Source: Candidatus Eiseniibacteriota bacterium
GTDB taxonomy: Bacteria; Eisenbacteria; RBG-16-71-46; JABDJR01
Reading direction: 5' to 3'
DNA length: 64,000 bases
Assembly (NCBI GenBank): GCA_963762255.1
Contig: CAVXKA010000003.1
Location: 832,001-896,000, forward strand
Shown: positions 1-64,000 of the stretch, piece after piece
Position numbering within the stretch: position 1 is the first letter of the stretch
Layout of the letters: each line of letters begins with the position of its first letter
The notes under the pieces: generated by a model
The model's input: only the letters and a program-made list of their open reading frames with translations
Database searches by the model: none
What the model was told of the DNA's origin: nothing
Program-made: the position numbers and the translations under genes

Positions 1-778
1 CGACCGGCCAGCCTGTCTTGGGATTCAGGATGTGGCTCAGGCGGCGGCCGTGGTGAAACACGTAGCGGCGCGCGTTGCCGGTGGTGGCGAGTCCCCCGCG
101 CGCGAGATCCACACGGTAGAGCACCGCCTCGCCGGTGCGTTGGGGATCGTCGATGCCCACCCCCCAGGGCCGGCCGCCTCGGCGCGCCCCGCCCGCGAAG
201 AGATCGCCGCCGAAGTTGACGAGAAATGCGGAGTCGACCCGTTCGGCGATGAGCAACGCGGCGCGATCCACCGCATACTCCTTGCCGATCCCTCCGAGGT
301 CGATCTCCATCCCGGCCGGCAGAGTCAGCGTGGGCCGCTCCCATCGCACGCGGTGCCACCCCACATGCTCCAGGACCTCGGCCACCGCCGCCGAGGACGG
401 CACGCGATCGCTACCGTCGAACGTCCACACGCGGCGTAGCGCCCCCGAGGTGATGTCGAAGAGCCCGCCGGAGACTTCATGGCAAGTGGCCGCATAGTCG
501 AGGAACATGGCCGTCTCGTCGTCCACCGTCACCGGACGTCCCCCGGAGTGGTTGATCCGATGGACGACGTTGTCCTCGCGGTAGCGACTGAACGATCGCT
601 CGATGCGGTGCGCCTCGCGCTCGGCCTCCCGCAACGCCGTCCAAGCTTCCCGCGGATCCTCGGTGTCGACGAGTACTTCGCAGGGGCTCGCCATGGCCGC
701 GAACTTCCCGATGAAGTGATCAGCGGCGCGGGCCAGGGGGGAGCCGCCTGCGGGTCGACGATCTGGGGGATGGATCAT
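1..778 (-). CDS. apbE: FAD:protein FMN transferase (ApbE), 3' end runs off window
   Basis: Not in ORF track. Manual translation from ATG 778: FAAMASPCEV...FSRYR...GLFDITSG...EIDLGGIGKEYAVD...VNFGGD...GGLATTGNARRY...SHILNPKTGWPV, all ApbE signatures. Confidence 0.93.
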   Translation of the reverse strand, partial: MIHPPDRRPAGGSPLARAADHFIGKFAAMASPCEVLVDTEDPREAWTALREAEREAHRIERSFSRYREDNVVHRINHSGGRPVTVDDETAMFLDYAATCHEVSGGLFDITSGALRRVWTFDGSDRVPSSAAVAEVLEHVGWHRVRWERPTLTLPAGMEIDLGGIGKEYAVDRAALLIAERVDSAFLVNFGGDLFAGGARRGGRPWGVGIDDPQRTGEAVLYRVDLARGGLATTGNARRYVFHHGRRLSHILNPKTGWPV

Positions 779-796
779 GTGTCACCCGCAAGCGGC

Positions 797-2067
797 TCAG
801 AACTGGACCGAATACGCGACGACCACGGAACCGATCGAGAGCGGCGGAGCCAGGTCCACGTTCCGCTCGTGCCCGATCGCCTCTTGGGGATGCCCGTCGC
901 CCCATTGACGCATGTACTCGGCGCGCACCGCCCATTCTCCGGGCGCATTAGGGATCTGGAACCCGTAGGTCCCGCCCACCGTGAACGTGCGGAGCGCGCC
1001 CAATCGATAGTCGGCCGACGCGTAGTCGGGAAAGGGTGTGCCGTCGACCAACGCGTAGCGAAAGAAGTTGGCCCTCGATTGGAAGTAGTAGCGCACGTGC
1101 GGCTCGACATAGCGATGGTTCTCCAACTCGTGACGGTACCGGACGTCGGCGGTGTTGGACCGGATCCCCCAATCGTCCCAGTAATAGCGGTCGGAGGTGT
1201 AGAGGATGTCCTTCTGAAGATGGTAGACGGAGTTGGCCAGTACGCTCGTGCGTCGGCGTGCCGACGGCCGCTTCTCGGTGGTCTGGCCCATCTGATCGCC
1301 GCTGACCGCGTCCACCAAACTGAGGATCTTGTAGGGCTCGGTGAGGTAACCGCGCTCCCGTGTGTGCGACAGGTCCACCCCGACCATCCATCGCCGCGTG
1401 AGCACGCGCGAGACGCCGAGAACGCCGGTGGTCGAACGCTTGGCGTTGGCTCCGGTCCCGATGATCGTCGTGCCGTCGGTGAACGGCGCGCGCGTGCCGC
1501 CGGAAGGGGTTACCTCGTCGCTGTTGGCGCTGCCCCCCACGCTCAACGTGGTCAGCCCGCGCATGAGCGAGAGCGAGACCTTCCCGTTGCCCCCCAGCGA
1601 TTGGTAGTCCTTCTCCTTCGAGAAGTGGCTGCCGAAGGTGGTGCTGAGCCAGCCGCCGTAGGGGCGGGTCCACTCGAGATCGAGCGAGGCACGGGTGTCC
1701 CGGAACGTGTTCGTAGGAATCATCCCCGCTTGCTCGGTTCTCACGTTTCCCGAGGGGGTGGTTCTAGTCTGGATCTGGGTCGATGCGATGGCGCCGGTGG
1801 GCGACGCCCCGGTAACGACGTCGATGCCGAGGGTGGCGGAGAGGCTCTGCCCGCTGGGAAAGAGTCTCGTGATCCTCGCTATGGGCTCCACCACATCCGT
1901 ACGACCGTTCTCACCGTAGAGAAGCCCGGAGCCGTCGAACTGCCACTTTACCTCGAAGCCGCGGGCGCGGCGCCGGCGACTCCGGCCCGCGCCGCCAGAA
2001 GCACGCACGCTGCCGCGCTCAGCCTGCCCCGCAGCGACGCCGATCGCGCCGGGGATCCTAGTTGCAT
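797..2067 (-). CDS. DUF3570-family outer-membrane beta-barrel protein (probable frameshift near 1960)
   Basis: ORF 797..2008 has DVVTGASPTG, SKEKDYQS, GYLTEPYK, RYYWDDWG, SADYRLG and C-terminal YSVQF. A signal-like MQLGSP...ACVLLAA start at 2067 lies in another frame. Confidence 0.82.
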
Positions 2068-2294
2068 CCGCAACCGCCCCCGCCGACCTCCTGCCCGCCG
2101 CTAGATGCCTCCTTGCTGAAGTAGATGTGCTGGTCGATGGCGCCGACCATCGGCATCGGGTTGAAGCTCATCGGCTTCTCGGCCAGGAGATCGCGGTCCC
2201 AAGGCTGCACGTTCATGGCCGCGCAGCCGTCGAAGAGTCCACCTGCGAGCAGAGCCAGCGCGATCCACGCGGCGTGTGCGGTGCGCCGACTCAT
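2058..2294 (-). CDS. DUF4266-family small lipoprotein
   Basis: MSRRTAHAAWIALALLAGGLFDGC...VQPWDRDLLA...HIYFSKEASSGGQEVGGGGCGCN, with the diagnostic GGGCGCN end; ATGA overlap with upstream gene. Confidence 0.9.
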   Translation of the reverse strand: MSRRTAHAAWIALALLAGGLFDGCAAMNVQPWDRDLLAEKPMSFNPMPMVGAIDQHIYFSKEASSGGQEVGGGGCGCN

Positions 2295-2806
2295 GACCCG
2301 CACGCCTTGCAAATGCGCGCCTCGAGATCCGTGGTCTTCTTGGGATCGAAACCGACGTGCGAGTAGAGGATCTCTCCCTTGGGCCCGATGAGGACCGTCG
2401 ACGGCAACCCTGAAACGTGGAACGCCTTGGCGACCCCAGCCGACGGATCGAATGCGACCGTGAACGGGGCCGGGTGCCTCTCGAGGAATGTCTCTGCAGC
2501 GGCGTGATCCTTGTCGAGGCTGATCGCCACGATCTCGAGTCCGGCGGCGCCATACCGTTCGTGCATGGTGGCCAGCCATGGGAAGGACTTCTCACAAGGC
2601 CCGCACCAGGAGGCCCAGAAGTCCACGAGCACGACCTTTCCCTCCAGCGACTGCAAGGAGACGGTCCCCGAGTCGGTGGGTAGGTTGAAGCCCGGGGCCA
2701 CGGCAACCGATGAGAAGATCGCGGAAGCTTCTGCCGACGAATATGTTACGGTCGGCGCCACGAGGGCGGAGCAGAGGACCAGCACGGCGAGCGGCAACGG
2801 TCTCAT
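2291..2806 (-). CDS. TlpA-family thiol:disulfide oxidoreductase
   Basis: Signal peptide, GKVVLVDFWASWCGPC, cis-Pro GLPST; GAGGAGG SD before ATG 2806. Confidence 0.92.
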   Translation of the reverse strand: MRPLPLAVLVLCSALVAPTVTYSSAEASAIFSSVAVAPGFNLPTDSGTVSLQSLEGKVVLVDFWASWCGPCEKSFPWLATMHERYGAAGLEIVAISLDKDHAAAETFLERHPAPFTVAFDPSAGVAKAFHVSGLPSTVLIGPKGEILYSHVGFDPKKTTDLEARICKACGS

Positions 2807-2826
2807 CCCGAAGCGACCTCCTCGGC

Positions 2827-2841
2827 GCAAGCCCGGCGCCA
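2827..2841 (-). promoter_or_regulatory. Possible sigma-54 (-24/-12) element
   Basis: Minus strand TGGCGC-CGGGC-TTGC with correct GG-N10-GC spacing, but the predicted +1 would fall downstream of the tlpA SD. Confidence 0.3.
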
Positions 2842-2981
2842 TGGCAATTGTTGGATTGAATACACAAACAGTCAGGAATCGGTTCCAGGCATCCTTCGGC
2901 CCAGGGGGCAATCTCCAAGAAGAAGCGGCGACCCACCGGTGCGGGCCGCCGTCTCTCATGAATCCGATGGATGGACGGGGA

Positions 2982-3827
2982 TCAGAAGCGGGACTTCAGA
3001 CGACTCCAGGTAACCGGCTGGACCGGGATCACCTGCTCGCGACCGGCGATGGTCATGATGCGACCTGCCGCGTCCACGTCCACCGCGCTGAGCCCGGCGG
3101 TCGAGGTGAAGACCACGTGCGATGCGTTGCCGTTCACATCGGCGTCGGTCAAGCCGAGGGTGGCGCCGAAGGCCGTCACCGAGAAGCCCACCTCGCTCTG
3201 GTCCGCCGCCGACGACGACACCACGGTCGGGATGAACGCGTAGTGCCCACCCCCGGGGGTCAGCCCGCTCCCACCGTTGCCTTCAGACATGGCGTAGAGT
3301 CCACCCCCCGCGTTGAGGAACGTGGCGATGGCCGCCTGGTTGGTGTTGAGGACGTTCAGCTCGGCCTGGGTCAGAATACCGCCAAAGTCCGACGCCACCA
3401 CGATCGCACAGTAGCCGCCGGGCTGACCGAGCAGCGTCAGCGCCGCGGCCAGAGTCGTGGCATCGTGATGATCGAAGTCCACGCCCTCGACGTAGCCGCT
3501 GGCGATGATCCCGTTCTTACCCACGGTATGCCCGCCGGGCGGCGCGATATTCGACTCCACGAAGAGGAACTTGGGCGCGATCGCGGCGAACGAGTTGAAA
3601 CCCGGGTCCCGGATGAAGTTGATGGCCGTCGTGTTGATGTTGGCGGCTCCGGCCGCGTTCCCACCCAGGGTGGCATGAAAGTCCGGATCATGTCCGGTGA
3701 GGAAGATCGAGCCGGCGTCCGCAGGACGCGTGCCGGCCAGGCCGATCACCATCACGCCGGCGAGCAGGATGTGGACACGCGGACGGACGAATCGGGTGAT
3801 TCCGGGGAAGGCTCTCAATTGATTCAC
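2982..3827 (-). CDS. Secreted hypothetical protein with C-terminal PVQPVTWSRLKSRF tail
   Basis: GTG start with GAGGAGG SD, signal peptide ending PADA-G, GSIFLTGHDPDFH domain, TWxxxK tail. Confidence 0.8.
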   Translation of the reverse strand: MNQLRAFPGITRFVRPRVHILLAGVMVIGLAGTRPADAGSIFLTGHDPDFHATLGGNAAGAANINTTAINFIRDPGFNSFAAIAPKFLFVESNIAPPGGHTVGKNGIIASGYVEGVDFDHHDATTLAAALTLLGQPGGYCAIVVASDFGGILTQAELNVLNTNQAAIATFLNAGGGLYAMSEGNGGSGLTPGGGHYAFIPTVVSSSAADQSEVGFSVTAFGATLGLTDADVNGNASHVVFTSTAGLSAVDVDAAGRIMTIAGREQVIPVQPVTWSRLKSRF

Positions 3828-4059
3828 GGGGGTACCTCCTCATTTTGTAGCGAGATGAACGCAGCCGGCCACGACCGGGCCGATCGCCGGGGAAGAGAAC
3901 CGGGATGCCGGCTTCTTCTCCGCAAACGTGAAATCATACTTATTTAGTCATGATTTACAACTAGGATGTTGTCAGGGGCTTACCGTTCTCTTTGGATCCA
4001 TTTGTCGGTCATACACCCTGAGGTCGGCCCCGCCGATAACAGAGCCCGGGAAGACACCC

Positions 4060-4179
4060 ATGCCCCCAACCAACAAGGTCGTCGCGCACTAACTGACCGG
4101 GGAACTGGTCAACGGTACGACCCACGACTACTTCCCGAGTCGTCCGACCTTTCACATCGATCCGGTGAGGTGGTTGTAG
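4060..4179 (+). pseudogene. Decayed 5' fragment paralogous to gene 21942..22400
   Basis: MPPTNKVVAH*LTGELVNGTTHDYFPSRPTFHID aligns with MQDANKVIAHYLTGELVKGTTHDFFPTRPTFHIE; TAA at 4090-4092 where the intact copy has TAT. Confidence 0.8.
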
Positions 4180-4203
4180 CGAGAGGGCTAGCCGGACAGG
4201 CTC

Positions 4204-5124
4204 CTAGGCCGCCCGCGCGCCCCCCTCGCCGTCTCGCTCCTGGAGCGCGGCATCGAGCTTCTGGATCGTCTCCCGCATCCAGTCGCTCTGCTGCGCGTGC
4301 CGCACGGTGATCCCGGCGGTCTCCGCCAGAACCTGGAGCGCCCTCAAGTCGTGCTTGTCGTAGCGCGTCCCCTCCGTCCGGCTGCTGATGCAGAGCACAC
4401 CCATGAGATCACCGCGGAGGATGATGGGCACGACCATGGCCGCGTGCAGGGAGTCATCGCCCCTCTCGAAGTGCCGGAACCGAGAGGCATCCACGCTCGA
4501 TCCGAGAATGAGGGGCTCTCGCGTCTCGGCCACTCGCCCCGCGATTCCGTACCCCAGCTTCTGCCGCCCGCCGAGAACCTTGGACACGTCGACATGGCCG
4601 GTGGCCGCGCGCACCTCCAGTTCCTTCGTCGTGTAGTCGTACAGCATGAGGGACGCCTGATCGCAGTGAAAGGTGCCGATGCAGGTGTCGGCGATCAGGT
4701 TGAGGACGGTCTGAGGGTCGGTGGAGGCACTGGTCGAATGGGTCACGTTCAAGATATCCCCGAGTCGCCGGTAGTGAGATTCCATATGGTCGAGTGCGTC
4801 CTGCTGGGCGCGCGCCAGACGCTTGCGCATCGCCACGACCCCGCGCTCCTGGATGGTGAGGTGCCCGATGAACAGGAGCTGCGCCACCAGCAAGGCGACC
4901 AGAAGAAGGGCATCGCTGTGAGGCCACGGCCAGCGCGTGTAGCCCCGCTCGCGCAGCAGGATGAGAACGGCACCGGAAAGGCCGGTGCTGCTTACGAACA
5001 TCACGGCGGTGACCAAGAGCCAGTTTCGCCATCCGTGCCTCCCCGGGTCGCGTTCGCCGGACGCCGCACGAATCCCGGACGGGCCCGGCCTGTCGTCCTG
5101 CCCCTCACCTGAGGGCTCCCGCAT
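4204..5124 (-). CDS. Membrane protein with two TM helices and a GAF domain
   Basis: Two hydrophobic helices, then CDQASLMLYD...GYGIAGRVAETREP...AMVVPIILRGDLMGVLCIS (GAF); SD GAGGAG before ATG 5124 (alternative start 5151). Confidence 0.85.
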   Translation of the reverse strand: MREPSGEGQDDRPGPSGIRAASGERDPGRHGWRNWLLVTAVMFVSSTGLSGAVLILLRERGYTRWPWPHSDALLLVALLVAQLLFIGHLTIQERGVVAMRKRLARAQQDALDHMESHYRRLGDILNVTHSTSASTDPQTVLNLIADTCIGTFHCDQASLMLYDYTTKELEVRAATGHVDVSKVLGGRQKLGYGIAGRVAETREPLILGSSVDASRFRHFERGDDSLHAAMVVPIILRGDLMGVLCISSRTEGTRYDKHDLRALQVLAETAGITVRHAQQSDWMRETIQKLDAALQERDGEGGARAA

Positions 5125-5150
5125 GATCGTCTCCTCGTTCAAATGGACCA

Positions 5151-5996
5151 TCAACTGACTCCGATCGGGTCGGGGTTTGCGAACTTCTCAGTCGTCGGCG
5201 GCAATGGCTCGCGCTCCGCACGAACTCGCGAACAGGGGGACAGGCGGTACACAACCTGCTCCGCGAAGATGGATGGACGAAGCCGGCAGAGGACCGGGAA
5301 CCCGGTGGCCCCGATCACCTTCTCCACGTGGAGTCCCAGACACTCGGCCCACTCCCGAAAATCAGCCACGGTCCAGTACCGCAGGTGCTCCCCGGGAAAC
5401 CATTCCCATTGGATCGGGAACCGCCCGGCAAGGAGCCTCAACCGATGGCGGTAGTAACCCGTGTTCGGCACGGAGATCAGGATTCCCCGGCGGCAGGATT
5501 CGGCAAGGCGCGTCAGGAGGTGCTCCGGTTCGGGTAGATGCTCGAGCACCTCGGACGCGATGACGTAGTCCACAGGGTTCGCCGGCTTCCAACGGGGATC
5601 CAGCAGATCGTGGACCTCGGCGGCGAACCCCTGCGCCCGGGTGAGTTCGACGGCGGTGGCGGAGCCGTCCACACCATAAGCAGGGCCCCGATGACCGCTT
5701 TCCCGGAGCACCGCCAGGAAGTTCCCGTTCCCGCAACCGAGATCCAGCACGGAAGCGTCTGGCTCGATCTCGGCGGCGATGACCGTGAACCGCGGCGGTC
5801 GTTGATCGGCAGCGCGGCGATTCCAGTAGATCTCGTAGTCCGCGCGCACATCGGCGAACTGTTTGCGCTTGCGCGCATAGACCCAGGATCGCCCGATCTC
5901 GGCCACCGCATAGGATATGGCCAACCACAGGACTCTCGGCAGACGGTTGGCTCGCGAGAGATGGAATCGATTCACCGTCGACTTCCGATCGCTCAT
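5151..5996 (-). CDS. Class I SAM-dependent methyltransferase (MetW-like, polysaccharide-associated)
   Basis: VLDLGCGNG, YGVDGS, SEVLEHLPEP, ISVPN. Confidence 0.88.
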   Translation of the reverse strand: MSDRKSTVNRFHLSRANRLPRVLWLAISYAVAEIGRSWVYARKRKQFADVRADYEIYWNRRAADQRPPRFTVIAAEIEPDASVLDLGCGNGNFLAVLRESGHRGPAYGVDGSATAVELTRAQGFAAEVHDLLDPRWKPANPVDYVIASEVLEHLPEPEHLLTRLAESCRRGILISVPNTGYYRHRLRLLAGRFPIQWEWFPGEHLRYWTVADFREWAECLGLHVEKVIGATGFPVLCRLRPSIFAEQVVYRLSPCSRVRAEREPLPPTTEKFANPDPIGVS

Positions 5997-8530
5997 GCCG
6001 CCGTCCGCTCGCGAGCTTCCGGCTCCACGACCCAGGAAGCTCCGCGCTCCTTGAAGCGCCGCTCCCGCTCCGCCGCCGCCTTGATCGCATACAGGGACGG
6101 TGTGTACTCGGGAAGGAGCGCCACGAGGCGCCCCAGCGTGCCGGCAGCGTCCCCTCGCTCCGCGTGCCGAAACAGATCGGCTAGTGCGTCGGCGTCCAGA
6201 AGTCCGCCGTCCGCGCGGGCACGAGCCATTGCAATGCCGGACACGGATGAAGAAACGGGCGCCTCGTCGCGATTCCAGAGCTGTTCGGTGAGCTTCTCTC
6301 CCGGCTTGAGACCGGTGATGGTCACGCCCAACTCATCGAGATCCATGCCGTAGACCGCGGCGACGTGGCGAGCCAGCTCGGCGATGCGAACGGGTTCTCC
6401 CATCTCCAGAATGAAGATCTCCCCCCCCGTCGCCATGCCGCCCGCCTGAAGAACGAGCTCCGAGGCCTCCCTCACCGTGATGAAGAAGCGCTCGACGTCG
6501 GGGTGCGTGATGGTGACGGGGCCGCCGCGCGCGATCTGCCGGCGCAGGATCGGCAGGATGCTTCCTTCCGATCCGAGCACGTTCCCGAAACGCACCGAGG
6601 CGAAGCGCGTGGAGCCCTCGGCGGCCGTGAAATGCAGAACTCTCTCCGCAAGAAGCTTCGTGGCGCCCATTACGCTCGTCGGATCGACCGCCTTGTCGGT
6701 GCTGATGAGAATGCACGTCTTCGCTCCCGCCGCCCGGGCCGCCTGCGCCACCCGATACGTCCCTTCCACGTTGAAACGCACGGCCTCGTCCACCGCCGTC
6801 TCCATGAAGTTCACGTGCTTGCGGGCGGCGGCATGGAACACGAAGTCGGGCTTCTCTTCGAACATGACCTCCTCGAGGCGGCGCGCGTCGAGGATGTTCC
6901 CCACCTCGGCGTGGAAGACGACCTCGGGGTGTGTCGAGCGAATCTCCTCGGCGAGATAGCAGAGCCCGTTCTCCGAGAGATCCAACGCCGCGATCCGCGC
7001 CGCGCCCGCCTCGGCGAGCGAGCGCACGATCTGGCTTCCGATCGACCCGGCGCCCCCCGTCACCAGAACCGTCTTGCCTTGGTAGACAGCGCCGAGGCGG
7101 CTGAGGTCGGTGACGATCGGCTGGCGAGTCAGTACGCCATGGCTGTCCGCGTCCGAAGCCCGGCGTGCCCGCCAATCGCGCGAGGCCCAGACCGGCGGGA
7201 CCGTCCGCACGCACAGGTTGCGGTGCTTGGCCGCGAGCAGCAGGTCCGTCCCCTGAGGGAGATCGGCCGGATCGCCGACCACGTGGATCTCCTCGATGCG
7301 ACTGAAGCAGGTGCTCTCGCTGAGCTCTCCGTAATCGGAGAAGACGGGCACGTCATGACAGAGGTTGCGCACGCTCTCGACCTCTCCCGGGCAGAACACG
7401 GCGAGCGGCCGGAGTCCGATGGTGCGGGAGCGGAGCATCTCGCGAATCAGCGGCTCCACCCGGTCGCTGGAGCCCGCCACCAGAATCGGCGTGGCGTGCT
7501 TCGGAATCTCGGCTTCGTATCGCGCGCGACGCGCGGCGCGCAGGGCCACGAGCGCGGCAAGCGCGAGCAACCCGTCGACGACGAGCACGCGGACACCGCC
7601 CGCCGCTCCCAGGGCGATCAGCGTGAACGGCGCACAGGCGAGCGCGCCGAGTCCCACTGCAAGAGCCAGTCGCCGAAGGTCGCTGAAGCCGAAGAACTTC
7701 CAGAACTGGACCGGCACCCGGAGAATGAAGAGGCTCGCGCCCTGCACGAGGAGCCACCCGGGGAGGAGCCGCAGGCCGATTTCAGGGGTACCGGGGAACG
7801 TGAGCATCCACGCACCCACTCCCGCGGCGGAGAGCGCAATCATGTCGAGGGCGAGTTTCAGGAGATCGAATCTGCCGAGGCCGAGCACATATCGAAGCTC
7901 ACGACGGATCTGGCGCCAAATTCCCAGCACCAAGACATCCCCGAGGAAGATGATGGGGATGGTTGCCGCGAGGAAGCCGAGATCCGTCCAGAGGGTCCGC
8001 CGCTCCGCGTAGGCCTCGCTGACCGCAAGCTTGTGCGGGAGGATGACCTCCAGATACTCGCGCTCGGGATCCTCGCCCGCCGCGAGTTGCGCGGCCTCGT
8101 TCGAATAGTGAAGCGTGGCGGGATCCACGAGCCCCGGCCGCCGGGTGAGGATGCGGGAGAACTTCTCCGGGAAGAGGCGCGCGTAGGCGGACACTTCGGG
8201 GCGCGACCCCACCAGGCTCATGTCGCCGCGAAGCACGTTGACGAGCTGCGGCAGCTCGTCGAGCTTGAAGCGCCGGAGGAGCCGCCCCCAGGCGGTCACG
8301 CGGGCATCGTCGGGACCGGTGACCGAGGGTCCCATGCGCGCGGCCCCGATGACCATCGTCCGGAACTTGTACAGGGTGAACGGCTTCATGTCCCGTCCCA
8401 TGCGTTCCTGGCGAAAGAGGATCGGGCCGGACTGCTTGAGCTTGACCGAGATCGCCACCAGGGCGAACACGGGCGCCAGAACGATGAGCGCAAGCGTGGA
8501 AGCGAGCATATCCAAGGAGCGCGTCATCAT
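5993..8530 (-). CDS. Fused priming phosphoglycosyl transferase (PglC/WcaJ-like) + nucleotide-sugar 4,6-dehydratase (PglF/CapD-like)
   Basis: N-terminal GPILFRQERMG, FTLYKFRTM, KLDELPQLVNVLRGDMSLVG; C-terminal VLVTGGAGSIGS, FHAAARKHV, ISTDKAVDPTSVMGATK, VRFGNVLGS, GLKPGEKL. Confidence 0.9.
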   Translation of the reverse strand: MMTRSLDMLASTLALIVLAPVFALVAISVKLKQSGPILFRQERMGRDMKPFTLYKFRTMVIGAARMGPSVTGPDDARVTAWGRLLRRFKLDELPQLVNVLRGDMSLVGSRPEVSAYARLFPEKFSRILTRRPGLVDPATLHYSNEAAQLAAGEDPEREYLEVILPHKLAVSEAYAERRTLWTDLGFLAATIPIIFLGDVLVLGIWRQIRRELRYVLGLGRFDLLKLALDMIALSAAGVGAWMLTFPGTPEIGLRLLPGWLLVQGASLFILRVPVQFWKFFGFSDLRRLALAVGLGALACAPFTLIALGAAGGVRVLVVDGLLALAALVALRAARRARYEAEIPKHATPILVAGSSDRVEPLIREMLRSRTIGLRPLAVFCPGEVESVRNLCHDVPVFSDYGELSESTCFSRIEEIHVVGDPADLPQGTDLLLAAKHRNLCVRTVPPVWASRDWRARRASDADSHGVLTRQPIVTDLSRLGAVYQGKTVLVTGGAGSIGSQIVRSLAEAGAARIAALDLSENGLCYLAEEIRSTHPEVVFHAEVGNILDARRLEEVMFEEKPDFVFHAAARKHVNFMETAVDEAVRFNVEGTYRVAQAARAAGAKTCILISTDKAVDPTSVMGATKLLAERVLHFTAAEGSTRFASVRFGNVLGSEGSILPILRRQIARGGPVTITHPDVERFFITVREASELVLQAGGMATGGEIFILEMGEPVRIAELARHVAAVYGMDLDELGVTITGLKPGEKLTEQLWNRDEAPVSSSVSGIAMARARADGGLLDADALADLFRHAERGDAAGTLGRLVALLPEYTPSLYAIKAAAERERRFKERGASWVVEPEARERTAA

Positions 8531-10704
8531 GCGGCCCTCCGTAACTGCTCGGGCGCATCGGCGGCGCGAACTCCGCCGCGGAAGCGCACAAGCCCATGAA
8601 GGGTGCCCAAGCCGTAGGCCAGGTGGAGAACGGGGAACACCAGGGGAACCAGAAGAAGCTCGGCGTGGCGGGCCACGAGGCGCCTGCCCCGAAGCGCCGC
8701 CGATGCGGCAAGGAATGCATAGAGAGCACCAACGCCGAGGCAGAGCGGGACCAGAGACGGCCACAGGAAGCCGGCGGCAGGTCCGATGACGAGTCCAGCG
8801 CAGAACAGGGCGGGAACGAGATGCCGGGGCCGGAAACCGGCAGGCGTCTTGCGCAACGAGCGCACCTTCCACGAACCGTACTGGGTGTACTGCTTCCAGA
8901 GGGCCCGCCAGGATCCGCGGCACACGTAGCAGGATAGAAGCCGGGGCGACAACACGAGGGTTCCTCCGGCGGCGCGGATACGCGCGTTGAGTTCGTCGTC
9001 CTGGTTTCGGACCAACTCCTCGTCGTAGCCCCCGAGAGCCCGCAAGGTCCTTGCCCAGTAGACACCCATGTACACCGTGTCCGCGGTGCCTTCCCTCTCG
9101 GCATAGTGGAAGGTCGAGTTCCCGACCCCGAAGGGGGACGAGGTGGCGGCGGCCACCGCCCGCCCGAGCGATGACAAGCCTTCGGCGCGCATGGGCCCGC
9201 CCACGCCGGCGGCGCCGGTCCGCCTCAGAACGTCCACCGCTTCCGATACGTAGTCGGGTGCGATGCAGGTGTGGCCGTCCACGCGAACCACGATCTCTCC
9301 CCGAGCCACCTCCAGCGCGGCGTTCATGCCGGTGGGCACGATGCCGGCCGGATTGTCGACGAGCCGCACCGAAATGGGACCTCCGGTGCGACGCCGGACC
9401 CGCTCGCGGGTGTCGTCGGTGGATCTGCCGTCGGCCACGAGCAGTTCGATTCGATCGGAGGGGTAGTCCTGGGCAATGATGGAATCCAGGCAGGCGCCGA
9501 TGTGCGCCGACTCGTTTCGCGCGGGGACGATCACCGATACGAAGGGATGCCTCACTCCTCGCGCTTCCGGGTCGACCGCCATCGCGCGGATGCCGTCACG
9601 GATCTGCGCATCGCGCCAACTCGTTTCGCGGCGATACACCGGCAGAGTCCTGCGCACGATCTCATTCACGCTGGACCGCGCGTGGTAGTGATCGCTCAGG
9701 CCGCGACCGAGTCGCGCGGCCAGTTCGCGGTCGGTCAGCACACGCTCCAGCGCGTCGGCCAGCTTCTCCGGGTCCTCGGCGGGCACGAGGAGGGCGCACT
9801 CCCCATCAATCAGATGGTCCTCCATCCCCCCTACCCGGGTCGCTACGACGGGAGTCTTGTAGCGCGCGGCCAATTGAGGAACGCCGCTCTGCGATCCTGC
9901 GCGGTAGGGCAGGACGAGGACGGCGGCCCGGCCGAACAGTGCGGCCACCCGGTCGGACTCCACATAGCCGAGATCGACTCGGGCGTCGTCGAGACCTTCC
10001 TGCTCCAGGAGTTCTTGATAGGGTGCCCAGGACTTCTCGGCGCGGCCCGCGATGTGAAGCGGAAACCGGACTCCTCGACGACGCAGGATTCCGGCGGCGC
10101 GAATGAGGGTGTCCAATCCCTTCGCGGGATTTATGTAGCCGAAGAAAAGGATTTCGTCGCGGACACTGTCGGAAGACGGAGGCAGCGGAAGCTCCTCGAA
10201 GTTCCCCAGGGGCACGTCCACGACCCGCTCCGGCGACCGGCCCGCCACGCGCGCGACTTCCGCCGACATGGTGGGACCGTGCGCGAAGAGCATGTCGGCC
10301 TGCCGGAGCAGCGCGCGTGCGATCCATCGCCCGCGCCGTCCGGAGTTGTGGGGCACGGCGTTGTGAGCGGTGACGAAGACATCTCGGACCCCGGCCAGTC
10401 TCAGCACGGGGATGAGGAGAGCCAGGTGCCCCGGATGCGAGGCGCTCTGCAAGTGCCAGGTCCTGAAGCCGCGAGCGACGAGCGAATGCACGGCGCGCCA
10501 CAGGCTCACGGGGCGCGTGCGGTGACCGCGGAAGACGCGATGCACTTCGGCCACGGGCGGCCGGTCCGTCCACTCGTAGTCCTCCGCGGTGAGAAGTACG
10601 ACCTCCGCCCCAGCGCGAGTGAGCGCGCGGCAGAGGCACCACGTGTTCTGGGCCACGCCGCCGCGACCTCCCGGCTCGACCATCACGACGCGCTCAGGCA
10701 ACAC
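8527..10704 (-). CDS. Fused GT4 + GT2 (ExoA-like) glycosyltransferase
   Basis: GT4 motifs FFGYINPAKG, LPYRAGSQSG, VVATRVGG; GT2 motifs VSVIVPARNE, ADGRSTDDT, VRVDGH, RNQDDELN; C-terminal TM helices. Confidence 0.88.
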   Translation of the reverse strand: MLPERVVMVEPGGRGGVAQNTWCLCRALTRAGAEVVLLTAEDYEWTDRPPVAEVHRVFRGHRTRPVSLWRAVHSLVARGFRTWHLQSASHPGHLALLIPVLRLAGVRDVFVTAHNAVPHNSGRRGRWIARALLRQADMLFAHGPTMSAEVARVAGRSPERVVDVPLGNFEELPLPPSSDSVRDEILFFGYINPAKGLDTLIRAAGILRRRGVRFPLHIAGRAEKSWAPYQELLEQEGLDDARVDLGYVESDRVAALFGRAAVLVLPYRAGSQSGVPQLAARYKTPVVATRVGGMEDHLIDGECALLVPAEDPEKLADALERVLTDRELAARLGRGLSDHYHARSSVNEIVRRTLPVYRRETSWRDAQIRDGIRAMAVDPEARGVRHPFVSVIVPARNESAHIGACLDSIIAQDYPSDRIELLVADGRSTDDTRERVRRRTGGPISVRLVDNPAGIVPTGMNAALEVARGEIVVRVDGHTCIAPDYVSEAVDVLRRTGAAGVGGPMRAEGLSSLGRAVAAATSSPFGVGNSTFHYAEREGTADTVYMGVYWARTLRALGGYDEELVRNQDDELNARIRAAGGTLVLSPRLLSCYVCRGSWRALWKQYTQYGSWKVRSLRKTPAGFRPRHLVPALFCAGLVIGPAAGFLWPSLVPLCLGVGALYAFLAASAALRGRRLVARHAELLLVPLVFPVLHLAYGLGTLHGLVRFRGGVRAADAPEQLRRAA

Positions 10705-11818
10705 GCACCTCCGGGAAGGTTTCGTCGCCCACCTGTGATTCGAGCCGCATGGAGGGAGCGAACGCCTCGGGGGCAAGGGTCGCCGCGAGCTCTCGGTAGC
10801 CGACCGCGAAGGCGTCGAAGGAGAACGGCGCCCGGACGTAACCGGTCGGGTCAAAGGTGTGCCGAGTCCGGATCACCTCGTCTACGGCGCGCCGCCAATC
10901 CTCCGGCCGGTCCGCGTCCACGATCCAACCCCCGGCAAAGCGACCGGAGAGTCCCGCGAAGACGCCGGTGGCCGACGTGACGACCGGCGCGCCCGCGGCC
11001 ATGGCCTCGAGAGGAACGTAGGCGCAACCCTCGAACCGCGAAGGGAAGAAGAGAACGTCACACGAACGGTAGATCGCGGAGAGCGCTTCCGCGTCGGGAT
11101 CGACGAAGACCCGCGCCTGCGCAGGCGCCGTGCGCGGCGGAGTGGGTGAAGCCACCACGAACTGATACGTCGGGCGCGACGCGGCCAGTCGAAGCAGTCG
11201 GTCGTACCCCTTCTCGCGCGTGGGTCTCCCTGCGAAAGCGACGATCGGACGGTCCGCAGCGAGTTTCAATCTCGCTCGGGCATCGCGCCGATCCTCCGCC
11301 CCACTCGGCGGCTCGACACCGTTATGGACGACGACCGACTCGCAACCATAGTGGCGGCGCACGTCGCGCGCGACCCCCTCCGACACCGCCACTACGGCAT
11401 CGCCCCTGCGGGTGCTGTCGCGCTCCCAGCGGGAGGCCACGTGCCTCGTGTAGAGAGTTTTCGGATGCCATGGCGTCATGGCGTGCCGCGAGTAGCCCGC
11501 GTAATTGCCGTGCATCACCACAACCACCGGCACGGGGCGGCCGGGGAGAGGTTTCGGGAGCGCCATGGCGAGACTCCCGTTGGCCACGATGAGATCGAAA
11601 GGTCGCTCCAGATGGCGACGGACCGCCTCTCGGGCGAGAGCGCGCAGGAGACGCAGCTCACGCAGCCGGCCGGTGGAGAGATCCACGGAAAGGTCCTCGG
11701 CCGCGAGGCACTCGAGGCCGGGGAACACGCGGGAGAGATCGCGCGAGAACGTCTCCACGCCGCCCCTTGCACTTTCAGGCCGGGCGTAGGTGACGAGGAG
11801 AACGCGGGGATCGCTCAT
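10694..11818 (-). CDS. Glycosyltransferase family 4
   Basis: RGGVE, VVAVSEGV, AGRPTREKG, FPSRFEGCAYVPLEAMAAGAPVV. Confidence 0.9.
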   Translation of the reverse strand: MSDPRVLLVTYARPESARGGVETFSRDLSRVFPGLECLAAEDLSVDLSTGRLRELRLLRALAREAVRRHLERPFDLIVANGSLAMALPKPLPGRPVPVVVVMHGNYAGYSRHAMTPWHPKTLYTRHVASRWERDSTRRGDAVVAVSEGVARDVRRHYGCESVVVHNGVEPPSGAEDRRDARARLKLAADRPIVAFAGRPTREKGYDRLLRLAASRPTYQFVVASPTPPRTAPAQARVFVDPDAEALSAIYRSCDVLFFPSRFEGCAYVPLEAMAAGAPVVTSATGVFAGLSGRFAGGWIVDADRPEDWRRAVDEVIRTRHTFDPTGYVRAPFSFDAFAVGYRELAATLAPEAFAPSMRLESQVGDETFPEVRVA

Positions 11819-12756
11819 GTCGCCATCCCCAGCTTGCGGCGTGTCTTGTCGAGGAATCGCCCCTCCCACCACGCTCGAGCCACAAGCCACCACGTCGGGC
11901 CGTTGACGGCCTCGGGGTACGCTCCAGCGAGCCAATCCCTGTGCTTCTTCAGGAAGCGATGGTTGTTGCGTAGCACGCTCCACTCATAGGCAAGACGGCT
12001 GCGTGCGCGCTGGCCACCGCGGTGGCCGGCCATGGCCTTGGGGGTGTGGTAGCAGACGGCATGCGGGCAGAAGCCCACACGGAATCCGGCGCGCGCGGCG
12101 GAGATCTGGAAGTCGGTCTCCTCGCGCCACGCGTTGCCTTCGAAGCGTGCGTCGTAGCTCACCCGCGCGAAGACCTCGCGCCGGACGAGCATGACGGCCT
12201 GGATGAGCGGGACCGCCAGGTCCTCCGCGACACGCGAGCAATCGTTGAAGAGAAGCAGCCGCGTATCCACCACGGGGCGGGCGGCCTCCGCGACCACGCG
12301 GGCCTCCGCCTCTTCGGGAGTCTCGCCCGGCCGGAGCCAGATGCGCCGGCCCGCGATCAGATCGAACTGCCCGCGTCGGGCATGGTCCAAGAGCGTGTGC
12401 ACGTACTCGTCGCCGAGAAGCACGTCGTCGTCCACCAGGAGAATCCACTCCCCCCGCGCTTGCGCCAGCCCGCGGTTGCGCGCGCGCGGACTTCCCCCGT
12501 TGCGCTCCATGCGCACCGGACGTAGTGCGGGGCGCGACGCGGCCGCGGCCTGGAGCCAGGACCACGTGCCGTCGCCGCTCCCATCGTCCACGACCACGAC
12601 CTCGCCCACTCCGGTCTGCCCGAGACAGGCGGGAAGGGTGGTCTCGAGAACCGGTCGCCGGTTGTAGGTCGGTACGACGATGGAGACGGATCCCGGCGGA
12701 AGACCGGGTGCGGCCGGAATGCGGGTTGCAGTGTCTGTCGATTCGTGGCGCATCAA
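11815..12756 (-). CDS. Glycosyltransferase family 2
   Basis: VSIVVPTYNR, VVVDDGSGD, ARNRG, LLVDDD, REETDF. Confidence 0.9.
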   Translation of the reverse strand: MMRHESTDTATRIPAAPGLPPGSVSIVVPTYNRRPVLETTLPACLGQTGVGEVVVVDDGSGDGTWSWLQAAAASRPALRPVRMERNGGSPRARNRGLAQARGEWILLVDDDVLLGDEYVHTLLDHARRGQFDLIAGRRIWLRPGETPEEAEARVVAEAARPVVDTRLLLFNDCSRVAEDLAVPLIQAVMLVRREVFARVSYDARFEGNAWREETDFQISAARAGFRVGFCPHAVCYHTPKAMAGHRGGQRARSRLAYEWSVLRNNHRFLKKHRDWLAGAYPEAVNGPTWWLVARAWWEGRFLDKTRRKLGMAT

Positions 12757-14213
12757 GCGGCCTTTCGCAGCGGCTCGGCGGGCAGCCGAAGCGCGACCAG
12801 ATCGGAACGATCATGGCTTCTGAGGAAGCAAAGCCCGTAGACGAGCAGCGCGCTGCCGGTGGCACCGGCTGTTCCGAGAAGCGTGCGATCCAGACCGATC
12901 TCTCGGGCCAGAAGAGCGACGAGCGCGGCGAGCGCCCCGGCTCCGAGCGCCGGGGCCATGGTGCGCCAACCTCTGGACTGGCTCACGCCGACGAATCGGA
13001 AGGACATTGCGAGCGCCAGCGTTCCACCGATCGCCATGCCCACGGTGAAGACGATCGCCACCCCCGCCACGGAACTGGGCGGATGGATGAGGAAGAAGCA
13101 CAGCGACGAGAGCTGAACGATGTTCACGAGCAGGAAGAGACCGCTCCGGCGGCGGGCAAGGAATGCGGCCCCGCTCAGTCCCCCGAGTCCCCGGAAGAAT
13201 CCGTAGACGGCGAGGATCTGGAGCAGCGGCGCCGCGGCGGCCCAGGCCGGGCCGTAGACCGCGGGAAGAAGTCGAGGTCCAACCCAACCGATGAGGCCGA
13301 CCAGCGGCACAAGGGCCCACGCCAAGAGCGCAAGAATCCGCAGGTACGCAGCGCGAACCTCGCGACCCTCGCGCTCGAGCTGGGAAAAAGCGGAGAAGGC
13401 CACGCGTCCGAGAACGCCGGTGATGATGGTGACCGGCATGTTGGCAAGACCGAAGGCGAGGAGGTACACGCCGAGGTCTTCGCTCCCCAGGAGCCGACCG
13501 ATCAGCGTGCGATCCAGGGTCAGGAACACGAAGGCAGCCAGCGCCGCCAGCGTGACCCAACGTCCGAAGCGGAACAGCGATCCCGCCACCGCGCGGTTGA
13601 ATGTCAGGCGGGGGCGAAATCCGGCGAGGCGCACGGCGAGGACGGCTCCCACTCCCAGCGAAAGCACGTGAGCCGCGACAAGTCCGAGTTCCCCTCCCCC
13701 GGCGATGGCGGCACCGACGGCCGCGAGCGCGAATGCCGCGGCGGGCCACCACTCCGTCCACGCACGGCGGCGAAAGTCCAGCCGCCGCTCGAGTAGTGTG
13801 GCGGGAACGAGAGCGATCGCGGTGAGCAGCGGGATGGGGGCGGCCACGCGCAGCACGCGCGCCAGTTCCGCTCCCCCGCCGAAGAGGGTCGCGATCCCGC
13901 GCGCGTCGATCAGCACCAGCGCAGAGAGACCAGCGGCCAGCGCCACCACGACGGTGAAGACCGTGGACGCGGCGGGCTCCTCGTCGCCGCCGTCCCGCAG
14001 CAACGCCTTTCCAAATCCAAGGTCCTGGAAGAGGCTCAACGTGGACGTGACGATCAGAGCCATGCCGACAACGCCGAAGTCACGCGGGCTGAGAAGGCGG
14101 GCCAAGACGATGCCGGCTGCGAACGTGAGGCCGCGAGCGCCGACCACCGAGCCCAGAGCCCAGAGGGAAGCCATCGCACCGTCGCGAGCGGTGATCGATG
14201 AACGCCCGCTCAT
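12753..14213 (-). CDS. wzx: Wzx (WzxC-like) polysaccharide flippase
   Basis: VLARLLSPRDFG, LFQDLG, DRTLIGRLLG, LGVY; about 12 hydrophobic segments. Confidence 0.87.
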   Translation of the reverse strand: MSGRSSITARDGAMASLWALGSVVGARGLTFAAGIVLARLLSPRDFGVVGMALIVTSTLSLFQDLGFGKALLRDGGDEEPAASTVFTVVVALAAGLSALVLIDARGIATLFGGGAELARVLRVAAPIPLLTAIALVPATLLERRLDFRRRAWTEWWPAAAFALAAVGAAIAGGGELGLVAAHVLSLGVGAVLAVRLAGFRPRLTFNRAVAGSLFRFGRWVTLAALAAFVFLTLDRTLIGRLLGSEDLGVYLLAFGLANMPVTIITGVLGRVAFSAFSQLEREGREVRAAYLRILALLAWALVPLVGLIGWVGPRLLPAVYGPAWAAAAPLLQILAVYGFFRGLGGLSGAAFLARRRSGLFLLVNIVQLSSLCFFLIHPPSSVAGVAIVFTVGMAIGGTLALAMSFRFVGVSQSRGWRTMAPALGAGALAALVALLAREIGLDRTLLGTAGATGSALLVYGLCFLRSHDRSDLVALRLPAEPLRKAA

Positions 14214-16072
14214 GCGGCCCTGCGATCCCGGGGCGCGGCGTCGCCCCGCGCGGTGTCCAAGGCGGGAAGGCGGATCACGGTAATGCGGTGACCGCAGAGC
14301 CACGGCAGAGTGCCGAGCATCTCGGCGAGCAGCCACGACCCGGGCGCCGTCCGACGGGAAAGAATCGGGTTCAGCGTCACGATTCGACTGCTCACCGTGG
14401 CGCTCGGGTGGAAGCGTTTCGCCTCGTTCACGCCGACCGGCCGCACATCCCGGTTGTCGGGACGCGTGATCCGCATGTCGTACCACACGATGCACCCGCC
14501 GGGCCGAGTCACGCGCTCCATGTCTCTCGCCAGGTCGAGCCGGGTCGTGTCATCGAGCACGCTGCTCAGCATCGTGCATTGCAGTGTCAGGTCGAAGGTC
14601 GCATCGGCGAAGGGAAGGTGACGACCGTCGCCCGCGATGAGAGCCAGGGAAGGACAGCGCGCTCTCCCCTCGCGGAGACGGCTCATCCGCAGGTCCACGC
14701 CGTATACATTGGCGGCGCGTGCCCCGAGCGTGAGGAGCTGGAGCAGGAGACCTCCCCCGCCGCTTCCGACGTCCAGGATGCGGAGATCGGAAAGGCTCTC
14801 GATCGCCTCGTGAGCCAACGCACGCACGAGACCGCGTTCCATCTGCTGTCGTTCGAGAAGTGCCGCCGGCCGCAGCGGCTGGTAGCGGGCCCCCAGAGCC
14901 CGCCGAGCGCGGCGCTCGTACACGGAGTGAATCCGCTCGACCTCTACGAGCTGAGCGACTTCCGCAGATCCGGACTGCCGGACGGTCGGCGACGGCGCAT
15001 CCTCCTCCGACATCCGCCACGCGGGCAGATGCAGGAATCGCGCAGCAATGCGTTCCGGCGTGAATTGGGCCAGGTGGAGGCGGTGCCCGTTTGCGGCCAT
15101 TCGCATCGCCATGCGAGACGCGTCGCGAAGGCTCACAAGCGCCTCTGCGAGCGCGTCGGGGTCGGCGGGAGGCACCAGCAGTGCGTTCTCGCCGGATCGC
15201 AACCACTCCCGGGCACCCGGCGTATCGCCGGTAACGAGGCAGCGGGTCGAGGCCAAGGCGAGGTAGGCCTTCTTGGGAATCACGACGCGCGCCTTCACGC
15301 CGTCGTCGAAGATTCCGAGAACGACGTCCGCCCGATCCAGATGCTCGGTGAGCTCCCGATACGGCACGGCGGGTAGGAACCGCACGTTGTCGAGACCGTG
15401 AGACGCGACGAACGACTCGGCGGCGCTCCGCGCTTGCCCGACGCCGATCAAGGTGAAGAGCACCCTCTCCCCGCGGAGCTTGCGCGCCGCTTCCAGGATC
15501 ACGGGCACGCCGTGGAGCGGAATGTAGTGGCCCACATAGAGAACCCGCAGGGGATCCTTTGCGCCGCGGGGCCGCATGGGCGAGCACGGCACCGATTCGG
15601 CCCCCACCGGAATCACCGTCGCGAGCCGGGGAGACAGCCCGTACCTTTCGGCGAGGAGATCGCGGTGCGCGGCCGTATCCACGATGAAGTGGTCGGCGCA
15701 TCGAGCGAGGGTCGCATCGAGAAGGCGAGTTCGAAGGGCGCGAGCCGAGAATCGGGACGCGTTGTGCCGGTCCACGATCTCGCTCATGTGGAGCGAGGCG
15801 AAGTAGTCGGCCACCAGCGGCCGCTGCGCGCGCCGCACGCGCCAGCCGGCGGCCGCGGCGTCGTGCTGGGCCACCTTCGGGAGGAATACGAGATCGGCCC
15901 ATTCCAGGAGATCGTCGGAGAGCGCCATCAGGGTCCGCCCGCGGCTCCACACGCCCCCCGTGAGAGTGATCTCGCGGGACTCGACGCCGGCGCGTTCAAG
16001 TCCGAGGGACAGCACCCGATTGCGCGGGCTCGCCGTACCCCAGGATCCCAGGACGAGGAGTCGGCGGGTCAT
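14210..16072 (-). CDS. Fused GT4 glycosyltransferase + class I SAM methyltransferase
   Basis: YVGHYIPLHG, VVIPKKAYLALA (GT4-like), then RILDVGSGGG, GDGRHLPFADATFD, RVTRPGG. Confidence 0.85.
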   Translation of the reverse strand: MTRRLLVLGSWGTASPRNRVLSLGLERAGVESREITLTGGVWSRGRTLMALSDDLLEWADLVFLPKVAQHDAAAAGWRVRRAQRPLVADYFASLHMSEIVDRHNASRFSARALRTRLLDATLARCADHFIVDTAAHRDLLAERYGLSPRLATVIPVGAESVPCSPMRPRGAKDPLRVLYVGHYIPLHGVPVILEAARKLRGERVLFTLIGVGQARSAAESFVASHGLDNVRFLPAVPYRELTEHLDRADVVLGIFDDGVKARVVIPKKAYLALASTRCLVTGDTPGAREWLRSGENALLVPPADPDALAEALVSLRDASRMAMRMAANGHRLHLAQFTPERIAARFLHLPAWRMSEEDAPSPTVRQSGSAEVAQLVEVERIHSVYERRARRALGARYQPLRPAALLERQQMERGLVRALAHEAIESLSDLRILDVGSGGGGLLLQLLTLGARAANVYGVDLRMSRLREGRARCPSLALIAGDGRHLPFADATFDLTLQCTMLSSVLDDTTRLDLARDMERVTRPGGCIVWYDMRITRPDNRDVRPVGVNEAKRFHPSATVSSRIVTLNPILSRRTAPGSWLLAEMLGTLPWLCGHRITVIRLPALDTARGDAAPRDRRAA

Positions 16073-17265
16073 CCTCGGCCCACCGCCGGGGCGTCGAGCA
16101 GACCGGCGCCGAGGCGCGATCCTTGCGGCCCGGAGATGACGCGACGGAGCGTGTCGTCGGTGGCCTCGATGAAGTTGTCCGCGGTGAACAGACGATCGAA
16201 GCGTTCTCTCCCCCGGGCGCCGAGTTCGGCGCACCACACCGGAGCGAGAAGAAGCCGGGAGAGGGCGTCGATCCAGGCATCGACCGCGTCCGGCTCGACC
16301 AGAATCCCCGTGACGCCGTCCTCGACGACTTCAGGAATGCCGCCGGTGCGACTCGCCACGATCGCGCGGCCGTAGCTCATGGCCTCGGTCAGCACGCGCC
16401 CGAATCCCTCCCAGCGGGAGGCAAGGCACACGACATCGGCCGCTCCAAGGTAGGGACCGGCGTCCGGTACCGCACCGGTGAAGGTCACACGATCGGCAAC
16501 GTTGTTGCGAGCGACCAGATCGCGCAATGTCGGCTCCCAACTGCCGGAGCCGACAAGAACGAGACGGACGGAATGGCCGCAGCTTACGAGGCCGGCTACG
16601 GCGGCGATGAGCACGTCCGCTCCCTTCGAGGGCTCCAGGGAGCCGGCCTGGACGATGAGCCTCTCGTCTGCGGTGCGGCGGAGCGCTTCGCCGAGGCGGC
16701 GGCTTTCGGCGCGTCGATCGGCGTCGGGAGGATCCGTGCCGTTCCATATCGTGGTCACGCGCGAAGCGGGGAGGTTCAGGATGCGGCACGCGTTGCCGGA
16801 TACCGCCTCCGAGATGCCGAGGAGATGGTCGGGGAAGCCAGCCAGAAACCATCGGTGCGCGCGATTGATCGCGTCGCTTCCCGCCACTCCCTCGGCGTTC
16901 ACCAACATGCCGTGGATGGTCGTCACCAACCGGGGTCTCCGGTCGGGTCGAAGCGTTCGGGCGGCAAGCGCGGCCATCCCGCCAAGCAGATCCGCGTTCC
17001 GGCAATGCGTGTGCACGACATCCACGTCCTCGCGCCGGCAGTACTGGACGAGACGCAGAACGGATTCGACATCGGACCGACCGGATAGGGACACGGGAAG
17101 GTACGACGCGTTTCCGATCGCGCCAGGATCGTTGAGCAGGCCGCCGGGAGGCGCCGCCACCGTCACGCGCCAGTCCCGCTTCGAGAGACGGCTGGCGAGC
17201 ATGGCGGTATGCCGCTCGCTACCTGCGCGCAAGTTGTATCCCTGCACTTCAAGAACGTGGAACAT
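16069..17265 (-). CDS. Glycosyltransferase family 4
   Basis: AGSERH, GSLEPSKG, SRWEGFGRVLTEAM, GGIPEVVEDGVTG. Confidence 0.92.
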   Translation of the reverse strand: MFHVLEVQGYNLRAGSERHTAMLASRLSKRDWRVTVAAPPGGLLNDPGAIGNASYLPVSLSGRSDVESVLRLVQYCRREDVDVVHTHCRNADLLGGMAALAARTLRPDRRPRLVTTIHGMLVNAEGVAGSDAINRAHRWFLAGFPDHLLGISEAVSGNACRILNLPASRVTTIWNGTDPPDADRRAESRRLGEALRRTADERLIVQAGSLEPSKGADVLIAAVAGLVSCGHSVRLVLVGSGSWEPTLRDLVARNNVADRVTFTGAVPDAGPYLGAADVVCLASRWEGFGRVLTEAMSYGRAIVASRTGGIPEVVEDGVTGILVEPDAVDAWIDALSRLLLAPVWCAELGARGRERFDRLFTADNFIEATDDTLRRVISGPQGSRLGAGLLDAPAVGRG

Positions 17266-17676
17266 CGTGCCGCCTTCGTGACCGGAGATGAATAGACCGT
17301 CTTTCCGTCATCGACCCCCACTGCGGCGCTGCTGAGTCATAACCGTGCGACTCGCGCGAAACGCAGCGATAATTCGAAAATATATATCGTTTTGACCGCC
17401 TGCCCGGAGTCCTGCCGAATCGCAGTCATTGCCGTAGAAATCGCCTTTTCGCGCGAGACGCGTGCGCGAACCGCATGCGACGAACCACTCTACGTATTGA
17501 TCTCATTCCGCGAGACAATTCCACTGTCCGTCTCGTTTGGGAAGATTTGTGTCGGCCTCGCTCCAAATGGAGGAGGGTCCAGCTCAAGCCACAGGGCTAA
17601 ACGCACGAAGACTGGGTGTGGCCCGAGCGCGTGTCCCCGTGGGGATTCGCTCGGGCCCTGGAAAGGAATCCACCCG

Positions 17677-18216
17677 ATGGCCCGATTCGTCCGTCCGCGC
17701 CTGCTCGTCGCGCTCGCGATCTTGTGCATAGCCATGTCGCCGACTGCTGCAATCTCCGCTCCCCCATCCAATCCGGATGCGACCGAGATGGGGCAGGAGG
17801 AGTTGGCGATCCCCTCCGGGATCTCCCGGTACCGCCTGCAACTCGACCAGGGAGAGAACATGATCGAGTTCTCTGTCTCCGTCTGGGGCGAGGTACGGCG
17901 TCCCGGTCTGTATTCGGTTCCCGAAGGCACGACGCTGCTCGACTTGATCTCTCTGGCCGGGGGACCGACCAGTGCGGCCAAGTTGAACGACGTGAAGTTG
18001 GTGAGGTCCGCCAGCGTCACGACCGGCAGGAAGAGCGTCGTGGAAGTGAACCTCGACGACTTCATCAAGGAGGGAGATCCTGAAGTTCAGACGCTTCTGA
18101 TCCCCGACGATACGGTGGTCATCAAGGCCAAGCACTCGACGAGCATTCTCAAGTGGACGAGCTTCGTCTCCGTTCTCGCGCTGGTCGCCAACGTGGTGGT
18201 CAACGGAACCAAGTAG
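17677..18216 (+). CDS. SLBB-domain polysaccharide export protein (Wza/KpsD-like, short)
   Basis: Signal peptide, VSVWGEVRRPGLY, LLDLISLAGG, LIPDDTVVI, C-terminal helix. Confidence 0.85.
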   Translation: MARFVRPRLLVALAILCIAMSPTAAISAPPSNPDATEMGQEELAIPSGISRYRLQLDQGENMIEFSVSVWGEVRRPGLYSVPEGTTLLDLISLAGGPTSAAKLNDVKLVRSASVTTGRKSVVEVNLDDFIKEGDPEVQTLLIPDDTVVIKAKHSTSILKWTSFVSVLALVANVVVNGTK

Positions 18217-18264
18217 CAGGGAGTTCTCCGGTCTCGCGAAACCCCCTCGGAAGGATCAATCTCC

Positions 18265-20430
18265 GTGACTGACACGTCTCGTTCCAACGACCACGCAAAC
18301 CTGGCCACCACGCTCACCCGGAGCTGGTGGCTGATCGCGCTCGCCGTCGGGCTCTTCGCGCTGGGCGCGTTCTGGCTCAGCATCCGCAGCCGCCCGTCGT
18401 ACGAGGCCCGGACCACCATTCGACTGAATCCTTCGGGTGAGACGGGGATGGCGGCCATGCTCCAGCCTCAGGCGCTGAGCGGTCGCATCGTCCTCATGGA
18501 CGACGAATTGGAAGTGCTGCGCAGTCGCTCCCTGGCCGAGGCGGTCCTCGAACGGGCGCGCCGCGGGAACGAGAACCTGTCGTTCCTGGACGGACTGGAC
18601 GACCAGCGTGCGCCGGAAGCCCTCCTGACGGCGGTCAGCGTCACCCCCATTCGCAAGAGCCAGCTCATCGAACTCAAGATCCGCGCCCCTCGGGCCGCCG
18701 AGGCGAGGGATCTCGTGAACCTTTACGCGGCCATCTACCAGGAGCGGAACCGGCAGGAGACACGAAGCGAAATCCGCAAGACCAAGGAGTTCCTGCAAGA
18801 GCAAGTGGACCTGGTCATGCGGCGCTTGGAACTCACCGAGGACGCGCTCAAGGACTACCGCACGAGCATGCGGGTGGCCGACCTCCGCGAGGACACCGAA
18901 ACGACGGTGTCCAAGATGGCCGAGTTCCGGGCCGACTACAACCGCGTGAGAGCGGACCTGCAGGCGGGGGAAGATCGCCTTCGGTATCTTCGCGACCGGC
19001 TGGCCGAGCGCCGCGCTACGTTGGTCGTGGATGTCCAGAACGTGGATGACGGTCTGGTTGAGAGCATGAGGCAGGACCTGGGTCGATTGGAGGCGGCTCG
19101 ATCCCGCCTGCTCGCCCAGGGTCTCTCACCGGATCACGAGAAGATGAAGGAAGTGGAGGCCCAGATCCAGCGCATCCGCAACCGGCTGGAAGTGGCCGCC
19201 AACACTGCGGCCCGGAGTCAGGGGACGTACGGGGACCCCGTGGGCGAATCCCAGGCGCTGGCCCGGGAGATCACCGCGCTCGAGGGTGACGTGCTGACCC
19301 TGCGCTCCCGGGGCGAAGCCCTTGCCCGCATCGTAGGCGGCTACGACGAAGATCTTCGCGAACTACCCACCGTGGCGCTGCAACTCGCTCGTCTCGAGCG
19401 GAACCGGGCCGCCGACGAGAAGATCCTGGCCATGCTGGCCGATCGCCTGGAAGAAGCCCGGATCCGTGAGGCGGGGCTGCTGGGACAAGTGACCATCGTG
19501 GACCCGGCGACGGTGCCCCTGTCACCCGTTTCGCCTCGTCCGTTCCGCGACACGGTCATGGGACTCCTCGCCGGCCTGTTGGTCGGCGTGGCGGTGGCCC
19601 TGACGCGGTCGCGCCTCGACGATCGACTGGAAAGCCTCGATGAACTGGAGCGCTTCCTCGGATCGAAGCCGCTCGGCGTACTCCCCCGCATTCAGCCGCA
19701 GGGAGAGGATGCCAAGAAGGGCCGGCTCATCCTCACCGACAAGGGATGGCTGCCGGCCTACGAGTCATATCGAAAAGTGTGGACCAACCTCCGGTTCGCG
19801 GTCGTAGACGAGGGTTGTCGGACGCTCTGCGTGACGTCCCCGATACCGTCGGAGGGCAAGAGCCTCACGTCGGTCAATCTCGCCCTCGTGGCGAGTGCCC
19901 GCGAGAACCGAGTGTTGCTTGTAGATGCCGACCTGCGCCGGCCCCAGGTGCACCGGCTCTTGGGTCTCTCGAACTCCTGCGGTCTCACCGACGTCCTGAC
20001 GGGATCGGTCCCTCTGGAGACCGCCGTTTCCCGGACCCGGTTCGACGGTCTCGATCTGCTCAGTTCCGGCCCGCTTCCCTCCAACCCGGGGGATCTTCTC
20101 GGCTCTCAGGCCATGGCCAAGCTGGTGGAGCGGCTGCGCGGGATGTACGACATCGTGATCATCGACACTCCGCCGGTGATTCCGTTCAGCGACGCTCTCG
20201 AGATCGGGAGACGTGTGGACGGCATCGTCCTGGTCGCGCGCATGGGTATGACCGGACGGCGCCTTCTCCGGGCCGCCATCGACACGATCGCCGGCTCGTC
20301 GACGCGCGTCCTCGGCGTGATTGCCAACGACTACAAGCGCGCGGGTAAGCGAGGCCTCCTGACTCGGGGATACGACTACCACTACGCCAATCCCGAGTAC
20401 GATTCCAAATCGAAGAAGCGAGCCGCCTGA
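18265..20430 (+). CDS. wzc: Wzc-type polysaccharide co-polymerase / tyrosine autokinase
   Basis: TM-coiled coil-TM, PVSPRP, VTSPIPSEGKS, VLLVDADLRRP, IIDTPP, Tyr-rich tail GYDYHY. Confidence 0.93.
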   Translation: MTDTSRSNDHANLATTLTRSWWLIALAVGLFALGAFWLSIRSRPSYEARTTIRLNPSGETGMAAMLQPQALSGRIVLMDDELEVLRSRSLAEAVLERARRGNENLSFLDGLDDQRAPEALLTAVSVTPIRKSQLIELKIRAPRAAEARDLVNLYAAIYQERNRQETRSEIRKTKEFLQEQVDLVMRRLELTEDALKDYRTSMRVADLREDTETTVSKMAEFRADYNRVRADLQAGEDRLRYLRDRLAERRATLVVDVQNVDDGLVESMRQDLGRLEAARSRLLAQGLSPDHEKMKEVEAQIQRIRNRLEVAANTAARSQGTYGDPVGESQALAREITALEGDVLTLRSRGEALARIVGGYDEDLRELPTVALQLARLERNRAADEKILAMLADRLEEARIREAGLLGQVTIVDPATVPLSPVSPRPFRDTVMGLLAGLLVGVAVALTRSRLDDRLESLDELERFLGSKPLGVLPRIQPQGEDAKKGRLILTDKGWLPAYESYRKVWTNLRFAVVDEGCRTLCVTSPIPSEGKSLTSVNLALVASARENRVLLVDADLRRPQVHRLLGLSNSCGLTDVLTGSVPLETAVSRTRFDGLDLLSSGPLPSNPGDLLGSQAMAKLVERLRGMYDIVIIDTPPVIPFSDALEIGRRVDGIVLVARMGMTGRRLLRAAIDTIAGSSTRVLGVIANDYKRAGKRGLLTRGYDYHYANPEYDSKSKKRAA

Positions 20431-21866
20431 TGGTGCGGCGCCTCGACCTGGTTCTCGCGTCATCCCTGGCCTTCACGGCCATGGTCTGCACCGCGTTGGG
20501 AGCCGGGAGCGTGGGGCCTGCCATCTTTCTCGTCCCGGCGGCCGCAGCAGTCCTGCTCGCGGCGGCGGTCTGCCTGGACTTGAAGCGACTCGTCCTGCTG
20601 TTCACCGCGGCAATGCTTGCTCTCGTCGCCTACGCTCCCGCCATCGGCGCGACGTCGGAGAACCTCCTCTTCAGCTTCCCTCTCTATGACGAAGTACAGG
20701 GAGGGATGACGCCCTTGGAGCTGATTCTGCTCGCGCTGCTGGCCTCGGCATTCGTCCTTCGAGTGCGCACCGGCCCCCTTCCGGGGGCAACGATTCCCCT
20801 GGTTCTGTTCATGGTGTTCGTATCACTCACCGCGGTGGCCCTCCTCCGCGGGCACGGTTCGGCCGCCTACACCGAACTCCGACTCCTCCTGCCGTTTTTC
20901 CTGAGCTTTACCATCGGTTGGCTTCTCCTCCCCGGCGCCCGCACGCTTCGATGGCTCGGCGTCGGGCTCCTGCTCGGAGTACTGGCCGGGGGGATCCGGG
21001 CAGTCCTCCTCCACACGCTCCATCTGGGATTCCGCTACGGAGATTTCCTTCGCGTATCTGTCGATACCGGAGACTATCTCTTCCAGGTCTTCGCTCTGGT
21101 GTGGCTCTTTGCGGCGTGGCTCACGGGAGGAAAGCGATGGGCGGCGCTCCTGCTTCCCCTCGTGACGGCAGCGCTCGTCTTCTCGTTCGCTCGAGGCGCG
21201 TGGATGGTGGCTCTGTGCGCCCTCTCGGCGGTAGTCGTCGCCGGCGTCGCGATGGGCCGGGGTCACGTGCGCCGGATCGGCTGGGCCATACCTCTGGCCG
21301 CAGCCTCGGTTCTCGCCGTCGCCGGGGTCACAGGCGAAGGCCGCCGGATGGAGGAACGCATCGCCACGGTCCTGGACTGGCGGGATCACGATCCCAACGT
21401 GTACCGCCTCATCGAGAGCCGAAACGCCTTGCAGAGTATCCAGGAACGACCGTGGTGGGGCGGCGGGCTGGGGGCGCGGTACCGCGGGGACGTGGCTCTC
21501 CGTCGCAGCGCCCACGTGCCCATCACGACCCTCGTTCACAACAACTTGCTGTGGCTCGGCCTCAAGGGGGGCATCACGCTTGCCGCCTCTTTCGTCACCC
21601 TGCTCCTGGCGCTGCTCTGGGCAAGCATGCGCCGAGGTCTCAAAGCGACCGAGCCCGACGCGCGCTTCTGGTATCTGGCTACCTTTGGGGTCCTCTGCGG
21701 GTACCTGGCCCTCTCCCTGGTGGGAGCGCTCCTGCAGCATGTGCGGGACAACGTGCTCCTCGGCCTTCTTCTGGGACTCGCGGCTGCGTCACTCCCGGAG
21801 ACCCTCAGGCATGGGGAATCGCCATCGCCCCGCGAGCTTAAGGCCGAGGCCGAACTCCGCCGATAA
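20430..21866 (+). CDS. O-antigen ligase / Wzy polymerase family membrane protein
   Basis: Multi-TM, FSFARGAW, RPWWGGGLG, VHNNLLWLGLKGG. Confidence 0.85.
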   Translation: MVRRLDLVLASSLAFTAMVCTALGAGSVGPAIFLVPAAAAVLLAAAVCLDLKRLVLLFTAAMLALVAYAPAIGATSENLLFSFPLYDEVQGGMTPLELILLALLASAFVLRVRTGPLPGATIPLVLFMVFVSLTAVALLRGHGSAAYTELRLLLPFFLSFTIGWLLLPGARTLRWLGVGLLLGVLAGGIRAVLLHTLHLGFRYGDFLRVSVDTGDYLFQVFALVWLFAAWLTGGKRWAALLLPLVTAALVFSFARGAWMVALCALSAVVVAGVAMGRGHVRRIGWAIPLAAASVLAVAGVTGEGRRMEERIATVLDWRDHDPNVYRLIESRNALQSIQERPWWGGGLGARYRGDVALRRSAHVPITTLVHNNLLWLGLKGGITLAASFVTLLLALLWASMRRGLKATEPDARFWYLATFGVLCGYLALSLVGALLQHVRDNVLLGLLLGLAAASLPETLRHGESPSPRELKAEAELRR

Positions 21867-21941
21867 CCGGGGTCCGGAAACAGAGAAGCGCGGAGGAGTC
21901 GGGGCATCGGAGCCCGTGTCGCCGCAAGTCAGGAGAGAACG

Positions 21942-22400
21942 ATGCAGGATGCCAATAAAGTAATCGCGCACTATCTCACCGGGGAACTGGTCAAGGGCAC
22001 GACCCACGATTTCTTTCCGACCCGTCCGACCTTTCACATCGAACTGGTGAACGGGAACGAGAATATCGAGATCCCCTGCAAGAGCCTCAAAGCCCTCTTC
22101 TTCGTGCGGGATTTTGCGGGCTCTCCCCGGCGCAACAACATACCCGGGTTCATCTCGGGGCCCGGCGAGACCGCGCACGGGAAGAAGATCACGGTCCGGT
22201 TCAAGGACGGAGAACTCCTCTGCGGCTACACGCTCACCTACTCGCCCGAGCGGGAGGGGTTCTTCGTGTTCCCCTCCGACGCGCAGAGCAACAACCTGCG
22301 CGTCTACGTTCTGGTCGCCTCCACGACGACGATCAAGACGGGCCCCGCCGCCGAAGCCCTCGCCAGGCAGGCACTGCAAAGCGGCGAGGCCGCTCGGTAG
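21942..22400 (+). CDS. Conserved hypothetical protein (DUF6982-like)
   Basis: NKVIAHY..GELVKG, LKALFFVRDF, GKKITVRFKDGE, GFFVFP; SD AGGAGA. Confidence 0.75.
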   Translation: MQDANKVIAHYLTGELVKGTTHDFFPTRPTFHIELVNGNENIEIPCKSLKALFFVRDFAGSPRRNNIPGFISGPGETAHGKKITVRFKDGELLCGYTLTYSPEREGFFVFPSDAQSNNLRVYVLVASTTTIKTGPAAEALARQALQSGEAAR

Positions 22401-22419
22401 GCGCGACCCGGCGGCCGCG

Positions 22420-24360
22420 CTAGCGCAGATCCACCTCCAACAGCCCGGCCAGCTCGGTGAGCGTCCGATCGAAACGGCTTAGCGCCGCTTCGATGGCGTC
22501 CGGCCGGGTGAGATCGACGCCGGCCCCGCGAAGCAGATCGAGCGGCGGCTCGCTGCACCCGCCCGACAGCATCTTGAGGTACGCCTGCACCGCGGGATCG
22601 CCCTGCTCCTTCACCCGCTCCGCGATGGCGATCCCCGACGAGAGCCCCGTCGCGTAGCTGTACATGTAGTACTTGTAGTAGAAGTGACCGACGTACGCCC
22701 ACTCCAGGCCGTCGTTCTCGTCCACGGTGAAACCCGGTCCGTAGTAGCGCTGTACCAGGCCGCGGTAGGTCTCGTCCAGCAGCGCGGCGGTGATCGGCGT
22801 CCCCTCTTCCACGAACCCGTGCACGAGACGTTCGAACTCGCTGAACAGGGTCTGGCGATAGATCGTGGTGCGAATGGTCTCGAGATCGCCCACCAGCAAG
22901 CCGATCTTCTCTTCCTTGGTCTTGGCGCGGGAGATGAGGTAGTCGGAGAGGAGCGCTTCGTTGCAGGTGGACGCGATCTCGGCCAGGAAGGGCACATAGC
23001 GATAGCCCTGATAGGGCTGGGCCTGCATCGACAGATAGCTGTGCAGAGCGTGGCCGAACTCGTGAGCCAGGGTCGACATGTCGTCCATCGAGTCCTGGTA
23101 GTTCATCTTCACGTAGGGATGGCGGCCGTAGACGCTCGCCGAGAACGCCCCGCTCTCCTTGTCGTTGCTCGGATAGAGATCGATCCACCCGGAGGCGGGG
23201 TCGAGGCCTTCCTTGAGTACCTTGCCGTACTCCTTACCAAGGGGCTTCAAGGCCTCCGGAATGACGCGAGCGGCCTCCGCGAAGGGCACCTTGACCTCGG
23301 CCGCTTCGGCGATGGGCACGTAGAGATCGTAGAGGTGCAGATCCTCGTACCCGAGGACCTTCTTGCGAAGCTCGACGTACCGGTGCAGCGGCTTCAGGTT
23401 GGCGTTGACGGCCCGGATCAGGTTGTCGTGCACCGCGGTGTCGATGTTGTCCTTGTCCATGTACGCTTCGAGCGCGGTATCGTAGTGCCGCGCGCGGGCG
23501 AACATCACGTCGAGCTCGAACTGGCCGGTCAGGGTGGCGGCGAAGGCGTGCTGGAAGCGGCGCAGGGTGGCGAAGAAGGCCGCCACCGCCTCGGCGCGCA
23601 CCTCCCGTTTGGGCGACGTGCGGAACCGGGTGTAGTTGGAGAGGGTGAGCTGGACCTCTTTGCCCTCTTCATCGTGAACGATCGGCCACGCGATGTCGGA
23701 GAGGAGCGCGTTGAACGTGTCCTCCGGGTTGGCGGGAAGCTCGTTCAGGTCGATCTCCGCCCAGAGGTTGTCCCCCGCCGACTGGAGGATCCGCTCGGCA
23801 TCCGCCTCGAGAACGCGCGCGCGGCGGCGGCGCAGACCGTCGAGGTAGCCGCGGTACTCGGCCGGCCCGTTCGGGGCGGCGTACGCGCGGGTCATCGCCG
23901 CGTCATCGAGGGAGAGCACCTCGAACCGGATGAAGCCTGCGGCGGCGGTGAGCTCGTCCATCACCGAGAGCGCCCGCTGATGCTTGGCCTGCAGCGATTC
24001 GTCGGTGAGCGTGGTGTTGAGCGAGAGAGACGCGTACTGCTGCGCGTGGGTGGCGCGATCGTGCAGTGAGAAGTAGAGGGCCAGGCATTCCTTCAGCGCC
24101 GTCGGGTCGCTCAGCTTTCCGCGATAGGGGGTCAGCTTGCCGACATCGGCCTGCAACGAGTTCAGCGCGATCTCCCAGGCCGCGTTCGATTCGAACAAGG
24201 GAGTCAGGCTCCACTTGTAGGCATCGGGCACCTGGTCCCGGCTGTGATTGGAGTCGGGGGTGTAGGCGGGGAGGGCGCCGGCGAGGACGGGCGCGGCGAG
24301 GAGCAGCGACGCCAGGATCGTCAGCGAGATGGACGCGGGGCGATGGGACGGCCGGAACAT
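22420..24360 (-). CDS. pepF: Oligoendopeptidase F (M3B) with signal peptide
   Basis: GWIDLYP, KESGAFS, HPYVKMNY, TLAHEFGHALHS, AEIASTCNE, RQTLFSEFE, YSYATG. Confidence 0.93.
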   Translation of the reverse strand: MFRPSHRPASISLTILASLLLAAPVLAGALPAYTPDSNHSRDQVPDAYKWSLTPLFESNAAWEIALNSLQADVGKLTPYRGKLSDPTALKECLALYFSLHDRATHAQQYASLSLNTTLTDESLQAKHQRALSVMDELTAAAGFIRFEVLSLDDAAMTRAYAAPNGPAEYRGYLDGLRRRRARVLEADAERILQSAGDNLWAEIDLNELPANPEDTFNALLSDIAWPIVHDEEGKEVQLTLSNYTRFRTSPKREVRAEAVAAFFATLRRFQHAFAATLTGQFELDVMFARARHYDTALEAYMDKDNIDTAVHDNLIRAVNANLKPLHRYVELRKKVLGYEDLHLYDLYVPIAEAAEVKVPFAEAARVIPEALKPLGKEYGKVLKEGLDPASGWIDLYPSNDKESGAFSASVYGRHPYVKMNYQDSMDDMSTLAHEFGHALHSYLSMQAQPYQGYRYVPFLAEIASTCNEALLSDYLISRAKTKEEKIGLLVGDLETIRTTIYRQTLFSEFERLVHGFVEEGTPITAALLDETYRGLVQRYYGPGFTVDENDGLEWAYVGHFYYKYYMYSYATGLSSGIAIAERVKEQGDPAVQAYLKMLSGGCSEPPLDLLRGAGVDLTRPDAIEAALSRFDRTLTELAGLLEVDLR

Positions 24361-24455
24361 GAAGAACCTCCTGGCAATGAGCTGCGGGCCGAAACTCGCG
24401 GGCCGGGCGGAGACGCTCCGCCGGGCCCGCCAACGAGAGAGATCCGCGGGACCGG

Positions 24456-25022
24456 TTACCGGTACAGCGCCTTGATTCCGCCCCAGGTCGCGTCTTCGAC
24501 AGGCGTGTTGCATGTCGCCGGCTGCGGCGCGATCCGGGTGCCGGAGGATTCCTCACGGGTGCACGAACCGGTGAGGAACTCGCATGCCCCCTCCCCGATG
24601 TAGGTCACGGTCAGCGTGGAGGTCGCCTGGTACGAGTCGGCGCTTCGCGTGCCGTGCACCACCGCCACGAAGCTGGCCGTGCAGCCCTCGATGATCTCCA
24701 TGGTCCACGTGCACTCCACGTCGATCTGCGTGTCTGAGATCGATCCCGTGCAGGCGAACCCTGTTTCGGGATCACCCAGGTAGACCGGATCGCCGGCGCA
24801 CATCGTGTCCGTGAAGGACTCGGAGTAGACCTCTTCCTGCGTGTCGCAGTCGTATCCGACGACATCCTCGGTCCAGATCCCCGCCCATGCCGCCGGCACG
24901 TTGTACTCGTCGTCCAGAGAGGATAGGGCGCCGGCCAGGGAGAGTTGCGGGACCCGTGCCAGGGTCACGGAAGGGATGATCAGGAACAGGACGCTAATGG
25001 ATAGGGCGATGTGTTTTCTCAT
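24456..25022 (-). CDS. Secreted Cys-containing protein with C-terminal TPVEDATWGGIKALYR tail
   Basis: MRKHIALSISVLFLIIPSVTLA signal, 8 Cys, TWGxxK tail. Confidence 0.8.
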   Translation of the reverse strand: MRKHIALSISVLFLIIPSVTLARVPQLSLAGALSSLDDEYNVPAAWAGIWTEDVVGYDCDTQEEVYSESFTDTMCAGDPVYLGDPETGFACTGSISDTQIDVECTWTMEIIEGCTASFVAVVHGTRSADSYQATSTLTVTYIGEGACEFLTGSCTREESSGTRIAPQPATCNTPVEDATWGGIKALYR

Positions 25023-25184
25023 TTCAAGCCTCACGAGGGTTAAGAGCCAACCGAAAGGGTAGCGGAACCCGCGCGCCATGACAATCCGGGGCCGCGCTTC
25101 CCCCGGTGCCGAACCGCCCCGGTTCGCGGTAGACTCCCGCCTCGGTGGCCGCGTCGGGAACCGTCCCGCAACCCCGGAGGCACG

Positions 25185-27473
25185 ATGGCGGATCGCAGAC
25201 CCTCGATGGCGTTCTCCCCCTATATCGATCCCCAGACCACGATCCGCGAGTTCACGATCCGCGGCCTCATCATGGGCACGCTCCTGGGGATGATCTTCGG
25301 GGCCTCATCCCTCTACCTGGTGCTCAAGGTGGGGCTCACGGTGAGCGCATCGATCCCGGTGGCGGTCATCTCCATCACGCTCTTCCGGCTCGCATCGAAG
25401 TTCCGCATGAAGGACGCCACCATCCTCGAGAACAACATCGTCCAGACCGCGGGAAGCGCCGGCGAGTCGATCGCGTTCGGGATCGGCGTGACCATGCCTG
25501 CCATCTTGATCCTGGGCTTCGATCTGGAACTCACGCGCGTCGCGTTGGTCGCGGTGTTGGGGAGTCTTCTCGGCATTCTGATGATGATCCCGCTGCGCCG
25601 AGCGCTCATCGTGGCCCAGCACGGCGTGCTCAAGTACCCCGAGGGGACGGCCTGCGCCGAAGTGTTGAAGGCCGGCGCCTCCGAAGAGTCGAAGGCGGCC
25701 TCCTCCGATGCGGCGAAGGCCGAGGCCCGGGCAGCGGAGGCGGCGGGGCTGGGCGCCGGCACCAGCGCCCGCACGATCTTCACCGGATTCGGGATCGGCC
25801 TTGCGTACAAGACCGCGATGTCGGCGTTCAAGCTCTGGAAGGACACCCCCGAGAGGATCTTCGGCGCGCCCTACCGAGCGGGTTCCCTTTCCGCCGAGAT
25901 CTCCCCCGAACTCCTGGGCGTGGGCTACATCATCGGCCCGCGCATCGCGTCCATCATGTGCGCGGGCGGCGTGATGGCCTACCTGCTCCTCATCCCCATG
26001 ATCAAGTTCTTCGGCGGAGAGTCGCCCGGCCCTCTCTCCCCCGGCACGGTGCCGATCGGCGAGATGAGCCCTTCGGCCATCCGTAGCGCCTACATCCTCT
26101 ACATCGGCGCGGGGGCGGTGACCGCCGGGGGCATCGTGAGCCTCGCCCGCTCGTTCCCCACCATCTGGCACGGCCTCCAGGAAGGGCTCAAGGACGTGCG
26201 GCTGAGCAAGCGGGGCGCCGCGTCGGTCGCGCGGACGCAGCAGGATCTCTCGGTAAAGGTCGTCGCCATCGGCTGCGTCCTCCTCCTGACCGCGATCACG
26301 CTCGCGCCGCAGCTCCACATGAACCTCCTCGGCGCGCTCCTCATCCTCGTCTTCGGCTTCCTCTTCGTGACCGTCTCCTCACGGCTGGTAGGTGAGATCG
26401 GCTCTTCATCGAACCCGATTTCGGGCATGACGGTGGCCACGCTCCTCTTCACCTGCCTCACGTTCCTCGCCATCGGATGGACCGGCCGGCCCTTCTACGT
26501 CACCGCGCTCTCGGTGGGGGCCATCGTCTGCATCGCCGCCTCCAATGGAGGCGCCACATCACAGGATCTGAAGACCGGATTCCTGGTGGGGGCCACACCG
26601 AGGTTCCAGCAGATCGCGATCGTGATCGGAGCGCTGGCCTCGGCGCTCATCCTCGGTCCCATCCTCCTGCGCTTGAACGACGCGGCGACGGTGTACGTGC
26701 CGGCAGCGGAGGTGGCGCCGGCCGGTCTCATCGCCCCCGCAGGCGCGTGGGGCGGCGAGCAGATGCTGACCGGTCCGCAAGGCAAAGACGACACGCGCGC
26801 CTACGCGGTGTGGCAGAAACTCGACGAGCAAGGCGGCCCCTCGGGTAAGTACCTGGTCGATCCCGGTAGCGGCCAGGCGGTTTACCTCGTCGACCCGGGC
26901 ATCAACGGAGTCCATCGCACGCGGCCGGACGGAACCACCGTCACCAAGTTCGACGCGCCCAAGGCGACCCTCATGAGCTACATCATCAAGGGGATCCTGG
27001 ACCGGCAGCTTCCATGGGGGCTGGTGCTCTTCGGGGTCATGATTGCCGTCATTCTCGAGATGGCGGGCATTCCTTCCCTCGCGTTCGCGGTCGGAGTCTA
27101 TCTTCCCCTGTCGTCCTCAGCGCCGATCCTGGTCGGCGGCTGGGTGCGCTGGCTCGTGGATCGGCGACGGCGCAAGAAGCTCGAGCATGCCGGCCTCACC
27201 GAAGAGCAGCTCGCCGCGGAAGGAGACAAGAGCGGGGGCGTGCTTATGGCCTCGGGGTACATCGCGGGGGGCGCGATCGCCGGGATCATCATCGCCTTCA
27301 TGGCGGGTGTGCTGAGCCGCACGGATCGCGGGCTCACCGATTGGGCGACGGCTCACAACCCGTTCTTCGGCGGACCGTCCGCAAACCTCCTCGCCCTGAT
27401 TCCGTTCTCAGTTCTGGTGGTGCTCCTCTACCTTACGGGGCGGGAGACGATCCTCAGCGGTCGGCGGAAGTAG
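25185..27473 (+). CDS. OPT-family oligopeptide transporter
   Basis: YLVLKVGLTVSASIP, ENNIVQT, LKYPEGTACAEVL, SSNPISG, SQDLKTG, APKATLM. Confidence 0.93.
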   Translation: MADRRPSMAFSPYIDPQTTIREFTIRGLIMGTLLGMIFGASSLYLVLKVGLTVSASIPVAVISITLFRLASKFRMKDATILENNIVQTAGSAGESIAFGIGVTMPAILILGFDLELTRVALVAVLGSLLGILMMIPLRRALIVAQHGVLKYPEGTACAEVLKAGASEESKAASSDAAKAEARAAEAAGLGAGTSARTIFTGFGIGLAYKTAMSAFKLWKDTPERIFGAPYRAGSLSAEISPELLGVGYIIGPRIASIMCAGGVMAYLLLIPMIKFFGGESPGPLSPGTVPIGEMSPSAIRSAYILYIGAGAVTAGGIVSLARSFPTIWHGLQEGLKDVRLSKRGAASVARTQQDLSVKVVAIGCVLLLTAITLAPQLHMNLLGALLILVFGFLFVTVSSRLVGEIGSSSNPISGMTVATLLFTCLTFLAIGWTGRPFYVTALSVGAIVCIAASNGGATSQDLKTGFLVGATPRFQQIAIVIGALASALILGPILLRLNDAATVYVPAAEVAPAGLIAPAGAWGGEQMLTGPQGKDDTRAYAVWQKLDEQGGPSGKYLVDPGSGQAVYLVDPGINGVHRTRPDGTTVTKFDAPKATLMSYIIKGILDRQLPWGLVLFGVMIAVILEMAGIPSLAFAVGVYLPLSSSAPILVGGWVRWLVDRRRRKKLEHAGLTEEQLAAEGDKSGGVLMASGYIAGGAIAGIIIAFMAGVLSRTDRGLTDWATAHNPFFGGPSANLLALIPFSVLVVLLYLTGRETILSGRRK

Positions 27474-27481
27474 AAGGCATC

Positions 27482-28018
27482 ATGGCGCGATCGGCGGTGC
27501 CTCTCGACCGGTTGACCCTCAGGTCGCTTCACGTCTGGGACGAACGGTGGTTCCTGCTGACCGCGGGCGATCACGCGGCCGGCGACTACAACACGATGAC
27601 CGTCTCCTGGGGGAGCTTCGGCACCGTGTGGAACCGTCCCTTCGCCCAGGCGCTGGTGCGGCATGGCCGCTACACCTACGGGTTCATGGAGCGCTACGAC
27701 ACCTTCACCCTCTCCTCGTTTCCTCCGAGGCATCGTGAGGCGCTGCGCGTGCTGGGCGCGCTGTCCGGTCGCGACGGCGACAAGATCGCCCGGGTGGGTC
27801 TGACTCCCGAGGCGTCGCAGCACGTGGCAGCTCCCTGCTTCGCCGAAGCGGATCTCGTCATCGAGTGCCGGAAGATCTACTGGCAGGACCTGGATCCCAC
27901 CCATTTCCTGGATCCGGATATCGCGCGGAACTATCCCGAGGCGGACTACCACCGCGTCTACTTCGGCGAGATCGTCGCGGTGTCCGCCGACCCGCGGAGC
28001 CTGGCCGCGGACGCGTGA
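27482..28018 (+). CDS. Flavin reductase-like protein
   Basis: WFLLTAG, NTMTVSWG, RYTYGF, SGRDGDK, LVIECRKIY, YHRVYFGEI. Confidence 0.88.
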   Translation: MARSAVPLDRLTLRSLHVWDERWFLLTAGDHAAGDYNTMTVSWGSFGTVWNRPFAQALVRHGRYTYGFMERYDTFTLSSFPPRHREALRVLGALSGRDGDKIARVGLTPEASQHVAAPCFAEADLVIECRKIYWQDLDPTHFLDPDIARNYPEADYHRVYFGEIVAVSADPRSLAADA

Positions 28019-28034
28019 ACTGCGCGGTGCGGAT

Positions 28035-29207
28035 CTACCCCCGCGCGGACAGCTCAGCCAGCGCCCGAAACATCCAGGCCTGCCCCCACCGCATCATCGG
28101 CACCCGGTTCGCGTAGAACCGGGTCTTCTGAAACGTGAAGCGGCCGTGCCCGTCGGACATGGTAGTCAGCGTCCAGGCGGCCATGGCCCGCGCCTTGCCG
28201 ATCGCGTCCGGATCGAGCCGCCGCAGCGCGAGGCGCGTGACGATCGCCTGCGCCGGGCAGTGGATATCGAGCGGCCACCGGCTGGTGTCGAAGTGACGGG
28301 GCGCGCCGTCCGGGTCGACGAATCGCGTATCCCAGTAACGCCACGCCCGATCGAGCGCATCATCCATCCAGGTCTCGCCGGTGGCTTGCCGGTACCGCTC
28401 GAGCGCGACCAGGTTGTAGCCCATGTGGTAGTTGTCGACCCACCCCTGGTTGGCCGCTTCGCCGTACGGCCAGGCGCCGTCGGCTCGGATGCGGCTCACC
28501 GAGAACTCCATCGCCCGCCGTGCGAGGTCCGCGTACTCCGCCGAGCCGGTCCGCCGCGCTTCGACGGCAAGATGCGCCGCGCCGAGCATGTTGACGTTGT
28601 GGATCCGTGTCTTCGTGGCCGGGGTATAGGTGATCCAGGCGACGCCGCCCTCCTCGCGACGAAGCCGCCGCGCGATGAACCGCGCCACGTCCGCCGGCAC
28701 GCTAGTCCGGTCCCCGCCGTCGGCGCGCTCCTCGAACGCCGCCGAGCCGAACACCGAACCGATCAGGTTCGGTTCGTCCCTCTCCTGAAAGAATGCCCGG
28801 CTCTGCCAGGCGAAGGGATAGCCCCAGACGATCTCCTCGAAGCCGGGCGAGCGGAGCGCGATGAGCCGATCGAGAAGGGCTGCGCCGCGTGCCCGCCAGA
28901 GATCCGCCTCGGGGCCTCCCCGCTCCGCGAGCCGCCACGCGCCGACGGCGAAGAGCGCGAGCCCCTTCGCCACGACCTCGCGCTTCTGCCCGAAAAGAGG
29001 CCGCAAGTTGATCGGGGAACGCTTCACGAGCTGGATCCATGCCTGCCGCGCGGGAGCGATGTGATAGAAGGGAGTTATCCTGAAGATGGGCGCGTTTAGG
29101 CCGTCGTAGGGATCCCAACCGGCGAAACCAGCCGTCTCGGCCTCGGCCCAGACCGCCGCCAGAACGTTGCCCAGCGGAAGCGCCCCCGAGGGCGCCGCCG
29201 CGTTCAC
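28035..29207 (-). CDS. Polysaccharide-locus protein, putative (alpha/alpha)6 fold
   Basis: GWDPYDGLN, KRSPINLRP, WGYPFAWQSR, DGAWPYGE, WVDNYH, PMMRWGQAWM; GTG overlaps upstream stop. Confidence 0.75.
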   Translation of the reverse strand: MNAAAPSGALPLGNVLAAVWAEAETAGFAGWDPYDGLNAPIFRITPFYHIAPARQAWIQLVKRSPINLRPLFGQKREVVAKGLALFAVGAWRLAERGGPEADLWRARGAALLDRLIALRSPGFEEIVWGYPFAWQSRAFFQERDEPNLIGSVFGSAAFEERADGGDRTSVPADVARFIARRLRREEGGVAWITYTPATKTRIHNVNMLGAAHLAVEARRTGSAEYADLARRAMEFSVSRIRADGAWPYGEAANQGWVDNYHMGYNLVALERYRQATGETWMDDALDRAWRYWDTRFVDPDGAPRHFDTSRWPLDIHCPAQAIVTRLALRRLDPDAIGKARAMAAWTLTTMSDGHGRFTFQKTRFYANRVPMMRWGQAWMFRALAELSARG

Positions 29208-31357
29208 CACGCGACCGTCACCTCTCCGCCGGTCCGCATCGATTCGAGAGCGGCCAGCGCGGTCGCCGCACCCGAGAGGAGGTCCTCGACCGGAATCGGC
29301 GGCGGCGTCCCATCGACCACCATCCGGACGAACGCTTCCATCTGTGCCGCCTGCCCCTTGTCCTGCCCGGAGCCGCCGATCTTCTTCGAACGGCCGCCGC
29401 CGACCAGCGTCCCCGACTTGAAATCGTCGATGACGGCCACACGGCCGCCGCCGAAAGTTTCGACGCGTTCCTTCGGAAACGCGCTGTCCCCGATCGCGGT
29501 GTAGAGGATGGAGCCTATCGATCCATCGCTCATGGAGACATCGAGCGTGAACGAGTCCCCGGCGTCGGCGGCGTCTCCGCCCAATGCGCGCGCGTGAACC
29601 CGCTCCGGGCGCGCCGCGCACAGGAAGTGGAGGAAGTCGATGAAATGGCATCCCTCGCCGACGAGACGGCCGCCTCCCTGCGCCGGGTCGCGCAGCCAGT
29701 GTCCGGATGGGAGCGGACCGGCGTTGACGCGATAGAGCATCGTCTGGCGCGGCACCCGGGCCATGAACTCGCGCGCGGCCCTGGCCGTGGGCGCGAAGCG
29801 GCGGTTGAAGCCGACCTGGAGCTTGCCGCCCGTCTCCTCGATCGCCTTCGCCACCTCGGTGAGTTCCTCGCGGGTGACGACGAGCGGCTTCTCGACGAAG
29901 ACGGCCTTGCCGCGACGCAGCGCTTCGATCGTGTAGCGCGCGTGGAGATGATGGCGCGTGGCGATGAGAACGGCGTTGACGGCCTTGTCCTCGAGCACTT
30001 CCATCGGGTCCGAGGCCGCCACCGCGAAGCCGCTTCGCTCGGCGACCTTGCGCGCGGTGACGCCGCTCCCGGTGGCCACGACTTGCAGGGCGACGTCGGC
30101 GCGTCCCTTCAGATGCGGAAGGAGCATCGCCTGGGCGTAGTTGCCGGCGCCGATCACGCCGAGGACGCACTTCGCCGACGCCGCGGTGTGACGCGGGCGG
30201 AGATCGATCCGCCGGACGGGCGCGGCGTCGGCGTCCGGGTAGCGGATGAGAACGCCGACGAACCGCTCGCTCGTCTTGCCGGTGATGACCTCGTAGGCCT
30301 TCGCCGCGTCGGCGACGTCGAAGGTGTGCGTGGTGAGCAGATCGAGGTCGAGCCGCCGCTCGGCGATGAGGTTGAGGAACGCATCGAAGTTCCGCCCCTC
30401 GGTCCAGCGCACGTAGCCGATCGGGTAGTCGATCCCCGCCTCTTCGTAGAGCGGGTCGTAGCGTCCGGGCCCGTACGAACGGGAGATGCTGAAACGCAGC
30501 TCCTTGGCGAAGTACGGATCGCGGGGGATCTCCATGCCGGAGACGCCCACGAGCACGACGGAGGCGCGGTCGCGGGCGATCTTCGCCGCCAGCTCCACGG
30601 GGTCGTTGGTCGACGCGGCGGCAGCGATCAACACCGCGTCGACGCCGTAGCCGTTCGTGAACCCCGCGGCCAACGTCTCGATATCGTCCGTCCCGCGCAC
30701 GCCCACCAGGTCCGCGCCGCTCTTGAGGGCCAACTCGCACGCGGCGGGGTTGACGTCGATCCCGAGCACGCGGCAGCCCGAAGCCTTGAGGATCTGCACG
30801 GCCAACTGCCCGACCAGACCCAATCCGATGACCGCGACCGTCTCCCCGACGCGCAGATCGGCTTGCCGCACTCCGTGGAGCGCGATGACGCCGACGGTGG
30901 TGAAGCACGCGTGCCGAAGATCGACCCCCTCGGGGACCTGCGCGCACAGGTTGACGGGGACGTTCACGTAGTCGGCGTGGCTCGCCTTGTCTTGCCCGCC
31001 GCAGGCCACACGATCGCCGACACGGAACCCCTCGACCCCCTCGCCCACCTGCACGACGGTGCCGGCGGTGGAGTAGCCAAGCGTCTTCCACGTGTCGAGA
31101 CGCGCCTGGACTTTCTGAATGGCGTTCAGGACTCCTTCGCGGCGCGCGGAGTCGAGGACCTTCTTCACCAGGTCGGGCCGGGCGCGGGCCTTGCCGAGAA
31201 GGCTCTTCTGTCCGGTGGACACCGTCGAGCGCTCGGTGCCCGCCGACACCAGCGACCACGCGTTGCGAACGAGAAGGCATCCGGCCTGCGCTTGCGGCGC
31301 GGGCACGTCGACGACCTTCACTTCCCCCGTCTTGAAATCCTGGACGAGTTGCTTCAT
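29204..31357 (-). CDS. Bi-domain oxidoreductase (Zn-ADH-like + Gfo/Idh/MocA)
   Basis: MKQLVQ, VSAGTE, LGYSTAG, GLGLVG, SRSYGPGRYD, IGAGNY, VFVEKP, VGFNRRF, GEGCHFID. Confidence 0.92.
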   Translation of the reverse strand: MKQLVQDFKTGEVKVVDVPAPQAQAGCLLVRNAWSLVSAGTERSTVSTGQKSLLGKARARPDLVKKVLDSARREGVLNAIQKVQARLDTWKTLGYSTAGTVVQVGEGVEGFRVGDRVACGGQDKASHADYVNVPVNLCAQVPEGVDLRHACFTTVGVIALHGVRQADLRVGETVAVIGLGLVGQLAVQILKASGCRVLGIDVNPAACELALKSGADLVGVRGTDDIETLAAGFTNGYGVDAVLIAAAASTNDPVELAAKIARDRASVVLVGVSGMEIPRDPYFAKELRFSISRSYGPGRYDPLYEEAGIDYPIGYVRWTEGRNFDAFLNLIAERRLDLDLLTTHTFDVADAAKAYEVITGKTSERFVGVLIRYPDADAAPVRRIDLRPRHTAASAKCVLGVIGAGNYAQAMLLPHLKGRADVALQVVATGSGVTARKVAERSGFAVAASDPMEVLEDKAVNAVLIATRHHLHARYTIEALRRGKAVFVEKPLVVTREELTEVAKAIEETGGKLQVGFNRRFAPTARAAREFMARVPRQTMLYRVNAGPLPSGHWLRDPAQGGGRLVGEGCHFIDFLHFLCAARPERVHARALGGDAADAGDSFTLDVSMSDGSIGSILYTAIGDSAFPKERVETFGGGRVAVIDDFKSGTLVGGGRSKKIGGSGQDKGQAAQMEAFVRMVVDGTPPPIPVEDLLSGAATALAALESMRTGGEVTVAW

Positions 31358-31476
31358 CCCCGCACTTCCATTCGTCGCGCGTTAAGTTACTCTGCCCGAG
31401 CCAGTTAGAATCGAGTGAGTCTAGGGACGCCACGCACCGGGGTCAAGTCAGGCCCGCCGGCGGCAGCGCGCGTCCG

Positions 31477-32643
31477 TCATCGGTGCGGGTCGCCGCGTCT
31501 TTCCGGCGGCTCGGCCGAGAGGAGCGCCTCCATCACCAGCGCGTGCCCCGCTTTGTCGAAGTGGAAGGGGTCGGCGGTGCCATCCTCGAAGGTTCCGTAG
31601 TGCATGAGCGGGACGGCGTCTCGCAGGTCCAAGAAGAGGCCGCCGGCCCTGTTTGTCGCCGCCTGCAGCGCGGGATACGAGACAGCCTCCGCATGCGGCG
31701 AAAACTGATGCGACTGCACTGCGCGGTTGACGGGCGAGAGCAGGTTCACGACGCGAACGCCTCGGCGGGTGAGCTCCGCGGAAACGTCTCCTACGAAACG
31801 AGCAGAAGCGATCAGGACGGAGCTCGGCGGATCGATCTGCTTGGAAGTGCCGTGCACCCAACCGATCGGAAGCCAGCGGCCGAGCGGGCTACGGCGAAGG
31901 ATCTCCCCCTTGGCTGCGATCGGCCGGCGCGAGAAGCGGACGGCGGCGCTCCGGTCCAACACACCTTGCCACCATTCGGTGAGCGCATTGAGGCGACCGG
32001 TATGGTCGGCCGAGCCCGAGACCCCACTACTCTCACCGACCAGGATGACGTCGGCGGCCAGTGTCGAGTCGGCGCGGATGAGCGAGCGGTACATCGGGAC
32101 CAACTCCGCGCGAATCTCGTTCTTTCTCTGGCTGAAGACGCTATGGGCCCAGTAGACGACACGAGGGACGACCCCGGCGCGCAGCATGGCCAGAAGCAGA
32201 GCCCCCTGCTCGTATCCGTTGCTGCCACCCAAGTGAAGCGAAACCACGGCGGTGTCGGGAGGGAGGCGCCGGGCGACAAGCTTCGGGTAGGGATCTCCTT
32301 CGCCGCGCGCCGACGCACCCTGCGAATCCCCCACGAAGACGATGGCACCGGTCGGTGCGCGGCTAGCGAGATCGGCAAAGAAGGCGGTCGGGTCCTGCAG
32401 CCCGAGGTAGTAATAGTTCGAGGGGCCGCCGGCCCCCGCCGCCGCCTCCGGCGGCGCCGCCGTGCCGCGCCGCTCGAAGACCCGCATAGTCGAGCCAAAA
32501 TACACCTCCACACCCACGAGCACGGCAACGAGCACGAGCAGGTCCCGCACGAGCGCGGCACGGGCGGAGCCCCGGGCCCCCGCGGGGGCGGCGGCCCCGG
32601 GCCCAGGCTCAGAACTGGAAGTAGATGAACGGAACCTTGCCAC
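31477..32643 (-). CDS. Membrane-anchored SGNH-like (AlgJ/DltD-type) partner of MBOAT; start uncertain
   Basis: TM helix, VFVGDSQ nucleophile-like motif, C-terminal DPFH (DxxH); directly downstream of MBOAT. Confidence 0.65.
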   Translation of the reverse strand: MARFRSSTSSSEPGPGAAAPAGARGSARAALVRDLLVLVAVLVGVEVYFGSTMRVFERRGTAAPPEAAAGAGGPSNYYYLGLQDPTAFFADLASRAPTGAIVFVGDSQGASARGEGDPYPKLVARRLPPDTAVVSLHLGGSNGYEQGALLLAMLRAGVVPRVVYWAHSVFSQRKNEIRAELVPMYRSLIRADSTLAADVILVGESSGVSGSADHTGRLNALTEWWQGVLDRSAAVRFSRRPIAAKGEILRRSPLGRWLPIGWVHGTSKQIDPPSSVLIASARFVGDVSAELTRRGVRVVNLLSPVNRAVQSHQFSPHAEAVSYPALQAATNRAGGLFLDLRDAVPLMHYGTFEDGTADPFHFDKAGHALVMEALLSAEPPERRGDPHR

Positions 32644-34075
32644 CCGTTCCTCCCATGAGCACGATGTAGATCAGTGCCGCCGCGTAGGCGAAGCCGCGCA
32701 GCCAGCCACGCGCACCCCGGAACACCCACTCATCCTGGCGAGCGTACTCGATTGCCTGCACGAGCGCGGTCACCCCGTACCCGGCCACCAAGAGGACCAG
32801 CGTCTTGCGCTGCACGACCCATCCCCCGGCGGTGAACATGCGCCGGAGATACTGTCCCGCTTCCTCAAGCGAGGCGGCGCGGAAGACGACCCAGGCCAAC
32901 GACACCAGAACGAATACCAGCAACGCGGCCGACGCCGCGCGCACGACGTCGAGAACACCGCGGATCCGTGGGCGTTTGCGAATCGTGCGGTTGCCGAAGA
33001 CGAAGAGCCGCTCCGCGGAGAGGAAGGCCCCGTGCAGTCCGCCCCAAACCACATAGGTCCACCCGGCGCCGTGCCAGAGACCGCACAGCAGCATCGTGAT
33101 CATGGCGGCGATGGGGTAAGCGATGCGCATCTCCTGCTCCACGCTCTTCAGCTTGAACCGCTCCAGACGGCGCAGGAACGCGGACACAAGCGGGTTGAAG
33201 AGGTAGTCCCAGATCCAGGTGGAGAGCGAGATGTGCCAGCGCCGCCAGAACTCGCTGAACGAACGCGAGAAATAGGGTTGCTCGAAGTTGTTGACCACTT
33301 CGTAGCCGAAGAGCTTCGCCGCGCCCCGGGCGATGAGGCTGTAGCCGGCGAAGTCCGTGAAGATCTGCAGCGAGTACAGGAACACGCCCGCGACCAGTTC
33401 CCCCGAGCCGGCGGCCGCCGCGCGCGAGAAGATGTCGTTGCAGAAGGGGGCGATCGGATCGGCCACCGCCACCTTCAGGAGATAGCCCAGGATCATCCGC
33501 TCCAGAGCGTCGCGCAGGTTGTCTGCCCGCAGCGGCTGGCGGGCGGCGAGCTGCGGCAGCCAGCGGGCGCCGCGCTCGATGGGGCCGGCCAGGAGGAGCG
33601 GGAAGAACGCGACGGCCAGAGCGGTGTCGAGCGCTGAGCGCGACGGCGTGAACTTGCGGCGGTAGGCATCCACCACGTAGCCGATGGCCAGGAACGTGTA
33701 GAACGAGACCCCGACCGGCAACATGAGGCGCAGAATGGGGCCCGGCGGGCGGGCGGGGCCCATCAGCGGTCGCAGGGTATCGAGGAAGAACCCGAGGTAC
33801 TTGAAGACGAAGAGCAATCCGAGGAGCGCGGTCACGCCCAGGAGCAGCCACCGCCGCCTCGTCGCCGGGGTCTCCGCCCGCGTGATGAGCTGCGGCACCG
33901 TGAATACGATCAGCCACACGTACGCCAGCGGGCCCAAAAAACGCACATCCCAGCCGGCGTAGAAGAACAGGCTGGCCGCGGTGAGCACGACCTTGCGTCC
34001 GGTCCCTCCCCACGGAAGCCAGAGGAGGAACACCGCGGCGAGGAACGGCAGAAAGAGAGCGTCGGTGAAGAGCAT
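32609..34075 (-). CDS. MBOAT O-acyltransferase (AlgI/PatA-like)
   Basis: LPVGVSFYTF, FFPLLLAGPIER, QIFTDFAGYS, FWRRWHISLSTW, GLWHGA, PFIYFQF. Confidence 0.94.
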   Translation of the reverse strand: MLFTDALFLPFLAAVFLLWLPWGGTGRKVVLTAASLFFYAGWDVRFLGPLAYVWLIVFTVPQLITRAETPATRRRWLLLGVTALLGLLFVFKYLGFFLDTLRPLMGPARPPGPILRLMLPVGVSFYTFLAIGYVVDAYRRKFTPSRSALDTALAVAFFPLLLAGPIERGARWLPQLAARQPLRADNLRDALERMILGYLLKVAVADPIAPFCNDIFSRAAAAGSGELVAGVFLYSLQIFTDFAGYSLIARGAAKLFGYEVVNNFEQPYFSRSFSEFWRRWHISLSTWIWDYLFNPLVSAFLRRLERFKLKSVEQEMRIAYPIAAMITMLLCGLWHGAGWTYVVWGGLHGAFLSAERLFVFGNRTIRKRPRIRGVLDVVRAASAALLVFVLVSLAWVVFRAASLEEAGQYLRRMFTAGGWVVQRKTLVLLVAGYGVTALVQAIEYARQDEWVFRGARGWLRGFAYAAALIYIVLMGGTGGKVPFIYFQF

Positions 34076-34085
34076 CAGCCGGGCG

Positions 34086-35138
34086 TCACGGGTTCAGGAT
34101 CTTGCCGAGGAACTCGTAGATCTCGCCCCGCGACTCCCGGGCCGCAGGAATATCGATGCGGTTGAAGCTGTGTCCGCCCGGAGCGTCCTCGTAGATCTTG
34201 TACTCGAAGTCCTTCCCTGCCGCTTTGAGCTGCGCGATCAGGTGTTCCACTTCGACCACGTTCACGTCGCGGTCGTTGGTGGTCGTGTGGATGAGGAGCG
34301 GGGTGCGCAGCTTCTTTGCGTTCCAGGCCGGCGAGCGCTTGCGGTACTCGTCCACGTCCTCGTATACGGTCTTCCCGATGTGGTACGGCGCCGAGAACTC
34401 GTCGCGGTAATCCTCGGTGAGATAGCCCATGCGCGCGATGAGATCCGAGACCGGCACTCCGGCGTAAGCCACCTGGAACTTGTCGGGGTGATCGAAGACG
34501 GAGAGGAGCGCGATCAAGCCGCCGTGGCTCCAGCCGAGAATCCCGACACGCGAGCCGTCCACCTGGGGCAACGTCTCGACCGCCCAATCGCGCGCGGCGA
34601 CGACGTCGTCCACCTCGAGTCCCCCGTAGTCGATCGCGTGCTCGTAGCCCTTGCCGTACCCGGTGGAGCCTCGGTACTCCGGCGCCACCACGATGTAGCC
34701 CTGCTCCATCAACTCGCGGATGATGTGGGTGTGATACGTGGTGAAGTCGGCGTGCACGCCCCCATGGGGGAGGATCAGAAGCGGGGCCTTCTTGTTGCCG
34801 AGATCCCGCGGAACGAACACATAGGACCAGAATTTAAACGGGTGGCGCTCGTTTGCGATCCCGTAGATCTCCTCGTCCTTCGGATTCGGCGGGCCGGTCA
34901 AATAGACCTTGTCGACGACGGCGATGTCGCCCACGCGCTCGAACCAGAGAACGTCGTCGATCTTCTTGAGGATCTCGTCGAAGGAGAAGCGCTGCTCCTC
35001 GACCGCCTTCTCGAGCGCGGCCAGGCGGCTTTCCTGGTCGGGCGCGGCGGGGGTGTCCTGGCCGAAGCCCACGGCGGGAAGGAAAGCGAGGCATCCCCAG
35101 CCGATGAGACCGACCAGCAGAGCACATCGTGGCCGCAT
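34086..35138 (-). CDS. Secreted S9-family peptidase / alpha-beta hydrolase
   Basis: Signal peptide, HGGVH, YRGSTGYG, GWSHGG, DRDV, GGHSF. Confidence 0.9.
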   Translation of the reverse strand: MRPRCALLVGLIGWGCLAFLPAVGFGQDTPAAPDQESRLAALEKAVEEQRFSFDEILKKIDDVLWFERVGDIAVVDKVYLTGPPNPKDEEIYGIANERHPFKFWSYVFVPRDLGNKKAPLLILPHGGVHADFTTYHTHIIRELMEQGYIVVAPEYRGSTGYGKGYEHAIDYGGLEVDDVVAARDWAVETLPQVDGSRVGILGWSHGGLIALLSVFDHPDKFQVAYAGVPVSDLIARMGYLTEDYRDEFSAPYHIGKTVYEDVDEYRKRSPAWNAKKLRTPLLIHTTTNDRDVNVVEVEHLIAQLKAAGKDFEYKIYEDAPGGHSFNRIDIPAARESRGEIYEFLGKILNP

Positions 35139-35210
35139 CGTAACCTCCTCAAGGGTTTCGGGCATGGAATGCAGGGGAGGATACTCCGGCTCCCGGCCCC
35201 GAACAACCGC

Positions 35211-35756
35211 CTAGGGAGGAGCCATCCGTTCGCGCAGCTCCTCGGCAAGCACGCGGGCCTTCTCCGCCACCGTGCACGCGCGCGTGAGGTCGGACGCCTC
35301 GAAAGCCCGGAGCGCGTCGGCCAGGAACTTCTCCGCCGCCGAAAGCTCTTCCTGATCGGTCGTCGTGAGAACGCGTGCCCTCACGAGGGCCAGCGAGCGG
35401 GTCGCACGGTCCACGTCATCCCGGAACTTCGCTTCGCGCGCTGCGCGATCCTCCGCCGAGAGTCGGATCGTGACGGTGGGCGCGGGCTCCGGCGCGGTGA
35501 CGGCCGCGCTATCGGGCGCCGCGGTCCGCGCCGCGGCGGGCGGGTTCTTCGGGGTCTTGCGCGGGGCGCCCCCTCCGCCGGAGGCGGGAGCGCTCGGCGG
35601 ACTCGTCTGCGGCTCGACGGGAGCTGCGACGCTGTCCGGCGCCGTCACGTCGGGGCTCGGCGGCCGCATCGAACCGAGAAACGAACAACCCCCCAGGGCA
35701 AAGGCCGCGACCAGTGCCATGAGAACGAGCGAGCCGCGCGAGGGAGAGAGCATCAT
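35211..35756 (-). CDS. Lipoprotein with Pro/Ala linker and helical C-terminal domain
   Basis: Lipobox ALGGC, Pro-rich linker, helical tail ...AEKARVLAEEL; directly downstream of kinase. Confidence 0.75.
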   Translation of the reverse strand: MMLSPSRGSLVLMALVAAFALGGCSFLGSMRPPSPDVTAPDSVAAPVEPQTSPPSAPASGGGGAPRKTPKNPPAAARTAAPDSAAVTAPEPAPTVTIRLSAEDRAAREAKFRDDVDRATRSLALVRARVLTTTDQEELSAAEKFLADALRAFEASDLTRACTVAEKARVLAEELRERMAPP

Positions 35757-35766
35757 CGGGATTGTC

Positions 35767-37614
35767 TCAACCGGCCGTGAAGGCGGGCAAGGTGACGATG
35801 AAGGCCGTGCCGAGCCCCGGTCTGCTGCGCATGTCGATGCTGCCGCCGTGCATTTCCACAGCTTGTTGAACCAGCGCCAGCCCCACCCCGGTTCCCTCTT
35901 TCTTGGTAGTGAAGTAGAGATCGAACACGCTCGCCTGCAGTTCGACAGGGATCCCCTCGCCGCAATCTTCGACGGTTAGACGGACCCGCTGACCTACAGG
36001 GTACGCGGAAACAGAGATCGGCGCCGACCCTGCCGGAGACGCCTGGATCGCGTTGCGCAAGAGATTGAGGAGGGCTTGGCGAAGGACCTCCTCGTCCCCG
36101 TAGATCTCCGGCAGATTCTCGGCCACGTCGAGGGTGATCTCGACGCCCGCCAGGCGTGCCTCAGGCAGGACCAGCTCGCGCAGTTCGCGCAGAAACGGTG
36201 CCACATCGATCGGCTTGAGGCTCAGCTCCTGCAGCCGGGCCAACCGCAAAAACCCGTACACGACACGCTCCAGCCGGGCGATCTCGCGTTGCACCACATC
36301 CACGTGCGTTTGACTGGCGTCGCCCCCCGAGTCGCCCAGCTTCTGCTTGAGCAGCTCGAGATGGATGTTCATCGCGTTGAGCGGGTTGCGCACTTCGTGG
36401 GCCACCCCTGCCGCCATCTTCCCCAACCGCGAGAGCACCCGCGCGTGGTCGAGCATCTCCTGGATCTGCCGCATCCGGCCGTAGTCGCGCAGCGTAATCA
36501 TCGCGCCTTGCCGGCTCGGACCCTCCCCGACCACCTGGCAGGTGCCCAGATAGACCCGATCCCCTTCCCCCGTCGTGAACTCCATCGGGGCGGACTCCGG
36601 GCGGTGATCGCCGCCGAAAGCCTTGTCGACCATCTGCACCAGGGGATGACCCGCGGAGAGAACCTCGCCCAGATCCCGGCCGACCATCGCGCCGAACCCC
36701 GCACCGAGGATCCGGCATGCGGTTCGATTGGCCATGAGCACCTGACGGCGCGAATCGATCATGAGCAGGCCGTCGTCCACGGCATCGACAAGGCGGCGGA
36801 GCGTGTCCCCTTCGCTCACGAGCGTGTCGCGCTGGAGCAAGAGCTGCGCCCGCTCCTGGGAAAGCACCTCGCTCAGCGCGTTGATCTGGCGGGCCAGGTG
36901 ACCGACTTCATCCTGCGATCCCACCGGCACGCGATAACCGAAGTCGCCCCGCTGCAAGTGATCGATGCCTGCCTCGATGCGGCTCAGCGGCCGGAGGATG
37001 ACGATCCACGACACCGCGACGCCGAAGGCGGTGGCCAGGAGCACCTGCAGGATGAGCTTCACGATCTGGGTGCGAAGCACCGTCTGCATCTCTTCGCGCA
37101 GGAGTCCCGGCGAGAGGCCGACACGTACGGTGCCGAAGTCCCGATCGTTGAGGAGAACCGGCACCGAGATCTCCCATGCCTCGTGCTGGTGCACGATGGA
37201 CATGAACTGGCGCAGGAGCCCGAGCCCGCGTGCGGGGACGAGGCCGGGGTGCCGCGCGATCCGCGAACCGAGCTGCGTGCTGTCCGAGTGGCAGAGAACC
37301 AGATCGGTGGTGTCGGCCACCACCAGGTAGAGGACGGACGGCGTGAACTGCTGGGCGTCGGTCAGAACGCTCCTCAGGCGCGGGTCGCCCCGCACGACCT
37401 GAGCGGGGTCCGCGCCCGCCGCGCTGCGCAGCGAGATGGCGATCTGACTGATCACGAGGTTGGCGGCAAGCTCCGCGCGGGCCACCGCCGACTCGACCTC
37501 GACCCGGGTCAGCGTGGCAACCTCGACCATGGCCGAGCCCACCCCGATCAGAAACGCGAATAGCGTCAGCGCGAGGATGAGGACGAGGCGGATGCCGGGC
37601 CGTACCTTCGTCAC
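35767..37614 (-). CDS. Sensor histidine kinase (periplasmic domain, HAMP, PAS, HisKA, HATPase)
   Basis: DEVGHLA (HAMP), AGVAHEVRNPLN, LLNLLRNA, DCGEGI, YFTTKKEGTGVGL; GTG overlaps regulator stop. Confidence 0.92.
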   Translation of the reverse strand: MTKVRPGIRLVLILALTLFAFLIGVGSAMVEVATLTRVEVESAVARAELAANLVISQIAISLRSAAGADPAQVVRGDPRLRSVLTDAQQFTPSVLYLVVADTTDLVLCHSDSTQLGSRIARHPGLVPARGLGLLRQFMSIVHQHEAWEISVPVLLNDRDFGTVRVGLSPGLLREEMQTVLRTQIVKLILQVLLATAFGVAVSWIVILRPLSRIEAGIDHLQRGDFGYRVPVGSQDEVGHLARQINALSEVLSQERAQLLLQRDTLVSEGDTLRRLVDAVDDGLLMIDSRRQVLMANRTACRILGAGFGAMVGRDLGEVLSAGHPLVQMVDKAFGGDHRPESAPMEFTTGEGDRVYLGTCQVVGEGPSRQGAMITLRDYGRMRQIQEMLDHARVLSRLGKMAAGVAHEVRNPLNAMNIHLELLKQKLGDSGGDASQTHVDVVQREIARLERVVYGFLRLARLQELSLKPIDVAPFLRELRELVLPEARLAGVEITLDVAENLPEIYGDEEVLRQALLNLLRNAIQASPAGSAPISVSAYPVGQRVRLTVEDCGEGIPVELQASVFDLYFTTKKEGTGVGLALVQQAVEMHGGSIDMRSRPGLGTAFIVTLPAFTAG

Positions 37615-39047
37615 GCCGGACGGCCTCGGTACTTCCTGAGCTTGTTGTGGAGCGTGCGGGTGCTGATGCCGAGGATCTCCGCGGCTCGCGTCTTGTTGTC
37701 GCTCGTCTTGCGTAGCGTCTCGAGAATGAGGAGCTTCTCCGCCTCCTCGACCGTGCTGCCGACGCTCACGACCACCGTGGCGGCGTGCGAGCCGTTCGAG
37801 GGAACCGCGGCGGGTGCGAGGGTGACGGTCGCGGGCTGCTCCGCGAGCGGCGAGCCCTCGGCACGCGCCGGCGGAGGGGGGCCCAGACTGGGCAGATCGC
37901 AGACGTCGATGAGGGACCCCGCGGCGACGACGACCGCCCGCTCCACCACATTGCGCAACTCGCGGACGTTGCCCGGCCACCGGTGGGCGCGCAGCGCATC
38001 CTGCGCCGCCGCCGTGAAGCCGTCGAAGGTCTTGCCGTTGGCGCAGGCGAACTCGTGCAGGAAGTGTTGAGCGAGGAGCGGCACGTCCTGCAGCCTCTCG
38101 CGCAGCGCCGGAAGCGCGATGGTGAAGACGTTGAGACGGTAGAAGAGGTCTTCGCGAAAGCGGCCGCTCTGGAGCGCCCGACCGATGTCGGCGTTGGTGG
38201 AGGAGATGACGCGAACGTCGACCGGGATCTCCTGCCGACCTCCGACGCGCCGGATGCTGCGCTCCTCGAGAACGCGCAGCAGCTTCGCCTGAAGTTCGGG
38301 GGGCATCTCCCCGATCTCGTCGAGGAGGAGCGTGCCGCCGGTGGCGAGTTCGAAGCACCCGGCCCGATCCGCGGTGGCCCCGGTGAAGGAACCCTTCTGG
38401 TGGCCGAGGATCTCGCTTTCCAGCAACGACTGCGGGATGGCCGCGCAGTTGACGGCAACGAAGGGCCTGTTGCGCCGCGGGCTCATCTCGTGAAGCGTTC
38501 GCGCCACGACTTCCTTGCCGGTACCGCTTTCCCCGGTGATGAGCACTGATACACGGCTCGGCGCGGCCTGCCCGACGAGCCGGTAGACGTCCTGCATGAT
38601 CGGCGTGCGGCCGACCAGGTGGCCGAACTTCCCGCGCTCGGCGAGATCGCGCGTGAGCCGCAGCAATTCCTCGCGATCGCTCACGCGCTCGACCGCCTTC
38701 TCGAGAACCACCTTGAGTCGGGCGAGGTCGACCGGCTTGGTGAGGTAGTCGTAGGCGCCTTCGCGCATCGCCTGAGTCGCGTTCTCGATCGTGCCGTGGC
38801 CGGTGAGAAGGATGAATACGGCGTGGGGGAGCTCCTCGCGAACTGCGCTCATCAGCTCGATGCCGGACGGGCCGGGCATCATCAGATCGGAGAGCACGAT
38901 GTGAGGGGAGAACTCCTTGCAGATCGCCAGCGCGTCCCGCGCATCCGATGCCGGACGGCTCTTGTATCCCCAGCCGGAGATGAGCTCGGTGAGTCCGGCG
39001 CGCGCGGCCTCTTCATCGTCAACGACGAGGACTCGATACGATGTCAT
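37611..39047 (-). CDS. Sigma-54-dependent response regulator (NtrC/AtoC family)
   Basis: [42 protein letters not shown]-terminal [11 protein letters not shown]. Confidence 0.95.
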
Positions 39048-39399
39048 GGGGTGATCGCCTCCGTGGGCCGGATCCTCGATAGGCTGCTTCACCGCAGACT
39101 CCGGGCCGACGGGTGGAGACAATGCGAGGCCCGTGCCGGAGACCGAAGAACCATGCTACCTCCCAAATTTCAATGAGTTACAGCAATCAAAGGCAAACCT
39201 GAAGCCAAGACTCCAGGGACAAATCGAATGAGTGCGCAAATTTTACACGGTTTCGGCCATTCGCGCACCCCGGGGATAGGGACTATTCTTCGCGCAGGTT
39301 TTTGCCGAGCCTGCCAAGGATGCAGAGTGGATTGATCAATTCGAGCCTACCGGGGGGGGTATGGCCGTCCAAACCGTTGAAAACACGTGATGCGTGGGG

Positions 39400-39415
39400 T
39401 GGCACCGCTCTTGCT
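39400..39415 (+). promoter_or_regulatory. Sigma-54 promoter (-24/-12) facing the cytochrome operon
   Basis: TGGCAC-CGCTC-TTGCT is an exact match to TGGCAC-N5-TTGCW, beside a divergent bEBP gene. Confidence 0.78.
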
Positions 39416-39890
39416 CTTAGACGCGGGTGGAAGACCGAACCGGAATTCGCCTGGTTGGATCTCCGGGCTAGGTTTGGCCAATCGAAGGCGATTCGGGCTT
39501 CCGAGAAGCCAACCCACGTGAAGCACGGTGGGGGGCCGGGCGGAATTGCTCGAAGAGCACGATGTTCGGTACGCCGCCCGGTCCCCCATCCCCCCCTCCT
39601 CGGCGAGCCGACCGGCGTCAGCGGCAAGCTCTGGTTGAACCGGACCACCGCCATGGACGGAGCGGTGGCCTGGTCGACCACCCAAAATGATGAACTGCAC
39701 CTTCGGGGGGGTTTCGTCTGGCACGACTTCGGGCTCCTCGGGGTGTTTCCCCCCGCTCGTGTTCACCCAGAATCCGGCTGGCGGCCGGGGTGGGAACCCC
39801 GGACCGGTCAAGGGGGTTTCGCTCTCGACCGATATCGATTGCAGGATCACCCTCAACTGAAAGCCCTCGGCTCCTCGTCACGGCATAGGT

Positions 39891-40754
39891 GTGCGTTTGA
39901 AACGGACTCTGTCGATCATCTTTGTCCTACTTGCTGGGATCGCGATCGCCGGCGCGCCGTACTACACTCTCCCCATGTCCGGACGGGTCCGCAGTTCCTT
40001 TCACGAGTGGCTCCGTCCCTCGGGCTATGTCGGTCAGTCGCTCGGCATCATCGGCCTCGCGTGCTTTCTCTTCCTCTGGCTCTACCCGGTGCGCAAGCAC
40101 TTTCCTCAACTGGCGCGCACGGGCTCTATCGCGCGGTGGCTCCACGTCCACGTCATCGCCGGGCTCGCGACGCCGTTCTTGGTGGCGCTCCATGCGGGGT
40201 TCCGCTTCTCGGGGCTGGCCGGCCTCGCCTTTGCAGCGATGGTCGTGGTCTGGATGAGCGGCATCGTCGGGCGCTACCTCTACGCCCGCATCCCCCGCAG
40301 CCGGACCGGGCTGGCACTGAGCATCCAGGAGATCGGAACCCAGCGAGAGGATCTGATCCGGCGCATCGCCGCCGCCACAGGCCTCCATCCAGCCGATGTC
40401 CGTAAGGACCTCGCGGTGGAAGACGTCATGCACAAGGGGCTCGGGAAGCGTCAAACGCTCCGCCTCCAGATCACGGGCGATCTCGCCCGCCGTCGCGCCG
40501 TGCGCGACTTCCGCGCGAGGATCCTCGCGGGCACAGGAGGGGCGGTGAACATCGACGCGGGCGCGCTCGACGAGGCGCTTCGGTGCGCCCGGCGGGAGCT
40601 CGCCCTCGCCCAGCAACTCCGACTCCTGGAAGGGACCCAGCGCGTCTTCCGCTTCTGGCATGTCGCCCATCGCCCGGTAGCAGTGACCGCGCTCGTCGCC
40701 GTCGCCGTTCACGTCGGCGTCGTGATCGCCGTCGGCAGCACGTGGTTCAGGTAG
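39891..40754 (+). CDS. Inner-membrane protein with conserved-looking His pairs (putative heme-b, ferric-reductase-like)
   Basis: About 5-6 TM helices; WLHVHVIAG, VALHAG, SGIVGRYLY, FWHVAHRP, VAVHV. Confidence 0.78.
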   Translation: MRLKRTLSIIFVLLAGIAIAGAPYYTLPMSGRVRSSFHEWLRPSGYVGQSLGIIGLACFLFLWLYPVRKHFPQLARTGSIARWLHVHVIAGLATPFLVALHAGFRFSGLAGLAFAAMVVVWMSGIVGRYLYARIPRSRTGLALSIQEIGTQREDLIRRIAAATGLHPADVRKDLAVEDVMHKGLGKRQTLRLQITGDLARRRAVRDFRARILAGTGGAVNIDAGALDEALRCARRELALAQQLRLLEGTQRVFRFWHVAHRPVAVTALVAVAVHVGVVIAVGSTWFR

Positions 40755-40758
40755 CACG

Positions 40759-42183
40759 ATGATCGCACTCGTAACCACTGTCGCCTTCTGCGCGGTGACC
40801 GGCACCTTGATGGCGATCCATCTGCGGCGCAGCGCCTGCCGCGACCAGGCCGCCCCTGCCGTTTCCTGTCCGCGGTGCCGGGCCGAGGTCCCGGAAGGCC
40901 AGGATCGGTGCCCTCGGTGCGGCGTCCCGCAACAGATCTACGAGGTCGTGAGCGCGCAGACGGTGGTTCTGGAGAACGAGCCCGAAAAGGTCGCCGGGGA
41001 GATCGCACACGCCGTCGTACGCGCCGACAAGTGCCTCGGTTGCGGCACCTGTGTGGCCGCATGCCCCGAGCCGGGCGCGATCACGCTCCAGGGGAAGCTG
41101 GCAGTCGTCAATACGGACATCTGCCTGGGTCACGGCACCTGCGCGCAGGCCTGCCCTATCGGCGCGATCTCGCTGGGTGCGGGCGCGGCGGTGCAGCGCG
41201 TCGAGGTGCCGGAAGTGGACGCGGATTTCCAGTCCAACGTGCCCGGTGTCTACATCGTGGGCGAGCTCGGAGGGCGCGGCCTCATCAAGAACGCGATCAA
41301 CGAGGGAAAGGTCGCCATCGAAGCGGTGATGCGCGAGACGCAGCTCGGCGCGCGCCGCGGCGCCGCGGACGACGTCTACGACGTCATCATCGTCGGCTCG
41401 GGACCCGCGGGGTTGAGCGCGGGTCTCGAAGCGCACCGCGCCGGCCTGCGCTACGTCATCCTGGAGCAGGGAACACCCGCCGACACGATTCGCAAGTACC
41501 CGCGGCACAAGCTCCTCCTCGCCGAACCGGTTTCCGTTCCGCTCTACGGAGATCTCTGGGTCGCAGACGCCTCGAAGGAGAGCCTCATCCAGGTGTGGGA
41601 GACGATCATCGCCAACACCGGGATCGCGATCCGCACCGATCACCGCGTCGAGGACGTCGTCCGCGACGGAGAGAACTTCAAGGTTCGCACCAGCAAGGGG
41701 GAGTACCAGGCGCGGCGGGTGGTGCTGGCGATCGGCCGGCGCGGCACCCCGCGCCGCCTAGGGGCGCCCGGCGAGGAGCTGGCCAAGGTCGTCTACGACA
41801 TCGTGGAAATGGACGCGTTCGCCGGCCGCAGAGTTCTGGTGGTAGGCGGAGGCGACAGCGCCGTGGAATCCGCCCTCGGGTTGTCCAACCAGAAGGGCAC
41901 GGTGGTGCACCTCGCCTACCGCGGCCGCGAATTCTCCCGAGTCAAGGAGCGCAATCGCGTCAAGCTCGACGAGGCCACGGCGGCGGGGCGCGTGACGCTG
42001 CTGCTGGACACGGACGTGCTGCGGATCCTCGACGAGGAGGTCGTGCTCAAGGTCGGTGGGCAGGAGACGAACCTCCCCAACGACAACGTCATCATTCGCA
42101 TCGGCGGAGAGCCCCCGTCCTCGTTCCTCGAGCGCGCCGGCGTGCGCGTGGTCCAGAAGGACGTACCCCTGGTGGCGGCATGA
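40759..42183 (+). CDS. Membrane-anchored 2x[4Fe-4S] ferredoxin + TrxR/YpdA-like FAD/NADPH oxidoreductase
   Basis: N-terminal TM, CPRC..CPRC ribbon, CLGCGTCVAACP, CLGHGTCAQACP, PGVYIVGELGG, IVGSGPAG, VVGGGDSA, AYRG. Confidence 0.88.
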   Translation: MIALVTTVAFCAVTGTLMAIHLRRSACRDQAAPAVSCPRCRAEVPEGQDRCPRCGVPQQIYEVVSAQTVVLENEPEKVAGEIAHAVVRADKCLGCGTCVAACPEPGAITLQGKLAVVNTDICLGHGTCAQACPIGAISLGAGAAVQRVEVPEVDADFQSNVPGVYIVGELGGRGLIKNAINEGKVAIEAVMRETQLGARRGAADDVYDVIIVGSGPAGLSAGLEAHRAGLRYVILEQGTPADTIRKYPRHKLLLAEPVSVPLYGDLWVADASKESLIQVWETIIANTGIAIRTDHRVEDVVRDGENFKVRTSKGEYQARRVVLAIGRRGTPRRLGAPGEELAKVVYDIVEMDAFAGRRVLVVGGGDSAVESALGLSNQKGTVVHLAYRGREFSRVKERNRVKLDEATAAGRVTLLLDTDVLRILDEEVVLKVGGQETNLPNDNVIIRIGGEPPSSFLERAGVRVVQKDVPLVAA

Positions 42184-42202
42184 CCGGCGAAGGCTGCAGG
42201 GA

Positions 42203-44295
42203 ATGACCCGCCATGCGTCACGATGGCTGCGGGCGGTTCTGATGATGGGCGCGCTGCTGCTGCCGCGCGCCTCGTCCGCGCAGATCTCGCCCGGTGAGCT
42301 CTCGCGGGACCATCGCTCGCTCGAAGGTCCGCTCAACTGCCGCTCGTGCCACGCCGGCAAGACGAAGGAGATGGATCGCAACTGCCTCTCCTGTCACCAG
42401 GACATCCAGCGGCTGCGGGAGCAGAAGCGAGGATTTCACGCGCGAAACGGGGACGCACCGTGCGCGAGCTGCCATCCCGATCATGCAGGACGGGACTTCG
42501 AGCTGATCGCCTGGGACGGCGGCTCGTTCGAGAAGTTCGACCATGCGAAGGCCGGCTGGCCGCTGGCGGGCAAGCACGCCAAGGCCGCCTGCCGCGACTG
42601 CCACCAGCCCAAGCATCAGTCGGTCGAGTTCATGAAGCTCTCCAAGCGCGAGGATCCCGCCGAGAGCTGGGTCGGCCTCGAAACGGCCTGCGCCTCGTGC
42701 CACGAAGACACGCACCGAGGGGCGCTCGGCCCCGAGTGCGCCCGCTGCCACGGGAACGAAGCCTGGAAGCCCGCCACCGCCTTCGACCACGCCGCCACCG
42801 CCTTCGCGCTGACCGGCAAGCACACCGACGTGGAGTGCGCGAAGTGCCACTCGGCGGCCTCGCTCTCTCTCGCCCGCGACGACCAGGGCCGTCCGATCCC
42901 GCTGTACAAGCCGCTCCCCCACGCCGAGTGCGGCGCCTGTCACCGCGATCCGCACGAGAACCGGTTGGGCGCGGCGTGCGCTTCCTGCCACAAGACCTCC
43001 GGGTTCCGCGATCTCGCGTCCGGCCCGTTCAACCACAGCCTCACCCGCTTCGCGTTGCGCGGCGCGCACGCCTCGGTGGAATGCGCGAAATGCCATGACC
43101 CGGTGAAGGCGGGAGGCAAGCGGCCGGCTCACGATCGCTGCGACACCTGTCACCGCGATGCCCATGCGGGTCAGACCCTGCTCAAGGGCGCATCGTCCGA
43201 GCCCGTCGCTCCCGACTGCGCGGCGTGTCACGACGAGCGCGCGTTCCGGCCTTCGGTCTTCACGGTGGAGCGCCACGCCACCACCGCCTATCCGCTCGAC
43301 GGCAAGCACCGCGCGATCGAATGCCGCGCGTGCCACGCGAAGATCCCGGCAGGAGTCCCGAAGGACTCGCTCGGAACCGCCGGCGTGCTCATGAAACCCA
43401 AGTTCGCCGCGTGCCGCGACTGCCACCCGAGTCGCACGGAAAGCAGCTCGCGCGGCGCGCCGACGGGGGCGCGTGCGAGTCCTGCCATCGGGTCCAGGGG
43501 TGGAAGCCCAGCCTCTTCACCGTCGAGGACCACAGCCGCCTGAAGCTGGCGCTTCAGGGCCGCCACGCCGAGGCGGAGTGCGCCGCCTGTCACGGGCCGC
43601 GCCGCAAGGATCTGCCCGCGTTGCCCTCCGCGGAGGTGACCGGAAAGGCCGGCGTTCTCCTCGCCCTGGAGTCGGCGGAGTGTGTGAGCTGTCACGTGGA
43701 TCCGCATGCCGGAAGACTCACAGCATCCGGGAAGCCTGAGCCGGCCGTGTGCGCGTCATGCCACGGATCGGGAGGGTTCGCTCCGTCGACGCTCGACATG
43801 GTGCACCACGCCGCGCTGGGGTTCGCTCTTGAAGGGGCCCACGCGGCCGCCTCCTGCCTGGACTGCCATGCAGAACTTGCACGGCCTCGGCGCGCCTCCA
43901 CCCTCATTCTGGCCGCCATGAAGGAACCGCTGCTTCCGTTCGGCCAGAAGCGCACCGCGTGCGTCGACTGTCATGAGGACGTGCATGGCGGGCAGTTCAA
44001 GATGCGCGACGACGGCGGCGCCTGCGGCGGTTGCCACGGGCAGGAGAGCTTCAAGCCGGCCGTCCGGTTCGACCACGATCGCGGCACGGCCTTTGCTTTG
44101 CAGGGCGCCCATGCCTCGGTCGCTTGCGCGAAATGCCACATCGGCCGGGTGGACCCGGACGGCGTGAAGCGCATCGTGTATCGCCCCGTCCCACGGGATT
44201 GCGAGAGTTGCCACGGAGGGAAGCGCATGGAAGGGATGGGCGTGGAGACGCGGGCCGGCGCGCGGCCGGCACAGAGCCAGGAGGGGGAACGGTGA
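42203..44295 (+). CDS. Periplasmic multiheme cytochrome c (~23 CxxCH), frameshift near 43430
   Basis: Signal ending ASSA-QISPGELS; 14 CxxCH in ORF 42056 plus 9 in ORF 43225; FDHxxxxFxLxGxH repeats. Confidence 0.88.
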
Positions 44296-47200
44296 AGCCG
44301 ACCAGGACGTCGACTCATCACGCTGCTCCTGGCGGCGGCGTGCCTGCTTGGACGACCCGAGCAAGGGACCGGCGCTCCCGATCCCGACTACCCGCATGGG
44401 ACCTTTGAGGAGGACTGCACGACCTGCCACTCCCCCGAGGCATGGAAACCTGCGAGCTTCAGCAAGGATTTCGACCACGCCGCGTTCGGAATCCCCCTGG
44501 AGGGCGCGCACGCTCAGACCACCTGTCTGAACTGCCATCGCACGCTCGAGTTCGCGGACACCGGGACGCGCTGCGGCGGACTGCCACCAGGACATTCACC
44601 AGAGTGAGATGGGGCCGGAGTGCGCCGACTGCCACACCACGCGCAGTTTCGGCGATCGCGAGCGCATCGAGGCGCGCCACCAGGTCACCCGGTTTCCTCT
44701 GACCGGCGCCCACAGCACGCTGGATTGCGAGAGTTGTCACGGAGGGTCGGGGCAGGGGCACCTGATCTTCGTCGGCACGGCCTCGGAGTGCGCCTCCTGC
44801 CATACGAACAACTACCAGGCTACCCAGCAGCCTCCGCACGCGCTGAACGCGTTCTCCACGGAATGCACCCTCTGCCATGGAACGTCGCAATGGGATGGCG
44901 CCGTGCTGTCCGCCTCCGGGTTGCACTCCTTCGATCACGGGAAGGGCGGGTTCCCGCTGAACGGTGCCCATGCCCGGCAAGAGTGCATGAGTTGCCACGG
45001 AGACGGGACATTCGCCGGCAAGAGCATCGAGTGCGCGTCCTGCCACCAGGCCGACTACGACGGCACGACCGACCCGAACCATGCCACGGCCGGATTCGGG
45101 CTGGAATGCGCGAGCTGCCACGGGATGGAGCAGTGGAGGGGGGCAGCCTTCGATCACAATAGAACCGACTTCGCGCTCACCGGCTCCCACGTTGAACAAG
45201 AGTGTCGATCCTGCCACGGCGGCGGGGTCTACAACGGCTTGAGCACGCAGTGCGCGTCATGCCATCAGGCCGACTACGACGATACGGACGACCCGGACCA
45301 CGCGGCCGCCGGGTATCCCTTGGAGTGCGCAAACTGCCACAACACCGGAGACTGGGAGGAGGCCGAGTTCGATCATAACAAGACCCAGTTCGCGTTGACC
45401 GGGTCGCACGTGGAGCAGGAATGCCGCTCGTGCCACGGCGGCGGGGTCTACAACGGCTTGAGCACGCAGTGCGCGTCATGCCATCAGGCCGACTACGACG
45501 GCACGACCGACCCGAATCATGCCCTGGCCGGGTTCGGGGTGGAATGCGCCACATGCCACGGAACGACGCAGTGGAATGGCGTTGTCTTCGATCACACCCA
45601 GACCCAGTTCGCCCTGACCGGCTCGCACATCGAGCAGGAGTGCCGCTCCTGCCACGGCGGCGGGGTCTACAACGGCTTGAGCATGCAGTGCGCGTCATGC
45701 CACCAGGCCGACTATGACGGCACGGACGACCCGAACCACGCTCTTGCCGGGTATCCGCTGGCGTGCGAGACCTGCCACAACACCGGAGACTGGGAGGAGG
45801 CCGACTTCGATCACAACCAGACCCAGTTCGCGTTGACCGGATCGCACGTGGAGCAGGAGTGCCGCTCCTGCCACGGCGGCGGAGTTTACGACGGGCTGAG
45901 TATGGAGTGCGCCTCCTGCCATCAGGCCGATTACGACGATACGGACGACCCGAACCACGCTCTGACCGGGTTCGCTCTGGAATGCGCGACCTGCCACGGG
46001 ACGACACAGTGGGATGGAGCAACCTTCGATCACAATCAGACCGACTTCGCACTGACCGGGGCGCACGTGGGCCGGGAGTGCGCGAGCTGCCACGGTGGTG
46101 GGGTCTACGACGGACTGAGCATGGAGTGCGCCTCCTGCCATCAGGCCGACTACAGCGCCACGACGGATCCAAACCATGCTGCCGCGGGATATCCGTTGGA
46201 CTGCAAGAGCTGTCACGGGACTGCACAGTGGGACGGCGCGACCTTCGATCACAACCGGACCCAGTTCCCCCTGACCGGTTCGCACATCGAGCGGGAGTGC
46301 CGCTCGTGTCACGGCGGTGGGGTCTACGACGGGTTGGCTACCCAGTGCGCATCCTGCCATCAAGCCAACTACAACAGCACCACCGACCCCGCTCACGCGG
46401 CAGCCGGTTTCGCGCTTCAGTGCGAGACTTGCCACAACACGACGCAGTGGGACGGGGCGACTTTCGATCATACCCAGACCCAGTTCGCGTTGACCGGGTC
46501 GCACATCGAGCAGGAGTGCCGCTCATGTCATGGCGGCGGGGTCTACAACGGACTGAGCATGGAGTGCGCCTCCTGCCACCAATCGGATTACGACGGCACC
46601 ACCGACCCGAACCACGCAGCCGCCGGGTATCCCCTGGAGTGCGAGACCTGTCACGGGACGGCACGGTGGGACGGAGCCGACTTCGATCACAGCCAGACCC
46701 AGTTCGCGCTGACCGGCTCGCACATCGAGCAGGAGTGCGCGAGTTGTCACGGCGGCGGGGTCTACAACGGGCTGAGCATGGAGTGCGCTTCGTGCCACCA
46801 ATCAGATTTCAGCGCGACTACCGACCCCAATCACGCGGCGGCCGGCTTCGCGCTTCAGTGCGAGACCTGTCACAACACGACGCAGTGGGACGGGGCGACC
46901 TTCGATCACAACCAGACCCAGTTCGCGCTGACCGGCTCGCACATCGAGCAGGAGTGCCGCTCATGTCATGACGGCGGGGTCTACAACGGGCTGAGCATGG
47001 AGTGCGCCTCCTGCCACCAGCCCGACTACGACACGACCACCGACCCGAACCACGCCGCTGCGGGGTATCCGTTGGACTGCCAGACCTGCCACGGAACGGC
47101 ACAGTGGGACGGAGCCGACTTCGATCACGCCCAGACCCTCTTCCCGCTAACTGGATCGCATATCGAACAGGAATGCCGCTCATGTCACGGCGGCGGCGTC

Positions 47201-50200
47201 TACGACGGGTTAGCTACCGAGTGCGCCTCCTGCCACCAGCCCGACTACGACGGAACGACCGATCCCAACCACGCGGCGGCCGGCTTCGCGACTTCAGTGC
47301 GAGACCTGCCATAACACGGCACAGTGGGACGGGGCGACCTTCGATCACAGCCAGACCCAGTTCGCACTGACCGGGTCGCACATCGAACAGGAGTGCCGCT
47401 CGTGTCACGGCGGCGGCGTCTACGACGGGTTAGCTACCGAGTGCGCCTCCTGCCACCAGCCCGACTACGACGGAACGACCGATCCCAACCACGCGGCGGC
47501 CGGCTTCGCGCTTACAGTGCGAGACCTGCCATAACACGACACAGTGGGACGGGGCGACCTTCGATCACAGCCAGACCCAGTTCGCACTGACCGGGTCGCA
47601 CATCGAACAGGAGTGCCGCTCGTGCCACGGCGGCGGCGTCTACGACGGGTTGGCTACCGAGTGCGCCTCCTGCCACCAGCCCGACTACGACGGAACGACC
47701 GATCCCAACCACGCGACCGCTGGTTACTCCACCCTGTGCGAGACGTGCCACGGCACGATGAAGTGGGAAGGCGCAGTATTCAATCACAGCCGCACGGACT
47801 TCCCGCTGACCGGGGCGCACGTCGAGCAGGAATGCCTGAGCTGCCACACCGATGGCGTCTACGACGGCCGAGCACGCAATGCGCCTCGTGCCACCGAGCC
47901 GAACTACAACGGGACGACGGATCCGGATCATGCGGCGGCCGGCTTCCCGACGAACTGCCAGACCTGCCACAACACGACGCAGTGGGAAGGGGCCACCTTC
48001 AACCACTCCAGACACAGCTTCCCGCTGACGGGATGCACACGTTCGCCAGAGTGCGACGCCTGCCACGGCGGCGGGGTCTTCGACGGCGAACCACGGAGTG
48101 CTTCTCCTGCCACCAGGCCGACTTCAACGGGACGACGAATCCCAATCACGTCAGCGCCGGCTTCCCCACGATTGCGCAGACGTGCCACACCACCAGCGGT
48201 GGCCGGGGGCCACCTTCAACCACTCAGACGATCTTCCCGCTGACCGGGGCCCACACCAGCGCGGACTGCAGCAGCTGCCACACCGGCGGGCGTCTACCAG
48301 GGGACCTCACACGCTGTGCTATTCCTGCCACCAGGCCGACTACAACGGGACCACGAATCCCAATCACGTCAGCGCCGGGTTCCCCCACGACTGCAGCACC
48401 TGTCACACCACGACAGCGGCTGGCCGGGAGCCACCTTCAACCACTCAGATCGCTTCCCGCTGACCGGCGGCTCACATCAGCGTCGGACTGCAGCACCTGC
48501 CACAGCGGCGGCGTCTACCAGGGACTGACCACCCTGTGCTATGCCTGCCACCAGGCCGACTACAACGGGACCACAAATCCCAATCACGCGCAGCGCCGGG
48601 TTCCCCGACCTGCAGCACCTGTCACAACACGAGCGTGGGCGGGAGCCGACTTCAACACAACCAGACTCGCTTCCCGCTGACCGGCGGCCACACGGCGTCA
48701 GGAGTGCCGCAACTGCCACGCCGGCGGTGTCTACCAGGGCATGACCACCGCTGTGCTACTCCTGCCACCAGGCCGACTACAACGGGACGACGAATCCCAA
48801 TCACGCGCAGGCCGGCTTCCCCATGAGTGCCAGACCTGCCACACCACCACGGCTGGGCCGGAGCGACCTTCAATCACTCCAGAGCGATCTTCCCGCTGAC
48901 CGGCGCCCACACGAACGTGGAGTGCAGCACTTGCCACGCCGGCGGCGTCTACAAGGGACTCGCACCCTGTGCTACTCCTGCCACCAGGCCGACTACAACG
49001 GGACAACGATCCCAATCACGCAGCGCCGGGTTTCTCACGATTGCGAGACCTGCCACACCATCAACGGCTGGCCGGGGGCCACCTTCAGCCATCGGACAGC
49101 TTCCCGATGACCGGGGCACACACGGCGTGCGAGCTGCACGAACTGCCACGCCGGCGGCGTCTACAGGGACTCGCACCCTCTGCTACTCCTGCCACCAGGG
49201 CGACTACAACGGGACCACGAATCCCAACCACGCCAACGCCGGTTTCTCACCGACTGCAGCACGTGCCACACCTCCACGGCTGGCCCGGAGCCACCTTCAA
49301 TCACCACGAGCTTCCCGCTGACCGGGGGCACAGCAACGTGGAGTGCAGCACCTGCCACGCCGGCGGCGTCTACAAGGGACTCGCACCCTGTGCTACTCCT
49401 GCCACCAGGCCGACTACAGCGGCACCACGAATCCCAACCACGCCCAGGCCGGCTTCTCGCCTGCAGTGCAGACCTGCCACACCACAACGGCTGGCCGGGA
49501 GCCACCTTCAACCACTCACAGACGAGCTTCCCGCTGACCGGCGCCCACATCGACAGGAGTGCCTGCCTCCTGCCACGGCGGCGGGGTGTACAACGGACCT
49601 CCACCGAGTGCTACTCCTGCCACCAGGCCGACTACGACGGGACCACCGACCCCAATCACGCCCGCCGGCTTCCCGGCTGACTGTGCCAGACGTGTCACAA
49701 CACCACGACCTGGCTTGGCGCCGTCTTCGATCACAACCAGTCGCAGTTTCCCCTCACCGGGGCCCATCTGGCCGTGGAATGCATGAGCTGCCACGGCGGC
49801 GGGGTCTACAACGGGTTGAGCACGCAATGCGCCTCCTGCCACCAGTCGGACTACAACGGCACGACGGATCCCAATCACGCCGCCGGCCGGGTTCTCGCTC
49901 CCAATGCCAGACCTGCCACACCACGACCGCCTGGCCGGGCGCGACATTCAACCACAGCCAGACGAGCTTCCCGCTTACGGGGTCGCACGTTCAGCAAGAG
50001 TGCCTGAGCTGTCACGGCGGCGGGGTCTACAACGGGTTGAGCACGCAATGCGCCTCCTGCCATCAGTCGGACTACAACGGCACGACGGACCCCAACCATA
50101 CCGCCGCCGGATTCCCGCTCCAGTGCCAGACCTGCCACAACACCACAACCTGGCAGGGGGCCACGTTCGATCACGATTCGCAGAACTTCCCGATCTATTC

Positions 50201-50397
50201 CGGCAGGCACCGCGACAAGTGGGATGTGTGCACCGACTGCCACACGAACGCGACCAACTACTCGGTCTTCTCCTGTCTGGGCTGCCACCCGCACTCCGAC
50301 AAGTGGGAAGACCGACTCGGATCACCGGGGCGAGTCGGGCTACAGGTACGACAGCGCGGCCTGCTACAACTGTCATCCTCGGGGTCAGGGGGGCTGA
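44292..50397 (+). CDS. Giant multiheme cytochrome c (~82 CxxCH, ~2000 aa), multiple frameshifts
   Basis: GTG overlaps upstream TGA; 36 CxxCH in ORF 44609..47314; repeats continue across frames to FDHDSQNFPIYSGRH...CTDCH..CLGCH..CYNCHPRGQGG*. Confidence 0.85.
44930..50166 (+). repeat. 24 tandem ~219-nt (73-aa) coding repeats, each a tri-heme module
   Basis: FDH/FNH starts at approx. 44930, 45149, 45368, 45587, 45806, 46025, 46244, 46463, 46682, 46901, 47120, 47340 ... 49947; consensus FDHxQTxFxLTGSHxxxECxSCHGGGVYxGLSxxCASCHQxDYxxTTDPNHxxAGFxxxCxTCHxTxxWxGA. Confidence 0.92.
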
Positions 50398-52014
50398 TGT
50401 TCGAGTTCATCCGCGGCGCGATCCTCCTCCTGGCCGCGCTGCTCGGCCTCTCCACCGTCGCGGGGGGCAGGAGGCACCGATCTCTCCCGCCGGCGCCGAC
50501 TTCCGTGGCCCATGTCACTTACATCACCGGGGGGCTCGTCTACCTGGACGCCGGCCGCGAGGACGGACTCGAAGTGGGCCGGGAACTGAGCGTGGAGCGC
50601 GAGGGTGCGGTCATCGCGACGATTCGGGTCGAGCACGTCGCCTCCCATCGCGCGTCGTGCTCGATCGTCGGTACCGGCGAGGCGCCTCGCGAGGGCGACG
50701 TGGTCCGTTACGCCCCGCGACCGGGAACGGAGTCGGGCGATTCGACCGCCTCGTCGGCCCCGATCCAGGTCGGGACGGGTCGTGACGGCCGGACTCTTCG
50801 CCAGCTCGGCCTGCGGGGACGGGTCGGCATCCGGTATCTCACCGCGCTAGATCAGACCGATTTCGGGGCCGACTTCACGCAGCCGTCGCTCGATCTTCTC
50901 CTCACGGGAACCGCGGTCGCCGGCAGCCCCTTCAGCTTCGCGCTCGACACCCGCGCGCGCCGCACCTACCGCACGCACGCGGACGGATCGCACACGGATG
51001 ACGGACGGACGCGGGTCTACCGGCTGAACGCGTCGCACCAGGCGACCGGATCCCCGCTGCGGATCTCGCTGGGACGCCAGGTGTCACCGGATCTCGCCTC
51101 GGTGAGCCTCTTCGACGGCGCGCTCGCCGAGTACGGACGCGCGACCACGGCCTGGGGGCTCTTCGGCGGGGCCACCAGCCCGATCCGGAGTCGTACGGCG
51201 TTAGCTCGCACGTCCTGGAGTACGGGACCTACGCCCGCGTGCAGAGCCCGCAGGGGCACTCGCTCAGGTGGTCGGCCACCGGGGGCGGGATTCGCTCGCT
51301 CGTGGACGGTGTACGCGATCGCGATTACGTCTTCTTGCGCGGGCAGCTCATGGACTCGCGCGTGTACGGATACGTGAGCCAGGAGATCGACGTCGACGAG
51401 TGGCGCGCCTCGGAGGGCGACCGGCGGCTCTTCTCGCCCACCAGCACGTACGCCGGCTTTCGGTGGCAGGCGGTGGAGTGGCTGAGCCTCAATGCCGGTT
51501 TCGACAACCGGAGGAGCGTGCGCCTCTATCAGGACCCGAGACCCCGGAGCACCGAATTCGACTACAGCTTCCGGCGAGGTCTGCGCGGAGGAGCGACGCT
51601 GCGACTCCAGGCAATCGCTTCACGCTGGGGACCAGCGCGCAGACCAACCGGGGCGGTTCGGGCGGCTCCTCCGACTCGTACACGATCACCTCACGGGCCG
51701 CCCGCGTGTCCCCTCTCTCGATCGACCTGGCCAGCCGGCACACGCGCTTCACGGGTCCGCTCACCGAGGGCTGGCTGCATTCCGCGAGCGCTGCCGCGCC
51801 GATCGGTCCTCGTCGCCGCGTGGAATTCGAAGGCGGCCGGCGTCAGGAAACCCGTTCGTTCGGTCCGGCCACATCCGTCGCCACGACGTGGTACGGGGTG
51901 AACGCCGACGTGGGATTGTGGTCGGGCTGGTACTTCCTGCTCTCGGTGACGTCCACGCGCGGCGACACCGAGAAGAACGATCAGATCTACTCGAGCCTCT
52001 CCTACCGCTTCTGA
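50397..52014 (+). CDS. Outer-membrane beta-barrel (porin-like) protein, frameshifted
   Basis: MFEFIRGAILLLAALLG signal, N-terminal VYLDAGREDGL domain, alternating beta-strand segments, ISLGRQ, C-terminal YSSLSYRF BAM-type signature; pieces in ORFs 48969, 51239, 51268. Confidence 0.75.
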
Positions 52015-52126
52015 CCGCGCGATCCTCGCCGTCCCGATCCCGCTTCTGCTACCCTGTCGAAACGTGCGCGGGTCGAGGCGGCCGTGCTCGCGCAGACCGC
52101 AGGCGTTCGCCGCAGGGGAGGATGCG

Positions 52127-52319
52127 TTGCCGAAGAAGAAGCAAGCGGCCGGTCCGAGATCGACTCCACCGACCCGGGACAAGACGAAACGACCCTCGCG
52201 CGGGGCCGGCACCGGCGCCCTCTGCGCCGAAGCGCAGGCCGACGGCGTCCCCTGTTTCGAGCTGGGCCGGGAATGCGCAACCTGCGAACGGGCGAGAGCG
52301 AGGCCGCGAGAGATCCTGA
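52127..52319 (+). CDS. Candidate small Cys4 protein (C-x9-C-x6-C-x2-C)
   Basis: GGGGAGG SD, TTG start, LPKKKQ...CAEAQADGVPCFELGRECATCER; a stop at 52317 requires an indel. Confidence 0.4.
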
Positions 52320-52334
52320 GCCGCGCGACCGCGA

Positions 52335-53551
<1,217 letters not shown>

Positions 53552-53555
<4 letters not shown>

Positions 53556-54286
53556 GTGGGCATCCCCGCGGCGGCCGTGTCGGTCCGCGACACGACCGGC
53601 CGGTCGTCGACCACGAGACCGTCGCTCAGCACGATGATCCGCTTCGCAAACTGCGCGATGTCCTGCTCGTGGGTGATGAGGAGGATCGTCATCCCCGCGC
53701 GGTTCAGTTCCTGCAAGACGCGCATCACCTCGAACGAGGTCGTGGTGTCGAGGTTCCCGGTCGGCTCGTCGGCCAGCAGCAACGGCGGCTCGTTGACCAG
53801 CGCGCGGGCGATGGCCACGCGCTGCTGCTGCCCGCCGGAGAGCTGGTTGGGAGCGTGGTGCGAGCGATCGGCGAGGCCCACCCGATCGAGCGCCTGATGG
53901 GCACGTTGCGCGATGGACCTTCCGCGGACGGACGAGTAGATCATCGGCAGCTCGACGTTCTCCAGCGCGCTGGTGCGGGCCAGCAGGTTGAAGCTCTGAA
54001 AGACGAACCCGATCTTCCGATTCCGGATCTCGGCCAGTTCGTCCCGCGAGAGGTGCGAGACGTCCTCGCCGTCCAGTTCGTAGATCCCTGACGTCGGACG
54101 GTCGAGGCAGCCGAGGATGTTCATGAGGGTGGACTTCCCGCTCCCCGACGACCCCATGACCGCGACCATCTCGCCCGGATCGACGTCGATCGACACGCCC
54201 CGCAGCGCCTGCACCTGGTTGTCGCCCTCGCCGTAGGTCTTGACCAGATCGCGGGCCCGCAGAACCCGTCGGTCAGCGCCGTGCAC
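53552..54286 (-). CDS. MacB/LolD-type ABC ATP-binding protein
   Basis: GSSGSGKST, IGFVFQSFNL, LSGGQQQRVAIARAL, LLADEPTGNLD. Confidence 0.95.
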
Positions 54287-55472
54287 GGGTCATGCCTCCG
54301 GGGGCGAACGGATTGACCTGACCCTGGGCCGCGCCCGCAGCCGACCCGTTGGTCGCGGCGATCACGACCTGCATTCCCTCTCGGAGCGAATCGGCGGCGA
54401 CGGCGGTGAAGGTCCCGTCGCTCAAACCGGGGGTCACGCGAACCCGGTGGAGCTTCCCGTTCTCGGCGAGGACGAAGACCGCGGGACCACCTCGCGCGCC
54501 GGCCGGCCGCTGTCCGTCCGCCGCGGCGCCCGGCGCTCGCACGGCCCCCGGCTTCGCCGCCGGCCGGAAGCGCAGCGCCGCCGACGGCACCCTCAGCACG
54601 CCGCGTGCCTCGTTCACGAGGAAGGTGGCGTTGGCGGTCATGCCGGGGAGCAGCAACTGATCGGGGTTCTCGACGAGGACGATCACCGTGTAGGACACCA
54701 CGTTCTGCACGGTCTGCGGGGCGAGGCGGATCTGGTGCACGACGCCGCTGAAGGTTCGCTCGGGGAACGCGTCGACGGTGAAGCTGACCTTCTGGTCGAC
54801 CTGGATCATGCCGATGTCGGCCTCGTCCACCGACGCCTCGAGCTGCATGCGGGTGAGGTCGTTGGCGATGGTGAAGAGGGTCGGCGCGGACAGCGAGGCG
54901 GCCACCGTCTGACCGACGTCGACGTTGCGCGAGATGACGATGCCGTCGATGGGAGAGGCGATGGTGGCGTAGTGCAGGTTCGTGCGCGCGCGATCGAGCG
55001 CGGCTTCCGCGGACTTCTGCGAGGCCTGGGCCGCCTCGAGCGCGGTTTGGGCCGCGTCGATTTCGGCCTGCGAAGCCAGACCCTGATCGCGCATGGGAGC
55101 TACCCGCGCGTAGTCCCGCTCCGCCTGGCGCACCGTCACCTTGGCTCGCTCCAGGTCGGCCTCGTTCTGCGACTCCTGCGCCTTCAGAAACGTCGGATCG
55201 AGCTGGGCGAGGACCTGGTTCTTGTGGACCCGGTCGTTGAAGTCGGCGTAGAGCGCGGCAGATGGTGCCGCTGACCTGGCTTCCGACCTGCACGGTGGTC
55301 ACCGCGTTCAGGGTTCCGGTGGCCGACACCTGAACGATCACGTCGCCACGCTGCACCGCCTCGGTGCGGTAGGGAGATTCCGGCTTCTGCTCCCGCCGCA
55401 GCGTCCACGCCACGACTGCGGCCCCCAGGACCACCACGACCGCCGCCAGGATGCCCCAGTCCTCTTGCGCAT
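54273..55472 (-). CDS. MacA-like periplasmic adaptor subunit (frameshifted)
   Basis: VSATGTLNAVTTVQVGSQVSG; IASPIDGIVISRNVDVGQTVAASLSAPTLF; LLPGMTA. Confidence 0.9.
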
Positions 55473-55580
55473 CACGACCCCCTCGTCCGAAGACGAAGGT
55501 TACGATTGTAGCTCAGATCCGGCGCCGCCGACAGCGGCGGAACGAACCAGGCTCGGCCTGCGAGGAACGCGGCCCGAAGG

Positions 55581-56559
55581 TCAGCGCGCGGTCTCGATGA
55601 GTTCGGTCAGCGCGCGCCGCAGCTCCTCGTGGACGGCCTTCACCGCGGCCGGAGGCCACGTCTTGGCGTCCTCGCGAATGAACGTCGTCAGATCCCTGCG
55701 ATTGTCGAAGCGCGCGACCGGCATGTGGAATACGCCGCCGCGCGTCTCGACCCGCACCGTGCTCGGGCGATCGCTCTGCTCGATGAGCCACCCCATGTCG
55801 TCGGTGCCGTAGTCCCCCAGCATCACCGCGATCGGCACGCCGTGATGGAGGATCGACGCGTCCCCTTCGAGTCCCGGCTTCGCGCGCTCGTCGTTCTTGC
55901 GGCGCGATTCCTCCGGAGTCACCCAGATGTAGAGCACCGCCGCCCGCCGCAGGATCTCGTCCGAAAGGCAGGCGAAGCTGTAGGCATAGCCGAACGGCGG
56001 CGAAAGCGGCATCGAGGCGCCCTGCGGACCGCCGCGGGCGAACTCGATCACGATGGTCTTGCCTTCGAGGCTCTCGGGGATTCCCGCCAGCTTCTCGTCG
56101 AGCAGCTCGCGCGCCTCTGCCTTCCAGCTTCTCCGCCAGCTTCCGGCGAGCCGCTTCGGGAAGCCCGCCCAGCGCGGGAGGCGCCCCCACCTTGGCCCGC
56201 GCGGCGTCGAAACGATCGAAGAGCCAGACCGCAGCGGAGGCAGGCGTGAGCGTGGGGCGCGCGTGGAGATCCCGGTAGTCCTCGTTGATCAGCTCCATCA
56301 GCGTGCCCCAATCGCGGGGCTCCTTGAACGGTTGGTCGTTGGAGGGGAAGAACGCGGGCGAGAGTCCCGCCGCGACCATCTCCTGCGAGATCCGCCGCAT
56401 CATGTGGACGTAGGGATAGTCGTCGAGTTGGACCGTCGGTCCCATGTGGAAATCCTCCACCACCGCGCGAGCATCCTGGAGCGCGAGATAGCGACGAACT
56501 TCCGATTTTCCCGAAGCGGGCAACGCGGTCAGTAGAACGGTGTCAAGGAGACGGCTCAT
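55581..56559 (-). CDS. Uncharacterised P-loop protein (frameshift ~56110)
   Basis: TVLLTALPASGKSE Walker-A-like, QLDDYPYVH, IEFARGG; joins ORFs 55513 and 55581. Confidence 0.7.
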
Positions 56560-56646
56560 GGCGAAACCCCCGAGTCGATGTGGTCCGAAGCGGTCCTTCC
56601 GGTCGTCCCTGTCATCCTAGGAGATGCGGCCTGTTCTTGCCAGGGG

Positions 56647-58119
56647 CTACAGGGCGCCGGCCACCGTCCGGAAGTGGTGCCCGTAGATGGCGATGGTGAC
56701 CGCGGTGCTGAGCGCGCGCGGACGGCGCGCGAGCGTGTAGGCGAGGAATCCCCAGTATTGACGGCGCCCGCGGTGGCGGATGCCGAGCTTCCAGAACGCC
56801 TTCATCAGCGCCTCGAACTGCCGGGGCCCGATGTGCGGATGCGGACCGCGAATCCGGTAGTTGGCCAGGAACGCGCGGGCCCGCGCGTAGTACGCGTTGG
56901 GTTCGTAGAGCGAACGCACAAGTTCCCGATACCCCGATTGCAGCTCCTCCAGTCCCAGCTTGGGCATGAAGTTGCACGCCACTTCCGTGTTGTTGCCTGT
57001 GCTCTCGTTCAGAATGCGCCCTTCAGCGGCCAGTCGCTGATGAAGGCGGGTCCGGGGAAGTGCGGTCAGGAGTCCCACCATGGCGGTCACGATGCCCGAC
57101 TTCTGGATGAACTCGAATTGCCGCTGGAAGACATCCTGCTTGTCGTGATCGAAGCCCACGATGAACCCGCCCATGACCTCGATACCCGCTCGCTGTATCG
57201 TCTGCACCGACTCAACGAGGTCTCCGTGCGTGTTCTGCTGCTTGCCGCATTCCCGCAGGCTCTCCAGCACCGGGGTTTCGATCCCGAGGAAGACGTGTCG
57301 GAACCCGGCCTCCACCATCAGACGGAGCAGCTCGGGGTCGCCGGCCAAGTTGACCGAAGCCTCGGTGGTGAAGTCCACCCGCGCGTGCGTGCTGCGGCGC
57401 CACGCAATCATGGCGCGCAGGAGTTCCTTCACGCGCGTCTTGTTCCCGATGAAATTGTCGTCCACCAGGAAGACGTTCCCCTTCCAACCCAGTTTCCGCA
57501 AGGTCTCCAGCTCCCCGATGACCTGATCCGGGGCCTTGGTCCGCGGCACGCGTCCGTTCATGACGATGATGTCGCAGAACTCGCAGTTGAACGGACAGCC
57601 GCGGGAGAACTGCACCGACATGCTGGCGTAGGCGCCGAGGTCGATGAGATCCCAGCGGGGCACCGGCGTGCGGGAGAGCTCGGGAAAGCCTTCGGCCTGA
57701 TAGATGCGTTCCAGACGACCGGCGGTCATGTCCTCCACGACCCGCGCCATGATCTCTTCGGCCTCGCCGAGCACGAAGTGGTCGACGTCGGGGAACGCCT
57801 CGTGTCCGGTCGTGAAGATCGGCCCCCCGGCGATGATCGGCCGGCCGATCCGGCGACACCGTCCGATGATCTGGTTCACCGACTCGCGGTGGCAGATCAT
57901 GGCGCTCACCATCACATAGTCCGCCCAGCGAATCTGATCGTCCTTGAGCGGCGTCACGTCCAGATCCACGACCTTCAGATTCCACGAGCGGGGCAGCATG
58001 GCGGCGACGGTCAAGAGGCCCAGCGGCGGAGAAGCCGTCTTCTTGGAGATGAAATCCAGGGCCTTGCGGAAGCTCCAAAACGTGTCCGGGGTGCGCGGAG
58101 AAACCAAGAGGATATTCAT
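56647..58119 (-). CDS. B12-binding radical SAM protein (DUF4070 type)
   Basis: PPLGLLTVAA, QFSRGCPFNCEFCDI, FLVDDNFIG, GFIVGFDHD. Confidence 0.93.
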   Translation of the reverse strand: MNILLVSPRTPDTFWSFRKALDFISKKTASPPLGLLTVAAMLPRSWNLKVVDLDVTPLKDDQIRWADYVMVSAMICHRESVNQIIGRCRRIGRPIIAGGPIFTTGHEAFPDVDHFVLGEAEEIMARVVEDMTAGRLERIYQAEGFPELSRTPVPRWDLIDLGAYASMSVQFSRGCPFNCEFCDIIVMNGRVPRTKAPDQVIGELETLRKLGWKGNVFLVDDNFIGNKTRVKELLRAMIAWRRSTHARVDFTTEASVNLAGDPELLRLMVEAGFRHVFLGIETPVLESLRECGKQQNTHGDLVESVQTIQRAGIEVMGGFIVGFDHDKQDVFQRQFEFIQKSGIVTAMVGLLTALPRTRLHQRLAAEGRILNESTGNNTEVACNFMPKLGLEELQSGYRELVRSLYEPNAYYARARAFLANYRIRGPHPHIGPRQFEALMKAFWKLGIRHRGRRQYWGFLAYTLARRPRALSTAVTIAIYGHHFRTVAGAL

Positions 58120-58302
58120 GGCTGAGTTCATTCCAATCCCGGGCACGTAGAGAAGGCCCGGACCAATTACATCATCCCAAGCCCGATAGGGTGCCCATTC
58201 TACGCCCGGCCGCCCCATTCCGCTAGAATCTCCTGCATCCTCCCGGCCCTCGGAAGCGTCTCCTCCCCGAAGGCCGGAACGGCCGACACCTCCGGAGGGT
58301 GC

Positions 58303-58977
58303 ATGAAGGACCTGGACGCGGAACGGCGCTGGCAGCTGCTTGTTAGCCTGCTGGAGCCGATTCACGAGAGAGCTTCGGGCGCGGCGCGCAACCTGTGCCG
58401 GTCCCCCGGCGACGGGGACGACCTCTATCAGGAAGCCGTGCTGCGCGCCTACCACAAGCTCCACACCCTTCGCGAGGAGTCTCGTTTCCGGTCCTGGTTC
58501 TTCGCCGTTCTCCTTTCCGTCCATCGGTCCCGATCGCGCCGCGCGTTCTGGAAGCGGTTCCTGCCGCTCGAGGACACGCCCGACGACGAGCGGAACCTGG
58601 TCGGCGAGGACGGTCGGACGAACGAGGAGGAGTTTCTTTCGGCTCGTCGGGCCGCGCGCGCGCTGTCGCGGCTTCCCGCCGAGCAACGGGAGGCGCTGGT
58701 GCTGCACGATCTGGAGGGATTCTCGATGGAGGAGATCGCCGCCATGCAAGGCGCGTCGATCGCCGCGGTCAAGTCCCGCGTCCTTCGGGGGCGGGAACGG
58801 CTGCGCCGCCACTATCGATCCCTCGGGTTCGTGCGAACCGAACCTCTCTCGCGGGCGATCTCGGAGGCCACGCATCGCCGGTTGCAGCGAACCGGGGTGC
58901 GCCCCGCCGAGGCCCTCGCGTCCGTCTGCTCCTCTCTCGCGGACACCAATCCCCGTACAGGAGGGCGTCATGAGTGA
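58303..58977 (+). CDS. ECF RNA polymerase sigma factor
   Basis: DDLYQEA, FRSWF, LPAEQREALVL, EEIAA, AVKSRVLRGRERLR. Confidence 0.92.
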   Translation: MKDLDAERRWQLLVSLLEPIHERASGAARNLCRSPGDGDDLYQEAVLRAYHKLHTLREESRFRSWFFAVLLSVHRSRSRRAFWKRFLPLEDTPDDERNLVGEDGRTNEEEFLSARRAARALSRLPAEQREALVLHDLEGFSMEEIAAMQGASIAAVKSRVLRGRERLRRHYRSLGFVRTEPLSRAISEATHRRLQRTGVRPAEALASVCSSLADTNPRTGGRHE

Positions 58978-60115
58978 TGTCCCCGGACGTAGCGAAGGGG
59001 CCCACGCCGAACCGGAACGATCGCTCGACGATCGGATCGGACGGGATCTCCGGGCTTTGACAGCCAGGTCCCGGCGGAACATGAGACCCCTCACGGAAAC
59101 CGTTGACGGGCTTTCGGGGGCACACCCGAAGAGGCCCTGGGAGGAGAGACTGATGGCATCGTTCAAGTTGCTCGGAGCGCGGCCGCGTCTGGCCGTGGTG
59201 GGTGCGGTGGCGGCCCTGGCCGTCGCCCTGCTCGTGATTCCCGTCTCGTACCAGCGCGTGGTCGGTCACGACGTGGCGCTCACGCTCGCCGGCGCCGGCC
59301 TCACCCAGGACGCGGTTCGCGACATCGCCACCCAGTTCAAGACCGCGATGGGGAGCGAGTCGGTTCGCGTCGAGGCGCAAGGCGATGACGCCGGCGTCGT
59401 TTACACGTTGACGTCGCGGATCCCGAACCTCGCGGGGCGCTCCGCAAAGACCGTGTCGGACGCGTTCGCCCACACGCTCGTCGCCAAGGGCTACGACGCC
59501 GAGGCGGCCGTCACCCCGGTCAGGGAGAAGGTCTCCTCCAACGTCTACGCGATGGTCGCCGACAACGTCGTCCGGGTCAGCGTGGATGGGAAGAACGCAG
59601 CCGAGGTCGAAGCGGAGATCGCCGCACAGCTCGCCGCGGCGGGCGTGCCCGACGCGCAAGTCTCGGTCACCATGGACGACGACGGCAGCAAGATCGAGAT
59701 CCAGGTGCAGGCCGAGCACGAGGGAGCGGTGGACGAAATGGTCGGATCGCCCCCTGAGATCGTCCTCACCGCGGGCGGCGAGGATCTGGGCGGCGAGGTT
59801 TCGGACGTACAGGTGAAGGTCCGCAAGATAATGAGCGATGCGGGCAGCAGCCTCATCATCGACGTCGACCGGTCGGGAAACACCGCCACCGTGACCGTGA
59901 ACAACCCGGAGACCCTGAGCGACGCCGAGCTGAGCGCCGAGGTTCAGCGCCAGCTCGTCGCGCTTGGCATCACCGACCTCTCGGTGAGCGCCTCCGAAGG
60001 CAGGATCCAGCTCATGGACGCGAGCGCTCTCCTCCAGAAGTCCGCCCCCGGCGCAACCCCCGGCGGCACGGAGGAGTCGACCTTCGGCAAGGTGAAGAGC
60101 AAGTACAACCCGTAG
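58970..60115 (+). CDS. Putative single-pass anti-sigma factor with C-terminal TEESTFGKVKSKY tail
   Basis: Overlaps sigma stop; short cytoplasmic N-terminus, one TM (LAVVGAVAALAVALLVIP), acidic periplasmic domain. Confidence 0.72.
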   Translation: MSDVPGRSEGAHAEPERSLDDRIGRDLRALTARSRRNMRPLTETVDGLSGAHPKRPWEERLMASFKLLGARPRLAVVGAVAALAVALLVIPVSYQRVVGHDVALTLAGAGLTQDAVRDIATQFKTAMGSESVRVEAQGDDAGVVYTLTSRIPNLAGRSAKTVSDAFAHTLVAKGYDAEAAVTPVREKVSSNVYAMVADNVVRVSVDGKNAAEVEAEIAAQLAAAGVPDAQVSVTMDDDGSKIEIQVQAEHEGAVDEMVGSPPEIVLTAGGEDLGGEVSDVQVKVRKIMSDAGSSLIIDVDRSGNTATVTVNNPETLSDAELSAEVQRQLVALGITDLSVSASEGRIQLMDASALLQKSAPGATPGGTEESTFGKVKSKYNP

Positions 60116-60141
60116 GCTTCGCGAAGCTCCCTGGAATCGCA

Positions 60142-60174
60142 ACAGGCCCCTGCCCGGTTCGGGCGGGGGCCTGT
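60142..60174. terminator. Hairpin between convergent genes (likely bidirectional terminator)
   Basis: ACAGGCCCCTGCCCG-GTT-CGGGCGGGGGCCTGT near-perfect inverted repeat. Confidence 0.65.
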
Positions 60175-60175
60175 G

Positions 60176-61090
60176 TCATGCGAACAGGCCCTCGACCGAG
60201 AGGTACCGCTCCCCGGTGTCATAGCAGAACGTCAGCACGCGGCTGCCGGGCGACATCTCCGGAATCTTCAGGGCCACCGCGGCCAGTGAGGCTCCCGAGG
60301 AGGGACCGATGAAGAGCCCTTCCTCGCGCGCCGCCCGCGTTGCGTAGGCGAATGCGTCTTCCTCGGTCACCGTCACCACGCCGTCCAGCACCTCGCGGTT
60401 GAGCACCGCGGGGACGAAGCCCGCCCCGATCCCCTGCAGCCGGTGCGGCCCCGGCGCTCCACCGGAGAGCACCGGCGACTTCACCGGTTCCACCGCATAG
60501 ACCTTGAGACGCGGCATGCTCGCCTTCAGCACCTCGGCGACGCCGGTGATGTGCCCGCCGGTCCCGACGCCTGTGATCACGTAGTCGAGTCCTTCGGGGA
60601 AGTCGCGCGCGATCTCCCGGGCGGTGGCCTGCCGATGGATCTCGGGATTGGCAGGGTTCTCGAATTGCTGCGGCATCCAGGCGCCCGGCGTCTCCGCGAG
60701 CAGTTCCTTCGCCCGCGCGATGGCGCCGGGCATTCCCTTCTCCTTGGGCGTGAGCACGAGCGACGCGCCGTAGGCGGTCATGATCCGGCGCCGCTCCACC
60801 GACATGGACTCCGGCATGACCAGCACCAGCGGGTAGCCCTTGACCGCCGCCACGAGAGCGAGGCCGACGCCTGTGTTACCGGACGTGGGTTCGATGATCG
60901 TCGTCCCCGGCTTGAGGGCGCCGCTTCGCTCGGCGGCCACGACCATGGCCAGCGCGATGCGGTCCTTGATGCTCCCACCGGGGTTGGCCCGCTCGAGCTT
61001 GATCCAGACTTCGACGCGGGCACCGAAGAGGCGCTGGATGCGGACGTGAGGGGTATCGCCAATGGTGTCGAGAATAGAGTTCACGCGCAT
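60176..61090 (-). CDS. cysK: Cysteine synthase A
   Basis: [48 protein letters not shown]. Confidence 0.95.
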
Positions 61091-61126
61091 GATTGTTCTC
61101 CTTGATGAAACCCGCGGGCGCGGGGT

Positions 61127-61969
61127 CTAGCTGCTTGGCCGCTCGGATCCACCTCCCTCGCCGGGGCGTTTCTCGGCGCTCACGACCTCGGTCACGAGAG
61201 TGCCCGGAGGCACGCTGTGGGTGAGCCAGACGTTGCCGCCGATCACGCTTCCCGCGCCCACCACGGTCTCGCCGCCCAGAATGGTGGCGTTGGCGTAGAT
61301 GATGACGTCGTCCTCGATCGTGGGATGGCGCTGGGCTTCGGTGTCGTGCTTGCGGACGCTCAGCGCACCGAGGGTCACCCCTTGATAGAGGCGCACGCGA
61401 TCTCCGATCCGGGTGGTCTCGCCGATGACGATACCGGTGCCGTGGTCGATCGCCATCGAGTGGCCGATGCGGGCGCCGGGATGAATGTCGATGCCGGTCT
61501 CCCGGTGCGCCACTTCGGTGACGAGCCGCGGAAGAAGCTCGACGCCGATCCCCTGCAGCTCATGCGCCACCCGGTAGCAGGCGAGCGCGAAGAACCCGGG
61601 ATAGGCCAGAATCACCTCGTCCACGCTCCGCGCGGCCGGGTCGGCATCGTACGTGGCCTGCGCGTCCTCGAGAAGCGAGTCGTAGATCGCGGGGAGACGG
61701 CCGCTGAACTCGCCGGTCATGCGCTCGGCATGATTCGCGCCGGCTGGATGCGCGGCGAGGAACCGGCCGATCCACTCCAGCGCCCGACGATAGTCATAGA
61801 CCGTCTGCTCGGGGGCGCATCGTCCCCCCGGCGCGTAGTGCGGAAAGAGCAGGGCCAGCACGTCGTAGACGAATTCGTGGGCCAGCGACTGGGCGCGCCG
61901 GGGGAGGCGGTACTCGCCGCGGGCGGCCTGCAGGCGCTTGAGGAGGTCGGACGCTCTTGGGTCGGTCAT
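61127..61969 (-). CDS. cysE: Serine O-acetyltransferase
   Basis: DPAARS, YPG, TGIDIHPGA, IDHGTGIVIGET, YQGVTLG, RHPTIED. Confidence 0.93.
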   Translation of the reverse strand: MTDPRASDLLKRLQAARGEYRLPRRAQSLAHEFVYDVLALLFPHYAPGGRCAPEQTVYDYRRALEWIGRFLAAHPAGANHAERMTGEFSGRLPAIYDSLLEDAQATYDADPAARSVDEVILAYPGFFALACYRVAHELQGIGVELLPRLVTEVAHRETGIDIHPGARIGHSMAIDHGTGIVIGETTRIGDRVRLYQGVTLGALSVRKHDTEAQRHPTIEDDVIIYANATILGGETVVGAGSVIGGNVWLTHSVPPGTLVTEVVSAEKRPGEGGGSERPSS

Positions 61970-62033
61970 CGTGCAACTCGAGGTTGGGGTCCATGGTCCG
62001 GACGGGATGGAATCGTCTAGCATAGCAGCCGCC

Positions 62034-63461
62034 ATGAGTCTCCACGAACTACCGTCCCGCCCCCTCCTTGATGCGCAGGCGGCCCGGCTTGCAGCCGGGC
62101 TGCGCCTCCGGGGGGTTCATCGGGGCGATCGCATCGCTCTCTTCATGAACAACCGGCCGGAGTTCGTGGTCGCCTATCTGGCCACGGGCCTCCTGGGAGC
62201 GATCGCGGTCCCCGTCAATCCCCGCTATCGCCGCGTCGAGTTGGGCCACATCCTCTCCGACGCGCGCCCCCGGTTGGTGATCACCGAGCGGGCGCAGCTA
62301 CCCCACATGGACGACGTCGACGCCTCGGCGCGCGCCTCGCTGGATGCGGTGCTCTGCGCCGAGGAGATCGAAGCCTGGAAGGCCGACGAGCGCGGATTCG
62401 AGGCCGCACCCGCCGGGAGCGACGACGTCGCCCTCCTCATCTACACATCCGGCACGACCGGCCCCAGCAAAGGCGCGATGCTCACGAGGGGGAACATTGC
62501 CGCCACCGTCGAGGCGCTGCTCTCTGCGTGGGAGTGGTCCGCGCGTGATCGCCTTCTCCTTACGCTCCCGCTTTTTCACGTGCACGGGCTCATCGTGGGG
62601 CTCTGCTGCGCGCTGGCCGCCGGCGCCTCGGTGCTCCTCCCGCCGAGGTTCGATGCCGCCGACGTCATCGAGAGCCTCGCCGCCGGAGAGGCGACCCTCT
62701 TCTTCGGCGTGCCGACCCTGTACACACGCCTGATCGAGGAACTGGAGCGAGGGCCGCAGCGGGACTTCTCCCGGGTGCGACTCTTCTGCAGCGGAAGCGC
62801 GCCGCTCGCGCCGGAGACGATGGCCGCGTTCGAGCGGCTCACGGGTCACACAATTCTGGAGCGCTACGGCATGACCGAGACCGGGATGACCTTGAGCAAT
62901 CCCTATCGCGGTGCGCGCGTGCCGGGAAGCGTCGGCACGCCCCTGCCCGGTGTGTCCATCCGCATCGTGGACGAGAACGGGGCCGACGTCGCTGCAGACG
63001 AACCCGGCGAGTTGCTCGTGCACGGTAGCAACGTCTTCGCCGGATACTGGCAGGCTCCGGAGAAGACCGCCGCCGCGTTTGAAGTGGATGCCGCCGGGCG
63101 CCTCTGGTTCCGAACCGGAGATCTCGCGCGGCGGGATGCATCCACCGGCTACGTGACCCTGCTCGGCCGCCGTCACGATCTCATCCTGAGCGGCGGGTTC
63201 AACGTCTACCCGCTCGAGATCGAAACGGTGCTGACGGCTTTCCCCGGCGTCACCGAGGCGGCGGTCGTGGGCAAGCCGCACGCGCGATGGGGAGAGACGC
63301 CTGTGGCGTATCTGGTCTGCGCGCCGGGCGTGGATCGCGAGGCGCTGTTGGCCCACTGTCGATCCCAGCTTGCGGGGTTCAAGGTGCCGAGCGAGATCCA
63401 CTTCGTGAGCGCTCTCCCCCGGAACGCCCTGGGGAAGATCCAGCGAAGTTTGCTACCCTGA
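62034..63461 (+). CDS. Acyl-CoA synthetase (MatB/malonyl-CoA synthetase-like)
   Basis: YTSGTTGPSKG, LPLFHVHGL, SGSAPL, ERYGMTET, WFRTGD, PRNALGKI. Confidence 0.9.
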   Translation: MSLHELPSRPLLDAQAARLAAGLRLRGVHRGDRIALFMNNRPEFVVAYLATGLLGAIAVPVNPRYRRVELGHILSDARPRLVITERAQLPHMDDVDASARASLDAVLCAEEIEAWKADERGFEAAPAGSDDVALLIYTSGTTGPSKGAMLTRGNIAATVEALLSAWEWSARDRLLLTLPLFHVHGLIVGLCCALAAGASVLLPPRFDAADVIESLAAGEATLFFGVPTLYTRLIEELERGPQRDFSRVRLFCSGSAPLAPETMAAFERLTGHTILERYGMTETGMTLSNPYRGARVPGSVGTPLPGVSIRIVDENGADVAADEPGELLVHGSNVFAGYWQAPEKTAAAFEVDAAGRLWFRTGDLARRDASTGYVTLLGRRHDLILSGGFNVYPLEIETVLTAFPGVTEAAVVGKPHARWGETPVAYLVCAPGVDREALLAHCRSQLAGFKVPSEIHFVSALPRNALGKIQRSLLP

Positions 63462-63540
63462 CCGTCGTGAGTCCCTTCCGGTCCCTCGCGAAGGACGAGG
63501 CCGGACGGTCGCGCGAACCATCGAGGAGCCGCTCACCGAC

Positions 63541-64000
63541 ATGCTGAACCGAATACCCAAAGTGCTCTGCGCGCTCGTACTGGCAGCATTGATTGTGCGC
63601 CTGGTGTTCGCCGGCGCGGTCCTGGGGCTGCACGCTCCCTTCCGAGGCGATGAGTCCGATTACCATGCGATCGCGACGAACCTGGCCGCCGGGCACGGGT
63701 TCGTCAAACACATCGGCATCCCGACCGCAGCCCGCCCCCCGTTCTATCCGTTGGCGCTGGCCGCGGTCTACAAGGTCTTCGGCGCGGACGTCGTCGTGGG
63801 ACGGCTCTTCCAGGTGCTCCTCGGCGCCCTGATCGTTCCCCTGACCTACCTTCTGGCGCGAAGACTTTTCTCGCGCGGCATCGCACTGCTCGCGGCGGCG
63901 ATTTCTGCCTTCAACCCGTTTCTCATCTTCATCAGCGGCTATCTGCTGACCGAGAACCTCTACACCGTGCTTCTGCTGATGGCCATGATCCTCCTCACCG
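63541..64000 (+). CDS. ArnT/PMT-family (GT-C) glycosyltransferase, runs off window
   Basis: MLNRIPK...GDESDYHAIATNLAAGHG...RPPFYPLALA...YLLARRLF...LTENL; not in ORF track. Confidence 0.82.
   Translation, partial: MLNRIPKVLCALVLAALIVRLVFAGAVLGLHAPFRGDESDYHAIATNLAAGHGFVKHIGIPTAARPPFYPLALAAVYKVFGADVVVGRLFQVLLGALIVPLTYLLARRLFSRGIALLAAAISAFNPFLIFISGYLLTENLYTVLLLMAMILLT

Follow-up and report, generated by a model that had tools for sequence, protein, structure and literature searches.

The window, the whole 64,000-nucleotide stretch of Candidatus Eiseniibacteriota DNA that we analysed, carries five co-oriented genes downstream of a sigma-54 promoter-like site, and these encode in order a five-helix inner-membrane protein (IMP), an Fe-S flavoprotein, a 23-haem cytochrome, a giant multihaem cytochrome, and an outer-membrane barrel (Table 1). 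As the initial annotation had described, the genes are adjacent or overlapping, with 4 nt between the IMP stop and the flavoprotein start, 19 nt between the flavoprotein stop and the ATG of the 23-haem gene, and the junction motifs GTGA (44292-44295) and TGATG (50395-50399) on either side of the giant cytochrome gene. This picture of five adjacent genes stands for their order and junctions but has to be qualified for their coding frames, as only the IMP and flavoprotein genes are intact and the other three are not open reading frames in the assembly. The perfect sigma-54 promoter that had been proposed is likewise present, with TGGCAC-N5-TTGC matched exactly just once in the window, while allowing up to one mismatch gave 5 matches versus 2.9 expected. 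Both rpoN and cytochrome c assembly genes occur in the host genome. Divergent from the cluster lies an NtrC-type regulator gene, and the ORF containing a sensor histidine kinase overlaps it, such that the true start of the kinase is probably near 37600.

Table 1. Features of the porin-cytochrome locus and its control region, with positions in the window.
Feature	Position	Strand	Basis or remark
ORF containing sensor histidine kinase	35767..38358	-	Pfam sCache/HAMP/PAS/HisKA/HATPase
NtrC-type response regulator / sigma-54 activator	37611..39122	-	Pfam Response_reg + Sigma54_activat + HTH_8; divergent from cluster
Sigma-54 promoter-like site TGGCACCGCTCTTGC	39400-39414	+	477 nt 5' of first gene; sole exact match in window
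IMP, 287 aa, candidate di-haem b carrier	39891..40754	+	intact ORF; motifs; structure model
Membrane-anchored Fe-S/FAD/NAD(P)H flavoprotein (putative), 474 aa	40759..42183	+	intact ORF; Pfam, motifs
Periplasmic 23-haem cytochrome c, Sec signal peptide	42203..44295	+	ATG 42203, TGA 44293-44295; 23 CXXCH
Giant multihaem cytochrome, ~2035 codons	44292..50397	+	78 intact CXXCH; GTG start; at least 21 frame changes
219-bp tandem array (73 codons, three haems per unit)	45022..50174	+	23.6 copies, 76% matches; within giant cytochrome gene
Outer-membrane beta-barrel gene, C-terminus LSYRF	50397..52014	+	homologue model; two frame changes

The structure model of the IMP (pLDDT 94.3) consists of five long membrane helices and a cytoplasmic helical insert of about 125 residues. 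Its motifs are WLHVH-x13-H in TM3 (residues 83-101), SGIVG in TM4 (123-127), and WHVAH-x13-H in TM5 (256-274), and among 73 diverse homologues His87, His101, His260, His274, and Trp256 are all invariant. The earlier reading of a His-rich, haem b membrane protein thus finds its counterpart in four invariant histidines on two HX13H helices, which would suit the binding of two b haems. At E≤0.01 the IMP matched no Pfam family, the ferric reductase domain (PF01794) included, and it matched no NCBIfam family either; its sequence profile found no match in the PDB at E≤1, nor did its model with Foldseek at E≤1e-3. Structural comparison with VIA-align returned CybB (PDB ID: 5oc0; Z 8.2, 134 aligned, rmsd 3.5), STEAP1 (PDB ID: 6y9b; Z 8.0), and SpNOX (PDB ID: 8qq7; Z 7.2, 118 aligned, rmsd 3.0), all of them level with unrelated helical bundles and within the range that is common for such bundles. 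Formate dehydrogenase-N (Z 6.9) and hydrogenase-1 (Z 6.3) were also represented in this fold search, each by its cytochrome b subunit. With the IMP as query, the ESM Atlas gave only 'hypothetical protein' clusters, these being from Gemmatimonadota and Acidobacteriota.

In the flavoprotein, an N-terminal TM helix is combined with a Zn ribbon, a pair of ferredoxin-type cluster motifs, and an FAD/NAD(P) domain of the Pyr_redox_3 family, and so at the level of sequence it agrees with the anchored 2x[4Fe-4S]/FAD/NADPH enzyme that had been predicted. The second cluster motif reads CxxHxxCxxxCP with an invariant histidine, and the TrxR/YpdA-like domain is without the redox CxxC. Across 62 flavoprotein sequences, the invariant positions include Gly213, Gly215, and Gly218 (FAD), the segment from Gly363 to Ala368 (NAD(P)), the cluster cysteines, and His125. 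Its closest solved structures are of the YpdA/TrxR type (PDB ID: 7A76, E 3.6e-29; 7A7B, E 2.5e-25), with TrxR-type ferredoxin-NADP reductases (PDB ID: 3AB1 and 6GAR) matched at about 1e-12, and its score with the NCBIfam model for YpdA/Bdr (TIGR04018) was 162.4 bits, which is under the cut-off of 339.9. Solved kin of the FAD/NAD(P) domain are hence the bacillithiol-disulfide reductases (YpdA/Bdr) and TrxR-type ferredoxin-NADP+ reductases, to which the flavoprotein adds the TM anchor, the Zn ribbon, and a di-cluster ferredoxin domain, in a genomic context of cytochromes. In every phylum sampled, the homologues have a TM helix at the N-terminus and basic residues after it, from which the positive-inside rule predicts a flavoprotein that faces the cytoplasm. 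The choice between NAD(P)H and NADH as its preferred substrate is a reading of the motifs alone.

CXXCH motifs number 101 on the forward strand and zero on the reverse strand, with 23 in the periplasmic cytochrome gene (42203-44295) and 78 in the giant one (44296-50397). The first count, together with the signal peptide, matches the 23-haem cytochrome of the initial annotation, whereas the 82 haems assigned to the giant cytochrome are approximately right, with about three expected repeat positions lacking an intact CXXCH, and its haem number can be put at ~78-82. Intact orthologues of the 23-haem cytochrome (741-774 aa) are found in two related loci (L013 and L014), and orthologues of the periplasmic cytochrome have 20-23 haem motifs. 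The signal peptide of the giant cytochrome has a lipobox-like end (LAAAC), and we infer that this protein is extracellular. It scored 45.4 bits with TIGR03508 (DmsE-family decahaem; cut-off 192.2), a model for which no match was listed with the 23-haem orthologue. As for the barrel, fragments in the window span residues 3-571 of a 573-residue open frame at locus L014 with 48-55% identity, and the model of this homologue (L014:14194-15819; pLDDT 83.3) shows a signal helix, a small N-terminal beta domain, and 22 strands. Here, 288 PDB matches were obtained at E≤1e-3, and the top ones among the matches listed are all outer-membrane barrels, so that the proposed porin is predicted to be a beta-barrel by way of its homologue.

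About 24 frame changes are spread over the three broken genes. One of these is in the 23-haem gene (near 43426-43429) and two are in the barrel gene (near 51170 and 51607-51613). In the giant cytochrome gene, 21 occur between successive CXXCH motifs (one near 44524-44621, the other 20 from 47222 to 50362), and an extra change just past the GTG start has to be assumed if the signal peptide, which is in frame 0, is to be translated. Taken at face value, such breaks might mean that the cluster is a decaying set of pseudogenes in this organism and that the wire is not made, and in favour of this their density at 47.2-50.4 kb is far above that in rpoB and rpoC of the host assembly (about 20 in 3.1 kb versus about 3 in roughly 8 kb). 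Nonetheless, we regard decay as quite improbable. The essential rpoB and rpoC genes are themselves split, into two and three pieces, respectively, as is the adjoining MacB-type permease gene (52335-53555, reverse strand), which is spread over four ORF fragments. Moreover, all 78 CXXCH motifs stay intact and the local third-position GC signal tracks each shifted frame, where old decay would leave another pattern, and the dense region coincides with a tandem array, for which long-read consensus is weakest. Given the splits in rpoB and rpoC, which belong to the same assembly, most of the frame breaks are probably long-read indel errors. A scan of metagenome contigs with the IMP gave 59 loci, all ≤60% identical, and thus no near-identical contig for a frame check, and the noisy half of the array, when compared with a consensus unit in order to place indels at homopolymers, proved too noisy at 77% unit identity.

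In its content and motifs, the five-gene set appears to be a PCC3-type porin-cytochrome cluster plus a conserved fifth gene, the flavoprotein. PCC3 is a bioinformatically predicted and experimentally untested cluster (He et al., 2017; PMC5566968), and later papers, in their passages on PCC3, describe it as functionally unverified. The architecture that the initial annotation did not recognise as a characterised system has therefore been described already, as a prediction, and we encountered no characterised pathway with a different role in these sources. In the PCC3/PCC4 text of He et al. (PMC5566968), the IMP signature is given as ~300 residues, five TM helices, a WX3HX13H motif in each of TM3 and TM5, and SGXXG in TM4, and the IMP of the window has the same helix count, both WX3HX13H motifs, and the SGXXG. 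Likewise, the periplasmic cytochrome (about 21, or 21-27, haems) corresponds to the 23-haem protein, the repeat-built second cytochrome with very many haems to the giant protein and its array, and the adjacent outer-membrane barrel gene to the barrel gene as judged through the L014 homologue. Compared by description, motifs, and content (PMC5566968; PMC10734462), the two systems are therefore alike in the barrel, the periplasmic and the repeat-built extracellular cytochromes, and the five-TM IMP, with up to 85 haems reported for the extracellular one in the PCC3 passages versus ~78-82 here. They differ in gene order, in host range (Proteobacteria there; Gemmatimonadota, FCB phyla, and Acidobacteriota here), and in the conserved membrane-anchored Fe-S/FAD/NAD(P)H flavoprotein as fifth gene. 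Proteobacterial PCC3 clusters are given in the PCC3 descriptions as four genes without a flavoprotein, and the PCC3 text of PMC5566968 has no mention of one, though its full PCC3/PCC4 gene lists could bear on this point; within those texts, the flavoprotein is the part of the architecture not found in print. Two other candidates were rejected on the published passages that describe them. In Ignavibacterium album, the Geobacter-type Pcc has a periplasmic cytochrome with 14 haems (Shi et al., 2014), and OetABI is a conduit made of other parts (Murali et al., 2023).

Synteny of all five genes was found in many other genomes. A profile scan of genome contigs with 21 closer IMP sequences yielded best 80 loci that are all non-proteobacterial. 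In 61 of 80 species-representative loci the flavoprotein accompanies the IMP, these being from Calditrichota, Ignavibacteria, Zixibacteria, Acidobacteriota, Bacteroidota, Marinimicrobia, and Gemmatimonadota. Every one of the 19 loci without the flavoprotein lies on a contig that ends early. Four different gene orders preserve the linkage, and the IMP, the flavoprotein, a barrel match, and at least 25 CXXCH motifs occur together in 43 of the 80 loci. Similarly, of 11 loci in relatives, 10 include the flavoprotein in the stretch that was retrieved, the remaining one being a 3.3-kb contig. A complete copy of the cluster is on the plasmid pEMTOL02 of cultured Emticicia oligotrophica DSM 17448. On proteobacterial plasmids, distant relatives of the IMP adjoin c-type cytochromes and flavoproteins that are different but likewise of the NAD(P)H type; one such partner has FAD_binding_6, NAD_binding_1, and Fer2 domains, and another (842 aa) starts with a GSGPAG dinucleotide-binding motif and is followed by a 10-haem protein.

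The conserved flavoprotein partner suggests that the cluster is fed by NAD(P)H and not by quinones. Our main reading, to which we give a probability of roughly 55%, is accordingly of a PCC3-type cluster in which a split, NOX-like, NAD(P)H-fed input module drives a trans-envelope haem wire. From the gene content, motifs, homologue barrel fold, and synteny that we observed, the cofactors, protein contacts, direction of flow, and acceptor are envisaged as follows. Cytoplasmic NAD(P)H would reduce the FAD of the membrane-anchored flavoprotein, and the two Fe-S clusters of this protein would hand the electrons on to a haem b (His87/His260) at the cytoplasmic face of the IMP. Having crossed the membrane, the electrons would arrive at a second haem b (His101/His274). 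From there they would enter the 23-haem periplasmic cytochrome, move on by way of the 22-strand barrel to the surface cytochrome with its ~80 haems, and finally reach an external acceptor, for instance a metal oxide, a humic substance, a partner cell, or a soluble oxidant. The inner part would in effect be an NADPH oxidase or ferric reductase in two polypeptides that bypasses the quinone pool, and such a bypass implies a redox-balancing electron outlet and not a proton-pumping respiration. The direct link of NADP(H) to the haem chain that had been anticipated is hence suggested by domain content and gene linkage. In the prediction of an IMP-flavoprotein complex with two haems and two [4Fe-4S] clusters, the score was 0.01 against a mark of 0.32, which is neutral on binding.

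The proposed route resembles that of NOX, FRE, and SpNOX, where electrons go from cytoplasmic NAD(P)H via flavin and a pair of bis-His-ligated b haems, held by HX13H helices, to an outside acceptor. In contrast, the IMP is without a PF01794 match, its dehydrogenase is a separate protein of the TrxR/YpdA type with two Fe-S clusters and not a fused FNR-type domain, and the acceptor would be a multihaem cytochrome chain and not O2 or Fe(III) directly. With MtrCAB of Shewanella and the Geobacter Pcc (OmaB-OmbB-OmcB), the outer part would share the arrangement of a periplasmic multihaem cytochrome that is inserted in an outer-membrane barrel and a cytochrome at the surface. However, those have 10+10 or 8+12 haems as opposed to 23 + ~80 here, where the barrel has 22 strands in the model of its homologue, and they draw on quinol via CymA, ImcH, or CbcL, where here there is another inner-membrane module.

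In the published PCC3 model, the IMP is instead a quinone- or quinol-active cytochrome b, and the wire joins the quinone pool to substrates outside the cell, possibly with inward flow that serves metal oxidation or electron uptake. On this view the flavoprotein would be an accessory, such as a maintenance reductase or a second input. As set out in the PCC3 text of He et al. (2017; PMC5566968), this draws on analogy with the cytochrome b of bc1 and [NiFe] hydrogenase, inward flow being proposed there for Fe(II) oxidisers, and the formate dehydrogenase-N and hydrogenase-1 subunits in our fold search are in keeping with it, as are the four-gene proteobacterial clusters. We nevertheless judge this model unlikely for the cluster described here, given that the flavoprotein linkage persists through four gene orders in several phyla and that unrelated NAD(P)H flavoproteins adjoin distant IMP relatives; furthermore, the conserved cytoplasmic insert of the IMP could dock a partner, and no quinone site was identified in the IMP either here or in the PCC3 passages of the papers. 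The identical parts list could also run backwards, such that external donors of low potential (cathodes, Fe(0), or reduced partners) supply electrons with which the flavoprotein reduces cytoplasmic NAD(P)+. According to the published descriptions of PCC3, Fe(II) oxidisers were the organisms in which it was first recognised, and its genes are reported as above mean expression in Sideroxydans sp. CL21, though the passage from Fe(II) to NAD(P)+ would be uphill by standard potentials, inward electrons oppose the membrane potential, and the cluster encodes no energy-coupling subunit, so that we hold reverse operation to be very improbable.

To our knowledge, every chain for extracellular electron transfer that has been characterised in Gram-negative bacteria begins at the quinone pool, by way of CymA, ImcH, or CbcL. 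A flavoprotein wired to a PCC3 IMP would, if true, be a different entry and a direct cytoplasmic redox valve. More tentatively, and at somewhat short of even odds, the cluster might be a quinone-independent NAD(P)H-to-surface outlet that combines a His-ligated, probably partner-facing second cluster, a new di-haem b family, more than 100 c-type haems, and a 22-strand barrel into a split, two-membrane analogue of NADPH oxidase or ferric reductase, and that is plasmid-mobile and shared by hundreds of species, aerobes included, from Gemmatimonadota, FCB-group phyla, and Acidobacteriota. PCC3 genes in metagenomes would then be more than markers of iron oxidation, and candidate electroactivity would extend to abundant phyla of soil, sludge, and sediment. 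The role of the PCC3 IMP, long open, would also become directly testable, with E. oligotrophica DSM 17448 as the cultured carrier. For its part, the window contributes a dedicated sigma-54 two-component control region for a PCC3-type cluster, and its giant cytochrome is among the largest in haem count seen for such a protein.

Judged by its sequence features, the cluster of five co-oriented genes (tabulated below) has the architecture of the described PCC3 type, a predicted porin-cytochrome c conduit, and the initial annotation's view of it as an unrecognised arrangement must be withdrawn. In the available portions of the founding paper (He et al., 2017; PMC5566968), PCC3 comprises a porin, an extracellular multihaem cytochrome (median 34 haems, maximum 85), a periplasmic one (median 21 haems), as well as an inner-membrane protein (IMP), conserved and about 300 residues long, with five transmembrane helices, of which TM4 bears SGXXG and TM3 and TM5 each bear WX3HX13H. 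Every one of these features recurs in the window cluster, a likeness at the level of the described features. However, the published descriptions, as far as available, give PCC3 as a four-gene set and mention no flavoprotein, whereas the window cluster has one as its fifth gene. Full-text searches, with most subscription journals outside their reach, returned no paper describing this partner; PCC4 is reported to include "other redox-active proteins" (PMC5566968). In the accessible parts of Hoover et al. (2023; PMC10734462) and of a preprint on Sideroxydans CL21, the function of PCC3 is still given as unverified.

Features of the conduit cluster and the genes just downstream (window positions)
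Feature	Position	Strand	Remarks
Sigma-54 promoter-like site	39400-39414		TGGCAC-N5-TTGC, sole exact match in the window
Five co-oriented genes	39400-52014	+	from sequence
P0001, membrane protein (IMP), 287 aa	39891-40754	+	intact ORF
P0002, flavoprotein, 474 aa	40759-42183	+	intact ORF, four bases 3' of the P0001 gene
23-haem cytochrome gene	ATG 42203 to TGA 44293-44295	+	Sec signal peptide; 19 nt after the P0002 gene
Giant cytochrome region	GTG 44292 to TGA 50395-50397	+	78 CXXCH
Barrel gene	ATG 50397 (TGATG) to 52014	+	C-terminus ...LSYRF
MacB-type ABC permease gene	52335-53555	-	four ORF fragments
ABC ATPase	53552-54286	-	same strand as the permease gene
HlyD-type adaptor	54273-55139	-	same strand as the permease gene

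All 101 CXXCH motifs in the window (67% G+C) are on the plus strand within 42338-50362, with none on the minus strand; the first cytochrome gene holds 23 of them and the giant one the remainder. Underlying the giant gene is a 219-bp unit (73 codons, three haems) in 23.6 copies. The exact sigma-54 promoter-like match claimed earlier was recovered. Adjoining the site, and divergent from the cluster, are genes for a sensor kinase and a sigma-54 activator of the NtrC type; the source genome encodes both rpoN and cytochrome c assembly proteins. The leader between this site and the first gene (39415-39890; 477 nt) has many G and C homopolymers and a 68-codon ORF at 39654-39860.

While the five genes initially annotated are real, three of them (23-haem, giant cytochrome, and barrel) are broken in the assembly, and only those for P0001 and P0002 are intact. 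Aligning the intact orthologues of relatives onto the window located one frame change in the 23-haem gene (near 43426-43429) and two in the barrel gene (near 51170 and 51607-51613). From one haem motif of the giant cytochrome to the next, the frame shifts 21 times in all, 20 of these shifts within 47222-50362. The signal peptide of this cytochrome (RRLITLLLAAAC...) shares its frame with the preceding stop, which calls for an extra change right after GTG 44292. The third-position G+C signal tracks every local frame. True decay of the giant gene in the source strain would be one explanation for its state, but we regard this as improbable, since genes elsewhere are split as well. In fact, the rpoB gene is broken into two pieces and rpoC into three, one with internal stops (G000:C2:1285412-1293342 of the source genome), which implies about one indel error per few kb of assembly, and the MacB-type fragments cover MacB_PCD positions 1-49, 67-113, and 131-179, plus FtsX. 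We therefore read the breaks in the cluster as errors of the long-read consensus that peak in the tandem array. At 5993-10854 on the minus strand, two large ORFs with high GC3 (976 and 775 aa) share ~400 nt and may be one frameshifted large gene.

No Pfam or NCBIfam model matched P0001, whose family counts 2436 cluster representatives at E<=1e-3 (1231 at E<=1e-10); its named members are from Gemmatimonadota, every one labelled hypothetical. P0001 carries WX3HX13H on each of two helices, with SGXXG on the one that separates them; across 73 diverse aligned members, H87, H101, H260, H274, W256, G124, and G127 are invariant, with W83 and S123 almost so. A confident AlphaFold model (pLDDT 94.3) has five long membrane helices and a helical insert of ~125 residues between helices 4 and 5. 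By the positive-inside rule, the N-terminus and this insert would be cytoplasmic, and given that topology H87/H260 would be close to the inner face and H101/H274 close to the outer one. Foldseek gave no significant match with this model. The top rows from VIA-align include di-haem proteins, namely a two-haem bundle made by design (Z 8.4), CybB (Z 8.2), STEAP1 (Z 8.0), SpNOX (Z 7.2), and the Fdh-N and Hyd-1 cytochrome b subunits, which are level with unrelated bundles. He et al. likened the PCC3 IMP to the ferric reductase domain and, in the portions available, proposed a quinone-active di-haem cytochrome b (PMC5566968).

Besides an N-terminal transmembrane helix, P0002 contains a Zn ribbon, a two-cluster ferredoxin domain, and an FAD/NAD(P) domain of the Pyr_redox_3 type. 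It is closest to YpdA/TrxR-type enzymes and TrxR-type ferredoxin-NADP reductases; its sequence has no redox-active CxxC. None of 62 homologues departs from the glycine motifs for FAD and NAD(P) or from the second cluster motif, C122-x2-H125-x2-C128-x3-C132-P, His included; the second Cys of the first ferredoxin motif (C95) is variable. The clusters may thus depart from plain 2x[4Fe-4S] and may instead include a His-ligated [4Fe-4S] or a [3Fe-4S]. The transmembrane helix and the basic residues after it are kept in homologues of every phylum sampled; the Zn ribbon is confined to the Gemmatimonadota group.

For the barrel, the closest intact homologue, from locus L014, shares 48-55% identity with the three window fragments. 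In its model (pLDDT 83.3), a signal helix and a small beta domain accompany 22 strands, and the model has 288 PDB matches at E<=1e-3; among the matches listed, the top rows are all outer-membrane barrels. This supports the last gene as a beta-barrel and, together with the domains, motifs, and haem counts, the initial reading of all five components.

Synteny in other genomes was also recovered. A P0001 match is present in 15 of 41 same-class genomes (source genome counted), and among 11 loci from these relatives ten have the flavoprotein gene (the eleventh is a 3.3-kb contig) and eight a barrel match. All six loci taken as full 20-kb stretches encode a 20-23-haem cytochrome, and five of them a second cytochrome ORF with 13 to 85 CXXCH. 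An intact 2071-aa frame in a same-class genome (L018 6762-12977, G034) has 85 CXXCH, equal to the top count available from He et al. (PMC5566968). In the sixth full locus, L015 (4059-9946, G024), with its IMP, flavoprotein, single 20-haem cytochrome, and barrel, no second cytochrome ORF was seen; this relative may do without the surface cytochrome or encode it at another site. A species-wide scan (one genome per species) with a 21-sequence IMP alignment found at least 581 stretches with IMP relatives, the best 80 of which belong to Calditrichota, Ignavibacteria, Zixibacteria, Acidobacteriota, Bacteroidota, Marinimicrobia, and Gemmatimonadota, among other groups. Within these best 80, 61 contain the flavoprotein gene in the stretch retrieved, and 43 combine IMP, flavoprotein, barrel match, and at least 25 CXXCH; in all 19 lacking the flavoprotein, the contig ends 14 to 6563 nt past the IMP gene. 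The order varies among the 61, the flavoprotein coming at the end after the IMP and other genes (31 loci), directly after the IMP (22), before it (7), or on the opposite strand (1). Of 59 metagenome loci found, 20 measuring 9 kb or more were inspected, and 9 of these have a divergent arrangement.

A split, NOX-like input module is the best-supported mechanism for the cluster. NAD(P)H would reduce the FAD of the flavoprotein, from which electrons would pass to its two Fe-S clusters, on to the inner and then the outer haem b, and by way of the 23-haem periplasmic wire through the barrel to the surface cytochrome. Going by standard potentials, outward flow should be downhill, and inward flow to NAD(P)+ should oppose both the potential and the membrane voltage. 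Such a path would bypass proton pumps and so, if true, would serve as a redox valve or extracellular reductase, not energy-conserving respiration. The earlier interpretation as a whole is partly supported, its parts and synteny being right and the NAD(P)H link of the conduit being what we infer. Distant IMP relatives encoded on plasmids of Proteobacteria give the NOX-like reading independent backing, as they adjoin c-type cytochromes and unrelated flavoproteins of the NAD(P)H type. On a Sphingobium megaplasmid (L164; AP027337.1 190460-195907), an 842-aa protein that starts with a GSGPAG dinucleotide-binding motif comes first, then a 79-aa ORF, an IMP that has SGXXG and both WX3HX13H motifs, and a 10-haem protein. 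Rhizorhabdus pDC01, in a metal-resistance setting, encodes an FAD/NAD protein of FNR type that includes a 2Fe-2S domain, then an IMP-like gene and a multihaem cytochrome, a set apparently carried by many sphingomonad plasmids, whose IMP-like protein has one WX3HX13H.

A complete copy of the module lies directly after ccsA on plasmid pEMTOL02 of the cultured aerobe Emticicia oligotrophica DSM 17448 (L162; NC_018749.1 81299-89995), a possible experimental model. Here, RefSeq labels the IMP a hypothetical protein, the flavoprotein an NAD(P)-binding domain-containing protein, the 23-haem and 40-haem cytochromes (23 and 40 CXXCH) members of the cytochrome c3 family, and the 538-aa candidate barrel again a hypothetical protein. 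On conjugative sphingomonad plasmids, the FNR-type FAD/NAD and 2Fe-2S protein, IMP-like protein, and multihaem cytochrome (L163; CP021182.1 26747-30104) adjoin a heavy-metal-responsive regulator and efflux system, in about 19 records from Sphingobium plus others from Sphingomonas, Rhizorhabdus, and Novosphingobium.

Follow-up and report, generated by a model that had tools for sequence, protein, structure and literature searches.

A giant c7-repeat multihaem cytochrome gene in a probable PCC3-type porin–cytochrome cluster from Candidatus Eiseniibacteriota

Porin–cytochrome clusters of the PCC3 type are known chiefly from Proteobacteria, many of which oxidise iron, and include one with an 85-haem member for which a molecular wire was proposed (He et al. 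2017, Front Microbiol, PMC5566968). In Geobacter, the "nanowires of haems" are represented by GSU1996, GSU0592 (12 haems) and GSU2210 (27 haems) (PMC10138318). Giant secreted cytochromes have been reported from wastewater and peat MAGs: those of Saprospiraceae exceed 100 CxxCH motifs, and one from a Paludibaculum MAG has 112 (Wasmund et al. 2024, PMC11495043; bioRxiv 10.64898/2026.05.27.727921). A Burkholderiales porin is preceded by cytochromes of 24 and 49 haems (Arbour et al. 2020, PMC7399161).

The stretch analysed here (64,000 nucleotides of contig CAVXKA010000003.1, hereafter the window) carries an operon of related composition, next to two regulatory genes.

35767..37610, minus strand: sensor histidine kinase (sCache, HAMP, PAS, HisKA, HATPase_c); start uncertain, the listed ORF running to 38358
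37611..39122, minus strand: NtrC-type sigma-54-dependent response regulator, divergent (Response_reg, Sigma54_activat 5.3e-70, HTH_8)
39400..39414, plus strand: TGGCACCGCTCTTGC, a putative promoter-like site for sigma-54 that precedes the operon
39814..40754, plus strand: inner-membrane protein, about 310 aa, with WX3HX13H at 40137 and 40656 and SGIVG at 40257; four frame-shift events
40759..42183, plus strand: predicted membrane-anchored zinc ribbon, 2x[4Fe-4S], FAD/NAD(P)-binding oxidoreductase (Pyr_redox_3 3.5e-44 and Fer4 families, Pfam)
42182..44295, plus strand: 23-haem cytochrome with c7/c3-type domains; one frame shift near 43427
44292..50397, plus strand: giant c7-repeat multihaem cytochrome, about 2035 codons, 82 CxxCH if read through 36 frame shifts
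50397..52014, plus strand: outer-membrane beta-barrel, its start overlapping the cytochrome stop; four frame shifts

Assignment of this cluster to PCC3 rests on the defining features of that type (PMC5566968). Both include an outer-membrane barrel gene, here with about 22 predicted strands. The large, repeat-rich cytochrome has 24.8 residues per haem, within the 22–39 given for PCC3, and the second cytochrome has 23 haems where that of PCC3 has about 21. PCC3 also features an inner-membrane protein of five helices and roughly 300 aa that carries an SGXXG motif and two WX3HX13H motifs, and these motifs recur in the window. The window cluster differs from PCC3 in an additional conserved FeS flavoprotein gene, and in having its closest named relatives in Eisenbacteria, Gemmatimonadota, Acidobacteriota and Bacteroidota MAGs among the matches listed.

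Like the GSU1996-type proteins, the giant cytochrome is a single chain of tandem c7-type trihaem domains, and PF14522 and TIGR04257 match both. The GSU1996-type proteins have 4 or 9 units, one His-Met haem in each domain and a reported periplasmic location (PMC10138318), whereas the window protein has 24 units with three invariant extra His each and no conserved Met, ends in a distinct conserved C-terminal module and is paired with a barrel gene. For the wastewater and peat proteins, the available text of the reports gives motif counts and speculation on wires or capacitors, without repeat anatomy or a gene cluster. The Burkholderiales loci share the gene order of the window, namely a first cytochrome (about 24 haems), a larger one of variable motif number and a porin (20–24 predicted strands, called OmbB-like by its authors), but belong to another phylum and encode a smaller large cytochrome (PMC7399161). 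MtrCAB of Shewanella would share with the window the logic of a barrel-sheathed cytochrome rod plus a surface cytochrome, and differs in being built from decahaem proteins of another family that lack tandem trihaem repeats. The Mtr barrel has 26 strands. Membership of the giant cytochrome in the Mtr/DmsE decahaem family is not supported by its TIGR03508 score (43 bits, below the cut-off of 192.2).

PF14522 matches the giant cytochrome over 11 stretches (3.5e-46, 155.3 bits against a cut-off of 24.8) and TIGR04257 reaches 49.5 bits (cut-off 40), identifying the repeat, at the level of sequence profiles, as a c7-type trihaem domain. The protein is 88–93% identical to an intact 1747-aa relative, P0122, and its closest named relatives among the matches listed come from MAGs labelled Eisenbacteria, Gemmatimonadota, Acidobacteriota and Bacteroidota. 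Hits of 509–1623 aa number 5960 among the 8000 candidates scored, and those of 1624–4635 aa number 411. The original prediction proposed comparing repeat number among homologs, and this number varies widely: the 240 homologs listed carry 16 to 137 motifs, the upper figure in an intact ORF, with at least 82 motifs in 54 of them and at least 100 in 8. Saprospiraceae and Bryobacterales proteins with 67–112 motifs are among these listed homologs, for which the median is 25.0 residues per haem and the motif count follows a 3n+1 series in 177 cases. The window gene is a further large member, from a little-studied lineage, of a described type of outer-membrane conduit and holds no record for haem number. 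The novelty implied by the original prediction does not hold, as the 85-haem member and the wire idea date from 2017 (PMC5566968), and proteins with 112 and 116 motifs and the "capacitor-like" idea were published later (PMC11495043; bioRxiv 10.64898/2026.05.27.727921).

The giant gene is organised as a head, a repeat array and a tail.

44292..44983, plus strand: non-repeat N-terminal module with a signal-peptide-like start and 7 CxxCH; frame shifts at 44313 and 44578
44984..50219, plus strand: 24 trihaem units of 219 bp (73 aa) each
47174..47613, plus strand: units 11 and 12, 99% identical, with a +1 shift at the matching spot in both
48052..49560, plus strand: units 15–21, a separate sub-family with 23 of the 33 array frame shifts and no counterpart in P0122
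50220..50397, plus strand: C-terminal module outside the repeats, conserved (FPIYSG.H ... CY.CHP.G), with 3 CxxCH and a frame shift at 50304

Tandem Repeats Finder reports a single array at 45022–50174 (period 219 bp, 23.6 copies, 76% matches), which nhmmer and a frameshift-aware alignment resolve into the 24 units. Counted in three frames of the plus strand, 42338–50362 contains 101 CxxCH, 23 in the upstream gene and 78 in the giant gene. Read through its shifts, the giant gene encodes 7 + (3 x 24) + 3 = 82 motifs, of which 78 are whole in some frame and four, near 44578, 48175, 49465 and 49560, are damaged by indels. This agrees with the predicted total of about 82 haem sites, 7 before and 3 after 24 units, although, given the 99% identity of units 11 and 12, the true number of units may be a few higher or lower. 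All pairs beyond these two diverge by at least 11%; units 15–21 are 79–88% alike among themselves and 65–77% alike to the other units. Of the N-terminal module, 215 of 230 aligned residues are identical in P0122; for the conserved C-terminal module, species-representative genomes yield 587 confirmed matches.

An alignment of 51 four-unit segments, drawn from the window together with five related loci, defines the invariant residues of the unit (C1 C4 H5 C17 C20 H21 P31 H33 C42 C45 H46 H58 T61 T66 G67 H69). Six His are invariant per 73 aa, three in CxxCH and three in PNH (H33), FDH (H58) and GSH/GAH (H69), in line with the repeat as originally predicted. The proposed 1:1 supply of distal His likewise extends from the window gene to the 240 homologs, across 15,662 inter-motif gaps: short gaps have no His in 4977 of 5452 cases, middle gaps have at least one in 4808 of 4874, and long gaps have at least two in 5248 of 5258. 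Across the same homologs there is no conserved Met column, the top frequency being 27% (in A1). Given this supply and the lack of a conserved Met, ligation of all haems by two His is the natural reading of the sequence, and the invariant His and low Met frequency speak against a His-Met haem of the GSU1996 type. An AlphaFold2 model of four units, with haems not placed, was too poor for use (pLDDT 55.4), and Foldseek returned no match to this low-confidence model. A profile search of solved structures gave marginal matches only (NrfH at 0.0014), with no c7 or GSU1996 chain at E ≤ 0.01.

As assembled, the giant gene is not one ORF. It contains 36 frame shifts, and its longest intact stretch (44531–47311; 927 aa, 36 motifs) is the sole single open frame. 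We consider it quite probable that these are errors of a low-accuracy assembly and not biology, because rpoB is also broken at one point, the coding sequence of a MacB permease is scattered over three frames, and the neighbouring operon genes contain 11 shift events in 6.1 kb. It is very unlikely, in our judgement, that the shifts are genuine, at least in units 11–23, and that the gene is a true pseudogene with a truncated product or none. Decay would suit the uneven distribution, as 33 shifts are packed into the 2.8 kb of units 11–23, at about six times the density of neighbouring genes, and none falls in the 2.2 kb of units 1–10; it would also suit the shift position common to units 11 and 12 and the Cys lost in three array motifs on the best reading. 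The raised dN/dS among units 15–21 (0.45, versus 0.16 among units 2–10) is a further point on the same side, though it fits a noisy consensus as well as relaxed selection. A decayed gene is hard to reconcile with frame shifts in essential and neighbouring genes, with about 2035 corrected codons free of in-frame stops, and with the 36 of 39 CxxCH that units 11–23 keep whole together with their distal His. Furthermore, shifts fall repeatedly at equal unit positions, some as +1 in one unit and −1 in another, and the ortholog in another relative with large contigs (G007) is split too, whereas those in G006 and P0122 are intact. A different concern is that the gene is real and the array length mis-assembled, such that the true numbers are not 24 units and 82 haems. 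This is possible, if on the unlikely side: units 11 and 12 are nearly identical, units 15–21 form an alike sub-array exactly where the consensus is poorest, and P0122, the nearest intact relative, has 70 motifs and lacks that sub-family. The divergence between the other units is not, however, expected from errors that collapse or expand duplicates, relatives vary naturally in intact ORFs (61, 70 and 85 motifs), and 82 fits the 3n+1 series.

The operon is tightly arranged. The giant gene starts at a GTG (44292) overlapping the TGA of the upstream gene, and its own TGA (50395–50397) overlaps the ATG of the barrel gene; these GTGA and TGATG overlaps indicate translational coupling, and both ends agree with the coordinates originally given. 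The order is intact in a genome of the same family (G006), where genes for the membrane protein, Fer4-flavoprotein, 23-haem cytochrome, a 61-haem cytochrome and barrel follow one another. The 23 CxxCH of the upstream cytochrome (42338–44200) are matched by 23 in its orthologs at two related loci (L013 and L014). In 10 of 13 loci from relatives, the barrel gene lies directly 3′ of the cytochrome gene (gap −3 to +75 nt), and 75 of the 80 loci taken from named MAGs show this pairing. The barrel protein has no Pfam or NCBIfam family match. A model of an ortholog (pLDDT 91.1) shows, besides a signal helix and a small beta domain, a barrel that, as modelled, is plug-less with about 22 strands and resembles the 22-strand barrels of TonB-dependent transporters (Z 16–19).

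The SGXXG and WX3HX13H motifs of the membrane protein occur in the window and in three orthologs; both WX3HX13H motifs are present in 51 of 56 homologs from the 80 loci, and a crude hydropathy scan predicts four to five helices. The flavoprotein gene is present in 58 of the 80 loci, directly follows the membrane-protein gene in 43 of the 51 loci holding both, and encodes, in an ortholog, a hydrophobic helix at the N-terminus. The relevant loci come from MAGs with at least eight different higher-taxon labels. This conserved partner does not appear in the main text of PMC5566968 and is, within that main text, the one point of the system that we did not find in print. It suggests an electron entry route into the system.

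We favour the reading that the giant protein is the large repeat cytochrome of a PCC3-type porin–cytochrome cluster and serves as a conduit, and consider this reading as a whole reasonably probable. The secreted cytochrome would comprise a signal peptide, a 7-haem head, 24 c7-like trihaem units and a 3-haem tail, co-made with four partners: the 23-haem cytochrome, the plug-less barrel, an inner-membrane protein of five helices that has two putative b-haem sites, and the membrane-anchored FeS flavoprotein. Its haems are probably low-spin and bis-His, since each has the His of its CxxCH and a dedicated second His, and may be packed tightly into one long electron-conducting rod. Most likely, electrons would enter on the cytoplasmic side, cross the inner-membrane pair to the 23-haem periplasmic cytochrome and travel on through the barrel to the giant cytochrome, located at the cell surface or beyond, with repeat number setting reach or charge stored. 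Gene context points to the outer membrane, and the N-terminus is signal-peptide-like.

Storage in the periplasm is the main functional competitor: the protein would be a capacitor that buffers electrons when acceptors are scarce. The c7 polymers GSU1996, GSU0592 and GSU2210 are described as periplasmic and capacitor-like (PMC10138318), such roles have also been proposed for giant forms (PMC11495043; PMC9900912), and the signal peptide here has no clear lipobox. Nevertheless, we regard pure storage as quite unlikely. That the cytochrome gene is so often paired with one for a plug-less outer-membrane barrel favours a conduit over pure storage, the cytochrome and barrel genes are translationally coupled in the window, and 82 haems are about three times the 21–27 reported to be enough to span the periplasm (PMC9900912). 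Conduit and capacitor roles can coexist. A further, tentative extension of the conduit reading, which we hold to be unlikely, describes a five-part system in place of the four-part PCC3, with the flavoprotein and dihaem-b-like protein giving quinone-independent extracellular electron transfer. These two proteins would act like a split NADPH-oxidase or ferric-reductase, passing electrons from cytoplasmic NAD(P)H via FAD, FeS centres and two b haems to the periplasmic 23-haem cytochrome, and the final carrier would be a surface rod tens of nanometres long, its reach tuned by repeats.

We know of no bench test of function in the giant repeat cytochrome family. The very regular anatomy (73 aa, six invariant His, a 3n+1 series) makes truncated constructs of one to four units a clean test system for bis-His wires. 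Should the conduit reading be true, clusters of this kind would mark soil, sediment and wastewater members of Gemmatimonadota, Eisenbacteria, Acidobacteriota and Bacteroidota as capable of extracellular electron transfer.

Upstream of the operon, the site at 39400–39414, which we take from its consensus to be sigma-54 promoter-like, probably allows activation by the neighbouring two-component system. It is the sole exact match in the 64-kb window.

The giant cytochrome gene overlaps both of its neighbours: its GTG start at 44292 shares bases with the TGA of the gene before it, and its TGA stop at 50395-50397 with the ATG of the gene after it. These limits are exactly the 44292-50397 that had been predicted. 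Across all three forward frames, 101 CxxCH motifs lie between 42000 and 52000, of which 78 (44416-50362) belong to this gene and 23 (42338-44200) to a separate upstream gene. As assembled, the only single open frame is 44531-47311 (927 aa, 36 motifs). Tandem Repeats Finder reports an array at 45022-50174 with a period of 219 bp, 23.6 copies and 76% matches, and a DNA profile of the 73-aa trihaem unit yields 25 matches: 24 regular units at 44984-50219 and one degenerate copy, the first, which is the last part of the N-terminal module rather than a regular unit. A frameshift-tolerant alignment, with the unit consensus as reference for the DNA and P0122, a close relative that is intact, as reference for the two gene ends, makes the seven-haem N-terminal module (head), all 24 units and the three-haem C-terminal module (tail) readable with 36 shifts and no in-frame stop.

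Frame shifts in the giant cytochrome gene (frameshift-tolerant alignment)
44313 and 44578, forward strand: two shifts in the head
47291-49901, forward strand: 33 shifts in units 11-23
50304, forward strand: one shift in the tail

Counted after indel correction, the CxxCH motifs come to 7 + 72 + 3 = 82, in agreement with the ~82 originally predicted; four of the 82 are damaged by indels.

To judge from indirect evidence, these frame shifts are most probably assembly errors. Elsewhere in the same genome (G000), rpoB is matched in two adjacent pieces that lie in different frames and meet at ~1290803-1290808 (contig C2:1289523-1293342; loci L001 and L002), and the split of this essential gene likely arises from an assembly indel. 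The four other genes of the cytochrome operon, aligned to intact orthologs, carry 11 shift events in 6.1 kb, and a further operon in the window is also broken:

52335-55437, reverse strand: MacA/MacB-type efflux operon (HlyD, ABC ATPase, MacB permease), with permease and HlyD frames broken

Here the MacB permease is spread over at least three frames, with MacB_PCD 1-49, MacB_PCD 131-179 and FtsX in different ORFs, and the HlyD gene changes frame too. That rpoB, the permease and the four operon genes are likewise indel-ridden argues against true decay of the giant cytochrome gene, as do the lack of any nonsense codon in it and the retention, by the shift-affected units, of 36 of 39 CxxCH motifs together with the distal histidines. 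We regard decay as improbable, even though the shifts are spread very unevenly (0 in units 1-10, 33 in units 11-23) and dN/dS is higher among units 15-21 (0.45) than among units 2-10 (0.16). Units 15-21 are 79-88% alike, noise included, and in our reading form a young, very similar sub-array in which polishing failed. The shifts cluster at unit positions aa 12, 15-16, 39-41 and 49, and their sign differs between units at positions 15-16 and 39. Because they recur at few positions with differing signs, context-dependent consensus error is favoured over inherited mutation; no single defensible sequence motif, which would be a sign of methylation-linked base-calling errors, was found at the shift sites by eye. 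The number of units is a separate matter: with 99% identity between units 11 and 12, the figure of 24 could be off, a possibility that we consider less likely than not.

By sequence, the repeat itself belongs to the c7 type. The open 927-aa part matches Pfam Cytochrome_C7 in 11 stretches (3.5e-46) and passes the NCBIfam 'c(7)-type cytochrome triheme domain' (49.5 bits, cut-off 40). Across 51 four-unit segments, taken from the window and five related loci, 16 residues are invariant in every unit. Six of the invariant positions per unit are histidines, three within CxxCH and three additional (PNH, FDH and GSH/GAH), so the three CxxCH and three extra histidines first noticed in the window hold throughout this set. 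The proposed 1:1 supply of distal histidines extends to the whole family, as judged from 15,662 inter-motif gaps in the 240 listed homologs (P0001-P0240): short gaps hold no histidine in 91% of cases, middle gaps at least one in 98.6%, and long gaps at least two in 99.8%. These 240 homologs contain no conserved Met column. The family thus differs from GSU1996, the c7-domain polymer of Geobacter, in which each domain has one His-Met haem (PMC10138318). An AlphaFold2 prediction of four units from the 51-row alignment gave a poor model (pLDDT 55.4, pTM 0.22), and its Foldseek comparison with the PDB returned a single meaningless row at E 9.5. The profile of the repeat alignment (A1) matched only NrfH (0.0014) and a reaction-centre cytochrome (0.0023) among PDB sequences. 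Mtr-type membership was rejected, with 43 bits for TIGR03508 against a cut-off of 192.2.

Scoring of 8000 candidates with the open part returned 5960 proteins of 509-1623 aa, and 411 proteins of 1624-4635 aa were also matched by it. The closest among the matches listed, P0122, is intact, 1747 aa long and 88% identical, with 70 motifs and an identical arrangement of head and tail. In 177 of the 240 listed homologs the motif count follows 3n+1 (40, 43, 46 ... 100), as expected if whole trihaem units are added to a constant frame of 10 haems. At least 82 motifs are present in 54 of the 240, and at least 100 in eight. A match occurs in 19 of 41 related genomes, where intact orthologs have 61 (G006) and 85 (G034) motifs. 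The ortholog in G007 (L014, 7758-13694), another relative with large contigs, is likewise in three frames, with 51 + 9 + 14 motifs, and the C-terminal ~120 aa of the database protein P0128 read as out-of-frame repeat sequence. Breakage of this kind may be frequent for such genes in long-contig assemblies and in databases derived from them. A wider search with the conserved C-terminal module, in one genome per species, gave at least 587 confirmed matches, the best 80 of which (L036-L115) were examined. Repeat number, with which chain length had been expected to scale, does vary among homologs: the cytochromes of these best 80 loci have 16 to 85 motifs, and the intact ORFs among the 240 listed reach 137 (P0125, 3415 aa).

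Five translationally coupled genes make up the operon, with the giant cytochrome in fourth place.

Genes of the operon
Gene 1: membrane protein of ~310 aa that matches no Pfam family and has 4-5 hydrophobic helices, SGXXG and two WX3HX13H motifs
Gene 2, 40759-42183, forward strand: membrane-anchored FeS flavoprotein (zinc ribbon, 2x[4Fe-4S], FAD/NAD(P)-binding oxidoreductase domain)
Gene 3, CxxCH at 42338-44200, forward strand: 23-haem cytochrome (from the motif listing)
Gene 4, 44292-50397, forward strand: giant cytochrome, 82 CxxCH read through
Gene 5: protein of 540 aa that matches neither a Pfam nor an NCBIfam family, its ortholog modelled as a barrel

Against a protein cluster collection, the membrane protein matched only 'hypothetical protein' clusters. 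This arrangement resembles PCC3, the porin-cytochrome cluster type defined by He et al. 2017 by a porin, two cytochromes and a membrane protein (PMC5566968). There, the 'extracellular' cytochrome has a median of 34 haems and is repeat-rich, with 22-39 residues per haem, the 'periplasmic' cytochrome has a median of 21 haems, and the membrane protein, ~300 aa long, combines five helices with SGXXG and two WX3HX13H motifs. The window cluster shows each of the four features that define PCC3, the helix count being approximate (4-5 by hydropathy). The same paper reports an 85-haem PCC3 member and proposes molecular wires. Arbour et al. 2020 (PMC7399161) describe 24- and 49-haem cytochromes of variable motif number encoded ahead of a porin, and in a Gallionellaceae pangenome PCC3 cytochromes were modelled as long and linear, with both reach and charge storage discussed (PMC9900912). 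Wasmund et al. 2024 (PMC11495043) raise a capacitor-like idea for secreted cytochromes that exceed 100 motifs (112 in one MAG); a 2026 preprint gives up to 116 motifs (bioRxiv 10.64898/2026.05.27.727921), and according to a 2025 preprint genome mining has yielded single chains with over 100 motifs, the largest solved structure having 16 haems. The 82-haem gene is therefore a further member of an already published kind, PCC3-type cytochromes, whose function is so far a predicted one.

The cytochrome and barrel genes are consistently paired. The barrel starts -3 to +75 nt from the cytochrome stop in 10 of 13 relatives' loci, and 75 of the best 80 loci have a barrel homolog downstream on the same strand. 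The MAGs behind these 80 loci carry the labels Gemmatimonadota, Eisenbacteria, Acidobacteriota, Latescibacteria, Ignavibacteria, Bacteroidota, Calditrichaeota and Binatia. Of the five loci with no barrel match, two are at a contig edge and three (L082, L090 and L113) have room for one. The pairing is not universal, because in G024 the best giant-cytochrome match is ~175 kb from the barrel gene; on contig C23 of that genome (L022), the barrel gene adjoins a second, weaker cytochrome match at 274483-276126. Of the best 80 loci, 56 have the membrane protein and 58 the FeS flavoprotein on the same strand, and 51 have the two together; many of the others are truncated upstream. Where the two occur together, the flavoprotein comes directly after the membrane protein in 43 of 51 loci; in seven loci it is encoded downstream of the barrel. 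By gene neighbourhood, the predicted FeS flavoprotein is a conserved cluster member. Its presence in PCC3-like clusters is the only point not found in print, within the literature searched and the main text of PMC5566968.

A model of the barrel ortholog, built from 118 sequences (pLDDT 91.1), shows a ~22-strand barrel, for which the model indicates no plug domain, together with a signal helix and a small beta domain. The barrel aligns to 22-strand TonB-dependent transporter barrels (Z 16-19 over 330-357 residues), and the top Foldseek matches are usher pores and Occ porins. The barrel family comprises 1395 representative clusters at E <= 0.001. A complex prediction of the barrel (residues 32-542) with the cytochrome C-terminal module (47-125) and three haems scored 0.01 and 0.06 (mark, 0.32), values that speak neither for nor against an association.

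The membrane protein, with its two putative b haems, would be the point of electron entry at the inner membrane. The electrons would be drawn either from the quinone pool, as proposed in the 2017 paper (PMC5566968), or from NAD(P)H via the FeS flavoprotein encoded next to it, an entry that the conserved gene pair suggests. The 23-haem cytochrome would be the next carrier in the periplasm, the outer membrane would be crossed inside the wide plug-less barrel, and electrons would then run along the giant cytochrome. Since GSU1996 spans ~1 nm per haem, the chain may form a rod several tens of nanometres long, and its reach or storage could be tuned by gain or loss of repeats.

Upstream of the operon lie candidate regulatory elements:

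35767-39122, reverse strand: NtrC-type sigma-54 activator and sensor kinase, divergent from the operon
39400-39414, forward strand: exact match to the sigma-54 promoter consensus, between the operon and the activator/kinase pair

No promoter or terminator scored above chance level when 38500-53000 was scanned for them. The exact sigma-54 consensus match is the only one within the window, and this arrangement suggests that expression of the conduit as a whole may be signal-dependent.
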